Shown in pieces: positions 1 through 64,000 of a DNA stretch of 64,000 bases (position 1 is its first letter; the number at the start of each line of letters is the position of its first letter). The DNA is taken from NCBI GenBank assembly GCA_031372565.1, contig JANMLN010000054.1:1-64000 (forward strand), written 5' to 3'. Below the pieces are notes generated by a model, which was not told the DNA's origin, did not search any database, and was given only the letters and a program-made list of their open reading frames with translations. Source of the DNA: Gemmatimonadota bacterium (GTDB lineage Bacteria > Gemmatimonadota > Gemmatimonadetes > Gemmatimonadales > Gemmatimonadaceae). A program made the position numbers and the translations under genes.

Positions 1-2073
1 ACGCCGCAGTATATGAGTCCCGAACAGGCGATGGGCGAAAAGGTGATCGACGCACGCAGCGACGTGTACGCGCTCGGTGCGGTGGCATACGAGATGCTCA
101 CCGGTGATGCGCCATTCACCGGTACCACGGTGCAGGCGATCGCCCCCAAGGTGTTGCGCGAGAAGCCGACGACGCTGCGCACGCAGCGCGACACCGTGCC
201 ACCGCATGTCGAAACGGCGGTCTTCACCGCGCTGGCCAAGCTGCCCGCCGATCGCTTCGAGAGCGCGAAGGCGTTTGCCGAGGCGCTGGTGAATCCTGCT
301 TACGGCGCGGACAGTGGAGCGGCAGCGAGCGGCTGGGCGCTCCGCCAACCTCCCGCGCGGCAGGTGGTCCGCTTCCCGGCGCCGCTCGCCGCTGGCCAGC
401 GTCCGTCGGACGTGCCGGCGTTGTCGATCGCGCTGTCGCCCGATGGCACTCGCCTCGCGTACATCGCCATCGACTCGAGCACAGGTCGGCAGATGGTGTA
501 CCTGCGCGCGCTCGATCAGCTGACCGCCACCACCGCGATTCCCGGCACGGAAGACGCCACCACCCCCTTCTTTTCGCCGGATGGACTCTGGGTCGGCTTC
601 ACGACGGCCAACGGCGACCTCAAGAAGGTCTCGGTGAGTGGTGGCCCGGTCAGCCGGCTGGCGACGGGGCTCGAACAAAACTTCACGCCATCGTGGGGGG
701 ACGATCCCCGGATCGTCTACGTGAATCTGGGGGTGCCGACACGCGTGTCGGACGGAGGTGGTGCGCCGATCGCGCTGGTGGACTCGACCAACCGGGATCT
801 TCGGGGCGCTGGGTATTCCGTGCTGCCGGGCGGCCGTGCGATGCTCTGGAGACAGTGCGGCTACCGGTATGGCTGTGATGGCGATCTCGCCGTGCTGGAC
901 TTTGCGTCGGGGACGTCCACGGTGCTCGTCCGTGGTGCCTCGCAGGGTTGGTATCTGCCCAGTGGCCACCTGGTGTATGCCACGCGCGAGGGCGCGCTGT
1001 TCGCCGTGACGTTCGATCTCGCGGCGTTGAAAGTCACGAGCACTCCCGCTGCCGTGCTGGACGGCATTCAGCTCATCGGCGCTCGTTTCCAACCGGCGGT
1101 GACCGTGTCGGCCTCTGGATCGCTCGCGTATGTCCCCGGGGGACCCACGGCGGCCAGCAACAGTATCGTCCAAGTGGACCGCACCGGTCGCGAGGAGGCG
1201 TTCGCCGCCAAGCCTGGTGCCTATCAGTCACCGCGGCTCTCTCCGGATGGTCGTCGCCTGGCGTTCCATGATCGCGACGCCAAGGGAGCCTTTCAGGTCT
1301 GGGTGTACGATCGCGCGTCGGCCACCTCGCAACAGCTGACGTTCGAGGGCAACAACGTGCGCCCCACTTGGTCGCCTGATGGCCGTCGCCTCGCATTCTC
1401 CATGCAGCGGGATGGGGCGGCGTTCCACATCGAGTCGGCCCCCGCCGACGGTTCAGGTCCCAGCGAGCAGGTGACGCCGGACCGGGTGGGGGTCACGACC
1501 TCCGCGTGGACGCGCGACGGCCAGTGGATCGTCTTCGACGGAGGGTCAGACGACAAGAAGGATGGTGGACGGCAGGACATCTTCGCGGTCCCCATGTCGG
1601 GGAGGCCGCGCACGGTCCGCCCCGCGGTGGCCGGACCGTTCAATGAGCAGACCGGTGAAGTCTCCCCCGACGGCAAGTGGATCGCCTACCTCTCCGACGA
1701 AACGGGGAAGCCGCAGGTGTATGTGCAGCCGTTCCTGACACCGGGGGCACGCACCCTGATCTCGGCCGGAACCGCCACGGAAGCGGTCTGGGTGTCGAAC
1801 AACGAGCTGGCCTACATCAACAACGACGCCGACAGTCTCACGCTGGCAACGCTCGCGTTCGGCGCGACCACCACCGTCACGCGGACGGCGTTGTTCGATG
1901 CGCGTCCGTATGCGAAGGGCGGTCGACAGTCGCGCAGCTTCGACGTGTCGCGCGACGGCCGGCACTTCATCATGCTGAAGCCGCTGCCGCGCGCGCAGGC
2001 GGTTGTACCGATCGTGGTGCTCAACTGGGCCGACGAGATGAAGCGGTTGATGGCAGCGGCGGGGATCAAGTGA
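1..2073 (+). CDS. Ser/Thr protein kinase K1 with C-terminal PD40/TolB-like beta-propeller (5' end outside window)
   Basis: The frame is open from base 1 (TPQYMSPEQ...RSDVYALG, kinase subdomains VIII-XI). Repeated SPDG motifs follow, ending in VVLNW. No hydrophobic TM segment lies between the kinase and the propeller. Confidence 0.9.
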   Translation, partial: TPQYMSPEQAMGEKVIDARSDVYALGAVAYEMLTGDAPFTGTTVQAIAPKVLREKPTTLRTQRDTVPPHVETAVFTALAKLPADRFESAKAFAEALVNPAYGADSGAAASGWALRQPPARQVVRFPAPLAAGQRPSDVPALSIALSPDGTRLAYIAIDSSTGRQMVYLRALDQLTATTAIPGTEDATTPFFSPDGLWVGFTTANGDLKKVSVSGGPVSRLATGLEQNFTPSWGDDPRIVYVNLGVPTRVSDGGGAPIALVDSTNRDLRGAGYSVLPGGRAMLWRQCGYRYGCDGDLAVLDFASGTSTVLVRGASQGWYLPSGHLVYATREGALFAVTFDLAALKVTSTPAAVLDGIQLIGARFQPAVTVSASGSLAYVPGGPTAASNSIVQVDRTGREEAFAAKPGAYQSPRLSPDGRRLAFHDRDAKGAFQVWVYDRASATSQQLTFEGNNVRPTWSPDGRRLAFSMQRDGAAFHIESAPADGSGPSEQVTPDRVGVTTSAWTRDGQWIVFDGGSDDKKDGGRQDIFAVPMSGRPRTVRPAVAGPFNEQTGEVSPDGKWIAYLSDETGKPQVYVQPFLTPGARTLISAGTATEAVWVSNNELAYINNDADSLTLATLAFGATTTVTRTALFDARPYAKGGRQSRSFDVSRDGRHFIMLKPLPRAQAVVPIVVLNWADEMKRLMAAAGIK

Positions 2074-2133
2074 GCGAGGGCCTCGATTGAAGGATCTGAG
2101 TCCGCTACAGGCGGTGCTACCGTCCATAATTGC

Positions 2134-2162
2134 TTGTTTTAGACGGCATAAACGTCTATAAT
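2134..2162 (+). promoter_or_regulatory. Sigma70-type promoter (TTGTTT-17bp-TATAAT) with an overlapping palindrome; probably gives a leaderless mRNA
   Basis: TTGTTT 2134-2139, TATAAT 2157-2162, ATG at 2171, no Shine-Dalgarno. TAGACG-7nt-CGTCTA inverted repeat at 2140-2158. AT-rich patch in a GC-rich background. Confidence 0.65.
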
Positions 2163-2170
2163 CAGCTATA

Positions 2171-3339
2171 ATGCCCTCACTCGTTCCTCCACTACCGCCC
2201 ATCCGGCGTCGTCTCCCCGCTCCGGAACGGAGCAGCTTCCTCTTCGGCGCCCGCGGAACCGGGAAGTCCACCTGGGCGCGACAGTGCTTTCCTGATGCGC
2301 TGGTACTCGACCTGCGCGCCGGGCCGCTCGCACGCGCACTCGCGGCGGCGCCTGAGCGCCTGCATGATGCGCTCGATGCGGCGCGCGAGGGCCAGTGGAT
2401 CGTGATTGACGAGGTCTCGCGCGTTCCGGCCGTGCTGGACGTGGTGCACCAGCGCATGGATCGCGATCCGACACGCCGCTTCCTGCTCACGGGATCGAGC
2501 GCGCGGTCGCTGCACCGCGCGGGCGTGAACCTTCTCGGTGGACGCGCCGGGCGACGCCTCATGCCGCCCTTTCTCGCCTCGGAACTGGAGGGCGCCTTCA
2601 CCCTCGCGCGCGCGCAGCGCCTGGGGCTCCTGCCCGTGGTGTGGACGGCGGACGATCCCGAGCAGGCACTGCGCGACTACGCCACCGTGGCGGTGCTCGA
2701 CGAGGTGACCGCCGAGGCGCGCGTGCGACAGGTGGCCGGCTTCGCACGCGCGGTCGAGCAACTCGCGCTGGCGCACGGCAGCGTGCTCAGTCCCACGGCG
2801 ATCGCGCAACAGGCGGAGGTCAAGAAGAGCACGGTCATGGATTGGCTGGATGTGCTCGAGTCCATGTTCCTCGTGTCGCGTCTCGCCGTGTTCAGCGCGC
2901 GGCCGTCGCGGCGCGCGCTCGCCGCACAGCCCAAGTTGTACTTTGCCGACACGGGCATTGCCATGGCCTTCCGCCCGGCGGACGTTGCGCGCGTGGCCCC
3001 GGAGGCCGTGGGGGCCGCGCGCGAGGGAATCGTGTACCAGCACCTGGCGGCGTGGTGCGATGCCACGCCAGATGCGCGCCTTTGGACCTGGCGCACGACG
3101 AGCGGCGTCGAGGTGGATTTCGTGGTCGAGACCCCCGAGGGGTTGGTGGCCGTCGAGGTGAAGAGCGGTCCGACGCTGCGTCCCAAGGACCGGCGTGGGC
3201 TGCTCGCGTTTCATGACGAGTTTCCGGAGGCACGACTGGTGGCACTCACGGATGCGCCGCTCCTCGCGCACGAAGGACCCATCACCGTCGAGCCCACCGC
3301 GGACTGGCTCACGCGCGTGGTGCCCGGGGAGGCGCTTCC

Positions 3340-3343
<4 letters not shown>
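2171..3343 (+). CDS. AAA+ ATPase (AAA_14/DUF4143 type) with C-terminal PD-(D/E)XK nuclease-like domain
   Basis: Walker A GARGTGKS, Walker B IVIDEV, LLTGSS, LLGGRA, PKLYFADTG and C-terminal EVDFVV...VAVEVKS. Confidence 0.85.
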
Positions 3344-6036
<2,693 letters not shown>

Positions 6037-6070
6037 GGCGCATGATGCGATCACGGCCTGGAGCGTTCGC

Positions 6071-8749
6071 GTGAGCGACGGCGTGGAGGTGCGCCTCGGG
6101 CGCGCGCTGGCCGACCGCTACCGCATCGAGCGCGAACTTGGGCAGGGCGGCATGGCCACCGTGTACCTCGCGCACGACCTCAAGCATGATCGCGATGTCG
6201 CGATCAAGGTGCTGCATCCGGACCTCGGCGCGGCGCTCGGCGGCGAGCGGTTCCTGAGCGAGATCCGCACCACCGCGCGGCTGCAGCACCCGCACATCCT
6301 CCCGCTGCTCGACAGCGGCGACGCCGATGGCCTGCTGTACTACGTGATGCCGCTCGTGACCGGTGAGACGCTGCGCGCGCGATTGCAACGCGAGAAGCAA
6401 CTCCCGATCGACGACGTGATGCTCATTGCGCGGGAAGTTGCCGACGCCCTCGGCTACGCGCACGGCGTTGGCGTGATCCACCGGGACATCAAGCCCGAGA
6501 ACATCCTGCTGCAGAACGGCCACGCGCTCGTGGCCGACTTCGGCATCGCCCTTGCCGTGCAAAGCGCCGGCGGGCAGCGCATGACGCAGACGGGCTTGAG
6601 CCTCGGCACGCCGCAGTACATGAGCCCCGAACAGGCCATGGGCGAGCGCAACATCGATGCGCGCAGCGACATCTACGCGCTCGGGGCCGTGACCTACGAA
6701 ATGCTCACCGGCGATCCGCCCTTCACGGGCAGCACCGTGCAGGCGATCGTCGCCAAGGTGCTCACCGAGAAGCCGACGGCGCCCAGTGCCGTGCGCGAGA
6801 CGGTGGCGCCAAGCGTCGAGACCGCGGTACTGAAGGCACTGGCGAAGTTGCCCGCCGATCGCTGGTCGTCGACCACGGCATTTGCCGAGGCGCTCTCGCG
6901 AACTGATATCGCAGAACGGTTGTCACTCGCGAGCGCCACACGCGGAACGCCCGCGAGTGCGAGGACGAACTCCATCGGCCGCCGACGCGCCGTTGTCGGC
7001 ATTGCGGGTGCCGTGGCGTTGAGCGCGACGACGGCGTGGCTCGGCTGGCGTGCGCACACACCCGAGCCCGCGTGGTCGGCGTTCACGCAACTCACCGATG
7101 CGTCGGGGGTGGAGACCAGCCCCAGCATCTCGCCCGACGGCGAGACGTTCGTGTACGTGAGCCGCGCCCGCGGTACGGCCGACATCTACTCGCAGCGCGT
7201 GGGCGGTCGCAATCCGACGCTCGTGGTGGGCGACTCCACCATCGACGAGTTGTGGCCGGCCTACTCGCCCGACGGCAAGCAGATCGCCTACAACGTCGAA
7301 GGCGGCGGGATCTTCGTGGTGGGTGCGACCGGCGAGTCGCCCAGACGCGTCACGTCGACCGGTGCGCAGCCCTCGTGGTCGCCCGATGGCACGCAGCTCG
7401 TTTTCGGCGCAGGCGAGGGCAACTCGGCGTACTACACGCTGGGCGGAGGCACCCTGAGCATCGTGAGCAGTAGCGGCGGAGCCCCGCGCCCGCTCGAGGC
7501 CACGATCCCACGCGCGACGAGCAAGCTCCAGCCTTCATGGTCGTCATCGGGTGCACGGATCGCCTTCTGGGCGGTGGTGGGCGGCGTGCGCGACATTTAC
7601 ACGGTCGCGGCCGCGGGCGGGGTGGCGGTGCCGTTGACGAATGACATGGCGGCAGACTTCGCACCCTCCTGGTCTCCCGACGGAAAGTTCGTGTACTTCA
7701 GCAGTGATCGCGGGGGCGCGATGGGCCTGTGGCGGCTGGCGGTCGATGAGGCAACGGGCGTACCGCAAGGCAGTGCGGAGTTGGTCGCGATGGGCACTGA
7801 TCTTCGCATGGAGCTGCCGCGCCTCTCGGCCGATGGTCGCACGGTGATCTTCCGCTCGACGGTGGAGTCGGTCAATCCAGCGGCCATGCCATTCGATCCG
7901 CTCACGCGGCAGGTGGGGCCACCGCGCTTGCTCCAACATCGTACCGGCGTGCTGACGCCGAGTGATGTCTCCGCCGACGGCCAGTGGATGCTGCTCAACA
8001 ATACGCCGGATCGCAACCAGGACGTCTTCCTGATGCGATCCGATGGCCGCGACCTGTCGAGGATCACCGACGATAAAGCGCGCGTCTGGGAGCCACGATT
8101 CATCGGCCGTGGGGACTCGATCGTGTTCCGGTCGAACGTGAGTGGCACGTACGATGCTTATTCGATGCGTCGCGATGGCAGTGAACGCACCCGCCTCACG
8201 AACATCACTGAAGGCGTGTTCGGCGCCGCGTTCTCCCCCGATGGCAAGCAACTGGCCATTTCGACCTTTCCGGCTGACTCGCAGCTCCGGATGGTCGCGA
8301 TCGGTAGTGCGCCTTGGCCAATGACACGCGCAACTGCGAGGAAGCGCTCCGGCGTGAGCGTCGGCAATCGCGTGTTCAGCGCTTACAATTGGTCGCGCGA
8401 CGGACGCTGGTTGTCCGGCAACATGGAAGGATCCGCGAGTGCGGTTGGCCATGTGCTCTATGACATTGCCACGGGAACGATGCGTCAACTGGATACCGCC
8501 GCCATATCCGGCGAGCTCGCGTTCCTGCCGGGCTATCGGCAGGTGGTGTACTTCAACAGCCGTGGCGCGCTGATCATGCAGGACATCGAGTCGCTGAAAC
8601 ACTGGGTGATCGCCGACTCGCTTCCGTATCCGGCCGACCGGCCGCGGAGCATCGTCGCGTCGCCGGATGGCAAGACGTTGTACTACGGGGCGCAGCAGGT
8701 GGAGTCGAACATCTGGATCGTTCGACGGGCGAGCGGGGCGGGGCGATAG
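6071..8749 (+). CDS. Ser/Thr protein kinase K3, TM helix, PD40/TolB-like ectodomain
   Basis: Complete Hanks kinase motifs (HRDIKPEN, DFG, GTPQYMSPE); TM AVVGIAGAVALSATTAWL; many PxWSPDG repeats; ends ESNIW. Confidence 0.92.
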   Translation: MSDGVEVRLGRALADRYRIERELGQGGMATVYLAHDLKHDRDVAIKVLHPDLGAALGGERFLSEIRTTARLQHPHILPLLDSGDADGLLYYVMPLVTGETLRARLQREKQLPIDDVMLIAREVADALGYAHGVGVIHRDIKPENILLQNGHALVADFGIALAVQSAGGQRMTQTGLSLGTPQYMSPEQAMGERNIDARSDIYALGAVTYEMLTGDPPFTGSTVQAIVAKVLTEKPTAPSAVRETVAPSVETAVLKALAKLPADRWSSTTAFAEALSRTDIAERLSLASATRGTPASARTNSIGRRRAVVGIAGAVALSATTAWLGWRAHTPEPAWSAFTQLTDASGVETSPSISPDGETFVYVSRARGTADIYSQRVGGRNPTLVVGDSTIDELWPAYSPDGKQIAYNVEGGGIFVVGATGESPRRVTSTGAQPSWSPDGTQLVFGAGEGNSAYYTLGGGTLSIVSSSGGAPRPLEATIPRATSKLQPSWSSSGARIAFWAVVGGVRDIYTVAAAGGVAVPLTNDMAADFAPSWSPDGKFVYFSSDRGGAMGLWRLAVDEATGVPQGSAELVAMGTDLRMELPRLSADGRTVIFRSTVESVNPAAMPFDPLTRQVGPPRLLQHRTGVLTPSDVSADGQWMLLNNTPDRNQDVFLMRSDGRDLSRITDDKARVWEPRFIGRGDSIVFRSNVSGTYDAYSMRRDGSERTRLTNITEGVFGAAFSPDGKQLAISTFPADSQLRMVAIGSAPWPMTRATARKRSGVSVGNRVFSAYNWSRDGRWLSGNMEGSASAVGHVLYDIATGTMRQLDTAAISGELAFLPGYRQVVYFNSRGALIMQDIESLKHWVIADSLPYPADRPRSIVASPDGKTLYYGAQQVESNIWIVRRASGAGR

Positions 8750-8761
8750 GTTGATGGTCTC

Positions 8762-11407
8762 ATGAGCGACATCGTGCAACGACTCATGGCCTCTCTCGCC
8801 GGCCGCTATCGCCTCGACCGCGAACTCGGCGCCGGCGGCATGGCCACCGTGTATCTCGCGCACGACCTCAAGCACGACCGCGACGTCGCCATCAAGGTGC
8901 TGCACCCGGACCTGGGCGCTGCGCTCGGCGGTGAACGGTTCCTGAGCGAGATTCGCACCACGGCGCGGCTGCAGCATCCGCACATCCTCCCGCTGCTCGA
9001 CAGCGGCGAGGCGGATGGTCTGCTGTACTACGTGATGCCGCTCGTGACCGGCGAGACGCTGCGGGCGCGACTCGAGCGCGAACGCCAGCTGCCGATTGCC
9101 GACGCGGTGCGCATCGCACGCGAAGTGGCCAGCGCGTTGGACTACGCGCACCGCCAGAACGTCATCCACCGCGACATCAAGCCGGAGAACATTCTCCTCC
9201 ACGACGGCTCGGCCCTCGTCGCCGACTACGGCATCGCGCTCGCCGTGCATTCGGCCGGCGGTCAGCGCATGACGCAGACGGGCCTGAGCCTCGGCACGCC
9301 GCAGTACATGTCGCCCGAACAGGCGATGGGCGAGCGCACGATTGATGCGCGCTCCGACATCTACGCGCTCGGCGCGGTGACGTACGAGATGCTGCTGGGC
9401 GAAGCGCCGTTCACCGGTCCGAGCGTGCAGGCGATCGTGGCGCGCGTGCTCACCGAAGAGCCACGCAGCATCGGCGTGCAGCGCAAGTCAGTGCCCGCGG
9501 GCGTTGAAGACGCCGTGCTGCGCGCGCTCGAGAAGCTGCCGGCCGATCGCTTCGAGAGCGCGAAGGAGTTCATCGACGCGCTCGGGCGTGAAGGACTACC
9601 GACCACTTCACGCGCGACCGCTGCCAGCACGCGCGCGCAGGCGTCGCGCGGGCCACTCGTCGCGGCCGCGGCGCTCGCCATCGTCGCGGGCATCGCGGGC
9701 GTTGGCTGGTGGCGTGCGGCGCATACCGGTGCGGCGAGCGGCAGCGGCGCCATACAGTTCACCGTCGAAGAGCCCGAGGGCACACGGCTCGCCGTGGGTT
9801 ACGCCTCCATCGACATCTCGTCGCAGGCGAAACGCATCGTCTTCGTCGCGCGCGACAGCACCGGCATGACCCACGCGTACGTGCGCGCCTTCGATGACGT
9901 GCGCGCGCGGCGACTCGACGGCACCGACGGTGCCACGCAGCTCTTCCTCTCGCCCGACGGCGCGTGGGTCGCGTTCGCGGCGAACGGGAAACTGAAGAAG
10001 GTGCCGACGATCGGTGGCAACGCGGAATTCCTCACGGACCTCCGTAATCCACGTGGCGGACACTGGGCGGCTGACGGCCATATCTACCTGTGCGACGCGG
10101 GCCCCATCATCGTCGTGCCCGAGAACGGCGGTACGGTGAAGACGTTGCGGCCGCTCGTGCTGACGGGACGTCTGTCGCAGTCGCCGCGTCTGCTCGACGA
10201 CGGCAACACGCTGCTGTTCGTCGACTGGGGCGGGAATGTCGGCAATTCGCGCCTCATGGCCTACTCACTCTCGACCGATTCGGTCACGCCGCTCGGCCTG
10301 GTCGGGTCGCGCGCCTTGGGCGTGCATGACGGAACGCTGGTGTACGGCAACGAGCGCGGGGCGATTTACGGCGTGGCCTACGACGCGAGAAGGCGCACGA
10401 CGTCAGGCGAACCACGGTTGATGAGTCAGGTGGTCGCCAGTGACCAGAACCAACTCGCCGCCGCGCTCGCCCCGGACGGATCACTCATCTATCGCTTTGG
10501 TGAAACCAAGTCGGTGCTGACGATCGTCACCCCCGGCGGCGCCACCGAAGTCTTGAGCAGTGCACTTCAGGACGCTGCCGAACCGCGATTGTCGCCGGAC
10601 GCCACGCGCATTGCGCTCACCGTCGGGCGCTCGTTCGACGTTGTCGTGTACGATCTCCGCGCACGCGCATTGACTCGCTTCAATGATCGCCAATCGTCGG
10701 CGACGGAACTCTCCCGCCCGGAATGGACGCCTGATGGTGCGCGGTTGGTCATGCGCGCCGTCACCGGGACGGACAGATCGACCATCATGTGGCGTGCGGC
10801 GAATGGCACCGGCGGCATGGAGCTGTTGCATCGCGATGAGAAAGTTGCCCTCTGGGAGGGTGTCGTCTCGCCCGATGTGCAGTATCTGATGTATCGCAGA
10901 GGGTCCGGTTCGACCGCCGACCTGCGCTATCGCAGGCTCGTGGGCGATACCGCCTCGCGCGCGTTCGTCGCGACGCCGGCCGGTGAGGAGACGCCGCGGT
11001 TCTCTCCCGACGGGAAGTGGGTGGTGTATGCCTCCGACGAGGCGGGGGCGGGCCTCGACGTCTATGTCCGCGGTTTCCCCGACGGCGCTGTGGCATACCG
11101 CATCTCGGAAGCCGGTGGCCAACAACCCGTGTGGTCGCGCGACGGAAAGTCCATCTACTACATCCCGCGCGATGGCATGCTGCTGCGCGCGAGAATCGCC
11201 ACGACATCTGGGGTCACCGTGGCGTCTCGCGACACGCTGGTGCGCAGTGGCTTCGACCTGCCGCCCTTTCGCGGCCACGCCAACTTCGACGTCATGCCGG
11301 ACGGGCGATTGGTGCTGATGCGTCCGATGGAGAACTCGCAGCGCATCGTCGTGGCATCCGGCTGGCTCGATGCCGCGCGCGCCGAGTGGGCGAAGGCGGC
11401 CAAGTGA
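8762..11407 (+). CDS. Ser/Thr protein kinase K4 (DYG variant), TM helix, PD40 ectodomain
   Basis: Kinase domain nearly identical to K3, with ADYGIA in place of ADFGIA; TM LVAAAALAIVAGIAGVGWW; SPDG repeats. Confidence 0.92.
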   Translation: MSDIVQRLMASLAGRYRLDRELGAGGMATVYLAHDLKHDRDVAIKVLHPDLGAALGGERFLSEIRTTARLQHPHILPLLDSGEADGLLYYVMPLVTGETLRARLERERQLPIADAVRIAREVASALDYAHRQNVIHRDIKPENILLHDGSALVADYGIALAVHSAGGQRMTQTGLSLGTPQYMSPEQAMGERTIDARSDIYALGAVTYEMLLGEAPFTGPSVQAIVARVLTEEPRSIGVQRKSVPAGVEDAVLRALEKLPADRFESAKEFIDALGREGLPTTSRATAASTRAQASRGPLVAAAALAIVAGIAGVGWWRAAHTGAASGSGAIQFTVEEPEGTRLAVGYASIDISSQAKRIVFVARDSTGMTHAYVRAFDDVRARRLDGTDGATQLFLSPDGAWVAFAANGKLKKVPTIGGNAEFLTDLRNPRGGHWAADGHIYLCDAGPIIVVPENGGTVKTLRPLVLTGRLSQSPRLLDDGNTLLFVDWGGNVGNSRLMAYSLSTDSVTPLGLVGSRALGVHDGTLVYGNERGAIYGVAYDARRRTTSGEPRLMSQVVASDQNQLAAALAPDGSLIYRFGETKSVLTIVTPGGATEVLSSALQDAAEPRLSPDATRIALTVGRSFDVVVYDLRARALTRFNDRQSSATELSRPEWTPDGARLVMRAVTGTDRSTIMWRAANGTGGMELLHRDEKVALWEGVVSPDVQYLMYRRGSGSTADLRYRRLVGDTASRAFVATPAGEETPRFSPDGKWVVYASDEAGAGLDVYVRGFPDGAVAYRISEAGGQQPVWSRDGKSIYYIPRDGMLLRARIATTSGVTVASRDTLVRSGFDLPPFRGHANFDVMPDGRLVLMRPMENSQRIVVASGWLDAARAEWAKAAK

Positions 11408-11450
11408 GCGACGTCCTTCACGCGACTTCCGGTGTCCCTCGCCTGCTACG
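11404..11450 (+). pseudogene. Vestigial 5' end of another array kinase gene
   Basis: GTGAGCGACGTC overlaps the K4 stop. With one frameshift it reads MSDVL-TRLPVSLACY, similar to the K4 start MSDIVQRLMASLAGRY. Confidence 0.45.
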
Positions 11451-11557
11451 CCGGTGATCCCCTTGTTCAGGTGCTGGGGACGGATGCCGCCGCGAAGGTG
11501 AACGCCAAGGCCCCGGTGCCTGGACCGTTGCGCCGCCGGGCGTCCGGCCTCATTGCA

Positions 11558-12550
11558 TCAGCGGCGCACGTACTTCAGGAGCCGCTCTCCATTGGTGTCG
11601 GCGACGTAGAGGACCGAGTCGCCGCGGACGGCGATCTGGTGCGGAGCCATCACGCTCGAGTCGGCGCGAATGCGCCCGACCTCGCGGAATTCGCGGTCGA
11701 GGATCCTGATCTCGGACTCGGCCGTCGAGTGCCGGATCGCCACATACAGATAGCCCCGAGGGGACACGACGACGTCGAAGACGCGACCGATCGAATCTGC
11801 GGTCGGCCACGTGGCACGCGAGGCCCCCGACTTGGTGAACACCTGGACGCGATTGTTCTCGCGGTCGGCGACGTACAGGTCGCCGTCGGCGCCCATGGCG
11901 AGGCCGTGCGGGATCCGGAACTGGCCCGGATTGAGCCCCTTCGACCCCCACTCGTCGAGGAACCGCCCCGTCGCGTCGAAGTGCGCGACGCGCGAGTTGA
12001 TGTACCCGTCGCTCACGTAGAACGAGCCGTCGGCCGTCATGACGACATCCGTCGGTTCGTTGAAGTGCGTGGCGTCCCACCCGGGCATGCGCGATGTGCC
12101 GACGCTGAGCAGTGGCCGGCCATCGTGCGAGAACTTCAGGACTTGGTGCAGGATGTCGTCGGTGAGCCACACGTTGTTGGACCGATCGACGGTGATGCTG
12201 TGGGGCAGCACGAACTGGTTGGCGCCCCATGCATTGAGCAGCGCGCCGCTCGCGGGGTCCAGCTCGAACACGGTGGCGGTGGGCCGCGTCTCGGTCGCCG
12301 TCCGGTCGAACTTTCCGCCCGCGCGATGAAAGACCATCACATGGCCCGACGTATCGATGTCCACGCCCGAGACCTGGCCGAGCCGGACTCCGGGCGCGAG
12401 CGCCGGCCAGCCTTCAACCAACTGCCACCGCTGCGGCTCCTCAGTCGTCGTGGCTGGGCGATGGCGTGAGGACGACGTGCATGCGAGCAGCACGGCGAGG
12501 CCCGCAAGGCTGAGCCAGCGCGTCCTGCGGCGATGCGACCAAGGCGACAT
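11558..12550 (-). CDS. NHL-repeat lipoprotein, peptidyl-alpha-hydroxyglycine alpha-amidating lyase (PAL)-like
   Basis: Lipobox LLAC; motifs VFHR, FVLPHSITVD, VSDGYINSR, FRIPHGL, VADRENNR, APHQIAV. Start placed at ATG 12550. Confidence 0.8.
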   Translation of the reverse strand: MSPWSHRRRTRWLSLAGLAVLLACTSSSRHRPATTTEEPQRWQLVEGWPALAPGVRLGQVSGVDIDTSGHVMVFHRAGGKFDRTATETRPTATVFELDPASGALLNAWGANQFVLPHSITVDRSNNVWLTDDILHQVLKFSHDGRPLLSVGTSRMPGWDATHFNEPTDVVMTADGSFYVSDGYINSRVAHFDATGRFLDEWGSKGLNPGQFRIPHGLAMGADGDLYVADRENNRVQVFTKSGASRATWPTADSIGRVFDVVVSPRGYLYVAIRHSTAESEIRILDREFREVGRIRADSSVMAPHQIAVRGDSVLYVADTNGERLLKYVRR

Positions 12551-12724
12551 GGGAACGTCTCCGGATGTGATGAGGTGCGCGCCCAAACGTACAGGGTTCC
12601 GCACCGTGTACGCCTACCGCCACAGCTCGTGCTCGCGGCCATGGCCCTCCACCCGTAGCTTCTCCACCCAGCGGCGCCGCAGGGCGTCTGTTCGGCCCCC
12701 CACTCGGCTCCACGCTCGCCCCAC

Positions 12725-15388
12725 ATGCCGACGATCGAGAAGCTCACCGCCGCCCTCGCAGACCGCTACCGCATCGAGCGCGAGCTCGGGCAGGGCGGCA
12801 TGGCCACCGTGTACCTGGCCGCCGACCTCAAGCACGATCGCCAGGTCGCCATCAAGGTGCTCAAGCCCGAGCTCGCCGCCGTCCTCGGCGCCGACCGGTT
12901 CGTGGTGGAGATCAAGACCACGGCCGCGCTGCAGCATCCGCACATCCTGCCGCTCTTCGACAGCGGCACGGCCGACGGCTTCCTGTTCTACGTCATGCCC
13001 TTCATCCAGGGGGAGACGCTCCGCGCCAAACTCGACCGTGAGTCGCAGCTGGGCGTGGAGGAGGCGGTGCGCATCACCACGCAGGTGGCCGACGCGCTCG
13101 ACTACGCGCACCGGCACGGGGTGAGCCAGCGCGACATCAAGCCCGAGAACATCTTGATGCACGACGGCCGGCCGATGGTGGCCGACTTCGGCATTGCGCT
13201 CGCGGTGAGCGCGGCGGCCGGCGGACGGATGACCGAAACAGGCTTGAGCCTCGGCACGCCGCACTACATGAGCCCCGAGCAGGCCACCGCCGACAAGGAG
13301 ATCACCGGGCGCGCCGACATCTATTCGCTGGCCTCGGTGCTCTACGAGATGCTCACCGGCGACCCGCCACACACCGGGGCGACCGCGCAGCAGATCATCA
13401 TGAAGATCATCACCGAGTCGGCGGCTCCGGTGACGAAGGCGCGAAAGAACGTGCCGCCGAACGTGGCCGCGGCGCTGGCGCAGGCGCTCGAGAAGCTGCC
13501 AGCTGACCGGTTCGAGAGTGCGAAGGCATTCGCCGAGGCGCTGGTGAATCGCACGTGGACGAGCACGGCATTTACCGATGGGGGCGCTGGGCTGTACGCG
13601 GGCGCTGGTCGCGCGAGTCGGCGCGCGCTCGTGGCGGTGAGTGCCGTGGCGGTGCTGGCCACCGCGGTGGCGGGGTGGGCGCTGTTACGCCCGGCACCCG
13701 CGCCGCGGGTCGCGCGCTTCGCCCTGCTCCTGCCCGACAGCCAAGCGCTCGGCGCAGGGAACGGCACGCTGGCGACGCTGACGCCCGACGGACGCACGTT
13801 GGTGTACGTGTCTGGCGACGGCGCACTGCGGCGCCTGTGGGTGCGCCCGCTTGACCGGCTCGATGCCGCTTCGTTGGCCGGCACCGAGAATGCGCTGAAT
13901 CCAGCGGTGTCGCCGGACGGTACGCGCATCGCCTTCGTCACGTCTTCGAGCCCGCGCGCGCTCAAGGTGGTGCCACTGACCGGAGGGCCGGTGCTCATGC
14001 TCACCGACTCGCTCGTGGACCTGGGCGGCGTTTCGTGGGGGCATGATGGCTACATCTATTACGACGGCCACCTCGAGGGCGACGGCATCGCGCGCATCAA
14101 GGAGACCGGCGGGCGACCCGAGATCGCGTCGCGGCCCGATACCAGCCGAGGTGAGACGTTTCACAACGTGCCAAGTGCGCTGCCGAACGGGCGCGGGGTG
14201 CTGATGGTGGTGCGGTCCGTGACCCGCAAGGGAGTCGGGTACGACGTTGCCGTGCTCGACACCAAGTCGGGGACGCACCGCGTGCTGGTGAGTGGCGTGT
14301 CCGCGCAGTATGCCGAAAGTGGTCACTTGGTGTACGTGACCGCGACGGGCATGCTGATGGCGGCCCCGTTCGACCCGAGCGCGCTTCGGATCACCGGGGA
14401 CGCGGTGCTCGTGGGAGACGGCGTGGCGGTTCGCGGGGCGACGCGCGTGACACTCGCCACGTCGCACGACGGCACGCTGGCGTACGTCGCGGGGCTGGCG
14501 CGGGGCGTAAAGCGCGAGCTGGTGTGGGTCGGCCGCGACGGCGTGGCGCGCGCGGTGGATTCGTCGTGGACCGGCGACCTGGCGGGCCGTCCGGTGCTCT
14601 CGCCTGATGGGCGCTCTGCGGCGGTGACCATGCGGGGTCCCGCCGAGTTGCAGGTGTGGGTCAAGCAGCTCGACCGCGGCCCGGCAACACGCGTGGCGGA
14701 CGTGGGTGCCGCTCCGTCGTGGTCACCCGGTGGGAAGTCGTTGGTCTTCCAGGTGCCGGGCAGCGGGACGCTGCAAACGGTGCCCGCCGACGGGAGCGTA
14801 CTGCCGTCGGCCATCCCGGGCGTCGGCACGGGGGCGCAGTTCTCCTCCGATGGCAAGTGGCTGGTCTACACCTCTCGTGGTGACATCTTCGGCCAGCGCA
14901 CCGATGGTGACACGACGCCGGTCGCGCTGGTACAGGACCCCGGTACCCAGGGAAACCCCACCCTGTCCCCCGATGGTCGATGGCTCGCCTATCAATCGGA
15001 CGAGACCGGGACGATTCAGGTCTATGTGCGGCCGTTCCCCGACACCAAGGTGGCCAAGCGGCAGGTGTCAACCGTGGCCTCGTATGCGGCGCGCTGGTCG
15101 CGATCGGGGCGTGAGCTGTTCTACTTCGGAAGTGACGCCAGCGGCCTGACCAGCCTCTACTCCGTGGATGTCATTCCGGGTGTCGCCTTCACGACCGGCA
15201 CGCCCAAGCCGCTGTTTTCGGCGGCGCCGTTCGGGCCCACCGCCACGAACACCTTCGACGTCAGCCCGGATGGGCAGCGGTTCCTGTTCTCGCGCGCGGT
15301 GGGGAGTGGAGCCGCCGAGGCGCAGCGGGACCGGATCGTGATCGTGCAGAACTTCGCGGCGGAGTTGAAGGCCAAAGTCGGGAAGTAG
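12725..15388 (+). CDS. Ser/Thr protein kinase K5 (QRD variant), TM helix, PD40 ectodomain
   Basis: Kinase of the K2 subtype; catalytic loop reads GVSQRDIKPEN; TM ALVAVSAVAVLATAVAGWALL; SPDG repeats. Confidence 0.9.
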   Translation: MPTIEKLTAALADRYRIERELGQGGMATVYLAADLKHDRQVAIKVLKPELAAVLGADRFVVEIKTTAALQHPHILPLFDSGTADGFLFYVMPFIQGETLRAKLDRESQLGVEEAVRITTQVADALDYAHRHGVSQRDIKPENILMHDGRPMVADFGIALAVSAAAGGRMTETGLSLGTPHYMSPEQATADKEITGRADIYSLASVLYEMLTGDPPHTGATAQQIIMKIITESAAPVTKARKNVPPNVAAALAQALEKLPADRFESAKAFAEALVNRTWTSTAFTDGGAGLYAGAGRASRRALVAVSAVAVLATAVAGWALLRPAPAPRVARFALLLPDSQALGAGNGTLATLTPDGRTLVYVSGDGALRRLWVRPLDRLDAASLAGTENALNPAVSPDGTRIAFVTSSSPRALKVVPLTGGPVLMLTDSLVDLGGVSWGHDGYIYYDGHLEGDGIARIKETGGRPEIASRPDTSRGETFHNVPSALPNGRGVLMVVRSVTRKGVGYDVAVLDTKSGTHRVLVSGVSAQYAESGHLVYVTATGMLMAAPFDPSALRITGDAVLVGDGVAVRGATRVTLATSHDGTLAYVAGLARGVKRELVWVGRDGVARAVDSSWTGDLAGRPVLSPDGRSAAVTMRGPAELQVWVKQLDRGPATRVADVGAAPSWSPGGKSLVFQVPGSGTLQTVPADGSVLPSAIPGVGTGAQFSSDGKWLVYTSRGDIFGQRTDGDTTPVALVQDPGTQGNPTLSPDGRWLAYQSDETGTIQVYVRPFPDTKVAKRQVSTVASYAARWSRSGRELFYFGSDASGLTSLYSVDVIPGVAFTTGTPKPLFSAAPFGPTATNTFDVSPDGQRFLFSRAVGSGAAEAQRDRIVIVQNFAAELKAKVGK

Positions 15389-15578
15389 ACGCTGGCGGGA
15401 GTGGGAGAGCGCGCTGTACTACGTGATGCCCAACCTGCAGGGGCGGTCGCTGCGCGACCGCATGAACGCGGTGGGGCAGCTGCCCGTGGCCGACGCGGTG
15501 CGCATCGCCACCGAAGTCGCCGGCGCCCTTGACCACGCCCACCGGCACGACGTCGGGCACCGCGACATCAAGCGCGAG
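15389..15578 (+). pseudogene. Internal fragment of a Ser/Thr kinase
   Basis: LYYVMPNLQGRSLRDRM...LPVADAVRIATEVAGALDHAHRHDVGHRDIK matches subdomains V-VIb of the neighbouring kinases; no N- or C-terminus. Confidence 0.8.
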
Positions 15579-15667
15579 CGTGTCGACCGCGAAGAGCTGT
15601 CGGAGCCGCGCCGCCCACCGGCGGGTGGCGCACCACCCGTCGTCCAGGGTTGCGTCTGCGCCAGCGC

Positions 15668-16756
15668 CTAGCGCTTGAGCCAGATCACGATCACCGGCGG
15701 GGGACGCACTCCCGCGCATCCGCAGGGCGACTCGATCGGAAACCGGGCGCACGCGCTTCGCGAGTTCTCGGCCCCGTCGGCGTAGATCTCCACCGCGTCC
15801 ACCTGATCGGCGAAGACGGTCTGCAGCGGCGAGAACGGAATGCCGGCGGGATCCCTCGGGAGCGCCGGCGTCCCGCGCAGGGGGCGCGCCGGATCCTCGA
15901 GTCGCTGATGGCCGTCGATCAGCACGCAGGCGTTCCCCCACCCGACGTTCTTCACCATCCCGAGGGCACGCTCCCGGATGGCCCAGTTCATCGGTGCCCG
16001 CCCCGCCCGCGCCAGATCCTCACTCGTGAGCAGATCCGAATTCACCCCCGCCATCCGGCGGCGCGACTCGAACTCCTGCCGCGTCACGCTGTCGCGCGCG
16101 CCGTAGCCGCTCCGCTCGCGCACCTCCACGGCCGCCAGCCGCTGCGCGAGCGGCTCGAGCTGCACGGTCACGTTGCGCTCCAACTGCTTGGTCATCTCGA
16201 GGCCGCGCACATGCGGCCGATAGCCGAGCTTGCGCACGCGCAGCAGGTAGCGTCCCGGGGCGACGTCGAGAAAGAGGAATCCCCCGTCGGCCCGCGTGCG
16301 CATCACGCGGCTCGCCCCCTCCACGCGCACCTCGGCGTCGGCCAGCGGATGTCCCTCCGCATCGAGCACGAGCCCCCCAAGCTCATTGAACACCGTGGCC
16401 CGCACGTCCACCGCGTCCAACCGCTGCGCCAAGGGACCGAGGGTCACCTTCACCTCGGTGACGCGGCCGTCCGGCAGGGCAAGCGGGAACTCCACCGGCT
16501 CGAACCCAAGCTTGCGGAAGACCAGCACGTAGTCGTCGGGCGGCAGCCCGGTCAGGGAGAAGCGTCCGTCGGCCCGGGTGCGCGCCCGGATCGCGGTCTC
16601 GCGCACCACCACGTCCACGTCGGCCACCGGTCGCCCCGCGGTGTCCACCACCACCCCGGTGAGCCCGCCGCGCACGCGCACGCTGTCCTGCGCCTGCGCT
16701 CCCCTGGGCAGGGCCAGCAGGGCCAGCAGGGCCAGTGCCGCACCCGCGCGTCTCAC
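15668..16756 (-). CDS. Secreted protein with two carboxypeptidase-regulatory-like domains and a Cys-containing plug-like C-terminal domain
   Basis: Signal peptide MRRAGAALALLALLALPRGAQAQ (GTG 16756); two GxVxD...T.ADG.F...RKLG(F/Y) repeats; C-terminal VDAVEIY...C...VIVIWLK. Confidence 0.75.
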   Translation of the reverse strand: MRRAGAALALLALLALPRGAQAQDSVRVRGGLTGVVVDTAGRPVADVDVVVRETAIRARTRADGRFSLTGLPPDDYVLVFRKLGFEPVEFPLALPDGRVTEVKVTLGPLAQRLDAVDVRATVFNELGGLVLDAEGHPLADAEVRVEGASRVMRTRADGGFLFLDVAPGRYLLRVRKLGYRPHVRGLEMTKQLERNVTVQLEPLAQRLAAVEVRERSGYGARDSVTRQEFESRRRMAGVNSDLLTSEDLARAGRAPMNWAIRERALGMVKNVGWGNACVLIDGHQRLEDPARPLRGTPALPRDPAGIPFSPLQTVFADQVDAVEIYADGAENSRSACARFPIESPCGCAGVRPPPVIVIWLKR

Positions 16757-16944
16757 GTATGCATCCGCACCATCACGATGGACACCGGCCGCGCCGCATC
16801 GCACGCGCACTGCGGCATCGTGATCGGGAACCGGCTGCACGCCGTGAGCGACAGCTCCGACCCGGTGGGGAAGCGCGCCACGCTCTCCACCTGGTCGGCG
16901 AACAGCGTCTGCAGCACGGTGAAGTACGGGATCGGAATTTCCAT
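16753..16944 (-). pseudogene. Orphan C-terminal module paralogous to the tail of the downstream gene
   Basis: LQTLFADQVESV..F..GSE.S.TAC.RFPI...CAC aligns by eye with LQTVFADQVDAV.IY..GAE.S.SAC.RFPI...CGC of 15668-16756. Confidence 0.65.
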
Positions 16945-17121
16945 GGGGGGTCGATCAACTCTTCAGCGAGGATACGGCGCGATTGCGGACCTCGCCAGCG
17001 CCGAATAGCGGGCGGCAGCGTGCCCGCCGTCTCGGTCGCGCGCCGCCGGGGCCGTGCGACCGGCGATCACCGTGGGGCGGCGATACGGGCGGGACCGAGC
17101 GGTAGCGGTCGCCGCGCGCGC

Positions 17122-18264
17122 TCACGGCACCACGACCAACCCCGCCGCCCCTCCCAGCTCGTCATCCACGCGCGCCATTCCGGCCGGTGGTCCCCACCCC
17201 CCGCCATTCACGCGCAGCGCCACCCGGTGCGAACCCGGCGGCAATGGCACGCGGACGCGAAAGCGCGTCCCGTCGCGCGCGAGCGGGATCGCGGCCCAGG
17301 CGCTGAACGACGCGCTGTACTCTACCCGCGCGTCGGGGGGCGCGTCCACCTCGAGGGTGAGCGTGGTGGCGCCGTCGGCCGCGCGCTCCACCAGCGCCCG
17401 TCCCACGGCGGCGAACGCCGGCAACGTCGAGGCCGCTCCGCCCACGTTCCACCGCCAGCGCAGCGCGGCGCTGACGAGCCGCATCTCCGGCGTGCCACGC
17501 ACGGGATCGGCCAGCTGCTCGCCGCCGAACACCGAGAGCCCCAGCTGCGGGGTGAGCGCGGCCTGCACTCCGGCCGTGAACGCCCGGCTGCTCCCCGTGG
17601 TGGCCTGCCAGCCCCGGCGCCAGGACCCGGACACGAACCAGTCGAGCGGCGCGGTGCGGAGCTGCACCGACACCGTGGCGTCGCGCAGGTTGTACGCCGA
17701 TGCGGCCCGCGACAGCGTGTACCCCGCGGCCTCGATCAGCGCCCAGTCGGCGGTGCGCCACTGCCGCCCCTCGACCCCGACCACCGCGGGCCCCATCGCC
17801 GCACTCCCGCCGAGCGCGACCATCGTGTTGTCGCTCGCCAGCACTCGGCGCTGCATGTCGCCGAGGGCACCCGTGGCCCAGAACGCCAAGGGCCCGGCCG
17901 CCACGACGTGCCGCGTGGTGAGGCTGCGGCTCGTGCCTGACGCGCTGCCGCCATCGAAGAGGGCGAGCGACGCCCCGAGTTCGGCGCGCCACCACGACGC
18001 GAACCGCGGCACGAACTCCGCACCGGCGGTGGCGACGCTGGCCAGTGCGCCCTCGCCGCCAGCGGAGAGCGCGAGCGCGGCCACCCAGCTCAGCTGTTCA
18101 CCCGAACGGCGCAGCCCGGCCCCGACGAAACCGGCCGCAGTAGGGCTGAACGCGGGTTGCGATACGCTCGCCGCTCCCGCGTCGAGCGTGACCACCGTGC
18201 CCTGCGCCCGTGCGACACCAGCAACGACGAAAGGGATGAGCCCCATGAGGCCCATCCCGCTCAC
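17122..18264 (-). CDS. Exported, probably beta-barrel protein with C-terminal CBM48/glycogen-binding-like domain
   Basis: Signal peptide ending ARAQ; amphipathic beta-rich body; C-terminal RVEYSASFSAW...LPPGSHRVALRVNGGGW...DDELGG. Confidence 0.65.
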   Translation of the reverse strand: MSGMGLMGLIPFVVAGVARAQGTVVTLDAGAASVSQPAFSPTAAGFVGAGLRRSGEQLSWVAALALSAGGEGALASVATAGAEFVPRFASWWRAELGASLALFDGGSASGTSRSLTTRHVVAAGPLAFWATGALGDMQRRVLASDNTMVALGGSAAMGPAVVGVEGRQWRTADWALIEAAGYTLSRAASAYNLRDATVSVQLRTAPLDWFVSGSWRRGWQATTGSSRAFTAGVQAALTPQLGLSVFGGEQLADPVRGTPEMRLVSAALRWRWNVGGAASTLPAFAAVGRALVERAADGATTLTLEVDAPPDARVEYSASFSAWAAIPLARDGTRFRVRVPLPPGSHRVALRVNGGGWGPPAGMARVDDELGGAAGLVVVP

Positions 18265-18325
18265 TCGCGTGCGCAGGGCGGCGGCGACTATCCCGATCGG
18301 ATCTCCAACGGTGGTGCCACGGCGT

Positions 18326-19027
18326 CTAGGGCTTCGGTCGAAGCGGCTGCGAAGGCTGAGCGGGCCCTGTGGGGGGCGTCGTGACAGTGCTCAGCGATCC
18401 GGACACCGCGCCCACGCGAAGGGTAAACGCCACGCCGGGGGCCATGCCAGCGGCGATGTCGGCCTGCACGGCGCCGTTGAGCGCCACCAGTTGTGTGGGC
18501 GTGGCCCCTTGGTCGAGCAGCGATCGCACTTGCGCCGCGGCACGGGCCACCGGGACTCCGCTGGCCACCAGCTGCGTCATGACGCCCAGCGGCACGGTGA
18601 GCGGCGCCACCGGCCATCGCTTGCGCAGCTCCCGCAGCACGCTCGCGCCCACCCCCACCTGCAACGCTGACGCGCCCGCCGCCACCTCGTCGCCCGAGAC
18701 GGCCACGGCCAGCGCGTCGTTCGCGATCTCGAGCCGCGCGCCCAGCAGCTGCACCGCCTCGGCGATGCGCGCCGCCGGCGCCTGTTTCGCCATCCCCTCC
18801 TGCAGCTTGGTGAGCATCGGCGCCGTGGGCACCCCCTTGGCACTCGCCTTGGCCACCGCCACGCGAATCACCTCGCGCGCCGCGTCGTCGCGCAGGGCGT
18901 CGAGCGCGCCGGCCTGCGCGAGCATCGCGCGTGCGTCGAAGGTGCCCGCGATGATGGCGACGATCGCGAGGCGCGCGAGGTGCGTGAGGTGCGCTGGGGC
19001 ACGGGTGACGCGGCGCGCGCGGCTCAC
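18326..19027 (-). CDS. Hypothetical exported Ala-rich helical protein
   Basis: GTG overlaps the upstream stop; hydrophobic N-terminus; GVPTAPMLTKLQEGMAK and PLTVPLGVMTQLVASGVP segments; lies within a coupled operon. Confidence 0.65.
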   Translation of the reverse strand: MSRARRVTRAPAHLTHLARLAIVAIIAGTFDARAMLAQAGALDALRDDAAREVIRVAVAKASAKGVPTAPMLTKLQEGMAKQAPAARIAEAVQLLGARLEIANDALAVAVSGDEVAAGASALQVGVGASVLRELRKRWPVAPLTVPLGVMTQLVASGVPVARAAAQVRSLLDQGATPTQLVALNGAVQADIAAGMAPGVAFTLRVGAVSGSLSTVTTPPTGPAQPSQPLRPKP

Positions 19028-19662
19028 GGCGCCTGCACCATCAGCACGGAGCCCGGCTTCCCGAAGTCGGCATCGGCGGCGCGCGGCGCGCGCGGATCGG
19101 CCACCCAGCGCGTGCCATCCACCAGGAACGCGTACTCGTGACGGCCCGGCGGCACCAGCACCACCGCCGCCCACGCCTGCCCCCGCTCCACGCGCTGCAT
19201 GGGCGCGGCCGTGGGCAGCCACCCGTTGAAGTCGCCGATCACCGACACCGATGAGGCTGCGGGATCATCGAGCACGAACTGCACGGCGACACGTCCGGAC
19301 GAGGCGCCCGCCGCGAGCGTGGGCGTCGTCCCCGTGCGCGGCGCATCGGCGTCGGAACTGGTGCCGAGCACGCGGCCCGACACGCCGGCGGTTGCCGTCG
19401 CCACCTCGCCGCTGCGCGACGCCACCATGCCGCGCGCCACGAAGCCGATCAGCAGCGCGGTGGCGGCCACGGCCCCGAGTCCGGCCAACGACACCGTCGG
19501 CGTGCCGAACCAGTCGGTGAGCCGTTCCCAGGCCGAGCGTTCACGCGGCACGCGTCCCGCCGTGGCCGCGAGCACGCGCGCAATGGACGCCGGCGCCACG
19601 CTCGGCAGCGGCGCGAGCGCGGTGCGCATCCGGTCGATCAGTTCGTCGCGGTCATCCGTCAT
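19024..19662 (-). CDS. Putative anti-sigma factor: TM helix plus CBM48 (isoamylase early-set) domain
   Basis: Directly downstream of the ECF sigma; TM LAGLGAVAATALLIGFVA; VSVIGDFNGW...VPPGRHEYAFLVDGTRWVADP...DFG..GSVL. Confidence 0.8.
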   Translation of the reverse strand: MTDDRDELIDRMRTALAPLPSVAPASIARVLAATAGRVPRERSAWERLTDWFGTPTVSLAGLGAVAATALLIGFVARGMVASRSGEVATATAGVSGRVLGTSSDADAPRTGTTPTLAAGASSGRVAVQFVLDDPAASSVSVIGDFNGWLPTAAPMQRVERGQAWAAVVLVPPGRHEYAFLVDGTRWVADPRAPRAADADFGKPGSVLMVQAP

Positions 19663-20197
19663 GGTTGGTCACCTCGTCGAGCAGGAGTCTCAGGGCGTCA
19701 CAGGCCCGCTTCACTCGCATGCGCACCGCCGACAGGCCAACGCCGGTTGCGGTCGCGATGTCGTCGTAACTCAGCTCTTCCACGTGCCGAAGCAGAAATG
19801 CCTCGCGTTGCTCGGCCGGCAGGTGCCGGAGCGCGCGCCGCACCTCGGCCGACCAGTCGTCGTGCACCGCGGCCGGCGTGGCCGCGTCGAGCGGGAGTTC
19901 GCGATCCTCCACCACGGCCCGGTAGCGCTGCCGCTTGGCCATGGCGGTGCGGCACCGATTGGCGAGAATCCGGAAGAACCAGGGGTCGAACGGCGCGCCG
20001 TCCACGAAGCGGGGCAGGGCATCGTGCACCCGGAGCCAACTGTCCTGCACCGCTTCCTCGGCGTCCTGCGCATCGCCGAGCATCTGGCCGGCAAAGCGCA
20101 GGGCGCGCGGGTAGTACGCCTCCACGAGCATCGCGAAGGCTTGCCGGTCACCCGTGCGGGCGCGACCAACGACGGCGGGATCGAAGGGGCCGGCCAA
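19652..20197 (-). CDS. ECF-type RNA polymerase sigma factor
   Basis: GDRQAFAMLV, DAEEAVQD, WFFRILANRC (region 2); LPAEQREAFLLRHVEELSYDDIA...VRMRVKRA (region 4). Start uncertain (TTG 20197 chosen). Confidence 0.9.
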   Translation of the reverse strand: MAGPFDPAVVGRARTGDRQAFAMLVEAYYPRALRFAGQMLGDAQDAEEAVQDSWLRVHDALPRFVDGAPFDPWFFRILANRCRTAMAKRQRYRAVVEDRELPLDAATPAAVHDDWSAEVRRALRHLPAEQREAFLLRHVEELSYDDIATATGVGLSAVRMRVKRACDALRLLLDEVTNHDG

Positions 20198-20199
20198 GG

Positions 20200-20592
20200 T
20201 CAGTTGAGGGGGACCCGCAGCGATTGGATGGTGCTGTCGATCCGGATCATCGGCGTGGGGCCGAACTGCCACCAGGTCAGGTGCGCCTCAGTGTCGGCGG
20301 GGGAGTACCCGCCGATGTTGGTGTACGGCACGACCACGGTCGCGCCCGGCTGGATCGCGGCACAGGTGCTGTCGCACGGTGCGTACAGGGCCACCGCCAG
20401 GATGCTCGGACTGATGAGGAAGTACCGCACCACGTTGGACGTGGTGTTGGTGATCGTCACGTTGGGGCGGGCCACCGTCACGAGCAGGGTGCTGCCGGTC
20501 GGGCTCACCGTCAGGATCGAGCTCGCATCGCGCCCGCAGGCGGCGAACGCCAGCACGACCATCGGTACGAGGAGGAAGCGGAGCAGGCGCAT
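20200..20592 (-). CDS. Small hypothetical lipoprotein
   Basis: MRLLRFLLVPMVVLAFAAC lipobox; beta-rich body with CxxxC. Confidence 0.65.
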   Translation of the reverse strand: MRLLRFLLVPMVVLAFAACGRDASSILTVSPTGSTLLVTVARPNVTITNTTSNVVRYFLISPSILAVALYAPCDSTCAAIQPGATVVVPYTNIGGYSPADTEAHLTWWQFGPTPMIRIDSTIQSLRVPLN

Positions 20593-20696
20593 GGACGCAG
20601 CAGTCGAAGGATGAAGGGCACGAACGGCGGTCATCCAGCCATACCCCGCCCGGGTGCGCGCCGTCACGAACCGCCGAAGCGATGCCTCGTGCGGCG

Positions 20697-21251
20697 CTAC
20701 ACGCCGTCGTACGTCGCCTGGTTCACGAGACTGACGAGGCTGTCGCTGCGGAATTTCAAACCGACGCCGATCGCCTCCAGTGTGCGCAGCCCCGCCCACA
20801 TCATGCGCCACGGAACCGGCACGAGGATCACGCGCTTTCCGGCATCGCGGCTGAATTGCCGAAGCAACGCGGCCATCGTCGTGGCGCGAGTATCTGCCAG
20901 CCTGACCACGCTGCCGGGCTCGCACTGCGTGGCGCGTTCCAGCAGTGCGCCGCCGAGCCCCGCGACCGGCAGCAGGTACAACGGCTGATCTCCGCGCTCA
21001 GGAACGGGAATCACGGGAAGCATGCCCGCAACCTTGCGCAGGCTGCCGCTCAGCCCTCGATTCGTCTGGTCGTATACGAATCCGAGGCGCACACTCACGC
21101 CGCCCATCGCTGCGACGTGCCGCTCGACGGCCAGCTTCCCGCGGCCATATTCGCTTCGGCACCCATCGAATGCGCTCAGTGACGACAGGAAGAGCGTGTG
21201 CGGAACACCACACGCGCGTGCCTGCTCGAACAGCGCGGTCGATTGCGCATC
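20697..21251 (-). pseudogene. N-terminally truncated NAD-dependent epimerase/dehydratase (extended SDR)
   Basis: The frame reads ...LFLSSLSAFDGCRSEYGRGKLAVE... (Ser and YxxxK) but has no GxxGxxG. The ATG coupled to the upstream stop is out of frame. Confidence 0.65.
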
Positions 21252-22851
21252 AGGCCAGTTCTTGTGCGCTGGCCAGCGTGGCCACGCGATGCGCGTGCGC
21301 CATCACGGCGAACGTGACGGTGGTGGCCGGAATGCTGGGAAGCGCCGAGGCATCGACGAGATGCACCCGCTCGAAACCGAACGGGCGCGCCAGCAGGTCC
21401 GACGAGTGCGGCACACGCTCCCGTCGCATGGGATAACTGGCGCCGACGTGAAATCCGCGGCCCGGCTTCGAATGCTGGATGAGCGGCGTCATCGCGATGG
21501 CCTTCAGCGCGACGGCGTCCCGCATCAGCTTCCGGCCCACGCGCGCTGCAAGCCTGCGCACTTCGGCGCCATCGTCGTTCGACCCGATCCGGACCACCAC
21601 GCCCCGGGTGCCGTCGCGGTCCACCTGCAGGGAGAACCCCGGTGAGTGTCGCGAGTGCAAGTATCCACCACAGACCAGCATCCGTGCCGCCAGCGCGCGC
21701 CAGAACGGCGGTGCGACGTTGCCGAATGGGCCGCCCGCAAAGCGGAGCGCTTCTTCCATCAGGTCGTTGTACGTGTACACGCTGAGGTGCACGAACGCGG
21801 GAGAGATCGCTGCGTCGCGGATCAGGATGTACGCCTGTGCCATCGTGTGGAGCGCTTCGGCGGCGAGATCGGAGACGCCGCGCATGCGCACCAGCGGCAT
21901 CAGGAAGTACGGGCTGTCGCGCACCGTGATCGGCGTGCCGTACTGCCCCTGGCTGCGCAGCATCAGGGCGGTGCTCGGAATCACGCCTGCGCCGACGAAG
22001 ACGCGCTGAGCTGTCGTCTCGCGGCGGGCCCCGGTGATCCGATCGACGCCGCCGATGCGGACCAGCGCGCCCTCCTCACGCAACTCCTCGACGACGAAGT
22101 CACCGACGTACTCGAAGTTCGGCAGTGCCTGCAGGTGACGGAGCGTCGATGCCGCGCTGTAGATCAGGCCATAGGGACAGCCGTAGAGGCACATGCCGCA
22201 ATAGGCACAGGGGGCGGCTCGTACGGCCAGACGCGATCGTCCGACGGTGATGCCGGCTCGTGCGAGCCGAGCCCGCGCGCGCTGCGCATCATCGAGAAAG
22301 GCCTGTCCTTGGTGACTCGGCCGGAGATCGCCGACCTGTTCGCTGTGCAGCGGGAACTGCGGCTCGAGAGAATCGCGCGCGCCTGCCAGCGGCACGAACG
22401 ACAGCACCGCGCGATAGTGCGCATCGAGATCCGCGGCAGGAAACGGCCAGTCGGCGATGTCGTCACGATGGAACGGGAGCATGCCCGCGCCCCAGACGGT
22501 GCTCAACCCGCCGCGCGCGAAACTCGGCTTCACATCAGCGCCCTGCAGTTCGACGCGCCACGAGTCGTCGTACATGTCGAATGGATACGTCGAGCCGAAC
22601 GCGCGCTTGAGCGGAATACCGCCCTTCGTGACTTGCGAGCCGTCGCGCAGGCGCGCCACGTCATCCGCCTGCCACTCGGCAGGCGCGGTGGCGCCAAGCC
22701 GTGCCACGACCTGCTGGCGCTCCGGCTCGAGACTGATTCCAGCATCGAGCAGGCGGACCCGGACGCCACGCGCCGTGAGGGCCATCGCGGCCGAGATGCC
22801 CGCGGGGCCGGAGCCGATCACGCAATACGTATCTGAATCGGCGGCAACCAT
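21250..22851 (-). CDS. GMC-family FAD oxidoreductase with CxxCxxCxxxCP motif
   Basis: VIGSGPAG, GGLSTVWG, CAYCGMCLYGCP, FHVGASYPM, VHLVDAS...PATTVT. Confidence 0.8.
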   Translation of the reverse strand: MVAADSDTYCVIGSGPAGISAAMALTARGVRVRLLDAGISLEPERQQVVARLGATAPAEWQADDVARLRDGSQVTKGGIPLKRAFGSTYPFDMYDDSWRVELQGADVKPSFARGGLSTVWGAGMLPFHRDDIADWPFPAADLDAHYRAVLSFVPLAGARDSLEPQFPLHSEQVGDLRPSHQGQAFLDDAQRARARLARAGITVGRSRLAVRAAPCAYCGMCLYGCPYGLIYSAASTLRHLQALPNFEYVGDFVVEELREEGALVRIGGVDRITGARRETTAQRVFVGAGVIPSTALMLRSQGQYGTPITVRDSPYFLMPLVRMRGVSDLAAEALHTMAQAYILIRDAAISPAFVHLSVYTYNDLMEEALRFAGGPFGNVAPPFWRALAARMLVCGGYLHSRHSPGFSLQVDRDGTRGVVVRIGSNDDGAEVRRLAARVGRKLMRDAVALKAIAMTPLIQHSKPGRGFHVGASYPMRRERVPHSSDLLARPFGFERVHLVDASALPSIPATTVTFAVMAHAHRVATLASAQELA

Positions 22852-22980
22852 GTGCTTCCGTGCGGATGAGTGTCGGCGCGTGCGTGTTGCGCGCGGGTGG
22901 CGTCGCCACCCGACATCGCGCCGACCGTGTGACGTGCCTTCACGCCCGTCGTCGCGAGGGCACTGTGCCGAGACCAGAAA

Positions 22981-22997
22981 CTAGCAGGTTGCTGAAA
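22981..22997 (+). mobile_element. Possible solitary IS terminal inverted repeat
   Basis: CTAG followed by CAGGTTGCTGAAA resembles IS5/IS1182-type ends; no partner repeat or transposase found. Confidence 0.3.
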
Positions 22998-23057
22998 CAG
23001 TAGCCCGATTGTGCCGGGCTGGCGCTCGGGCAGGGCGCGATGGTCTCGCCGGACGGC

Positions 23058-23495
23058 CTAGCGGGTCGCCGCGAGCGGGTTCAGCCACTGCAGGGACCGG
23101 AACCGCGCGAAGTCCGAGTCGGTGGAGCACAACTCGGCCGCGTGCTCGATGGCCAGCGCGGCGAGATGGGCATCCGTCGTGAGGTTCCCCGCCGTGCCGG
23201 CCTCGAGCAAGAGGCGGCGCAGCACGCGCCAGTGGTCGTCACCTGGCGCGAGCGGTGTGACGGCGGGCTGCGCGAGCCAGGCGTCTACGGTCGCGCAGGC
23301 TTGGGCGACCGTCAGGGGTGCGGCGAAGACGCGCGCGTTGGTGGCCAGCCGCAGGAAGCCGAGCACCACGACCCACGGCAAGGCGACGGGCTCCTCGCCG
23401 CGCAGTGTCTCCGCGAGCCAGCGCGCGGCGCGCGCGTGCTGCGGCGCCTGGGTGTTGGTTGCGTAGAGGAGGATGTTGAGATCGAGGAGCTTCAT
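23058..23495 (-). CDS. vapC: VapC-family PIN domain toxin
   Basis: LLDLNILLYA, GFLRL.TN, GNLTTDAHLAALAIEH, STDSDFARF, WLNPL. Confidence 0.9.
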   Translation of the reverse strand: MKLLDLNILLYATNTQAPQHARAARWLAETLRGEEPVALPWVVVLGFLRLATNARVFAAPLTVAQACATVDAWLAQPAVTPLAPGDDHWRVLRRLLLEAGTAGNLTTDAHLAALAIEHAAELCSTDSDFARFRSLQWLNPLAATR

Positions 23496-23509
23496 GTCGT
23501 GCGCGGCCG

Positions 23510-23776
23510 TCAGCGCCGTTCGTCGAGTTCGCGCCGGACGGCGACGTCCTCGAGCGCATCCGCGAGGGCGAGGGCGCGATCGAGATCGATGCCGACCTGC
23601 GGGGCCCCCATGGCAAAGCGGGGCAGCGGCCGCACCCGCGCCGCCTTGGCCGGCTCGGGCTTGAGGCCACGCCGGAGCGCCAGATCGAGCAGCGCCTTCA
23701 CGGAGACGCCGCGGCGGAGCGCCTCGGTGCGGAGCCGCCGCAGGAGGTCGGGTGCGATGTCCACGGTGGTGCGCAT
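23510..23776 (-). CDS. vapB: VapB-type antitoxin (RHH-like N-terminus)
   Basis: MRTTVDI..DLLRRL...A.RRGVS; 88 aa, directly upstream of the PIN gene. Confidence 0.85.
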   Translation of the reverse strand: MRTTVDIAPDLLRRLRTEALRRGVSVKALLDLALRRGLKPEPAKAARVRPLPRFAMGAPQVGIDLDRALALADALEDVAVRRELDERR

Positions 23777-23779
23777 CGG

Positions 23780-23811
23780 ATGATGCTAGCGCATCATTGT
23801 GCTCGCATCAA
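23780..23811 (-). promoter_or_regulatory. vapBC promoter/operator
   Basis: Minus strand TTGATG-17bp-TAGCAT-6bp-ATG; perfect inverted repeat ATGATGC-tagc-GCATCAT (23780-23797) over the -10; further GCATCA half-sites nearby. Confidence 0.7.
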
Positions 23812-24100
23812 GTCATCATCCTGGTGTCCAGCCCGATACGACCCTGCTCGCGTCAATAGCGGGAGGTCCTCGTCGTCCAAGGGCGTGAAGAAGGCGATCG
23901 AGACGGGCCCGCGTCCCCGCGCCCGCGCATCCTCCACCAACGGTGCCTCGTCCTAGCTGGGCATTGCACGGAGGTTCGGCCGACCGCGAGGTCGCGCTCG
24001 CCGGTCAGTGTGCAGATGGCCGCGGTGAGGGTGCGGGCGGCGAAAGGGCATTAGCTTCGTCCATCGTGCCTGCGCTCCCACTGGGCTCCGTCTCCCCTTC

Positions 24101-26764
24101 ATGACTCCCGACCTCAACGCGCTGAGCGGCGCGCTCGCGGGACGATATGCCATCGAGCGCGAGCTCGGGCAGGGCGGCATGGCCACCGTGTACCTGGCGC
24201 GTGACCTCCGCCACGCGCGATCCGTGGCCATCAAGGTGCTGCTGCCGGAGCTCGCGGCCGCCCTCGGGAGCGAGCGCTTCCTGCGCGAGGTGGCGGTGAC
24301 CGCCCGCCTGTCGCATCCGCACATCCTCCCGCTGCTCGACTCCGGGGAGGCCGCGGGCACCCTCTTCTACGTGATGCCGTTCGTGGCCGGCGAGACGCTG
24401 CGTCATCGGCTCGATCGGGAGAAGCAGCTGCCGGTGGACGACGCGCTCGCGATCGCCCGCGAGGTGGCCGACGCGCTGGACTATGCCCACCGCCAGCACG
24501 TGGTGCACCGCGACATCAAGCCGGAGAACATCCTGCTCGAGGATGGTCACGCGGTCGTCGCCGACTTCGGCATTGCGCGCGTCATGGATGCCTCTGCCTC
24601 GCAGGCGCTCACGGGCACCGGCCTCGCCATCGGCACGGCGGCGTACATGAGCCCGGAGCAGGCGTCGGGGATGTCCGACGTCGACGGTCGCAGCGACATC
24701 TACGCGCTCGGTTGCCTCCTGCACGAGATGCTCGCGGGACAGCCGCCGTTCACCGGGCCGGTCGCGCAGAGCGTCATCCGCCAGCACGTCACCGCCGACC
24801 CGCCGAACCTCACCGACATGCGCGGTGCGGTGCCCCCCGCGGTGAGTGCGGTCGTGCGTCGCGCCCTCGGCAAGAGCCCGGCCGACCGCCAACCCACGGC
24901 CCGGGTGTTCGCCGTGGAACTCGCGGGGGCGGTGCAGGGCGCGGCGACCTCGGGGCCGAGCGTCGCGGCGGCACCGGCATCGCGCGCGCGGCGGCGCGCG
25001 CTCGTCGCGGGCGGGATCGCGCTGCTGCTCGCCGTCGGCGCCTTTGCGGCGCGCGACCGCCTGTGGCGCCGCAGTCCGAGCGGCGCCGCGCAGCTCACGC
25101 GCCTCGTCGTGCTCCCATTCGAGAACATCGGCAAGGCCGAAGACGCGTACTTCGCCGACGGGGTGACCGAGGAGATCGCGAGCCGGCTCGGGCAGGCCCC
25201 CGGGGTGGCCGTCATCGGGCGCGCCACGGCCGCGCAGTACAAGGGCGCCGCCACGTCGCTGTCCACCATCGGTACCGAGCTCGACGTGCAGTACGCGCTC
25301 ACCGGCACCGTGCGCTGGAGCGACGAGCCGGCGGGGCGCCGGGTGCGCATCACCCCGCGGCTGCTGCGCGTGTCGGATCAATCGCAGCTGTGGACCGATC
25401 GCTACGACGCCGTCTTCACCGATGTCTTCGCGACGCAGGGGCGCATCGCCGCCGAGGTGGTGAGTGCGCTCGGGATCACGCTCGGCAATCGCGACGCGGT
25501 GCGCGACAGCACGCCGCCCACGCGCAACGTCGCCGCGTACGAGGAGTACGTGCGCGGCAACTCGTTGCTGGCGCAGTGCACGATTCTGCCGTGCAAGCGG
25601 GCGGTCGAGGCCGCCGCGCGGTTCGAGGTGGCGGTGCGCCTCGATCCCGACTTCGCGGCGGCGTGGGCGGGGCTCGCGCTTGCGTGGCCCGCATCGGGGT
25701 CCGCCGAGAGCGCCGACATGGATCGGGCGGCGGTCGCCGCGGAGCGTGCGCTGGCGCTGGCACCGCAACTGGCGGAGGCGCATGCCGCGGCCGCCCGCGT
25801 CGCGTACGCCTCACGCAAGGACGACGCCAAGGCGGAGGGTGAGTTCCAGAAGGCGCTGGCGCTGCAGCCGTCGCAACCCGACGCGCTTCGCGGCCTCGGC
25901 CTCCTCTATCGGCGGCAGGGCGAACTGGAGCGTGCGGTGGACCTGCTGCTCCGCGCCGCCGTGCTCGATCCACGCAACCGCCCCGCGCAGTATGACCTCG
26001 GCGTGACCTACCAGCGCCTGCGCCGCTATGACGAGGCCGAACGGTTCCTCGAACGTGCCATCGCGCTCAGTCCGTCGGACCAGAACCAGCTCCAGCGACT
26101 TGCGATCCTCAAGCTGATGCGCTCGGGTGACGTGGCAGGCGCGCGCCAAGTGCTCGCGCGAGCTCCCGATCCGTTCATGGCGATGGCGAAACTGCCGGAG
26201 ATCCCCGGCTACCTCGAGATGGCCGCCGTCCTGTGCGATGGGTGTGCCGCTGCGGCCAACGATCGGCTTCGCGCGCTGGGGCCCGTGCCGCGAGACTCCG
26301 CTCCGCATCCAGAGGCATGGGATTGGCGTGGCCGGCTCGCGGGGCTGGCGGGTCACGGTGGCGACGCTCGGGCTGCGTTCGATTCAGCGGTGAACCGGGC
26401 GCAACGCCAGATCGCGATGACGCCGAACGCGACCGACGGGTTCGAGCCGCAAGCGAGCCTCGCCGAGTTGGCCGCACACGCCGGTCGTCGAGAGGTGGCC
26501 CTGAAGGCCGCGCGCGAGGTACTCCGCTTGCTGCAGGTGTCTCCGAACGGCACGTGGGGACCCGACGCGATCAATACCGCGGCTGAGGTCTTCGCCGTGT
26601 TCGGCGAGGACTCGGCGGCCATCGAGAACCTTGATCGCGCGCTGACGCTGCCGGCGCATGTCTCGGCCGCGCTCGTGCGCATCAACCCCGTGTGGGCGCG
26701 ATTCCGCGGGGTCAGCGCCTTCGAGCAGATGCTGGCCCGGCACGAGCGACCGGCAGCGCGGTAG
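24101..26764 (+). CDS. Ser/Thr protein kinase K6 with TM, TolB-N-like domain and TPR repeats
   Basis: Full kinase motifs; TM ALVAGGIALLLAVGAFAA; LVVLPFENIG..YFADGVTEEI; TPR-like ERALALAP and ERAIALSP repeats. Confidence 0.9.
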   Translation: MTPDLNALSGALAGRYAIERELGQGGMATVYLARDLRHARSVAIKVLLPELAAALGSERFLREVAVTARLSHPHILPLLDSGEAAGTLFYVMPFVAGETLRHRLDREKQLPVDDALAIAREVADALDYAHRQHVVHRDIKPENILLEDGHAVVADFGIARVMDASASQALTGTGLAIGTAAYMSPEQASGMSDVDGRSDIYALGCLLHEMLAGQPPFTGPVAQSVIRQHVTADPPNLTDMRGAVPPAVSAVVRRALGKSPADRQPTARVFAVELAGAVQGAATSGPSVAAAPASRARRRALVAGGIALLLAVGAFAARDRLWRRSPSGAAQLTRLVVLPFENIGKAEDAYFADGVTEEIASRLGQAPGVAVIGRATAAQYKGAATSLSTIGTELDVQYALTGTVRWSDEPAGRRVRITPRLLRVSDQSQLWTDRYDAVFTDVFATQGRIAAEVVSALGITLGNRDAVRDSTPPTRNVAAYEEYVRGNSLLAQCTILPCKRAVEAAARFEVAVRLDPDFAAAWAGLALAWPASGSAESADMDRAAVAAERALALAPQLAEAHAAAARVAYASRKDDAKAEGEFQKALALQPSQPDALRGLGLLYRRQGELERAVDLLLRAAVLDPRNRPAQYDLGVTYQRLRRYDEAERFLERAIALSPSDQNQLQRLAILKLMRSGDVAGARQVLARAPDPFMAMAKLPEIPGYLEMAAVLCDGCAAAANDRLRALGPVPRDSAPHPEAWDWRGRLAGLAGHGGDARAAFDSAVNRAQRQIAMTPNATDGFEPQASLAELAAHAGRREVALKAAREVLRLLQVSPNGTWGPDAINTAAEVFAVFGEDSAAIENLDRALTLPAHVSAALVRINPVWARFRGVSAFEQMLARHERPAAR

Positions 26765-26841
26765 GGACGGCGAGGCGGGCACACGGCGCTGCCGCGGCGC
26801 TGCCGCGGACGGGAGGAGCGCCATCTGGGTGGCGCCAGGCG

Positions 26842-27291
26842 TCAGCGCTTCCGCCCCGCCGCCTTCTTCTTCGCGTCCTTCGCCTTCTGCTGCCGCCCCT
26901 TCACCGCGGCCACGATCAGCGCCTTGAGCGCCTTCTCGTCCACATCGGCCAGCCGCTTGATGTGCACGCAGCCCCCCTTGAGCTTGGCCGGCGCGATGGC
27001 CGCGAGCTTCTCCTTGAACCCGTCGGCGCTCCGCAGGTTGTAGAGCACGATGTCCTGCGCGCGCGAGGCGAAGGCCATGAGCGGCCAGTCCATGGTCGAG
27101 CCGTCGGCGTACAGCACCGGCTCGTTGCCGAAGCCGATGATCGCGTCGCCCCACATCACCGGCTTGGCTGTCGTGGCCCCCTCGAGCATGCGGGCGATCG
27201 CCTCGCAGTCGGCGCGGCGTTCGGCGGGCAGCTGGGCCGCGAGGTGCTTGGCCACGGAGGCGGTGGTGGGGCGGGTCTTGGCTTCGGCCAT
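26842..27291 (-). CDS. DUF1801 (YdhG-like) protein
   Basis: MAEAKT.PT..SV, P.MWG..IIGFG, W....FA.R, KGGCVHIKRL.DVD. Confidence 0.8.
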   Translation of the reverse strand: MAEAKTRPTTASVAKHLAAQLPAERRADCEAIARMLEGATTAKPVMWGDAIIGFGNEPVLYADGSTMDWPLMAFASRAQDIVLYNLRSADGFKEKLAAIAPAKLKGGCVHIKRLADVDEKALKALIVAAVKGRQQKAKDAKKKAAGRKR

Positions 27292-27377
27292 GCGTGCGAA
27301 TCCTCCGGTTGGGTCCGGTTCAGGGCACCGCGGAGGGGTTGACTGGCTGCTCCTGCAACTGCGCCGCCTTGGTCACC

Positions 27378-27499
27378 AACTCCACCACTCCGCGCTCGGT
27401 CAACGCTCACCCCCTGGCGTTCGAACAGGAATACGCCGCACACTCCATTGCCGCAAGAAGACCCAACCCCAACGGCTCTACTGAACCGGGTCAAATTCA
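27378..27499 (+). mobile_element. IS3-family remnant: transposase 3' end plus right inverted repeat
   Basis: HSALGQRSP[frameshift in C run]LAFEQ resembles the IS3 OrfB terminal HSALG..SP..FE motif. It is followed by CTCTACTGAACCGGGTCAAATTCA ending in CA. Confidence 0.6.
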
Positions 27500-27513
27500 A
27501 GTTCAGTACAGCA

Positions 27514-27550
27514 ATCGGCCCGCCTGGTCACCATGACCGAGCGGGCCGAT
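27514..27550 (-). terminator. GC-rich hairpin downstream of the BNR gene
   Basis: ATCGGCCCGC-CT-GGTCA-cca-TGACC-GA-GCGGGCCGAT; weak U tract. Confidence 0.55.
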
Positions 27551-27575
27551 CGCCATCATCATCGTGCCGTGCGCG

Positions 27576-30500
27576 CTATGGCACCACGCGGGCCGCCTCG
27601 ATCGGCTTGAGCCCACGGTCCTTCAACATCTTGTTGATCTTGGGCAGTTCGATCTGCACCCACTTCTCGAAGCTCTTGTTCACGTCGCCCAGCTCGCGGC
27701 TGATCGACCCGGCGCGTTCCACCTGCATCTCCGACGGGCGTCCTTCATACCCGACGACGCTGCCGTAGAGCTCCGCGAGGTTCTCGCGCAGCCGTTCTTC
27801 ACCGGTGATCATGCCGCCTTCCTTGGTGGCCACGATCTTCTTGCGCATCGTATCGACCGTGGCGGATCCCTTCTGCAGCGCGGCCAACAGCGAATCGCGC
27901 TGCGCGAGGCCCGTGCCACGATTCTCCAGATTGCCGCGCATGTCGTTCATCCCCTCGACCACCGACGACATCTCGTTCATGAGGTCGTAGAGCGTGATCG
28001 ACAGCGCGAACTGCGCCTTTCGATCGTCGGCCGAATGCGACGTCCGCGGATCGCCCGTCACCCGCAGCGTCGTCGACGTCACCAGGTCGCCCTCCGTGAG
28101 CTTGACCGAGTACTTCCCCGGAAGGAATCGCGGCCCCACCACGAAGGCGGCCGACGCGGCCGTCGGCACGCGCGGCGGCGCCATGCGCATGGACCACGCC
28201 GTGCGGCTGAGCCCGCGACGCTTCCCCGCCGGCAACGTCTGCACGAGCTTGCCGGTGGAATCGAAGACCTCGAGCTTGAGGTCGCCAAAGATGTGCCGAC
28301 GCTGCAGGTAGTAGCTGATGATCGCGTCACCCGGCGGGTTCTGTCCAACGAACTCCGCGTCGCCGTTCGCCCAGCCGCCGAAGGAGTTCATCGCCTGCAC
28401 CACCGGCTTGGTTTGCACGAACGCCGCGGCCTGGCCCGTCGCACCCGCCGCGAGGTTCCGGAGCGGCGTGATGTCGTCCACGATCCAGATGCCGCGACCG
28501 TGGGTGCCGATGACCAGATCGTCGTCGCGCGCATGCACCACCAGATCGCGCACCGCGACCGACGGCATGTTGCCACCCTTGTAGCGCGCCCACTGCCGGC
28601 CACCGTCCACGGAGATCCACAGGCCGAACTCGGTGCCCAGGTACAGCAGGTTGGCGTTGACCAGGTCTTCCTTGATGACGTGCGCATAGCCACGCACCGG
28701 CGAGCCAGCGGCGATGAGCGACGTCCAGGTCTTGCCGAAGTCGACGGACTTGTATGCATGCGGCGCCATGTCGCCGTCATTGTGCCGATCGAACGTGGCG
28801 TAGATGGTCCCGACCGCAAAATGACCAGGCTCCACGCTGGAGACCCACGAGTTCTTCGGCAGCCCGGCGATATTGCCAGTGACATTCGTCCACTGCTTGC
28901 CGCCGTTGCGCGTCACCTGCACGTTGCCGTCATCCGTTCCCACCCACACGACCATCGAATCCTTCGGCGACTCGCCGATGGCATAAATGGTGGTGTGCAT
29001 CTCGGCGCTCGAGTTGTCCACCGTGATGCCACCGGACAGCTCCTGCATCTGCTTGGCGGGATCGTTGGTGGTGAGGTCCGGCGAGATGCGGTCCCACGAC
29101 TGCCCCCGATTGCGCGACCGGAACAGGTACTGCGAGCCCAGGTAGAGCGTGCCGCTGCGCGACGGGCTCAGGTGAATGGGCGTGTTCCAGTTGTAGCGCA
29201 GCTTCCCCTCCCCGAATCGCGGGAGCGGCTTGATGTCGCGGATCTCGTGCGTCTTCATGTTGATGCGGCCGATATTGCCCCCCTGGGCCTCGGCGTACGC
29301 ATAGGTGGGATCCTTGGGATCGGCGAAGACCCAGAATCCGTCGCCGCCATAGAGGTTCTCCCACTGGCTCTTCGCGATGCCGCCCGGGAACTGCGAACGC
29401 CCCACCCACGAGCTGTTGTCCTGCAGGCCACCGTACACCTTGTACGGCGTGTCCATGTCGGTGCTCACGTGATAGAACTGCGAGATCGGCAACGTCTCCG
29501 ACTTCCACCACTTGTCGCCGCCGTCGTACGACGTCCACATGCCACCGTCGTCCGCGAGGATCAGGTGATCGGTGTTCTTCGGATCGATCCAGATATCGTG
29601 CGCGTCACCATGCGTGCTGCCGCCCACGCCATTGAACGTGGCGCCGCCGTCGTTGCTCATGATCAGCCCGCCGTCGGGCTTGAACAGACGGTTCTCGTTC
29701 CTGGGGTCGACGATGAGGTTCGCGAAATAGAACGGACGCCAGAGCATGTTCTGACTGCGATCACGCAGTTCCCACGACGCGCCGCCATCCTCTGACCGAT
29801 AGAGCCCGTTCATGGGCGGTACCGCTTCGATGAACGCGTACACGACGTTCGGCTTGGACGGCGCGACCGTGACGGCCACGCGTCCCCACGGACCCGCCGG
29901 CAGCCCCTTCGTGCTCTTGCTGTCGAGCGCCGTCCAGGTGGCGCCACCATCCGTGGTCTTCATCAGTGCGCTGCCACTCGGCGCGTCGGGGCCGTCGCCA
30001 CCCGAGCGGAACGTCCATCCCTTGCGACGGAAGTCCCACAGTCCGGCGTACAGCGTGCCCGGCGCGGTGGGGTCCATGGTCATCAGCGAGCAGCCGGTGG
30101 ACGCGTTCGGTCCGCCAAGCACCTTGCTCCACGACTTGCCCCCGTCGATGGTCTTGTAGACGCCACGGTCGTTGCTGTCACTCCATAGCTTGCCCGGGAC
30201 GCACGCGTACACCGTGCTGCTGTTCGTCGGGTCGATGAGGATCTTCGAAATGCGCTCCGACTCCGGAAGGCCCATGTTCGTCCACGTCTCGCCGGCGTCG
30301 GTGCTCTTGTAGATGCCATTGCCGATCGACACGCTGTTGCGCGTCCACGGCTCGCCGGTTCCCGCCCAGATGGTCCTGGGATTCCTGGGGTCAAGGGCGA
30401 GCGCTCCAATGGACTGCACGTCCTGCTTGTCGAAGACCGCCTTGAACGTCGTGCCCGCGTTGGTGGACTTCCAGATGCCACCGCTCGCAGCGCCCACGTA

Positions 30501-31484
30501 GATCGTGAGGCGGTCGCCTTCGTGCTGCACGGCGAGCGCGGCAATACGGCCGCTCATCACCGCCGACCCGATGTTGCGAGCGCCGAGGCCCGACGTGACT
30601 TCAGAGTCGACAGCCGCCGACAGCATGACGCTCGTGCCGGGAAGAGGCGCAAATGCCGGCGCGGCCAGCGTGCGCGGGTTCGTCCCGATGGTGCCGGCGG
30701 TGGCCGCGGCGGCCTCGGCCGAGGTGACCATCTTGGCGCCGATGGCTGGCTTCGCAAAACGCTCGTCCGGGAGCACGGCGTTGACCGTGATGCGCTCCCA
30801 CACGTACTGCTGCTTGTCGGCGCTGGAACTCCCCTTGGCGCCAATGCCCGTGGAGAACGGGAAGAGCACGCCGGAGACTTCCTTGTAGTTGCCCAGCTCC
30901 ACTTCGAAGTAGCTCTCGGCGCCGCGCACCGTGCGCTTCACTTCGTACTTGATGGGGACGCACGACTCCGCGTCCAGATAGTAGGTGCGCTCATCGCCGT
31001 TGCTGGCCAGCGTGACGCGAAGCTTCCAGACTTTCGTGCCTTCGATCTGGTCGGTGCCAAGCAGTTCGACCGTGTTGCCGCGCGCCTTGTAGTCGAAGAG
31101 CGGGTCATCGAACTCGGAATCCTCGATGATGCCCTTGAGCTCGCCTTCGCCCAGCGTCTCCGGGTCCTTCTTGCCGCCGAAGGGCTGGATCTGCCAGCCG
31201 GTCTTGCCGTCGTAGCTGGTGACGCCGGTCATGCCGCCGAAGCCGAATTCTTCGCGCACCTTGTTCGGGCGCTTGAACTCATTGGCCACGGCGGCCTCGA
31301 AGCCGCCACCGCCGTAGAACTTGCCGCTCTTCCGAACGGTCTGGACGGCGCGCAGGCGGTCCGTCCCGCCGATGCGTTGGGCGTACTTGGCGATGATGTC
31401 GTCAGCGGTGGGGACGGACTGCGCTGACAACAGGGCAGGCCCCGCCAAGACGAGGGCGAACAGGGAGAGGAACAGCTTTCGCAT
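27576..31484 (-). CDS. Secreted BNR/Asp-box (VPS10/GH74-like) beta-propeller protein with an N-terminal LolA-like domain
   Basis: Signal MRKLFLSLF...SAQ; N-terminal TADDIIAKY...GG...YDGKTGW domain; then SGRIAAL and many KSTxGGxTW Asp-box repeats. Confidence 0.8.
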   Translation of the reverse strand: MRKLFLSLFALVLAGPALLSAQSVPTADDIIAKYAQRIGGTDRLRAVQTVRKSGKFYGGGGFEAAVANEFKRPNKVREEFGFGGMTGVTSYDGKTGWQIQPFGGKKDPETLGEGELKGIIEDSEFDDPLFDYKARGNTVELLGTDQIEGTKVWKLRVTLASNGDERTYYLDAESCVPIKYEVKRTVRGAESYFEVELGNYKEVSGVLFPFSTGIGAKGSSSADKQQYVWERITVNAVLPDERFAKPAIGAKMVTSAEAAAATAGTIGTNPRTLAAPAFAPLPGTSVMLSAAVDSEVTSGLGARNIGSAVMSGRIAALAVQHEGDRLTIYVGAASGGIWKSTNAGTTFKAVFDKQDVQSIGALALDPRNPRTIWAGTGEPWTRNSVSIGNGIYKSTDAGETWTNMGLPESERISKILIDPTNSSTVYACVPGKLWSDSNDRGVYKTIDGGKSWSKVLGGPNASTGCSLMTMDPTAPGTLYAGLWDFRRKGWTFRSGGDGPDAPSGSALMKTTDGGATWTALDSKSTKGLPAGPWGRVAVTVAPSKPNVVYAFIEAVPPMNGLYRSEDGGASWELRDRSQNMLWRPFYFANLIVDPRNENRLFKPDGGLIMSNDGGATFNGVGGSTHGDAHDIWIDPKNTDHLILADDGGMWTSYDGGDKWWKSETLPISQFYHVSTDMDTPYKVYGGLQDNSSWVGRSQFPGGIAKSQWENLYGGDGFWVFADPKDPTYAYAEAQGGNIGRINMKTHEIRDIKPLPRFGEGKLRYNWNTPIHLSPSRSGTLYLGSQYLFRSRNRGQSWDRISPDLTTNDPAKQMQELSGGITVDNSSAEMHTTIYAIGESPKDSMVVWVGTDDGNVQVTRNGGKQWTNVTGNIAGLPKNSWVSSVEPGHFAVGTIYATFDRHNDGDMAPHAYKSVDFGKTWTSLIAAGSPVRGYAHVIKEDLVNANLLYLGTEFGLWISVDGGRQWARYKGGNMPSVAVRDLVVHARDDDLVIGTHGRGIWIVDDITPLRNLAAGATGQAAAFVQTKPVVQAMNSFGGWANGDAEFVGQNPPGDAIISYYLQRRHIFGDLKLEVFDSTGKLVQTLPAGKRRGLSRTAWSMRMAPPRVPTAASAAFVVGPRFLPGKYSVKLTEGDLVTSTTLRVTGDPRTSHSADDRKAQFALSITLYDLMNEMSSVVEGMNDMRGNLENRGTGLAQRDSLLAALQKGSATVDTMRKKIVATKEGGMITGEERLRENLAELYGSVVGYEGRPSEMQVERAGSISRELGDVNKSFEKWVQIELPKINKMLKDRGLKPIEAARVVP

Positions 31485-31746
31485 CAACGGACTCCGGTAG
31501 ACGTGGCGCATTGCCCTACGGATGGGGGTGCGCACCGGTGCCAGCGCCGGCCCCCGAAGGCTAGAACTGGCACTTTTCCCTTGCGAAAGCAAATCAGGCG
31601 GTCTCGGAGTCTGCCTGGGTCACGCCGAGCGTGATCAGTGTGCGGATGTTGCCGCTCTCCGCGCCGCCGAACCCGTGCTCACGTTGTCGGGGCACATCAG
31701 CACCCGTTCGTCGGTCAGCGCGTCCGGAACCGGCGTGGGTTCGCGC

Positions 31747-32598
31747 TCACTTGGCGGGCGCCTTCACGATCGTCTTCGGCGCCGGCGACGGCGGCAGCGA
31801 CTGCAGCCGGCGCTTGAACGTCTTGAACGCGTCCGAGTCCACCTGGAGGTTGCGGAGCTGTGCCGCGGGATAGGCCGCGATCTGCTTCGTCGTCGCCTCG
31901 ATGCGCGCCTCCTCCAGCGGATGCGTCGCGAAGAACGCGTCCACCGCCGACGGGTTCGACTTCCGCTCGGAAAGCAGGATGCCGAACATCTCCGGGATGC
32001 CGCGTGGATCGATGTGCGCCTTGACCAGCGTCTTCACTCCTTCGTCGTCGGCCTGCGCTTCGTCCTGGCGGCTGAAGCTGGCGAAGAGCGCGCTCCCGCC
32101 GACGTTGATCGCGGCCTGCCCCGCGGAACTCTCGCACACCTTGGTGAGGGTGCAGAGCGCCACCAGGCCGCCGTTCACGCCTTGCGACTGCTGCATCTGC
32201 TGCACCGTGTGCCGCAGCGTCACGTGGCCGATCTCGTGGCCCATCACCCCCGCGAGCTGGTCCATCGTCGTCACGCGCTCGATGAGTCCGCGGTTGACGT
32301 AGATCCATCCGCCCGGGACCGCGAAGGCGTTCACTTCCTTGGAGTCCACGACGGCGAAGTGCCACGCGAGCTGGCGCGCATCGGTCAACGACGCGAGCTG
32401 GTTGCCGAGCGAATTGATGTAGCGGTTCACCTCGGCGTCGCGCACGATCGGCAGCTGCGAGTCGATCTGCGCGGCATACGAGCTGCCCATCGCCACTTCC
32501 TGCTGCTGCGAGATGGCGCAGCCGGCGGCGGTCAGCAGTCCCGCGCCGACGAGGACGAAGCGCAGGTTGGCGCCGAGCATGGGGGCGGAGCGACGCAT
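31747..32598 (-). CDS. M48-family zinc metalloprotease lipoprotein
   Basis: Lipobox AAGC; VNAFAVPGG, GHEIGH, FSRQDEAQAD, FFATHP. Confidence 0.9.
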   Translation of the reverse strand: MRRSAPMLGANLRFVLVGAGLLTAAGCAISQQQEVAMGSSYAAQIDSQLPIVRDAEVNRYINSLGNQLASLTDARQLAWHFAVVDSKEVNAFAVPGGWIYVNRGLIERVTTMDQLAGVMGHEIGHVTLRHTVQQMQQSQGVNGGLVALCTLTKVCESSAGQAAINVGGSALFASFSRQDEAQADDEGVKTLVKAHIDPRGIPEMFGILLSERKSNPSAVDAFFATHPLEEARIEATTKQIAAYPAAQLRNLQVDSDAFKTFKRRLQSLPPSPAPKTIVKAPAK

Positions 32599-32766
32599 CG
32601 TCGGGAGCGAAGGAGGTGAGCACGGCAGGCCGGACGGGCGCCGGTCATCCGTGCAGGTTAGGCTCGCTCGTCAGACGCGACCACCGCGCAAACGGCGTAC
32701 GCCGATTGACGGGGAGTCGGGGCTGATGCTGTCGCCGGCGCGCGGGCCGCCGGCGGATCCGGCCTC

Positions 32767-33228
32767 CTATCGACCGAACGACGAGTGCCGCGCGAAGTAC
32801 GACAGCACCCCGATGAGCAGTAGCACGCCGATGCCCAGAAAGAGGACGCTGACGTTGCCTTCGCCGGGCTCCAGCACCGCCTCGTCCGGGTCGTCCGGGT
32901 CGTAGTACACCTTCACGGGCGTCCCCTTGGGGTATCGCAGCACCCAGCGCAGGGCCCGGCTCGAGTCGCTCGAGCCGAACTCGGCCTCGAAGCTCATGCG
33001 CGTCCCGATGCGCTCGTGGCCCACGTGGTACCGGTAGCGCACGGCGGCCCGCGCGTAGGACTCGCGCCTGCTGACGCGCACCGCCTCGGTCTCGGACGAG
33101 AGCACCTCGCCCGTCACGGAGCGCCAGGCGCGTGCCTTCCGCCCGCGTATCACGCTCCTCGCCCCCGAGCGGGTGAAGGCAAGGCCGATCACGGCGATGC
33201 CCGCAGCGACGAGGTCCGCATTGGTCAT
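32767..33228 (-). CDS. DUF3592-like membrane protein
   Basis: N- and C-terminal TM segments; W.SVTGEVLSS, VRYRY.V, YP.G..V.VYYDPDDP.EAVL. Confidence 0.8.
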   Translation of the reverse strand: MTNADLVAAGIAVIGLAFTRSGARSVIRGRKARAWRSVTGEVLSSETEAVRVSRRESYARAAVRYRYHVGHERIGTRMSFEAEFGSSDSSRALRWVLRYPKGTPVKVYYDPDDPDEAVLEPGEGNVSVLFLGIGVLLLIGVLSYFARHSSFGR

Positions 33229-33236
33229 CGCCTACC

Positions 33237-33450
33237 ATGGCGCGGCCCGGTCGGATTCGCAACCAGCGCGTGGGCCGCCCCGGGCGGCGCCCGCCTGGAC
33301 GGCCGCGTCGACTGGCTCGAGGCTCACGACAAACTCACGGAGGGCGCCACCATGGACGCCGCCTGCGTCTCCGCCTTTCTCACGACCATCATTGCTACGT
33401 CATGGGCGCGGGCACGTACGAGACCGCACTCGGCTTCGAGTCCAGAACGG
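33237..33450 (+). pseudogene. Degraded dihydrofolate-reductase-family (RibD-C-like) gene fragment
   Basis: ARLDGRVDWLE...TMD...AFLTTI[frameshift]CYVMGAGTYETALGFE resembles the DG..DWL and .MG..TYE motifs of this family. Confidence 0.55.
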
Positions 33451-33615
33451 CCTGCCGCAAACCATGGCTGAGTTCGATTGGGAAAACCTCGTCACGCTCG
33501 AGAGCATCGAGCGCGTCGAGGTCTACTCGGCAGCCAACGTCCCGTTCCAGTTCCGACCCAGCGGCAGCAGTTGCGGCAGCGTGCTCAGCTGGACGACGAA
33601 GGACCGCTACGCGCC
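33445..33615 (+). pseudogene. Orphan plug-like C-terminal fragment
   Basis: LVTLESIERVEVYSAANVPFQF...CGSVLSWT; the same VEIY...C...W pattern as the tail of 15668-16756. Confidence 0.5.
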
Positions 33616-33630
33616 CCCCCCGCACGCGCG

Positions 33631-34983
33631 CTATCGGCGGACTTGCTGCGTCACCCAGTCCGCCATCGCGTCGAAGTAGCCGGGGGCATAGCGTGTTCGC
33701 ACCCGTCGGCCAGCGCGGATCGCGAACTCGATGATCCCGTGGTCCGCGCCCGGAAAGATGCGCGTCGTCACCGGCTTCCCCTCCCGTTCCAGTCGCGCGA
33801 GCACCGCGATCGTCGGCCCGGTCGGCGCCTCGATGTCCTCGCCGCCGAGGAGCCAGAGCATCGGGATGTCGAGCGCCTCGAGCGTCGGCACGGGATCGTA
33901 GAACGGATCGATGAAGGTCTCGAACATCTTCGGCACGACGACCTTGGCTTGGGCCAGGCCCATCTTGAGCATCGAGCCGGCCCACGTTTCCATCTGCGGC
34001 AGCTCGGCGAGCCAGCGGCGGTCCCGGTACTGAGCCAGCTTCGACTCGATCTCGCCCCATCCATCCGCGAACTTGTGCTCGGCCGAGCGGTGGATCGATG
34101 CGTTGAGTTCCTCGAACTCGCGCACGTCCTGATCGCCGAAGCCACGCTCCCGCAACTTGAGCGGCGCCTCCAGGCGGTCCTCTTCCGATACTGACATCGC
34201 CATGCCGTATCCCACGAGCACGAATCGTACGCGGGGATCCTTGCGCGCCGCCAGCGGTGCTACCCATCCGCCCTGGCTGTAGCCGGCCAGCCCGATGCGC
34301 GTCGGGTCGAGCGTGGCGTGCGTGCGAAGCAGGCGCGTCGCGGCGGCGACGTCATCGGAGAGCGTGCTGAAGAGCTGCAGGTACTGCCCGCCGGAGCGCC
34401 CCGTGCCGCGCTTGTCGAAGACGAACATCGCCACCCCGTGCGCGGCGAAGAAGTACGGATCCCAGAGCCGATCCACCGACGCGGTGGCATCCGATCCGTG
34501 TACATAGACGACGACCGGCCACGGACCCGCCCCCGCCGGACGGACCAGCTTGCCGAAGAGCGACACGCCACCGCTCGTGAAGCGCACCGTGTCCTCCTCG
34601 AACGAGACCCGGACGCCGCGACGCGGCGGCTGGTCGGGCGCGCGCACCTCGAGCGTCGTCACTCCACGCGTCGTGGTCTGACTCGCGTAGCGCCAGTCTG
34701 CCGGAGCGGAGCCGCTCCACGCTGAAGAGGACTGGAATCGCGTGGAGTCGTTCTGGCGCAGCTGGTGCGCGGCGCCACTCGCGAAGTCGACGTAACGCCA
34801 TCCGGTGTCGCTGGCATCGGCGCGATAGAGTGCCGCGATCCGGCCGTCGGGAAACCGGTACGCACCCGCCAGCTGCGGCGCCGATGCTGGCCCCCACTGC
34901 CCCTGTGCCAGGGTGGCGCGCGCCATCAACAGCGTGAGGAGCACGAGCGAGCGCGTCGGGCAGGACTTCGCGAGCTGGAACAT
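33631..34983 (-). CDS. Secreted alpha/beta hydrolase (S9/S15-like)
   Basis: Signal peptide; VHGS, FDKRGTGRS, GYSQGG nucleophile elbow, GGED, GADH. Confidence 0.85.
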   Translation of the reverse strand: MFQLAKSCPTRSLVLLTLLMARATLAQGQWGPASAPQLAGAYRFPDGRIAALYRADASDTGWRYVDFASGAAHQLRQNDSTRFQSSSAWSGSAPADWRYASQTTTRGVTTLEVRAPDQPPRRGVRVSFEEDTVRFTSGGVSLFGKLVRPAGAGPWPVVVYVHGSDATASVDRLWDPYFFAAHGVAMFVFDKRGTGRSGGQYLQLFSTLSDDVAAATRLLRTHATLDPTRIGLAGYSQGGWVAPLAARKDPRVRFVLVGYGMAMSVSEEDRLEAPLKLRERGFGDQDVREFEELNASIHRSAEHKFADGWGEIESKLAQYRDRRWLAELPQMETWAGSMLKMGLAQAKVVVPKMFETFIDPFYDPVPTLEALDIPMLWLLGGEDIEAPTGPTIAVLARLEREGKPVTTRIFPGADHGIIEFAIRAGRRVRTRYAPGYFDAMADWVTQQVRR

Positions 34984-35229
34984 CGGCATCTCCCGGAGAA
35001 GCAAGGGATGCCATCCGTACGCAGACGTCGCACCGGAGATTCAGGATGGTGCGCGATCGCCTGGCGTCCCCGCGCGCGGACAGTGCGCCGTGAGGGCGCG
35101 AAACTCCGTCGTCCTCGTCGTGCTCGACGAGCGCCTCGATCGCCGGCTGGTTGGCGGGCTCGGGGGCTGAGGCGCGGGGCGCCCGCACTTCCCGACGCCC
35201 CGTCGGCGCGCACATAGCTTCCGGAGGAC

Positions 35230-36870
35230 ATGATCGAAAGCCTCCGCGCGAGTCCGCTGCTGCTGCTCTTCGCCGTCGCCGCGATCGGCTACCCGCTCGG
35301 TCGCCTGCGCATCGGGCGCAGCAGCCTCGGCATCGCGGCCGTGCTCTTCGTCGGCCTCGCGTTCGGCGCGCTCGACCCCGCGCTGCAGTTGCCGGAGATG
35401 GTCTACCAGCTCGGCCTCGTGCTCTTCGTCTACACGGTCGGCCCCAGCAGCGGCCCCGCCTTCTTCGACGCCCTGCGCCGCAAGGGAGCCCGGGACAACC
35501 TGTTCGTGGTCGTGATGCTCCTCGTCGCCGCCCTGCTCACGATCGCATCGCACCAGGCACTCGGGCTCGGCGCCGGACAGACCGCGGGTCTCTTCACCGG
35601 CGCCCTCACGAACACGCCCGCGCTCGCCGCCGTGCTCGAGTATCTCAAGCTGAACGCGGCACCGGGGCTCGGCCGGGAGTCGCTCGACTCCCCCATCGTC
35701 GGCTACTCGATCGCGTACCCGATCGGCGTGCTCGGCGTGATCACCGCGATCGCGGTCGCGCAGCGGCTCTGGCGCGTGGACTACCGGCGTGAGGCGCATG
35801 CGCTGCGCGACCTGGGCGCCACGCGGGCGCCGCTGGTGAGCCGCACCATCCGCGTCGTGCGGCGCGACGGGCGGACCGAATCCGCCGCCGCACTCGCGAA
35901 GCGGAGCGACTGGCACGTCCGGCTCGTCCGCCTGCAGCGAGGGGGCGAGCTCTCGCTCGTCGACGAGGGCACGGTCCTCCGCGACGGCGATCGCGTCAGC
36001 ACGGTCGGCGAGGTCGACGACATCGACCGGCTCACGGCGTTCCTCGGAGTCGAGGAGGACAACGCGCTCGAACTCGACCGCGGCACGCTCGACTTCCGGC
36101 GCGTCTTCGTCTCGGCGCCACGCGTGCTTGCCCGCCGCATCGGTGATCTCGACCTGCGGCGGCGGTTCGGCGCGACCGTGACGCGCGTGCGCCGCGGCGA
36201 CGTCGACTTCCTCGCGACCGACGACACCGTGCTGGAGCCGGGCGACCGCGTGCGCGTCGTCGCACCGCGCGACCGGATCGAGCAGCTCAACGAGTTCTTC
36301 CGCGACTCGTATCGCCACCTGAGCGAGATCGACGTCCTCACGTTCAGTCTCGGGCTCGTCGGCGGGCTGCTGCTCGGTCTCCTCCCCGTGCCGCTCCCCG
36401 GCGGCGGCGCCTTCCGCCTCGGCATCGCCGGCGGACCGCTCCTCGTCGCGCTCGTCGTGAGCAAGCTCGACCGCACCGGGCATCTGGTGTGGAGCCTCCC
36501 GTACGGCGCCAACATCACGCTGCGGCAGTTCGGCCTCCTGCTCTTCCTCGCCGGCATCGGCACGCGCGCCGGCGACGCCTTCCTCACGACGCTCCTGAGC
36601 CGCGGCGGCCTCGCGCTCCTCGCCGCGGGCTTCGCCATCACCGTGACGACCGCGGTGCTCACGCTGTTCATCGGCTACCGGCTGCTCAAGGTGCCGATGA
36701 GCCTGCTCGTCGGGATGCTCGCGGGGCTGCAGACGAATCCCGCGGTGCTGAGCTACGCGACCGAGCAGACGGGCAACGACGTGCCGAACGTCGGCTATGC
36801 GACGGTCTATCCCGTGGCGATGATCACCAAGATCATCCTCGCGCAGTTGCTGGTGGCGCTGCTCGCCTGA
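35230..36870 (+). CDS. Aspartate:alanine exchanger (YidE/YbjL) family transporter with TrkA-C domains
   Basis: GLVLFVYTVG, GALTNTPAL, second repeat GLLLFLAGIG and GLQTNPAVL; central soluble region; GGAGG RBS. Confidence 0.9.
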   Translation: MIESLRASPLLLLFAVAAIGYPLGRLRIGRSSLGIAAVLFVGLAFGALDPALQLPEMVYQLGLVLFVYTVGPSSGPAFFDALRRKGARDNLFVVVMLLVAALLTIASHQALGLGAGQTAGLFTGALTNTPALAAVLEYLKLNAAPGLGRESLDSPIVGYSIAYPIGVLGVITAIAVAQRLWRVDYRREAHALRDLGATRAPLVSRTIRVVRRDGRTESAAALAKRSDWHVRLVRLQRGGELSLVDEGTVLRDGDRVSTVGEVDDIDRLTAFLGVEEDNALELDRGTLDFRRVFVSAPRVLARRIGDLDLRRRFGATVTRVRRGDVDFLATDDTVLEPGDRVRVVAPRDRIEQLNEFFRDSYRHLSEIDVLTFSLGLVGGLLLGLLPVPLPGGGAFRLGIAGGPLLVALVVSKLDRTGHLVWSLPYGANITLRQFGLLLFLAGIGTRAGDAFLTTLLSRGGLALLAAGFAITVTTAVLTLFIGYRLLKVPMSLLVGMLAGLQTNPAVLSYATEQTGNDVPNVGYATVYPVAMITKIILAQLLVALLA

Positions 36871-36996
36871 GCGCCGCCACCGCGCCGCGACCTCGACTGA
36901 TCCGGCGGTTTCCCCGTTCGGAGTGCGGCACGGTGTAAGCTTCGTCATGGCGATTCGCACGGGGACGCCCCCTCCCCTCAAACCGCCGTGGTCGGG

Positions 36997-39900
36997 ATGA
37001 ACACCCTCTTCTCACGGCGCGCGATCCCTCGGCGCCCGCCGCCGAGCGTGGAGGACGTGTACGCCGGCCCCATCCGCGGCGAGCTCCTCGGCGCCGAACG
37101 CCTCGCGGACCGCGCGCGGGGACTCGCGAAGGCACAGCAGGCGATCCACGAGCGGCGCAAGCGCCGCCTGCGCGAACCGCCCGCGCGATTGCTCATCCGG
37201 CTGGCGCAGACGCGCCGGATCCTCGAAGGCGCCGAAGTGCGCCTCACCGCCGCCGCTCAGCGCGGCACCGACATCGGTCCCGCCGGCGACTGGTTCCTCG
37301 ACAACTTCCACGTCGTGCGCGAGCACGCGAGCCAGGTGCATGAGAGCCTGCCGGAAGACTACTTCCGCGAACTCCCGATCCTCACGCACGGCACGCTCGC
37401 CGCGTATCCGCGGGTGTATGAGATCGCGATCACGCTGATCTCGCACGCGGAGGCGCGCATCGACCTCGACAACGTCGATGTCTTCGTCGGCGCCTTCCAG
37501 GAGCGCCTTGTCCTCTCGCTCGGCGAACTCTGGGCGGTGCCGGCGATGCTGCGGCTCGGCCTCATCGAGAGCGTGCGCCGGATGACGCTCCGGACGCTCG
37601 AGCGGCTCGACGAGATCGAGGCGGCCGACAAGTGGACCGCACACATCCTCTCGCGATCGGCGCTCGGACAGGACGCGATGCGCGGCGCGATCGCCGAGTT
37701 CGTCGAGGAACGGCACGTGCTCACCCCGACCTTCGTCTCGCGGTTGCTGCAACAGTTGCGTGCCTCGGCCGGGGCGGTGCCGCCGCTGGTGGGGATCGAG
37801 CAGTGGTTCGCCGAGGAGGGGTTCGGCCCCACCGAGGCCGCCACGCGCGCCGCCGAACGGCTCGCGATGACGACGCACGTGATGGCGAACAGCATCATGA
37901 GCTTGCGGAGCATCGGCCCGCGCGACTGGAGCCGCTTCGTGGAGCGCCAGAGCGCGGTGGAGCGCGAGCTGCGCGGCGATCCGTCGGGCGACTATCCGCA
38001 CATGACCTTCGCCACGCGCGACACCTACCGGCACGCGGTCGAACGGATGGCGAAGCACGCCGGCGCCACCGAGGTGCAGGTGGCCCAGCGCGCGGTCGCG
38101 CACGCGCGCGGCTTCGCGGACGACCCGCGATTGAGCCACGTGGGCTACTGGCTCGTCGATCGTGGCGTGGGGGCCTTCGAGGCCACCATCGGGTACGCCG
38201 CGCCGCGCCCGTTGCGGGTGCGGCGCTGGCTGCGCCGGCAGCCCAATCTCGTCTACACCTCGGCGATCGCGTCGGGAACGCTGGTCGCGCTCGGGCTGCT
38301 GCAGTGGGCCGCGGGCGCCGAGGCGCGCACGTCGTGGATCGTGGTGTCGGTGGTGGGGCTGCTGCTGGCGTTCGACATCGCGGTGAGCCTGATGACGCAG
38401 GCGGTGACGGCGTTCCTGCCGCCGCGCCTGCTCCCGCGGCTCGACTTCACGCAGGTGGGGATCCCCGCGGGATGTCGCACCGCGGTGGTGGTGCCGACGC
38501 TGGTGGCGAACATCCCCGAGGTGGAGGCCGCGCTCTCGGGACTCGAGGTGCAGTTCCTGGCCAATCGCCGGTCGCACCTGCACTACGCGCTGCTGAGCGA
38601 CTACGCCGACGCGGCGACCGAGACCTGCCCCGACGACGCGGCGATCCTCGCGGCCGCGGTGCGCGGCGTGGAGGCGCTCAACGACCGCTACGCGCCGGTC
38701 ACGCGCGACGCGTTCTATCTGTTCCACCGCGACCGGCAGTGGAACGAGAGTCAGGGCGTCTGGATGGGCTGGGAGCGCAAGCGGGGCAAGCTCGCGCAGT
38801 TCAACCGCTTCCTCCGTGGCACGGCCAACGGTGCGTTCGCGGTGACGGTCGGCAGCGTCGAGGTCCTGCGGCAGGTGAAGTACGTGATCACGCTCGACGC
38901 CGACACCGTGCTGCCGCCGGACGAGGCGCTCGCGCTTGTCGGGGCGATCGCGCACCCGCTCAACCGCGCGGTGTTCGACCCGGTGAAGAGCCGCGTCGTC
39001 GAGGGCTACGGCATCCTGCAGCCGCGCGTGAACGTCTCGCTCGCGAGCGCCCAGCGGTCGCGCTTCGCGGCGATCCACTCGGGGCATCCGGGCGTCGATC
39101 CCTACACCACCGCCGTCTCCGACGTCTACCAGGACCTGTACGGCGAGGGGAGCTACACCGGCAAGGGCATCTACGACGTCGATGTCTTCGAGACGGCGAC
39201 GCACGGCCGGTTCCCCGAGAACACGCTGCTCTCGCACGACCTGATCGAGGGCAACTATGCGCGTGCGGGGCTCGTCACGGACATCATGCTGTTCGACGAC
39301 TATCCGGCGCGCTACCTCACCTTCTGGCGTCGGCGCCACCGCTGGATCCGGGGCGACTGGCAGCTGCTGCGCTGGCTCACGCGCACGGTGCCGGGGCCGG
39401 CCGGCCCGGAGCGGAACCGGCTCTCGTTCCTGGCGCGCTGGAAGATCCTCGACAACCTGCGCCGCAGCACGGTGGAGATGGCGCAGCTCGTCTTCCTGCT
39501 CGCCGGCTGGCTCCATCTCACGGGCACGTCGCTGCGCTGGACGGCGCTGGGCCTGCTCGCCGTCGCCGCGCCGTGGATCATCGCGCTGACGATCGCGGTG
39601 GTGAAGCCCGCCCGGGACAAGTCGCTCCGCGCCTACTACGGGGCGGTCTGGCGCGACGCGGTGACGAGCGCCGAGCAGTTCGGGCTCACGATCGTCTTCC
39701 TGCCGCAGCAGGCCTGGCTCGCGGCCGACGCGATCGCGCGCACGCTCTGGCGACTCGCGGTCTCGCGCCGGTCACTCCTCGAGTGGCAACCGGCCGCGCT
39801 CGCAGAGAAGGCGACGCTGCACTCGTTGGGGCTCGCCTGGCGGACGATGTGGCCGGCGGCGCTCACGCCGGTGCTGTTCTTCGCCTTCGTGGCGGGCCGC

Positions 39901-42900
39901 GCGATCGGTCCCGACGGGCCGCAGCCCATCGGCACGGTCGCGATGCTGGTCTCGCTCGGCCTGCTCGTGGCGCTCTGGGGAATGGCGCCGTTCATCGCCC
40001 ATTGGATGAGCCAGCCGCGCACGCCGCACGTGGCGCCCTTCTCCGACGCGGCGCGCGCGCGCGCGCTCGCCTATGCGCGCACGCACTGGGGCTTCTTCGC
40101 CCGGTTCGCCGACGCCTCCACCGCGTGGCTCGCCCCCGACAACGAGCAGGAGGACCCGACGCGCGTCATCGCGATGCGCACCTCGCCCACGAACATCGGC
40201 CTGCAGCTGCTCTCCACGGCGAGCGCGTACGACCTGGGGATCATCCCGATCGAGGAGATGACCGAGCGCCTCGAGCGCGCCTTCGGCTCGCTCGACCGGA
40301 TGGCACGATTCCGCGGGCACTTCCTCAACTGGTATTCGCTGCCCGACCTCGCCGTGCTCGACCCCGGCTACGTCTCCACGGTCGACAGCGGCAATCTTGC
40401 CGGGCACCTGATCGCCCTGCGGCAGGCCTGCTGCGGCTTCGCCGCCGGTGCGCTCGCCACGTCGCCCAAGCTCGCGTCGCGCCTCGAGCATCTCGCCGGA
40501 CGCATGGACACGATGGTGCTCGAGATGGATTTCGCCTTCCTCTTCGACGACACCACCAAGCTCTTCCGCATCGGCTTCAACACCGCCACGCACCAGCACG
40601 ACGAGTCGTCGTACGACCTGCTCGCCTCCGAGGCGCGCCTCGCGAGCTTCATCGCGATCGCCAAGCATGATGTCGCGCCCGAGCACTGGTTCAGGCTGGG
40701 GCGCATGCTCACGCTCGCGCACGGACGGGCCGCGCTCGTGTCGTGGAGCGGGTCGATGTTCGAGTACCTCATGCCGCTGCTGGTGATGCGCGCCTTCCCG
40801 CAGTCCCTCCTCGGGCTCACGTACGAGGGGGCGATCGAGCGGCAGGCGCGCTACGGCGCCAAGCGCGGCGTGCCGTGGGGGATCAGCGAGAGCACGTACA
40901 ACGTGCGCGACCGGCACCTCACGTACCAGTACCGCGCGTTCGGCGTCCCCGATCTCGCGCTGCAGCGCGGACTCGCGCGCGACCTCGTGGTGGCGCCGTA
41001 CGCCTCGGCCCTCGCGGTGATGGTCGATCCCGAGCGCGCGCTCGCCAACCTCGCGCGGCTCGAGGCGCTGGGCGCGCTCGGCGAGTTCGGCTTCTACGAT
41101 GCGCTCGACTACACCCGCCCCACCGATGACGAGTCGTACGCGACGGTGCGCACGCATATGGCCCACCACGTGGGGATGACGATCGTGGCCCTCGCCAACG
41201 CCTTGATGTCGCAGCGCTGGCAGGAGCGGTTCCACGCCGACCCGATGGTGCGCGCGGCGGCGCTGCTGCTCGACGAGCGCGTGCCGCGGCGGCTCGAGTT
41301 CCAGGAACCGCAGTTCGTCGCCACGGGGGTCTCCGCGCCCGATGCGCAGGTGGATCGGCCGGTCGTGCGCGAGTACGGCACCGTCGACACGCCGCGCCCG
41401 CATGTCGCGCTGCTGGGCCACGCCCCGATGACGGTCATGGTCACGCACGCTGGCGGCGGCTTCAGTCGGTTCGAAGGGCTCTCCGTCACCCGCTGGCGCT
41501 CCGACGGGACGCGCGACGACTCTGGGGAATTCTGCTACGTGAAGGACCTCGGCACCGGGCACACCTGGTCGTCGGGACACCAGCCCACCGGCACCATCGC
41601 CGAGAGCTATCGCGCCTCGCTCGCGACCGACCGCGTCACGATCCTCCGCACCGACGGTGCGCTCGAGACGCGCACCGAGATCGTCGTCGCCCCGGAAGAC
41701 GCCGCCGAGATCCGCCGGGTTACCGTCACCAACAACAGCGGCACCGTGCGCGAGGTGGAGCTCACGAGCTTCGGCGAGATCGTCCTCGCCCCGCGTGCCG
41801 CCGACCGCGTGCATCCGGCCTTCGGCAACCTCTTCGTCGAGACGGAGTGGCATGAGTGGTGCCACACCATCACCGCCACGCGCCGGCCGCGCTCGGCGGA
41901 GGAGGCGACCGTCTGGTGCGCGCACGTGGTCGACACCGGCAAGCACCGCGTCGGCGCCGTCACGTACGAGACCGATCGCGCGCGCTTCATCGGGCGCGGT
42001 CGCTCCACCCGGGAGCCCGCCGCCCTCCAACCGGGCGGCGAACTCTCCGGTACCACGGGCGCGGTGCTCGACCCCATCTTCGCCATCCGCGTGAAGGTGC
42101 GCCTCGAGCCGGGCGAGTCCGAGTCGGTCGCCTTCACCACCATCGTCGCCACGTCGCGCGAACGGATCTTCGCCCTCACCGATCTGTACCATGGCGCCCA
42201 CGCGGCCCGCCGCGCGCTCGACCTCGCCTGGACCTCCACGCAGATCGAGCTCCGCGAGCTGGGGATCTCCCCGGCCGACGCCGCCGCCTGCCAGGAACTC
42301 GCGGGCTACATCCTCTTCCCCGACAGCGTCACGCGCGCGCCGAGCCTCGGGCTCGCGCGCAACGACGGCTGGCAGCAGACGCTCTGGGCGCACGGCATCA
42401 GCGGCGACTGGCCGGTGGTGCTCGCGACGATCGACAGCGCCGAGGGGCTCGCGTCGCTGCAACCCCTGCTCACCGCGCACCGCTACTGGCGCCTGAGGGG
42501 GGTGAACGTGGACCTGCTCGTGGTGAGCAACGAGCCGCAGAGCTACCTGCAGGACCTCCGCGAACGGATCACCGCACTGTTGCTCGCCACCGACGGCTCG
42601 TCGATGCTCGACGCGTCGGGCGGGGTGCACCTCCGCAATCGCTCCGCGCTCGGCCCGGCGGACTTCGACACCATCTCGGCGGTCGCGCGGTTGAGCATCC
42701 CCTGCGATGGCCGCACGCTGGCGCGCATCGTGCGCGACGTCGAGCAGCTCACGGACGCACCGGAGTCGCCCTTCTCGGCGGAACCGATCGAGGCCATGTC
42801 GATCGAGAAGGAACGACGCCCCGCCGCGCACGCCACCGCGCTCACCCGCAGCACGGGCTCCTTCGAACGGCTGCAGTTCGAGAACGGGCGCGGCGGGCTC

Positions 42901-45357
42901 ACCGTGGCGGGCCGGTACAGGATCCGCGTGCAGGGCGACCAGCTCCCGCCGGCGCCGTGGGCGAACGTGATCGCGAACACGCGCGCCGGTTTCGTCGTCA
43001 CCGAGCAGGGCGGCGGCTTCACCTGGGCCACGAGCTCGTACTTCTATCGTCTCACGCCCTGGTTCAACGACCCGGTGAGCGACCCGGTGGGCGAGGTGCT
43101 CTACCTGCGCGACGAGGAGAACGGCGAGTTCTGGAGCGCGACGCCCGCCCCCGTGCGGCGCGGCATCGCGTACGACGTCGAGCATGGCGCCGGCCTGAGC
43201 GTCTTCCGCCACGAGCACGCGGGGATCATCACGCGGCTCACGATGGGCGTCGCCGGCGAGGATCCGGTGAAGCTCTCGATCATCCGCGTCACGAACAACA
43301 GCGGTCGTCCCCGCCGGCTCACGCTCACCTCGTACGTCAAGTGGACCCTCGGCGTGCTGCGCGAACTCACGCAGCACCGGGTGCGCACGCGCTTCGACGC
43401 CGCGCACGGCGCCGTCCTCGCGGACAATCCGTTCGATCCCCAGTTCGCCGCGACCGTCGCCTTCTCCGCGATGAGCGCCCCGGTCGCCACGCACACCGGC
43501 GACCGCCGCGAGTTCATCGGCCGCAACGACTCGCCCGCCGACCCGGCCGCGCTGCGTCGTCCCGCGCTCGGCGAACGCACCGGACTCGGCGTCGATCCCT
43601 GTGCCGCACTGCGCACCGTGCTCGATCTCGCGCCCGGCGAATCGCGCACCATCGTCGTGTTGCTCGGCGCGGCTCCCGACGACGCCGAGGCGCGGCGCCT
43701 GCTCGCGGCGTATCGCGACGTGGCGCGCGCCGAGGCCGCGCTCGACCAGACCGTCCAGGCGTGGGACGACCGGCTGAGCGTCGTCGCCGTGCGCACGCCG
43801 GAGCCCAGCTTCGACGCGATCGTGAACCGATGGAGCCTGTATCAGGCACTCGCGTGCCGGCTCTGGGCGCGTTCGGCCACGTACCAGAGCAGCGGCGCGT
43901 TCGGCTTCCGCGACCAGTTGCAGGACGCCATGGCGTTGGTCTATGCCGAGCCCGAACTCGCGCGCGCGCAGCTTCTCCGCGCCGCGGCCCGCCAGTTCCC
44001 CGAGGGCGACGTCCAGCACTGGTGGCATCCGGAGAGCGGCCGCGGCGTGCGCACGCGCTTCTCCGACGACCTCGCCTGGTTGCCGTACGTGGTGGAGCAG
44101 TACGTCCGGGTCACCGGCGATCGCTCGGTGCTCGACGAGGAGGTCGCGTTCATCACCATGCGGGCGCTCGAGCCGGCCGAGCACGAGGTGTACGACCTGC
44201 CGCACGTGAGCGAGGATCGCGCGAGCATCTACGAGCACTGCCGCCGCGCCCTCATGAAGGCGTGCACCACCGGCGCCCACGGATTGCCGCTCATCGGCAC
44301 CGGCGACTGGAACGACGGGATGAGCCGCGTGGGCAAGGACGGACGCGGCGAGAGTGTCTGGCTCGGCTGGTTCCTCGTCGCGACGCTGCGCGCCTTCGCC
44401 CCCATCGCCGCCGCGCGCGGCGATGCCGCGAGCGACGCGACCTTCCGTGCACAGGCCGACCGCTACGTGGACGCGATCGAGAAGGAAGGCTGGGACGGCG
44501 CCTGGTACCGCCGTGCCTTCTTCGACGACGGCACGCCGCTCGGCTCGAGCACGGAGCCCGAGTGCCGGATCGATTCGATCGCGCAGAGCTGGAGCGTCAT
44601 CTCCGGTGCCGGACGCCCCGATCGCCAGGCGCAGGCCATGCGCGCGCTCGAGGAGCAGCTCGTCGACCCGCTCGCGCGACTCATCAAGCTCCTCACCCCG
44701 CCGTTCGACAAGACCCCGCACGACCCCGGCTACATCAAGGGCTACGTCCCCGGCGTCCGCGAGAACGGGGCGCAGTACACGCACGCTGCCCTCTGGGCCG
44801 TGCTGGCCGCCGCGCGCCGCGGCGACGGCACCAAGGCCGTCTCCTGGTTCCAGATGCTCAACCCCTTCACGCACACCGACACGCCCGAGGGCGTCGCGAC
44901 CTATCGCGTGGAGCCGTACGTCGTCGCCGCCGACGTGTACACCACGCGGGGCGCGCTCGGGCGCGGCGGGTGGACCTGGTACACGGGATCAGCGAGCTGG
45001 ATGTACCGCGTGGGGCTCGAGGCGATTGTCGGCTTCCAGAAGACCGGCGACACGCTACGGATCGAACCCTGCGTGCCGGAGACCTGGCCGGAACTGGGGG
45101 TCGAGTATCGGTTCGCGCGGTCGACGTACTCGATCACCGTGACGCTCCCCGGTCTGTTGCGGACGCTGGGCGCGCGCGTGACGCTCGACGGCGAGGAACT
45201 CGCGGATGGGGCCGTCCCGCTCGTGGATGACGGACTGCGGCACGTGGTGATCATCACGCCGCTGGAGCCGCAGGCGCTCGACGCCCAGTCGCCTCGAGAC
45301 ATTGGGTCGTCTGCCCTAGTGACACCGGTTGCAGGGAAGGCTAGAATCGCGCTGTAG
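36997..45357 (+). CDS. cgs: Cyclic beta-1,2-glucan synthase (GT84 + cyclising domain + GH94 phosphorylase)
   Basis: About 2790 aa; WFLDN, GWERKRGK, TLDADT, SHDLIEG, RRHRWIRGDWQ, TSPTNIG, YDLLASEAR, PWGISES, FGFRDQLQD, GDWNDG, ENGAQYTH, WYTGS. Homologue of ndvB/chvB. Confidence 0.93.
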   Translation: MNTLFSRRAIPRRPPPSVEDVYAGPIRGELLGAERLADRARGLAKAQQAIHERRKRRLREPPARLLIRLAQTRRILEGAEVRLTAAAQRGTDIGPAGDWFLDNFHVVREHASQVHESLPEDYFRELPILTHGTLAAYPRVYEIAITLISHAEARIDLDNVDVFVGAFQERLVLSLGELWAVPAMLRLGLIESVRRMTLRTLERLDEIEAADKWTAHILSRSALGQDAMRGAIAEFVEERHVLTPTFVSRLLQQLRASAGAVPPLVGIEQWFAEEGFGPTEAATRAAERLAMTTHVMANSIMSLRSIGPRDWSRFVERQSAVERELRGDPSGDYPHMTFATRDTYRHAVERMAKHAGATEVQVAQRAVAHARGFADDPRLSHVGYWLVDRGVGAFEATIGYAAPRPLRVRRWLRRQPNLVYTSAIASGTLVALGLLQWAAGAEARTSWIVVSVVGLLLAFDIAVSLMTQAVTAFLPPRLLPRLDFTQVGIPAGCRTAVVVPTLVANIPEVEAALSGLEVQFLANRRSHLHYALLSDYADAATETCPDDAAILAAAVRGVEALNDRYAPVTRDAFYLFHRDRQWNESQGVWMGWERKRGKLAQFNRFLRGTANGAFAVTVGSVEVLRQVKYVITLDADTVLPPDEALALVGAIAHPLNRAVFDPVKSRVVEGYGILQPRVNVSLASAQRSRFAAIHSGHPGVDPYTTAVSDVYQDLYGEGSYTGKGIYDVDVFETATHGRFPENTLLSHDLIEGNYARAGLVTDIMLFDDYPARYLTFWRRRHRWIRGDWQLLRWLTRTVPGPAGPERNRLSFLARWKILDNLRRSTVEMAQLVFLLAGWLHLTGTSLRWTALGLLAVAAPWIIALTIAVVKPARDKSLRAYYGAVWRDAVTSAEQFGLTIVFLPQQAWLAADAIARTLWRLAVSRRSLLEWQPAALAEKATLHSLGLAWRTMWPAALTPVLFFAFVAGRAIGPDGPQPIGTVAMLVSLGLLVALWGMAPFIAHWMSQPRTPHVAPFSDAARARALAYARTHWGFFARFADASTAWLAPDNEQEDPTRVIAMRTSPTNIGLQLLSTASAYDLGIIPIEEMTERLERAFGSLDRMARFRGHFLNWYSLPDLAVLDPGYVSTVDSGNLAGHLIALRQACCGFAAGALATSPKLASRLEHLAGRMDTMVLEMDFAFLFDDTTKLFRIGFNTATHQHDESSYDLLASEARLASFIAIAKHDVAPEHWFRLGRMLTLAHGRAALVSWSGSMFEYLMPLLVMRAFPQSLLGLTYEGAIERQARYGAKRGVPWGISESTYNVRDRHLTYQYRAFGVPDLALQRGLARDLVVAPYASALAVMVDPERALANLARLEALGALGEFGFYDALDYTRPTDDESYATVRTHMAHHVGMTIVALANALMSQRWQERFHADPMVRAAALLLDERVPRRLEFQEPQFVATGVSAPDAQVDRPVVREYGTVDTPRPHVALLGHAPMTVMVTHAGGGFSRFEGLSVTRWRSDGTRDDSGEFCYVKDLGTGHTWSSGHQPTGTIAESYRASLATDRVTILRTDGALETRTEIVVAPEDAAEIRRVTVTNNSGTVREVELTSFGEIVLAPRAADRVHPAFGNLFVETEWHEWCHTITATRRPRSAEEATVWCAHVVDTGKHRVGAVTYETDRARFIGRGRSTREPAALQPGGELSGTTGAVLDPIFAIRVKVRLEPGESESVAFTTIVATSRERIFALTDLYHGAHAARRALDLAWTSTQIELRELGISPADAAACQELAGYILFPDSVTRAPSLGLARNDGWQQTLWAHGISGDWPVVLATIDSAEGLASLQPLLTAHRYWRLRGVNVDLLVVSNEPQSYLQDLRERITALLLATDGSSMLDASGGVHLRNRSALGPADFDTISAVARLSIPCDGRTLARIVRDVEQLTDAPESPFSAEPIEAMSIEKERRPAAHATALTRSTGSFERLQFENGRGGLTVAGRYRIRVQGDQLPPAPWANVIANTRAGFVVTEQGGGFTWATSSYFYRLTPWFNDPVSDPVGEVLYLRDEENGEFWSATPAPVRRGIAYDVEHGAGLSVFRHEHAGIITRLTMGVAGEDPVKLSIIRVTNNSGRPRRLTLTSYVKWTLGVLRELTQHRVRTRFDAAHGAVLADNPFDPQFAATVAFSAMSAPVATHTGDRREFIGRNDSPADPAALRRPALGERTGLGVDPCAALRTVLDLAPGESRTIVVLLGAAPDDAEARRLLAAYRDVARAEAALDQTVQAWDDRLSVVAVRTPEPSFDAIVNRWSLYQALACRLWARSATYQSSGAFGFRDQLQDAMALVYAEPELARAQLLRAAARQFPEGDVQHWWHPESGRGVRTRFSDDLAWLPYVVEQYVRVTGDRSVLDEEVAFITMRALEPAEHEVYDLPHVSEDRASIYEHCRRALMKACTTGAHGLPLIGTGDWNDGMSRVGKDGRGESVWLGWFLVATLRAFAPIAAARGDAASDATFRAQADRYVDAIEKEGWDGAWYRRAFFDDGTPLGSSTEPECRIDSIAQSWSVISGAGRPDRQAQAMRALEEQLVDPLARLIKLLTPPFDKTPHDPGYIKGYVPGVRENGAQYTHAALWAVLAAARRGDGTKAVSWFQMLNPFTHTDTPEGVATYRVEPYVVAADVYTTRGALGRGGWTWYTGSASWMYRVGLEAIVGFQKTGDTLRIEPCVPETWPELGVEYRFARSTYSITVTLPGLLRTLGARVTLDGEELADGAVPLVDDGLRHVVIITPLEPQALDAQSPRDIGSSALVTPVAGKARIAL

Positions 45358-45388
45358 ACGTTCCGTCTCCCTCAACGGCCGCCGAACT

Positions 45389-46948
45389 GTGACGCGACGA
45401 TTCTGCCTGCTGGTCCTCGCACTGCTCGCCTCGACTGGCTGCGGCAGCTTTCCACGCACCGTGAATCGGACCCTCATCCGACCCGACTCGGCTGGCTCGC
45501 TTGCGGCGCCCACGCCGACGAGTCCGTTCCTCAAGGCACATCTCAAGTCGGGAGAGGTTGCGCTCTTTTCGGCGTGGAGTGTGGATTCTTCCGCCGGCGT
45601 CGTCTCTGGCACGGCGCTGCGTCAGGACATCAACCGACGCCTCGTCCGCGGCGACGGGCCGGTGCGCATTGCGCTGGACTCGGTCGCCCTGTTCGAGACC
45701 AACACGATCGCCTCACACGGGTCGGTGGTCGCCATGGCGATCATGACCGGCGTCTCGATCGGCATGACCGTGTACTGCATCCAGAATCCCAAGGCGTGCT
45801 TCGGTTCGTGTCCCACCTTCTACGTGAAGGACGCGGGCACCGACCGGCTGGTCGCCGAAGGGTTCTCGTCCAGCGTGTCGCCGGCGCTCGAGGCAACGGA
45901 TCTCGACGCGATCGCCGAGGTGGAGGCGGGGCAACGCACCTTTGCGCTGGAAATGCGCGACGAGGCGCTCGAGACCCACAACGTCCGGTGGGCCGACCTG
46001 CTGGTCGTGCCCCATGCGGAGGGCGAGGCGGTGATTGCGGATCGCACGGGCCGTTTTCTGCGCACGGGGCCCTGGGCGGCCCCGGAGCAGTGCCGCGCAC
46101 CGGAGGGTGATTGTCAGCTCGCGGTGGCTGCGCGCGATGCCCGGGAGCGCTTCAGCGGTGCCGATTCGACCGACCTCGCCGCGCGGGAGGTCGTGGAACT
46201 CACCTTCGAACGTCCGCAGGGTCGTGCGGGACCGACGGCACTCGTCCTCGGCTCTCGCCAGACGCTGCTCAGCACCTTCCTGTTCTATCAGGAGCTCGCG
46301 TACATGGGCCGGGAAGCCGGTTCGTGGTTCGCCGCGCTCGAACGCGGGGTGCCGAACGCGCGCGCGAGTGCGCTTGGCATCGACCACGCACTCGGCCGGA
46401 TCGAAGTCGAGGTTGAAGGCGCCGATGGTGCGTGGCACCCCGCTGGCGAAGTCGGTGAAAGCGGCCCGCTCGCGTCCGACGTGCAGTCGCTGGTGTTGCC
46501 ACCCCTCGGAAGCGGCCCCGTGCGCGTGCGGCTGCGCATGGCGCGCGGCTTGTGGCGCCTCGATCTCGTCGCGCTGGCCCCCGTTCTTGGCGAGGCCACG
46601 GCGCTCCGCGTCCGGCCGACGCGCGTGCGACGTGCCGGCACGGACGACGGCGAGGCGTTGGGTCGCCTCACCGACGACGCGCGCTTCCTGACCACGTTGC
46701 CGGGCGATGCCCTCACGCTGGAATACGCGCTGCCCGTCCCCGAGCGCCGCCGCGCGATCTTTCTTGAATCACGCGGCTACTATCTCGAATGGATGCGTGA
46801 CGAGTGGTTGGCCGACGAGAGCGCGGAGCGCGCCATGATGATGATGAGCGATCCTGCACGCGCGCTGCGCGAGCTCGCGCCCGCCTTCAAGCGCACCGAG
46901 GCGCAGATGGAAGCCGCGTTCTGGAGGAGTCGCTATGTGGCGCGCTAG
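45389..46948 (+). CDS. Hypothetical lipoprotein with internal hydrophobic segment and CFGSCP motif
   Basis: Lipobox LASTGC after GTG 45389; VVAMAIMTGVSIGMTVYC; KACFGSCPTFY; FLESRGYYLEW. Confidence 0.7.
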   Translation: MTRRFCLLVLALLASTGCGSFPRTVNRTLIRPDSAGSLAAPTPTSPFLKAHLKSGEVALFSAWSVDSSAGVVSGTALRQDINRRLVRGDGPVRIALDSVALFETNTIASHGSVVAMAIMTGVSIGMTVYCIQNPKACFGSCPTFYVKDAGTDRLVAEGFSSSVSPALEATDLDAIAEVEAGQRTFALEMRDEALETHNVRWADLLVVPHAEGEAVIADRTGRFLRTGPWAAPEQCRAPEGDCQLAVAARDARERFSGADSTDLAAREVVELTFERPQGRAGPTALVLGSRQTLLSTFLFYQELAYMGREAGSWFAALERGVPNARASALGIDHALGRIEVEVEGADGAWHPAGEVGESGPLASDVQSLVLPPLGSGPVRVRLRMARGLWRLDLVALAPVLGEATALRVRPTRVRRAGTDDGEALGRLTDDARFLTTLPGDALTLEYALPVPERRRAIFLESRGYYLEWMRDEWLADESAERAMMMMSDPARALRELAPAFKRTEAQMEAAFWRSRYVAR

Positions 46949-47477
46949 CGCGTGGAGGCGCTCGGCGTGGGCCGTGGCCAGCTCCGTCCTGTTGGGGGGC
47001 TGCTACTACTCGAAGGCGCTCCCGGGTGAGCTGCCGACCGCGGACAACGTGGCCCGCGACAGCTTCGGGGCGTGGGTGAGGCTTCAATGGTTGAGCCCGC
47101 AGTTCGAGGAGCGCGCGGTGGTGGGCGAGCTGATCGCGCTCACCCCCGACACCGCGTTCGTGCTCACCTGGGAGTCGTTGGTCGCGCTCCCGGTGCCCGC
47201 CATTCGGCGCGTCGAAGCGGAGCTCTATGACCAGCCCAAGACGCCGCTGACGCTGTGGACAGCGGCGGGTATTGTCTCGTCGTTGTACACCCACGGCTTC
47301 TTTTTCTTCAGCGTGGCCCCGGCATGGGGGCTGACGGGTGCCTTGTCGATGGCGGGCTCGTCCAAGGCGCCCGCGCACGACGCACTCTCTCCGACCGTGG
47401 CGAAGTTCGCCCGCTTCCCGCAGGGTCTGCCGGCGGGGCTGGACCGGACGGCGCTCAAGCCGCGGCCACGCCGCTAG
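46935..47477 (+). CDS. Hypothetical lipoprotein/membrane protein
   Basis: LLGGC lipobox; hydrophobic segment; C-terminal FARFPQGLP; overlaps the upstream gene end. Confidence 0.65.
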   Translation: MWRASAWRRSAWAVASSVLLGGCYYSKALPGELPTADNVARDSFGAWVRLQWLSPQFEERAVVGELIALTPDTAFVLTWESLVALPVPAIRRVEAELYDQPKTPLTLWTAAGIVSSLYTHGFFFFSVAPAWGLTGALSMAGSSKAPAHDALSPTVAKFARFPQGLPAGLDRTALKPRPRR

Positions 47478-47601
47478 CCTCGACGTCCTGCCGTCGAGGT
47501 ATCGGCTGTTGATGGCGCGGCACTCTTGGCCGCGTCGCGCCGATATCTTTAGCCCGAGCGCCAGCGCGACCACGAAACCGGACGACCTTCGGCGTGGTTG
47601 A

Positions 47602-49869
<2,268 letters not shown>

Positions 49870-49898
49870 TGCAACGGGGCGGGGCAGGGTGACGCAAC

Positions 49899-49934
49899 AG
49901 GGAGGCGCCTCGGTGAGAACCGGAGCGCCTCCCT
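49899..49934. terminator. Hairpin between convergent katG and the oxidoreductase operon
   Basis: AGGGAGGCGC-CTC-GGT-gaga-ACC-GGA-GCGCCTCCCT followed by TCTGCTTGT. Confidence 0.65.
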
Positions 49935-49969
49935 TCTGCTTGTATCGCAGTACCGACCGACCGCCTGCC

Positions 49970-51025
49970 CTACCGGTACTCGCTCATCAGCGCGTCGAGC
50001 GCCGCGCTCCCGGGACACAACAGGTCGAACGGCAGGTCGATCAGCGGCGTCTCCACCGTGTGCATCATGTCGTGCATCTCCCGGCCCGATCCGTCGACGA
50101 ACAACAGCCCGGTCGCGAGTTCGCCGCGAGCGTCACAGGCGGCCACATGCGCGTACGCCGAAGCGCGGCTGGTCGGGTCGTAGTCGGGCGACGTGGCATG
50201 CAGGCGTACGCTCGCCCCGTGATGCAGCGCCACCTCGCTCAGGCCCGCAGCCGCCTCGTCGACCGTGATCGCGCGCTGGATCGGGATGAAGTCGGCGTGG
50301 ACCTCCTCCACATCATGCGCCCGCGTGTAGGCGTAGCTCTTGGTGGAGCCCTCGTGATCGTTGAAGGTCACGCAGGGGCTGATCACGTCCACGAGCGCAA
50401 AGCCATGGTGTGACAACCCGGCCTTGAGAATCGGCACGAGCTGCTGCTTGTCACCGGAGAACGAGCGAGCCACGAAGGTCGCGCCGAGCGAGAGCGCCAG
50501 CAGCACCGGATCGATCGGCGCCTGCTCGTTGGCCTCACCCTTCTTGCTCTTCGAACCGATGTCCGCCGACGCGGAAAACTGGCCCTTGGTCAGTCCGTAC
50601 ACGCCGTTGTTCTCGAGCACGTACAGCATGTTCACGTTGCGGCGGATCGCGTGCGACAGCTGCCCGAGTCCGATCGAGAGCGAGTCGCCATCGCCCGACA
50701 CCCCGATGAAGGTCAGCGAGCGGTTCGCCGCCGCCGCGCCCGACGTGACCGACGGCATGCGTCCGTGCACGCTGTTGAAGCCATGCGACTGCTTCATGAA
50801 GTACGCGGTCGTCTTGGACGAGCAGCCGATGCCGCTCATCTTGGCGGCGCCGTGTGGCGGCAGGGCGAGTTCCCACGTCGCTTGCACGATGGCGGCGGTC
50901 ACCGAGTCGTGGCCGCATCCGGCGCACAGCGTGCTCATCGCGCCCTCGTAGTCGCGAAGCGTGAGGCCGAGCGCATTGGTGCGTGCGCCGGGATGGCTGA
51001 CGGGGGGCTTGGTGATGGAGGTCAT
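49970..51025 (-). CDS. 2-oxoacid:ferredoxin oxidoreductase beta subunit
   Basis: LCAGCGHD, SGIGCSSK, HGR, TPP motif GDGD...NNGVYGLTKGQ, SPCVTFN. Confidence 0.95.
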   Translation of the reverse strand: MTSITKPPVSHPGARTNALGLTLRDYEGAMSTLCAGCGHDSVTAAIVQATWELALPPHGAAKMSGIGCSSKTTAYFMKQSHGFNSVHGRMPSVTSGAAAANRSLTFIGVSGDGDSLSIGLGQLSHAIRRNVNMLYVLENNGVYGLTKGQFSASADIGSKSKKGEANEQAPIDPVLLALSLGATFVARSFSGDKQQLVPILKAGLSHHGFALVDVISPCVTFNDHEGSTKSYAYTRAHDVEEVHADFIPIQRAITVDEAAAGLSEVALHHGASVRLHATSPDYDPTSRASAYAHVAACDARGELATGLLFVDGSGREMHDMMHTVETPLIDLPFDLLCPGSAALDALMSEYR

Positions 51026-52821
51026 GCGGGCGCTCCCACGAGGCGGTGCATGATCCCGCTCACCACCGTGTGGGCGGTGAGGGGGAGGCCGGCGTAGTCG
51101 AGGATGGGCGTCATCGCATCGCGCGGGATGCCGAGCTCGATGGCGAGGAGCGAGCGCAGCTGTGCGTCGCGGTTCTGTTCGACCACGAAGGTTCGCTCGT
51201 GCGCGCCGAGGAACGACCGCACCGCAGCGCCGAACGGGAAGCCGCGGATGCGCATCACGTCCACGATCACGCCCTGCGCGCGCAGCAGGTCGGCCGCTTC
51301 GCGCACGGCCGCGTCGCCACTACCGAGGCAGACAATGCCGATGTCCGCGCCGGGTTGCACCTGGAACGCAGGCTGCGGCACGGCTTCCGCCGCGTGTGCG
51401 AACTTGCGGGCCAGACGGTCCACGACTTCCTGGTACGCCGCGGCTTCCTCGGTGTAGCCGGCATGCATGTCGTGCCCGGAGCCGCGAACGAAGTAGGCGC
51501 CCTTGGCGCCCACCCCGGGGAGGGTGCGCGCGGCGATGCCGTCCCCATCCACGTCGCGATACCGCGAGAAGCGCGGCAACAGTGCGAGCGCCTCGGCGTC
51601 GAGCACCTTGCCCCGGTCGGGGCGATAGGCGTCGTCCCACTCGAGGTGCGGCACCATCCAGTCGTTCATCCCGATGTCGAGGTCCGACGCCACGAAGATC
51701 GGCGTCTGGTATCGCTCGGCCAGGTCGAACGCCTGCACCGTCATGTCGAAACACTCGTGCGGGTTGGCAGGAAAGAGGATCGGGTGCTTGGTATCGCCGT
51801 GCGAGGCGTACGCCAGCGAGAGGAGGTCCGCCTGCTGCGTGCGCGTCGGCATGCCGGTGGCGGGACCACAGCGCTGCACGTCGATGAAGACGGCGGGGAT
51901 GTCAGTGTAGTACGCGAGCCCGATGAACTCCTGCATGAGCGAGATGCCGGGGCCCGACGTGTTGGTGAAGGCACGGGCGCCGGCCCATCCTGCGCCGATG
52001 ACGATGCCCGCCGCGGCAAGTTCGTCCTCCGCCTGCAGGATCGCGTAGCGATGCAGCCCGGTGACCGGATCTACCCGGTATTGCTCGCAGAAGCCCTTGA
52101 ACTGCTCCATCACGCCCGTGGCCGGGGTAATCGGATACCAGGCGCCGACCGTTGCGCCCGCGTAAAGCGCGCCGAGCGCACACGCGGTGTTGCCGTCCAT
52201 CAGGATCGCCTCGCGCGTGGCGTCCATGCGCTCGAGGTGGAAGGGCAGCGGACAGGCAAAGTGCTCGCGCGCGTAATCGTAGCCGAGCCGGATGGCCGTG
52301 AGGTTCGCCTGCAGCACCTTCGGCTTCTTCCCGAACTTCTCGTCGAGCATCTGCTCGGGGATCGTCATGTCGAGCGCGAGGAGCGCGCCAAGCGTGCCGG
52401 CGTACATCATGTTGCGCAGGAGGGTGCGGTCGCGGTCCTTCTCGAACGTCTCGTTGCACATCCGGCCGAACGGAACGCCGAGGAAGGTGACGTCATCGCG
52501 CACCAGCTCGGGGTCGAGCGGCGCGGAGGCGTCATACAGCAAAACGCCGCCCGCGCGTACCGTGGCAACGTCCTTGGCGTAGCTGGCCGGATTGATGGCC
52601 ACCACGAGGTCCACGGCAGACGGACGCGCGGTATAGCCGTCCTTGCTCACCCGGATCTCGTACCAGGTGGGAAGCCCCTGGATGTTCGACGGAAAGAGGT
52701 TCTTGCCGGTGACCGGAATGCCCATGCGGAAGATGGCCTGCATGAGCAGTCCGTTCGCGCTGGCGGAGCCGGTGCCGTTCACCGTGCCCATCTTGAAGGC
52801 GAAGTCGTTGATGCCGCTCAT
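51022..52821 (-). CDS. 2-oxoacid:acceptor oxidoreductase alpha (gamma-alpha fused) subunit
   Basis: Start MSGINDF coupled to the upstream stop; NGTGSASAN, WYPITPA, QAEDELAA, TSGPGISLM, GMPTRTQQ, VVEQN. Confidence 0.95.
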   Translation of the reverse strand: MSGINDFAFKMGTVNGTGSASANGLLMQAIFRMGIPVTGKNLFPSNIQGLPTWYEIRVSKDGYTARPSAVDLVVAINPASYAKDVATVRAGGVLLYDASAPLDPELVRDDVTFLGVPFGRMCNETFEKDRDRTLLRNMMYAGTLGALLALDMTIPEQMLDEKFGKKPKVLQANLTAIRLGYDYAREHFACPLPFHLERMDATREAILMDGNTACALGALYAGATVGAWYPITPATGVMEQFKGFCEQYRVDPVTGLHRYAILQAEDELAAAGIVIGAGWAGARAFTNTSGPGISLMQEFIGLAYYTDIPAVFIDVQRCGPATGMPTRTQQADLLSLAYASHGDTKHPILFPANPHECFDMTVQAFDLAERYQTPIFVASDLDIGMNDWMVPHLEWDDAYRPDRGKVLDAEALALLPRFSRYRDVDGDGIAARTLPGVGAKGAYFVRGSGHDMHAGYTEEAAAYQEVVDRLARKFAHAAEAVPQPAFQVQPGADIGIVCLGSGDAAVREAADLLRAQGVIVDVMRIRGFPFGAAVRSFLGAHERTFVVEQNRDAQLRSLLAIELGIPRDAMTPILDYAGLPLTAHTVVSGIMHRLVGAPA

Positions 52822-54599
52822 CCGGTCACCATCCCCGCGTACGGCAGCTTGAGGTCGAAGGTGCGCATGTCCCACGCCGCCGTGGGGCACCGCTCGGCGC
52901 AGAGGCCGCAGTGGAGGCAGACGTCCTCGTCCTTGACCATCACGCGCTTCGTCTGCGGGAGCGCGTCGGAGACGTAGATCTCCTGCGCGGGGTTGAGCGC
53001 CGGTTCCGTGAGCCGCCCGCGCAGTTCGTCGATCGGGCCGCCGTTGGTGGTGATCGTGAGGCAGCGCGTCGGGCAGACGTCCACGCACGCGTCACACTCG
53101 ATGCAGAGCGGTGCGCTGAAGTGCGTCTGGATGTCGCAGTTGAGGCAGCGCTGCACTTCGTGCGCGACCTGCTCCGGGGTGAAGCCGAGTTCCACCTCGA
53201 CGCCGATGTCGCTGAAGCGCTTGGTCAGCTCCTCGTGTCGCATCTTGGCGCGCTTCGACGTGTCGTAGTCGTTGTCGTACTCCCACGCCTGCATGCCGAC
53301 CTTCGCGCTCGCGAGCGTCATCCCCACGGGCGGCCGGACGCGCACGTCGCGCCCCTCGCAGTGCGCGTGGATCGAGATCGCGGCCTGATGCCCGTGCGCC
53401 ACGGCCCAGATGATGTTCTCGGGGCCCCACGCGGCGTCGCCCCCGAAGAAGACACCGCTCAGGGTGCTCTCGTGCGTCGCCTTGTCGACCACCGGCATGT
53501 CCCACTCGCCGAACGCCATGCCGATGTCGCGCTCGATCCAGGGAAAGGCGTTGTCCTGCCCGATGGCCAGGATCACCGCGTCACAGGGGATGATCACGGT
53601 GCCCGTGACCGTGCTCGTCTGCTTTCCCTTCGCATCGACCGACCAGACGAGCTGCTCGAACTCCATGCCGGTGAGCGTGCCATTCTCCACCATGAAGCGC
53701 TTCGGTGCGTGGTTCTCGACGATCTCGACCAGCTCCTCCTCGGCGTCCTCGAGTTCCCACGGCGACGCCTTGAAGTTCTTGCGGCCGCGGCGCGCGATGA
53801 CCTTCACGTCGGTCGCGCCCACGCGCTTGACGGTGCGGCAGCAGTCCATGGCCGTGTTGCCGACGCCGATGATCAGCACGCGCGGCTCGATCTGCGTCAC
53901 GTGCGCGAAGTGCACGTTGGCCAGCCAGTCGATGCCGATGTGCACCTGGCCAGGCGCGTCCCACCGGCCCGGAATGTCGAGCTCCTTGCCCTTGGGAGCG
54001 CCGGAGCCGATGAAGACCGCATCGTACTGCTCGTCCAGCAGCGCCTTGAGGCTGTCCACCGGAGTGCCGTACTTCATGGTGGCGCCCATGTTGATGATGT
54101 AGCCGCACTCGTCGTCGAGCACCGAGCCGGGGAGCCGGAAATGCGGAATGTTGATGCGCATCAGCCCGCCGGGCTCGCTCAGCTTCTCGTAGATCGTGAC
54201 GTCGTAGCCGAGCGGAAGGAGATCGTTGGCAACGGTGAGCGATGCGGGTCCCGCGCCGACGCAGGCGATGCGCTTGCCGTTCTTCTTGTCGGGCGCCTTG
54301 GGCAACCGATCCGTGATGTCACCGCGCAGATCGGATGCGACCCGCTTGAGGCGACAGATCGCGACGGGCTTCTCCTCGACGCGGCCGCGACGGCAGGCGG
54401 GTTCGCACGGGCGGTCGCAGGTGCGACCGAGGATGCCGGGAAAGACATTCGACTCGCGGTTGAGCATGTACGAGTCGTCGTACCGCCCCTGCGCGATGAG
54501 CCGCAGATAACCGGGCACGTTCGTGTGCGCCGGGCACGCCCACTGGCAATCGACAACCTTGTGGTAGTACCGGGGATCCGAGACGTTCGTCGAGCCCAT
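52818..54599 (-). CDS. GltD-like FAD/NAD(P)H oxidoreductase with C-terminal 2x[4Fe-4S] ferredoxin domain
   Basis: DCQWACP, GRTCDRPCEPAC, VGAGPA, IIGVGNTAMD, RCLNCD, CIECDACVDVCP, CLHCGLCAERCP. Confidence 0.9.
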   Translation of the reverse strand: MGSTNVSDPRYYHKVVDCQWACPAHTNVPGYLRLIAQGRYDDSYMLNRESNVFPGILGRTCDRPCEPACRRGRVEEKPVAICRLKRVASDLRGDITDRLPKAPDKKNGKRIACVGAGPASLTVANDLLPLGYDVTIYEKLSEPGGLMRINIPHFRLPGSVLDDECGYIINMGATMKYGTPVDSLKALLDEQYDAVFIGSGAPKGKELDIPGRWDAPGQVHIGIDWLANVHFAHVTQIEPRVLIIGVGNTAMDCCRTVKRVGATDVKVIARRGRKNFKASPWELEDAEEELVEIVENHAPKRFMVENGTLTGMEFEQLVWSVDAKGKQTSTVTGTVIIPCDAVILAIGQDNAFPWIERDIGMAFGEWDMPVVDKATHESTLSGVFFGGDAAWGPENIIWAVAHGHQAAISIHAHCEGRDVRVRPPVGMTLASAKVGMQAWEYDNDYDTSKRAKMRHEELTKRFSDIGVEVELGFTPEQVAHEVQRCLNCDIQTHFSAPLCIECDACVDVCPTRCLTITTNGGPIDELRGRLTEPALNPAQEIYVSDALPQTKRVMVKDEDVCLHCGLCAERCPTAAWDMRTFDLKLPYAGMVTG

Positions 54600-54798
54600 G
54601 GCGCGTCGCTCCCACCAGCAGGATGCAGCAACAGTCGCACTCATGAAGGGGCAGGGGAAGGCGGGAAACGAGCGGTTCCTGTAAGGCGTATCCCGACGCG
54701 TCGCTTCAGCCGAGCGGGTCAGGCCTTGGGTAACGGCCGACACACGGCAGTGCCCGCTGTGGTGGTGTCAGGGGTTCCCCCGTCCTAGCTTGCCGTCA

Positions 54799-56118
54799 AT
54801 GATCGAGGAGCCCCGCGTGATCCGCCGGCGCGCCGTCGCCAGCTGGATCGTGTACGACGTTGCGAACGTGATTTTCAGCATGGGCGTGGTCTCGCTCAAG
54901 TTCCCGCTGTTCGTCCGGGAGAGCGTGGGCGCGGCACGTGCCGACTCCGTGTACGGCGCGATCACGTCGGTGGCGATGGGGATCATGTTCCTGCTCTCGC
55001 CGCTGCTCGGCGCCATGACCGATCGTGCCCGGCGACGCATGCCGTTCCTCATCTGGGCCACGTTGCTTGCGTGCGCCGGCACGGCGCTGATTGCGCGCGG
55101 GCCGTTCACGATGTCGGTGATCCTCTTCGTGATCGCGAATGGCGGGTACCAGGCCGGCGTGCAGTTCTACGACTCGATGCTCCCGGACGTGAGTACCGAA
55201 GCCAATCGCGGGCGCATCAACGGGCTGGCCATCGGGCTGGGCTACCTCGGTTCGTACGTGGCCATCGGCATGGGCGTCTGGCTCGGGCGCGGCGACGGCC
55301 CGTATCCGTTCACGACTTACTTCACGCTCGTGTCGGTGCTGTTCCTCGTCATCGCGATCCCGTGCTTCGTTTTCGTCGAGGAGAAGGGGAACCCGCACCC
55401 GCGACCGTTCTTCACCCTCACGGCCATCAAGGAGTCGGTGGCGCAAACCATCGACACGCTGCGCTCGGGGAACCGCTATCCGGGGCTGCTGCGCTTCCTG
55501 CTCGGACGCGCCTTCTATACCGATGCGATCAACACGGTGGTCTCGTTCATGTCGCTCTACACGGTGAACGTGGCGGTCTCGACCGGTCTCACGGCCGAGG
55601 ACGGCCAGGCCCGGGCGAACATCGTGCTCGCGGCCGCGGTCACGGCTGCCATCGGCGGCGGCATCATCTGGGGGATCATCGTCGACAAGATCGGTCCCAA
55701 GCGCACGCTCACGGCCGTGCTCTGCCTGTGGCTGGCGACGTTCACGCTCGCGGCCGGCGTGGGCATGCTCGGGCTGCCCATCGCGTGGCTGTACGTGGTC
55801 GCGTGCGCAGCGGGCATTGCACTCGGCGGTACGTGGGCCGCGGACCGGCCGTACATGCTCCGCCTCACGCCGCCGGACCGCGTGGGCGAGTTCTACGGGC
55901 TGTACGGCATGGTCGGGCGCTTCTCGGCGGTCACCGGCCCGGCGCTCTGGGGCGGCACCACGTACCTGGCCGTGCAACGCCTGGGCTTCAGCGAGGTGAA
56001 GGGCGAAGCGTTCGCGGTGATGACACTCTTCGCGATGGTGGTGATCGCGCTGGTGATCCTGCGGCGCGTGGACGACAAGCCGCGAGACTGGGCGGCGCTG
56101 CAGAAGCTCGCGCCGTGA
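54799..56118 (+). CDS. MFS transporter (UMF1/Atg22-like)
   Basis: SWIVYDVAN, SPLLGAMTD, FYDSMLP, GEFYGLY; about 12 hydrophobic segments. Confidence 0.88.
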   Translation: MIEEPRVIRRRAVASWIVYDVANVIFSMGVVSLKFPLFVRESVGAARADSVYGAITSVAMGIMFLLSPLLGAMTDRARRRMPFLIWATLLACAGTALIARGPFTMSVILFVIANGGYQAGVQFYDSMLPDVSTEANRGRINGLAIGLGYLGSYVAIGMGVWLGRGDGPYPFTTYFTLVSVLFLVIAIPCFVFVEEKGNPHPRPFFTLTAIKESVAQTIDTLRSGNRYPGLLRFLLGRAFYTDAINTVVSFMSLYTVNVAVSTGLTAEDGQARANIVLAAAVTAAIGGGIIWGIIVDKIGPKRTLTAVLCLWLATFTLAAGVGMLGLPIAWLYVVACAAGIALGGTWAADRPYMLRLTPPDRVGEFYGLYGMVGRFSAVTGPALWGGTTYLAVQRLGFSEVKGEAFAVMTLFAMVVIALVILRRVDDKPRDWAALQKLAP

Positions 56119-56148
56119 ACCCGGCGTGAGCGCGGCGTGTCGCGCGTT

Positions 56149-57363
56149 TCAGCCGTGGAACGGATTGTCGTAACGCCGGGGCTCTCCGCGTTCGCGGATG
56201 CCGTCCTGCTGCGCCTGCATGAGCGCCCGACGAATGCGCAGGGCCAGTTCGCGGGTGAGCGCGTCCTGGTCATCGCGCGCGGTCACGGGCACGGGCTCCT
56301 CCACGCGCAGGAAGAACGCGCGCGGTGCGGCCGCGTACGGCACGAAGCGGGTTACGTCGTCGCGGAGCGTGCCGCGCAGCCAGTCGAGGCGCAGCCGCTT
56401 GATCCGTTCGCCGATCTGCTCCTGCGTGAGCGTTGGCTGATGCACACCGGCCGGCACGAGGCGCAGCATCCGGTCGATGATCGAGACCTGTCGCTTGAAG
56501 TCGGGATTGGCGTCGCGCAGGCGGCGTGATTGCGAGCGCCACGCGCGCGCCTGATCGGCCGCACTCGTCGGCATGGTGGCCGGCACGTACTCTGGCCAGG
56601 TCCGCGTGAGCTGCTCGAGTGCCTGCACCAGGCCGCGCTCGAAGCGCGCCGCGAAACCGTCGCGTGCGGGTCCGAGGTCGATGGCGTACGGCGCGGCTTC
56701 ACGCTCGAGCAGGAATGCGAACAGCGCCCGCAGGCGCTCGGCGGCGTTGCCGGTCGTTCCCGGTGCACGCAGTCGCATGGTCACGTAATCAAGCTCGTGC
56801 TGCAATCCGGGCTCGGCGTTCTCCTGATAGCGGATGAACCAAGCGAGCGGCACGAGCTGCGCGGGCCGCCTGGCGATGTCCGAGGCACGCGACGCGATGC
56901 GCACCGCTCCCGTGCGCAGCGCTCCCGGCGCTTCGTTGTCCCAATTGACTTCGCCCTCGGGGTGGATGAGCACTCCCGTGCCGCGCGCGACCTGACGCGC
57001 AGAGTAGTCGAGCGCGGCATCGAGGTGCTCGCCGCGCACCGCAGCCACGAGTCCGTTCGACAACCAGAACCACTGCCCGAAGCCGTTGACGATTTCCGGA
57101 TCTGCCCACGCGATGGAGGTGGGCGCATAGCGGTGCATCACCCACTTGTCGATCATCCAGTCGGTGAAGAACTCCGGGTGGTTCGGACAGAGCACGAAGG
57201 GGGCGCGGACGGCGACGCGCAGGCGCGCGTCATCGTCGGCCGGGATATGCAACGCCGCCACGCGCGAGACGAGCGGGAGGACCACGCCGTTGTTGAGCCA
57301 GCCGAGCGCGCGCATGAGCGTCGCGTTGGGATGCGGCTCCCGGAACCCCTGAAGCGAGGTCAT
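56149..57363 (-). CDS. PlsC-like acyltransferase with extended C-terminus
   Basis: CPNHPEFFTD (NH-x5-D variant of HX4D), IHPEGEV, LRTGA. Confidence 0.75.
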   Translation of the reverse strand: MTSLQGFREPHPNATLMRALGWLNNGVVLPLVSRVAALHIPADDDARLRVAVRAPFVLCPNHPEFFTDWMIDKWVMHRYAPTSIAWADPEIVNGFGQWFWLSNGLVAAVRGEHLDAALDYSARQVARGTGVLIHPEGEVNWDNEAPGALRTGAVRIASRASDIARRPAQLVPLAWFIRYQENAEPGLQHELDYVTMRLRAPGTTGNAAERLRALFAFLLEREAAPYAIDLGPARDGFAARFERGLVQALEQLTRTWPEYVPATMPTSAADQARAWRSQSRRLRDANPDFKRQVSIIDRMLRLVPAGVHQPTLTQEQIGERIKRLRLDWLRGTLRDDVTRFVPYAAAPRAFFLRVEEPVPVTARDDQDALTRELALRIRRALMQAQQDGIRERGEPRRYDNPFHG

Positions 57364-60017
57364 CCCGTGTTGCGCATCCCGGCCGCGACGCCGTTCACCG
57401 TCACGAGGAAGGCGTCGAGCAGCGCCGGGTCGTCATGGTCGGCGCGCAGCCGAGCGAGCAGCTCGACCTGCACCAGGTTGATGGGGTCCACGTAGGGGTT
57501 CCGGACGCCGATGGACCGCTTGAGCACGGGGTTGTCGGCAAGCAGCCGGTCGTGATCGGTCACCTCGAGCAGCGCTTCGGTGGTCTGCTCGAGGTCGCGC
57601 CGCAGCGTCGAGCCCAGCAGCAGCAACCGCGGCGGTACGAGACGCAGGTCGTAGTACGCCGCGATCTCCGGCGACGCCTTGGCCAGCACCATCTCCACGA
57701 GGTCGAGCGTCGAGCGGAAGAACGGCCACTCGGCGTACATCGTGCGCAGTGTGGCGAGGTGGCCGCGCGCAATGGCGTCGCGCAGGGCATCGCCCACGCC
57801 ATGCCAACTCGGGAGCATGAGGCGTGTCTGCGTCCACGCAAAGATCCACGGAATGGCGCGCAGGCTGGTGACACCACCGGCCGCCTTCCGTCGCGCCGGT
57901 CGGCTTCCGATGCGCAGGCGGCCCAGCTCCTGCTCCGGCGTGGCGAGACGGAAGTACTCGAGGAACTCGGGCGTCTCGTACACGAGTCGGCGGTACGCAG
58001 TGCGCGACGCATCGGCGAGTTCCTGCATGAGCGCGCGCCAAGCCGCTGGCACCGCGGCATGCGGCACGAGCGAGGCCTCGAGCGTTGCGGTCGTGTACAC
58101 CTCGAGCGTGCGGTCGGCGATCTCGGGCAGGCCGAACTGCGCGTCCACCATCTCGCCCTGCTCGGTCACGCGGATGGTGCCGTCCACCGAACCCGGTGGC
58201 TGCGACTGGATGGCCAGGTGCGTCGGGCCACCGCCGCGACCCACGGATCCCCCGCGTCCGTGGAAGAGCGTGAGCTGGACGCCACGCGAGGCGCACGCGG
58301 CCACCACGCGCTCCTGCGCGGTGTAGAGCTCCCACGCCGCAGCCAGTCGTCCCGCGTCCTTCGCGGAATCCGAATAGCCGATCATGATCTCGACGCGGTC
58401 GCCGATCCGGGTGCGATAGGCCGGGATGTCGAGCAACGCGCCGATGGTATCCGCCGCGCCACGCAGGAAGTCCACCGTCTCGAAGAGCGGTACGACACGC
58501 AGGGGAGGGGTGACGCCCGCTGCCACCTGCAGCGCATGCACGGCGAGCACGTCGGACGGCTGGCTCGCCATCGAGATCACGTAGGCGCCGAGCATGTCGC
58601 GCGGGAGCTCGGCTGCCACGCGGAAGGTGCCGAGCGCGTCGGAGATGTCGGCCGGAAAGGGCGGAGGCGCAGCCATCGCCTCGCGCAGTGCGCGCGCGCC
58701 CGTCGCGATCTCGTCGAGCAGGAAGGCTTGGCGTTCGGCCTCGCTCCACGCCGCATACGAACCGCGCCCCATGCGCGTCGTGAGTGCATCGAGCGCATCG
58801 GTGTGCTTCTGCGCCTCCTGGCGGAGGTCGAGGCGCACCAGCGAGAGCCCGAAGGTCGGGATGCGACGGAGCACGTCGGTGAGTCGGCCTTCTGCGACGG
58901 CGCGACCACCGGTGGCCATCAACGAGCGATGACAGAGCCGCAGCGGCTCGGCGATCGTCTCGACGTCGGTGATCATCGGCCTGTCGTCGGCGCTCGCCGA
59001 TGCACCGTCGATCATGCGCGCGATCCGGTCGCGCGTGGCCTGCAACCCCTCGACGATCGGCTTGAGCAGCGCACGATAGGGTTCCGCGGCGTTGCCGACA
59101 CGCGCCGTGAGTTCGGGGGTGCCCCTCCGCATCGAGAGTTCGCCCCGGAGCGCTTCGAGGTCGCGGGCATGGAGGTCCGCCGCCATCCAGCGTGCGAGCA
59201 GCGTCGCGCGCACGGTGACGTCGGGCGTGACGTTGGGATTGCCGTCCCGATCACCGCCGATCCATGAACCGAAGCGGAGGGGCGCCGCGTCGAGAGGCAG
59301 TCCGGCACCCGTGGCAGCCACGAGCGCCTGGTCGAGCGCGCGCAGGTAGCGGGGCACCGCGTCCCAGAGTGTCTGCTCGAACGCGACCAGCCCCCACTTC
59401 ACCTCGTCCACCGGCGTCGGCGGATCGCGGCGCACTTCATCGGTCATCCAGGTGGCCGTGATCTCGTTGGCGAGCGCGCGGAGCCGCGCCTCGCGTTCGG
59501 GACCGGTGAGGCTCGTGTGATCGCCCAGCGCCAGCAGTTCGGCGATGCGCCGCTGCTTCTGGCGCAGCGTGCGGCGCACGACTTCGGTGGGATGCGCGGT
59601 GAGCACGAGTTCGACGCGAAGCGCGCCTGCGGCGTCGTGCAGTGCACGCGGTGCTATCCCGCCCGCCAACAGCCGCGTGAACGAGTCGGCGAAGGAGCCT
59701 CGCTGCGGTGGCTTGGACGGGTCGCGCTGGTAGTCGCGCCGCCGCCGGATGCGATGGTGCTGCTCGGCGATGTTGGCGAGTCCGAGGAAGTGCGCGAAGG
59801 CGCGCGCAACGTCGAGCGCGTCGGGGACGGAGAGTGCGCGCAGCACGCGCTCGAGTTCGGCCACGTCGGCGGCACCGCGGCGCGCATCCTTGGCGAGGGC
59901 GCGCACGCGCTCGACCGTGTCGTAGAGTGCCGCGCCGCCCTGTGCCTTCAGCGTGTCGCCGAGGAGGGCACCGAGCAGGCGGACATCGTCGTGGAGGGGC
60001 TGATGCGGGTCGGTCAT
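57360..60017 (-). CDS. ppc: Phosphoenolpyruvate carboxylase
   Basis: VLTAHPTE, SWIGGDRDGNP, MIGYSDSAKD, FHGRGGSVGRGG, LRAIPW, GMRNTG C-terminus. Confidence 0.98.
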   Translation of the reverse strand: MTDPHQPLHDDVRLLGALLGDTLKAQGGAALYDTVERVRALAKDARRGAADVAELERVLRALSVPDALDVARAFAHFLGLANIAEQHHRIRRRRDYQRDPSKPPQRGSFADSFTRLLAGGIAPRALHDAAGALRVELVLTAHPTEVVRRTLRQKQRRIAELLALGDHTSLTGPEREARLRALANEITATWMTDEVRRDPPTPVDEVKWGLVAFEQTLWDAVPRYLRALDQALVAATGAGLPLDAAPLRFGSWIGGDRDGNPNVTPDVTVRATLLARWMAADLHARDLEALRGELSMRRGTPELTARVGNAAEPYRALLKPIVEGLQATRDRIARMIDGASASADDRPMITDVETIAEPLRLCHRSLMATGGRAVAEGRLTDVLRRIPTFGLSLVRLDLRQEAQKHTDALDALTTRMGRGSYAAWSEAERQAFLLDEIATGARALREAMAAPPPFPADISDALGTFRVAAELPRDMLGAYVISMASQPSDVLAVHALQVAAGVTPPLRVVPLFETVDFLRGAADTIGALLDIPAYRTRIGDRVEIMIGYSDSAKDAGRLAAAWELYTAQERVVAACASRGVQLTLFHGRGGSVGRGGGPTHLAIQSQPPGSVDGTIRVTEQGEMVDAQFGLPEIADRTLEVYTTATLEASLVPHAAVPAAWRALMQELADASRTAYRRLVYETPEFLEYFRLATPEQELGRLRIGSRPARRKAAGGVTSLRAIPWIFAWTQTRLMLPSWHGVGDALRDAIARGHLATLRTMYAEWPFFRSTLDLVEMVLAKASPEIAAYYDLRLVPPRLLLLGSTLRRDLEQTTEALLEVTDHDRLLADNPVLKRSIGVRNPYVDPINLVQVELLARLRADHDDPALLDAFLVTVNGVAAGMRNTG

Positions 60018-60113
60018 GGGCTGTGGGTCGGAAGCTACGACCTCAGACGCTCCGCGGGGCGCGGACCAGGCTTATGAAGCTGAACCTGTTCGATCTCGAC
60101 TCCGCATCGGGCC

Positions 60114-60674
60114 TCAGTCCACCCAGCGCGTGAGCGCGCTGCCCGCCGTACGCGGCTTCGCTGCCGGTACCTCGGCCGGCTCTCCCACGGTCAACACCGC
60201 CACGATCCGCTCGCCCTCGGCCACGCCCGCCGCGGCGCGCGCTGCCGGATCATCCATGATGGCGCCGGTGCGGATGTGCGTACCGAGCCCTTGGGCCACG
60301 GCCGAGAGGCAGAGGTTCTGCACGGCCATGTAGGTGGCCGCGTAGTCCTCCTCGCGGATCTCCGGGTTCTCGTTGAGCACCATCGACACGATCAGCATGC
60401 ACGGTTGCGCCCGATGATCGCGGCTGGTGGTCTGCCGGATCGAGTCGGCCTGGGCTTCGTCGGTCGCCTTCTTCGCCTTGCGGTTGCCCAGTGCGAGTCC
60501 GTACGCCGCGCGCGCCTCGGGGCCGAGCACTGCAAAGCGCCACGGCTGCGTGATCCGATGGTTCGGCGCGAGCGTCGCGGCCTGAATCATCTGCTCCAGC
60601 GCGTCGCGCGAGGGGGCGCGATCGGTGAACTTGCGAATGGAGCGGCGGTTGGAAATCGCGTCGGAAAGGTTCAT
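60114..60674 (-). CDS. Nitroreductase family protein (YdjA-like)
   Basis: AISNRRSIRKF, APNHRITQPWRF, AVQNLCL.A...GLGT. Confidence 0.9.
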   Translation of the reverse strand: MNLSDAISNRRSIRKFTDRAPSRDALEQMIQAATLAPNHRITQPWRFAVLGPEARAAYGLALGNRKAKKATDEAQADSIRQTTSRDHRAQPCMLIVSMVLNENPEIREEDYAATYMAVQNLCLSAVAQGLGTHIRTGAIMDDPAARAAAGVAEGERIVAVLTVGEPAEVPAAKPRTAGSALTRWVD

Positions 60675-61080
60675 CTCGGGAGGGGCGGGACAGGTGAGGT
60701 TCGCCTGCTGCGGTAGGCCGCACGCAGACGCCTCGGAACGATAGTCGCGCGTACTCGGCCGCGCGCTTCTGACGCGTGCGAGCGCTGCGAACTGTGGTGC
60801 GAAGGCCCGTCCTGTCAGGAGTAAACATTCGTAATCAATCTGCCGCCCCGCATCGCTTGTAAGTCTCTGCTAATCATCATGTTACGCAGAAACACAAAGG
60901 TCAATATTCCTGCTCGCTTGGTCTCACCGTTGAGCAGTCCACCGTGCACGAGCCGGCCACGCTGGAGTTGCTCGCTCCGGCACTGCCTGCGTCGGTGCGC
61001 TTGACGGCTCCTCGCCTCGCGCCCCACCTTGCGAGAGCTCGCGCCACGCCCGACGCGCGCACTCTCCCGCTCCCCGATCC

Positions 61081-62049
61081 ATGACGCGCCGAGGCGGCTC
61101 GTTCCTCCTCCTGCTGCTGTCGCTCGCGGGCGCGAGTGCACGCGCGCAGGACACCAGCGCAGGGCCGGCAAAGCGCGCGTCCGCGTCCGGCGAACTCCGG
61201 CTCACCTATCTCGGCAACGCGGGCTGGGAGATCACCGATGGCATCTCGGTGGTCCTTGTGGACCCGTTCCTCTCGCAGTTCGCGCGCTGGGGTCCCGGTA
61301 GCCCCGCCGCCGACACGCGACGCGACCGGGTGCTCACCCCCGACACCGCGCTGATCGATCGGCATGTCAAGCGCGCCGATTACATCCTCATCACGCACGG
61401 TCACAGCGACCACGCCCTCGACGCCGGGTATATCGCGCGTCGCACGGGCGCGACGATCATCGGCCACGAGACAGCGGCCAACCTCGCGCGCGCCGAACAG
61501 GTGCCGGAGCAGCACCTCATCACGGTCATCGGGGGCGAGGACTACGAGTTCGGCGCGTTCTCCCTCAAGGTCATTCCCAACATCCACAGCGCGCTCGACC
61601 AGAAGCACTACTACAACAACGGCCGCGGGATCACCGGGAACGCCCCGCGCGGACTGCGCGCACCGCTGCGATACGCGGACTTCGTCGAGGGCGGCAACAT
61701 CGCCTATCTCCTGCGCATGGCCGGGCACGAGGTGCTGATCATGGGCTCCATGAACTACATCGAACGCGAGATGGTCGGTCTGCGCCCCGACATCGCGCTG
61801 GTGGGCGCAAACGACCAACGGCGCGAGATCCACGACTACACGGGTCGGCTCATGCGAGCACTCGGCATGCCCGCGCTCGTCATCCCGACGCACGCCGACA
61901 GCTACGGCGATCCCAACCCGCCGGCTGCCGCAGTCGCGAGCCGCGCGCGCTTCGTCGCCGAGGTCAGAGCGGCTTCACCGCGCAGTCGCGTCCTGTTGCC
62001 GGTCTGGTTCGAGCCGATCGTGGTTCCGAAGCGTCGGGCCGGACGCTGA
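61081..62049 (+). CDS. Secreted metallo-beta-lactamase-fold hydrolase
   Basis: Signal peptide; LTYLGNAGW, LVDPF, THGHSDH, HS, IPTH. Confidence 0.88.
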   Translation: MTRRGGSFLLLLLSLAGASARAQDTSAGPAKRASASGELRLTYLGNAGWEITDGISVVLVDPFLSQFARWGPGSPAADTRRDRVLTPDTALIDRHVKRADYILITHGHSDHALDAGYIARRTGATIIGHETAANLARAEQVPEQHLITVIGGEDYEFGAFSLKVIPNIHSALDQKHYYNNGRGITGNAPRGLRAPLRYADFVEGGNIAYLLRMAGHEVLIMGSMNYIEREMVGLRPDIALVGANDQRREIHDYTGRLMRALGMPALVIPTHADSYGDPNPPAAAVASRARFVAEVRAASPRSRVLLPVWFEPIVVPKRRAGR

Positions 62050-62080
62050 TCGTGGGCGGGCGCAGCCATCACGCGAGCCG

Positions 62081-63229
62081 ATGACGCTGTTCGTGCGCGG
62101 CCGCAGCCTCTCGGCCGGTGCCATGCTGCTGGTGACCGCGGCCGCCGAGTATCCGCGCTATGATCGCGTGCTGCTCCTCGAGTCGACGTCGGAGACCTCC
62201 GCCAATGCGAGCTTCGGCGACCTGAACGGCGATGGCAATCTCGACATCGTGCTGGCCAAGGGGCGGCACTGGCCACTCGTGGACCGCGTGCTGATCGGCG
62301 ACGGCAAGGGCGGCATTCGTGAGGCCTACGATCTGGGCGCAGCGTCCGACAAGTCGTACTCGGCGCGCCTCGTGGACCTCGACGGCGATGGCGATCTCGA
62401 CGTGGTGGTCAGCAACGATGCACCGAACCCGAAGCTGGTGTACCTCAACGACGGAACGGGACACTTCACCGTTGGATCGACGTATGGCCGTCCCGAATGG
62501 CCGATGCGGAACGCGACGGTTGCCGACATGAATGGCGACGGCAAGCCGGATATCATCGCGGCCAATCGCACAGGGCGGGCACCGGGGTGGAACTACATCT
62601 GCCTGAACCGCGGGAACGGGACGTTTGACGCCGACTGCATTGCCTTCTCCCCCGAGCCGTCCACGACGATCACGGCTGCCGATTTCAATGGCGACGGGAT
62701 GGTGGACCTGCTCGTGCCGCACCGCAACGGCGGGCAGGGCCGGATCTACTTCGGCGCCAGGAACGCCGATCTCGCACAGTTGCGCAGCATCCCGTTCGGT
62801 CCGGCGGACGGGCAGATCCGCATGGCGGAGGCGGGAGACTTCAACGGTGACGGCACGCTTGATGTCGTGACCATCGACGAGACGCGCGGCATTGCCCTTC
62901 ACCTGGGCATTGGCGACGGGACCTTTGCCGCGCCCGTCGCGATCGGCGACCGGACGCTCATCCCGTATGCGTTGACCGTTGCCGACGTGAACTGCGACGG
63001 GATGATGGATTTCGTCGTGGGACATGTCACCGCGCCGTCCACGGTGTACTTCAATGAAGGATCCGGACGGCGGTTCACCCCCGTGTCGTTCGGGGATTCG
63101 CGGGGCACCGCCTACGGGATCAGCGTCGGCGACTTCGACCGGGATGGACGTCACGACATCGTCGTGGCGCGATCGGATGCCCCCAACGCGCTCTACTTTT
63201 CGTCGGGTCCCGTCGGGCGTTGCAAGTGA
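62081..63229 (+). CDS. FG-GAP/VCBS repeat protein
   Basis: Seven DxNGDGxxD-type Ca-binding repeats. Confidence 0.9.
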   Translation: MTLFVRGRSLSAGAMLLVTAAAEYPRYDRVLLLESTSETSANASFGDLNGDGNLDIVLAKGRHWPLVDRVLIGDGKGGIREAYDLGAASDKSYSARLVDLDGDGDLDVVVSNDAPNPKLVYLNDGTGHFTVGSTYGRPEWPMRNATVADMNGDGKPDIIAANRTGRAPGWNYICLNRGNGTFDADCIAFSPEPSTTITAADFNGDGMVDLLVPHRNGGQGRIYFGARNADLAQLRSIPFGPADGQIRMAEAGDFNGDGTLDVVTIDETRGIALHLGIGDGTFAAPVAIGDRTLIPYALTVADVNCDGMMDFVVGHVTAPSTVYFNEGSGRRFTPVSFGDSRGTAYGISVGDFDRDGRHDIVVARSDAPNALYFSSGPVGRCK

Positions 63230-63285
63230 CCCCTAACGCTGCCCGCCTTCAACCCGCCCGCATCCACTTTCTGGAGTACGTCCCG

Positions 63286-63756
63286 ATGATCCGCTCAAGT
63301 GTCGTGCTCGTGGCCTTGATGGCCAGCGCACTCCATCGGCTCGATGCGCAATCGGACAACCTGCCCACGAAGCGGGTGATCCAGCCGCCGAACTACAAGC
63401 CGACCCCGTCGCCGCTCTCGCCCGCGCTCCTGGTTGGCAACACGCTCTACCTGTCGGGCGCGACCGGTGGTGATCCGGTGAGTGGTCAGCTCGTCGCGGG
63501 CGGCTTCGAGCCGGAGCTGCGGCAGATCATGGCCAACCTGCAGACGGTGCTGAAGGCGGCGGACATGGACCTCACGCAGGTGGTGGCCGTCACGGTCTAC
63601 CTCGCCGACATGTCGGACTTCCGTCGCTTCAACGAAGTGTACCGCGAATACTTCGCGGTCGAACCGCTGCCGACCCGTTCGACCGTGGCGGTCAAGGAAC
63701 TTGCGCGCGGCGCCCGGGTCGAGATCACCATGACCGCGGTGCGTACCCGCCGCTGA
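63286..63756 (+). CDS. RidA/YjgF family protein with N-terminal signal peptide
   Basis: GNTLYLSG, VYLADMSDF..FNEVY..YF...P.RSTV.V..L...RVEI; preceded by MIRSSVVLVALMASA...DAQ. Confidence 0.88.
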   Translation: MIRSSVVLVALMASALHRLDAQSDNLPTKRVIQPPNYKPTPSPLSPALLVGNTLYLSGATGGDPVSGQLVAGGFEPELRQIMANLQTVLKAADMDLTQVVAVTVYLADMSDFRRFNEVYREYFAVEPLPTRSTVAVKELARGARVEITMTAVRTRR

Positions 63757-63829
63757 GCGCAGCAATGCACGATGTGTCGGAGTGGTGCATGCACCGACTG
63801 CTCCGCGTGATGAATCATCAGCCGAGGCC

Positions 63830-64000
63830 ATGTCCATGAGCTCTGTCATCCGTTCGCAGGTCGTCGACATTCCGCACAACATGACCACGACGGCCTTCGA
63901 TATTCACGGCTTTCGCGTGGTCGAGAACATGGGCGTCGTCCGCGGTGTCGTAGTCCGCTCGCGCTCCGTGATCGGTACGTTCGGCGCCAGCCTGCAAACC
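63830..64000 (+). CDS. YbjQ/UPF0145 family protein (runs off window)
   Basis: MTTTAFDIHGFRVVENMGVVRGVVVRSRSVIGTFGASLQT. Confidence 0.8.
   Translation, partial: MSMSSVIRSQVVDIPHNMTTTAFDIHGFRVVENMGVVRGVVVRSRSVIGTFGASLQT

Follow-up and report, generated by a model that had tools for sequence, protein, structure and literature searches.

A Gemmatimonadota array of predicted receptor Ser/Thr kinases with conserved double β-propeller ectodomains, probably reshuffled through kinase homology

What do the co-oriented kinase genes at the start of a Gemmatimonadota contig encode, and how are such genes gathered and kept together? The window, that is, the whole stretch of 64,000 nucleotides analyzed here, corresponds to positions 1–64000 of contig C10 of genome G000, an assembly of 4.44 Mb in 201 contigs. 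As first described, it carries five co-oriented genes of about 2.6–2.7 kb, named K1 to K5, all on the plus strand within positions 1–15388, the complete ones (K2–K5) measuring 2646–2697 bp; Pkinase and PD40 are matched in Pfam by all five ORFs. The description of the locus as a tandem array holds for the common orientation but not for contiguity, as the row also includes an AAA_14/DUF4143 gene and, on the minus strand, an NHL gene (Table 1). The reading that we favor, with a probability of about two in three, is that these genes encode PknD-like receptor kinases with conserved types of double-propeller sensor, in arrays that are slowly reshuffled through kinase homology.

Table 1 Features of the kinase array and of its surroundings in the window
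Feature	Positions	Strand	Basis or remark
K1: type A Ser/Thr kinase C-lobe and double propeller	1..2073	+	5' end off contig; Pkinase and PD40
K1 junction: transmembrane helix lost in frame (about 30 residues in total)	near 318	+	homolog comparison
Candidate kinase-start vestige: stop/start overlap and 2–6 codons	2070..2090	+	weak alone; homologs L089, L092, L097
Cargo: AAA_14 and DUF4143 ATPase	2171..3343	+	resembles PADLOC candidate defence model PDC-S01
K2: type B kinase, transmembrane helix, double propeller	3340..6036	+	Pfam, hydropathy
K3: type A kinase, transmembrane helix, PD40 propellers of a separate subfamily	6071..8749	+	Pfam, ectodomain tree
K4: type A kinase (DYG for DFG), transmembrane helix, double propeller	8762..11407	+	Pfam, motifs
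Decayed, frameshifted 5' kinase stump, about 13 codons	11404..11450	+	overlaps K4 stop
Cargo: NHL-repeat propeller protein, probably exported	11558..12604	-	ORF and Pfam
K5: type B kinase (QRD for HRD), transmembrane helix, double propeller	12725..15388	+	Pfam, motifs
Internal kinase remnant, about residues 77–145 of the domain	15399..15584	+	similarity to K3
PIN toxin gene and small upstream partner, outside the array, adjoining the kinase at 24101	23061..23776	-	
Related kinase with transmembrane helix and TPR ectodomain, outside the array	24101..26764	+	

An array of similar genes in a short-read metagenome assembly could consist of dispersed kinase genes falsely joined by repeat-induced misassembly, an objection already raised in the initial annotation: contig C10 begins inside K1, its start has no exact overlap with the other contig ends of the assembly, and none of the run contigs among the matches listed spans the whole array region. 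However, the longest exact match is only 36 bp between the window kinases and 56 bp among the 18 family kinases of the genome, the AAA–K2, K2–K3, K3–K4, and NHL–K5 junctions are bridged gap-free by contigs of runs X2 and X3, and larger arrays are present in G007, G036, and G056, genomes of 4–10 contigs. Given these observations, misassembly is very improbable. An X2 contig also covers K1 positions 249–718 gap-free, including the junction at which the helix is lost. The three runs in which at least 50% of the sampled words occur are freshwater sediment metagenomes of one study, and the named homologs belong to the Gemmatimonadales and Gemmatimonadaceae.

The kinase domains of the window are not constant, as had initially been proposed: they share 58–80% amino acid identity and comprise two types, with K1, K3, and K4 in type A and K2 and K5 in type B. 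Their nearest solved kinase domain is that of PknB (PDB match, E 5e-55). K2 and K3 carry the full motif set, composed of the VAIK lysine, HRD, DFG, and SPE, while the N-lobe of K1 lies off the contig; the QRD of K5 is replaced by HRD in its ortholog from G002. In K2–K5, a hydropathy scan (1.6–2.2) detects one hydrophobic helix 22–29 residues past the kinase. The positive charge is +2.7 before and +1.3 after the helix (62 genes), as expected from the predicted N-in topology with the kinase inside and the propeller outside, these transmembrane assignments being based on hydropathy and charge bias. Of the 103 homologs that include a kinase end, 101 possess the helix; in the other two, the boundaries seem to have been set wrongly. 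K1, as judged from its sequence, is no receptor in its present form because its transmembrane helix has been lost; together with the QRD of K5 and the DYG of K4, this loss suggests that part of the array may be decaying. A Cys pair kept in more than 90% of the K1 homologs fits an oxidizing compartment. Overall, the K1–K5-type genes are predicted to encode single-pass receptor Ser/Thr kinases with a periplasmic double β-propeller.

Structure prediction, one of the checks suggested at the outset, gave a confident model: the AF2 model of the K1 ectodomain, built from a 108-row alignment, is nearly all β, with a pLDDT of 93 and a pTM of 0.87. In this model, the 574-residue ectodomain is predicted to consist of two six-bladed propellers of the PD40 type, the outer one being TolB-like. 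When superimposed onto solved structures, residues 264–548 match the TolB-like protein 2ojh with a Z of 28.9 (r.m.s. deviation of 2.5 over 257 aligned residues), E. coli TolB (1c5k) with a Z of 26.7, and the sensor of Mycobacterium tuberculosis PknD (1rwi) with a Z of 19.5 over 228 residues. Judging from the strand order, the second, membrane-proximal propeller would be closed by the first and last strands. The arrangement of the two propellers is without solved counterpart, as a Foldseek search against the PDB returned only generic double-propeller matches, with TM scores of 0.29–0.35.

This architecture recalls several known systems. PknD has the same order of an N-terminal Hanks kinase, one transmembrane helix, and a C-terminal extracytoplasmic propeller (1rwi; PMC1847690), and its activation is described as driven by dimerization (PMC1847690), but its sensor is a single propeller of about 250 residues instead of two. 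The PASTA kinases PknB and Stk1, which include the closest solved kinase domain, share the kinase–transmembrane–sensor order, which is reported to be more frequent than any other among bacterial kinase families (bioRxiv 2025.01.12.632604); in contrast, PASTA is absent from the window family, which scores 284–310 against NF033483, below the cut-off of 450. Likeness to TolB and to the N-terminal propellers of tricorn and DPP IV is seen in the outer propeller and in the PD40 and Tricorn_N of look-alike proteins, whereas the window family shows no match to the TolB_N domain, scores 37–169 against TIGR02800 (cut-off 343), and is fused to a kinase.

Far from being a rarity, the array has many counterparts in the genome and in the order. 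In G000, 65 ORFs match the kinase profile, 18 of which carry this ectodomain, and a second array of four genes is located on contig C101. Window DNA is matched in all 21 genomes searched, a tally that includes the unpublished G012, a genome used for no other result. With the K4 ectodomain as query and at most 23 candidates scored per genome, matches were obtained in 29 of 61 genomes of the phylum: two families of the order gave 27 of 40, a third family 1 of 1, and the remaining phylum genomes 0 of 19. The array of G036 comprises 26 kinase-matching ORFs in 93 kb, of which 20 have this ectodomain and the others TPR tails. Atlas look-alikes, whose clusters carry PD40 and Tricorn_N, are most frequent in Acidobacteriota. 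In the main text of a bacterial kinase atlas, the terms Gemmatimonad, Acidobacter, propeller, PD40, and TolB do not occur, while its supplement may classify the family (bioRxiv 2025.01.12.632604). A search of the literature outside subscription journals yielded no paper describing kinase-propeller arrays in Gemmatimonadota or Acidobacteriota.

The ectodomains had been regarded as hypervariable and barely alignable beyond SPDG motifs. Neither view was borne out: the paralogous ectodomains of the window align at 26–40% amino acid identity, with K3 in a separate subfamily, and their orthologs in congeners are 77–92% identical (K4, 92% in G002 and 88% in G001; K5, 86%; K2, 77%), the K1 region being 79% and 72% identical in database proteins. 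In eight ortholog-like pairs between G000 and congeners, the ectodomain is under purifying selection, with a dN/dS of 0.16–0.36, and for the six of these pairs with kinase data that of the kinase is 0.07–0.26; a ninth, partial pair (G002/G003) gives an ectodomain value of 0.52. All these values were obtained by the Nei-Gojobori method at high GC and are approximate, and those for distant paralogs (0.46–0.97) are saturated and were left unused. The putative top-face loops, assigned from the predicted model, show 7–16% identity between window paralogs vs 18–34% for the strands, and their pooled dN/dS over seven ortholog pairs is 0.37 (0.29–0.44) and 0.32 (0.26–0.42), with two ortholog pairs showing 44–55% change. 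No positive selection on the ectodomains was detected in pairwise or pooled tests, putative binding loops included. Such a loop pattern would fit distinct, maintained specificities rather than hypervariability.

K3 and K4 had been said to differ mostly at synonymous sites over long stretches of the kinase. This is true of codons 31–90 and 151–180 but not elsewhere, as the 270 codons comprise 143 identical, 73 synonymous, and 54 residue-changing ones (dS 0.61). Because dS between the kinase paralogs of the window is 0.48–0.79, their likeness appears to reflect mostly purifying selection and not recent homogenization.

Over longer times, kinases and ectodomains do not share a single history. Trees of 61 genes disagree between the two parts, and in AU tests performed with 28 of these rows, the kinase data reject four clades of the ectodomain tree: K2 with its relatives from G003 and G002 (p 1.6e-36), P0002 with P0004 (p 1.6e-72), P0001–4 (p 2e-54), and P0016 with P0024 (p 1.8e-5). 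P0002 and P0004 are about 63% identical in the kinase and about 89% in the ectodomain, with the switch at the kinase end, and in G002 the ectodomain type of K2 is joined to type A kinases; the relatives are mostly fragmented metagenome assemblies, in which single chimeric proteins such as P0002/P0004 or those on the G002 contigs could be assembly chimeras. A gene pair of G007 has 98% identical kinase DNA with an exact tract of 467 bp, both ends of which fall within the kinase, and 32% amino acid identity in the ectodomain. Among 1020 non-orthologous pairs, kinase and ectodomain identities are uncorrelated (rho 0.04). The PHI test is only partly positive and weakens at third positions, with p values for all sites and third positions of 0.001 and 0.04 in G000, 0.007 and 0.83 in G036, and 0.0005 and 0.19 in G056. 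Within genomes, 3 of 413 kinase pairs reach at least 88% nucleotide identity, suggesting that recent homogenization is rare and reshuffling slow; the two histories match in some ortholog pairs (K5/G002, C4/G004, and C87/G002). The proposal that kinase DNA serves as a recombination substrate thus gains support from the tree conflict, the P0002/P0004 switch, and the G007 tract.

Vestiges of kinase genes had been noted at 2070, 11404, and 15389. At 11404, a decayed kinase start is indicated by the K4 orthologs of G001 and G002, in which a kinase starts at the same stop overlap, and by local alignment (shuffle p 0.004 and 0.02); the remnant near 15389 is an internal kinase piece matching residues 84–145 of K3 (E 4e-12). 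The vestige at 2070, not significant alone, holds only through its homolog context, as the corresponding junction of K1-type homologs has an intact kinase start in L089 and L092 and a decayed one in L097. In a tblastn search, which misses stumps below about 40 codons, 12 internal partial kinase matches were found, seven of them beginning at residue 1 and none 3'-only. This genome also holds a nonsense-broken copy and an orphan ectodomain, and in G036 about 35 kinase codons are fused to an S9 peptidase.

Copy number and order, compared in relatives as suggested initially, both differ. The K2 ortholog of G003 comes after a kinase-TPR-like gene and not after the AAA gene, while in G002 a K2-type gene comes after K4. 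Behind K4 itself, the 13-codon stump of G000 is followed by the NHL gene, a 56-residue stump of G001 by a weakly Phd-like gene, and a longer broken stump of G002 by a DUF6036 nucleotidyltransferase pair; likewise, the K1-type gene of L097 is followed by a decayed stump and then a Phd/PIN pair. Such variation of order, neighbors, and copy number, together with the stumps, the nonsense-broken copy, and the orphan ectodomain, bears out the birth-and-death turnover first suggested.

The cargo of these loci comprises peptidases, amidases, permeases, and PP2C phosphatases, the genes of the latter being found inside the G014 array, and AbiEii-like and DUF6036 nucleotidyltransferases adjoin kinases. 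In G000, 6 of 18 PIN matches lie at most 1 kb from a kinase ORF vs 0.43 expected (p 2e-4), 3 of 18 vs 0.09 if only propeller-family kinases are counted, and 3 of 8 DUF4143 matches vs 0.19 (p 0.001), the expectations being derived from random placement and thus ignoring the general clustering of accessory genes. This clustering of vapC/PIN and DUF4143 genes beside kinases is new here. PIN pairs also occur in the arrays of G036 (four), G007 (three of its six), G064 (one), and G006 (one), and DUF4143 was not found in G007, G036, or G056. A general association of toxin–antitoxin (TA) genes with the arrays was rejected, as 10 of 14 relatives (G056, G014, G070, G049, G060, G040, G004, G027, G062, and G011) lack them in the arrays located, to which the mapping of kinases in these genomes was confined.

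Arrays with a constant and an exchangeable part are known from Rhs and T6SS effector–immunity loci, which share with the present ones a constant 5' part, a variable (exchanged) 3' part, relics, and no dedicated recombinase found (PMC5361080, PMC3482391). The 3' part is here, however, a predicted sensor, all propeller, without toxin domain; no cognate immunity genes were seen, there being no small gene after each kinase, and the relics are 5' kinase stumps instead of orphan 3' tips, most genes being whole. The Vibrio superintegron likewise has long co-oriented arrays with TA pairs and unrelated cargo, as seen here in some genomes, and its TA modules and cassettes are described as stabilizing it (PMC7167474). 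In contrast, an integrase-driven array appears unlikely here, as a search of five genomes gave no tyrosine integrase (PF00589) close to their arrays, including C10 and C101 of G000, C3 of G036, and C3 of G056, the DNA upstream of K1 lying off the contig; kinase genes often overlap the preceding stop (stop/start), and the repeated unit is coding kinase DNA.

In the model that we favor, the array would be built and reshuffled by occasional events of homologous recombination in which the shared kinase DNA provides the anchor. Kinase DNA is likely to act as the anchor through which kinase halves are swapped, genes reordered, and cargo brought in. Double crossovers in conserved kinase motifs would replace the kinase under old ectodomain types, single crossovers would delete, duplicate, or reorder genes, and one homologous plus one illegitimate crossover would leave a stump, cargo, and a chimeric kinase. 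A stump followed by cargo is the pattern expected, by analogy with Vibrio T6SS arrays and Rhs loci, from homology-facilitated illegitimate recombination, the mechanism proposed for these (PMC5361080); stumps could also come from plain deletion. At the protein level, each ectodomain type may bind its own ligand on the propeller faces, and the resemblance to TolB and to peptidase propellers makes a peptide or protein the most likely kind; binding would promote kinase dimerization and autophosphorylation, as in PknD, and shared substrates, possibly among the FHA proteins of the genome (eight FHA matches), would be phosphorylated and then reset by PP2C phosphatases (seven matches). TA and DUF4143 genes would travel along as hitch-hikers and might slow array deletion.

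Two other explanations account for parts of these data. The locus could result from ordinary paralog expansion through old tandem duplication and deletion, the kinases being alike by purifying selection alone, recombination being rare noise, and cargo collecting in a region that tolerates insertions. The kinase dS of 0.48–0.79, the few recent tracts, and the ortholog pairs in which kinase and ectodomain stay matched speak for it, as does the expanded, large Ser/Thr kinase paralog group reported to be under purifying selection in Solibacter (PMC3174227), but it does not predict that kinase data reject ectodomain clades in AU tests, nor a G007 tract with both ends inside the kinase or repeated stumps with cargo at one site, and we regard it as unlikely, though not far-fetched. 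Alternatively, the arrays could be immune-type islands, with propellers that detect proteins of phages, predators, or competitors at the envelope and kinases that trigger growth arrest, which would explain why TA and defence-like genes share these loci. The PIN and DUF4143 genes beside kinases in G000, the PIN pairs of the G036 and G007 arrays, the AbiEii-like and DUF6036 neighbors, the match of the AAA/DUF4143 gene to PADLOC PDC-S01, and the strong copy-number variation agree with this; yet the putative binding loops are overall without positive selection, the PADLOC PD-T4-6 match of K4 spans only residues 1–322, that is, the kinase domain, much of the cargo is metabolic, and TA genes are absent from most located arrays. 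Immune-type islands are a poor candidate, with distinctly low odds. A bolder extension, doubtful at present, would see in the kinase-coding DNA of Gemmatimonadota, and of Acidobacteriota, an integrase-free, superintegron-like cassette platform, with dozens of ectodomains on interchangeable kinase heads, held by TA genes and forming a pattern-recognition repertoire against phage, predator, or competitor proteins, a counterpart of the receptor-like kinase clusters of plants.

For now, slowly reshuffled PknD-like receptor kinases amount to a pattern seen in genomes, centered on a protein architecture that is already known, in phyla, Gemmatimonadota and Acidobacteriota, that are frequent in soils and sediments and have hardly been studied. 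In some genomes, about 2% of the DNA lies in one such array, as with the 93 kb of G036. The arrays would represent a natural case in which homology of coding sequences, with no integrase involved, lets gene arrays grow and capture cargo. Should the kinase head prove interchangeable, the ectodomains would amount to a large, conserved, and modular sensor set, the ligands of which could be screened on a single reporter kinase.

K1, the first of the five co-oriented kinase/double-propeller genes of the array, has lost its TM helix by an in-frame deletion (window 316–321), and the same loss is found in a contig from a second sample. Without this helix, K1 would encode a kinase-propeller protein located in the cytoplasm, or else be a gene in decay. 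At the other end of the array, an 878-bp contig from the metagenome run X1 (record 8) matches window positions 15094–15388 and carries other sequence beyond, departing from the window directly after the stop codon of K5 (15388). This contig probably represents a population variant at the edge of the array. In the congener G002, a YdjM gene comes next after the K5 ortholog, at the position where the X1 contig diverges.

Selected features of the window and kinase loci of the source genome (G000) and a relative (G036)
Feature	Location	Strand	Remark
Operon: ECF sigma factor, CBM48-bearing probable anti-sigma factor, exported proteins	window 15671–20197	-	adjoins array
ORF, 2789 codons	window 36988–45354
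Second hotspot (L169)	G000:C10:97928–106188		same contig as window
Type A kinase array (L170)	G000:C101:73220–86093		four genes
93-kb array (L069–L074)	G036:C3:312159–405262		26 kinase-hit ORFs

Within the window, a PIN toxin pair is divergent from, and directly upstream of, a related kinase with a TPR ectodomain (23061–26764). The second hotspot holds, in a single row, one complete gene of the kinase-propeller type together with two stumps of kinase 5' ends, an AbiEii-like gene, an AAA/DUF4143 gene and a PIN pair. In L170, PIN genes are interspersed among the kinase genes. Elsewhere in the source genome, a family gene is interrupted by a single in-frame stop (C109:16572–19679), and an ectodomain stands without a kinase (C192:46313–47950), its G002 ortholog (77%) having one.

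The G036 array includes four PIN pairs, a kinase start fused to an S9 peptidase and two kinases with the propeller as a separate ORF downstream. Frameshifted copies are numerous in G064 (L078–L080, C6), with similar gene sets also on C2 and C16; these may reflect errors in long reads or duplication between strains. In G014 (L015:13464–15223) and G003 (L019:26–889), genes for PP2C phosphatases, all from a single subfamily, lie within or adjoining kinase arrays and are candidate cognate phosphatases.
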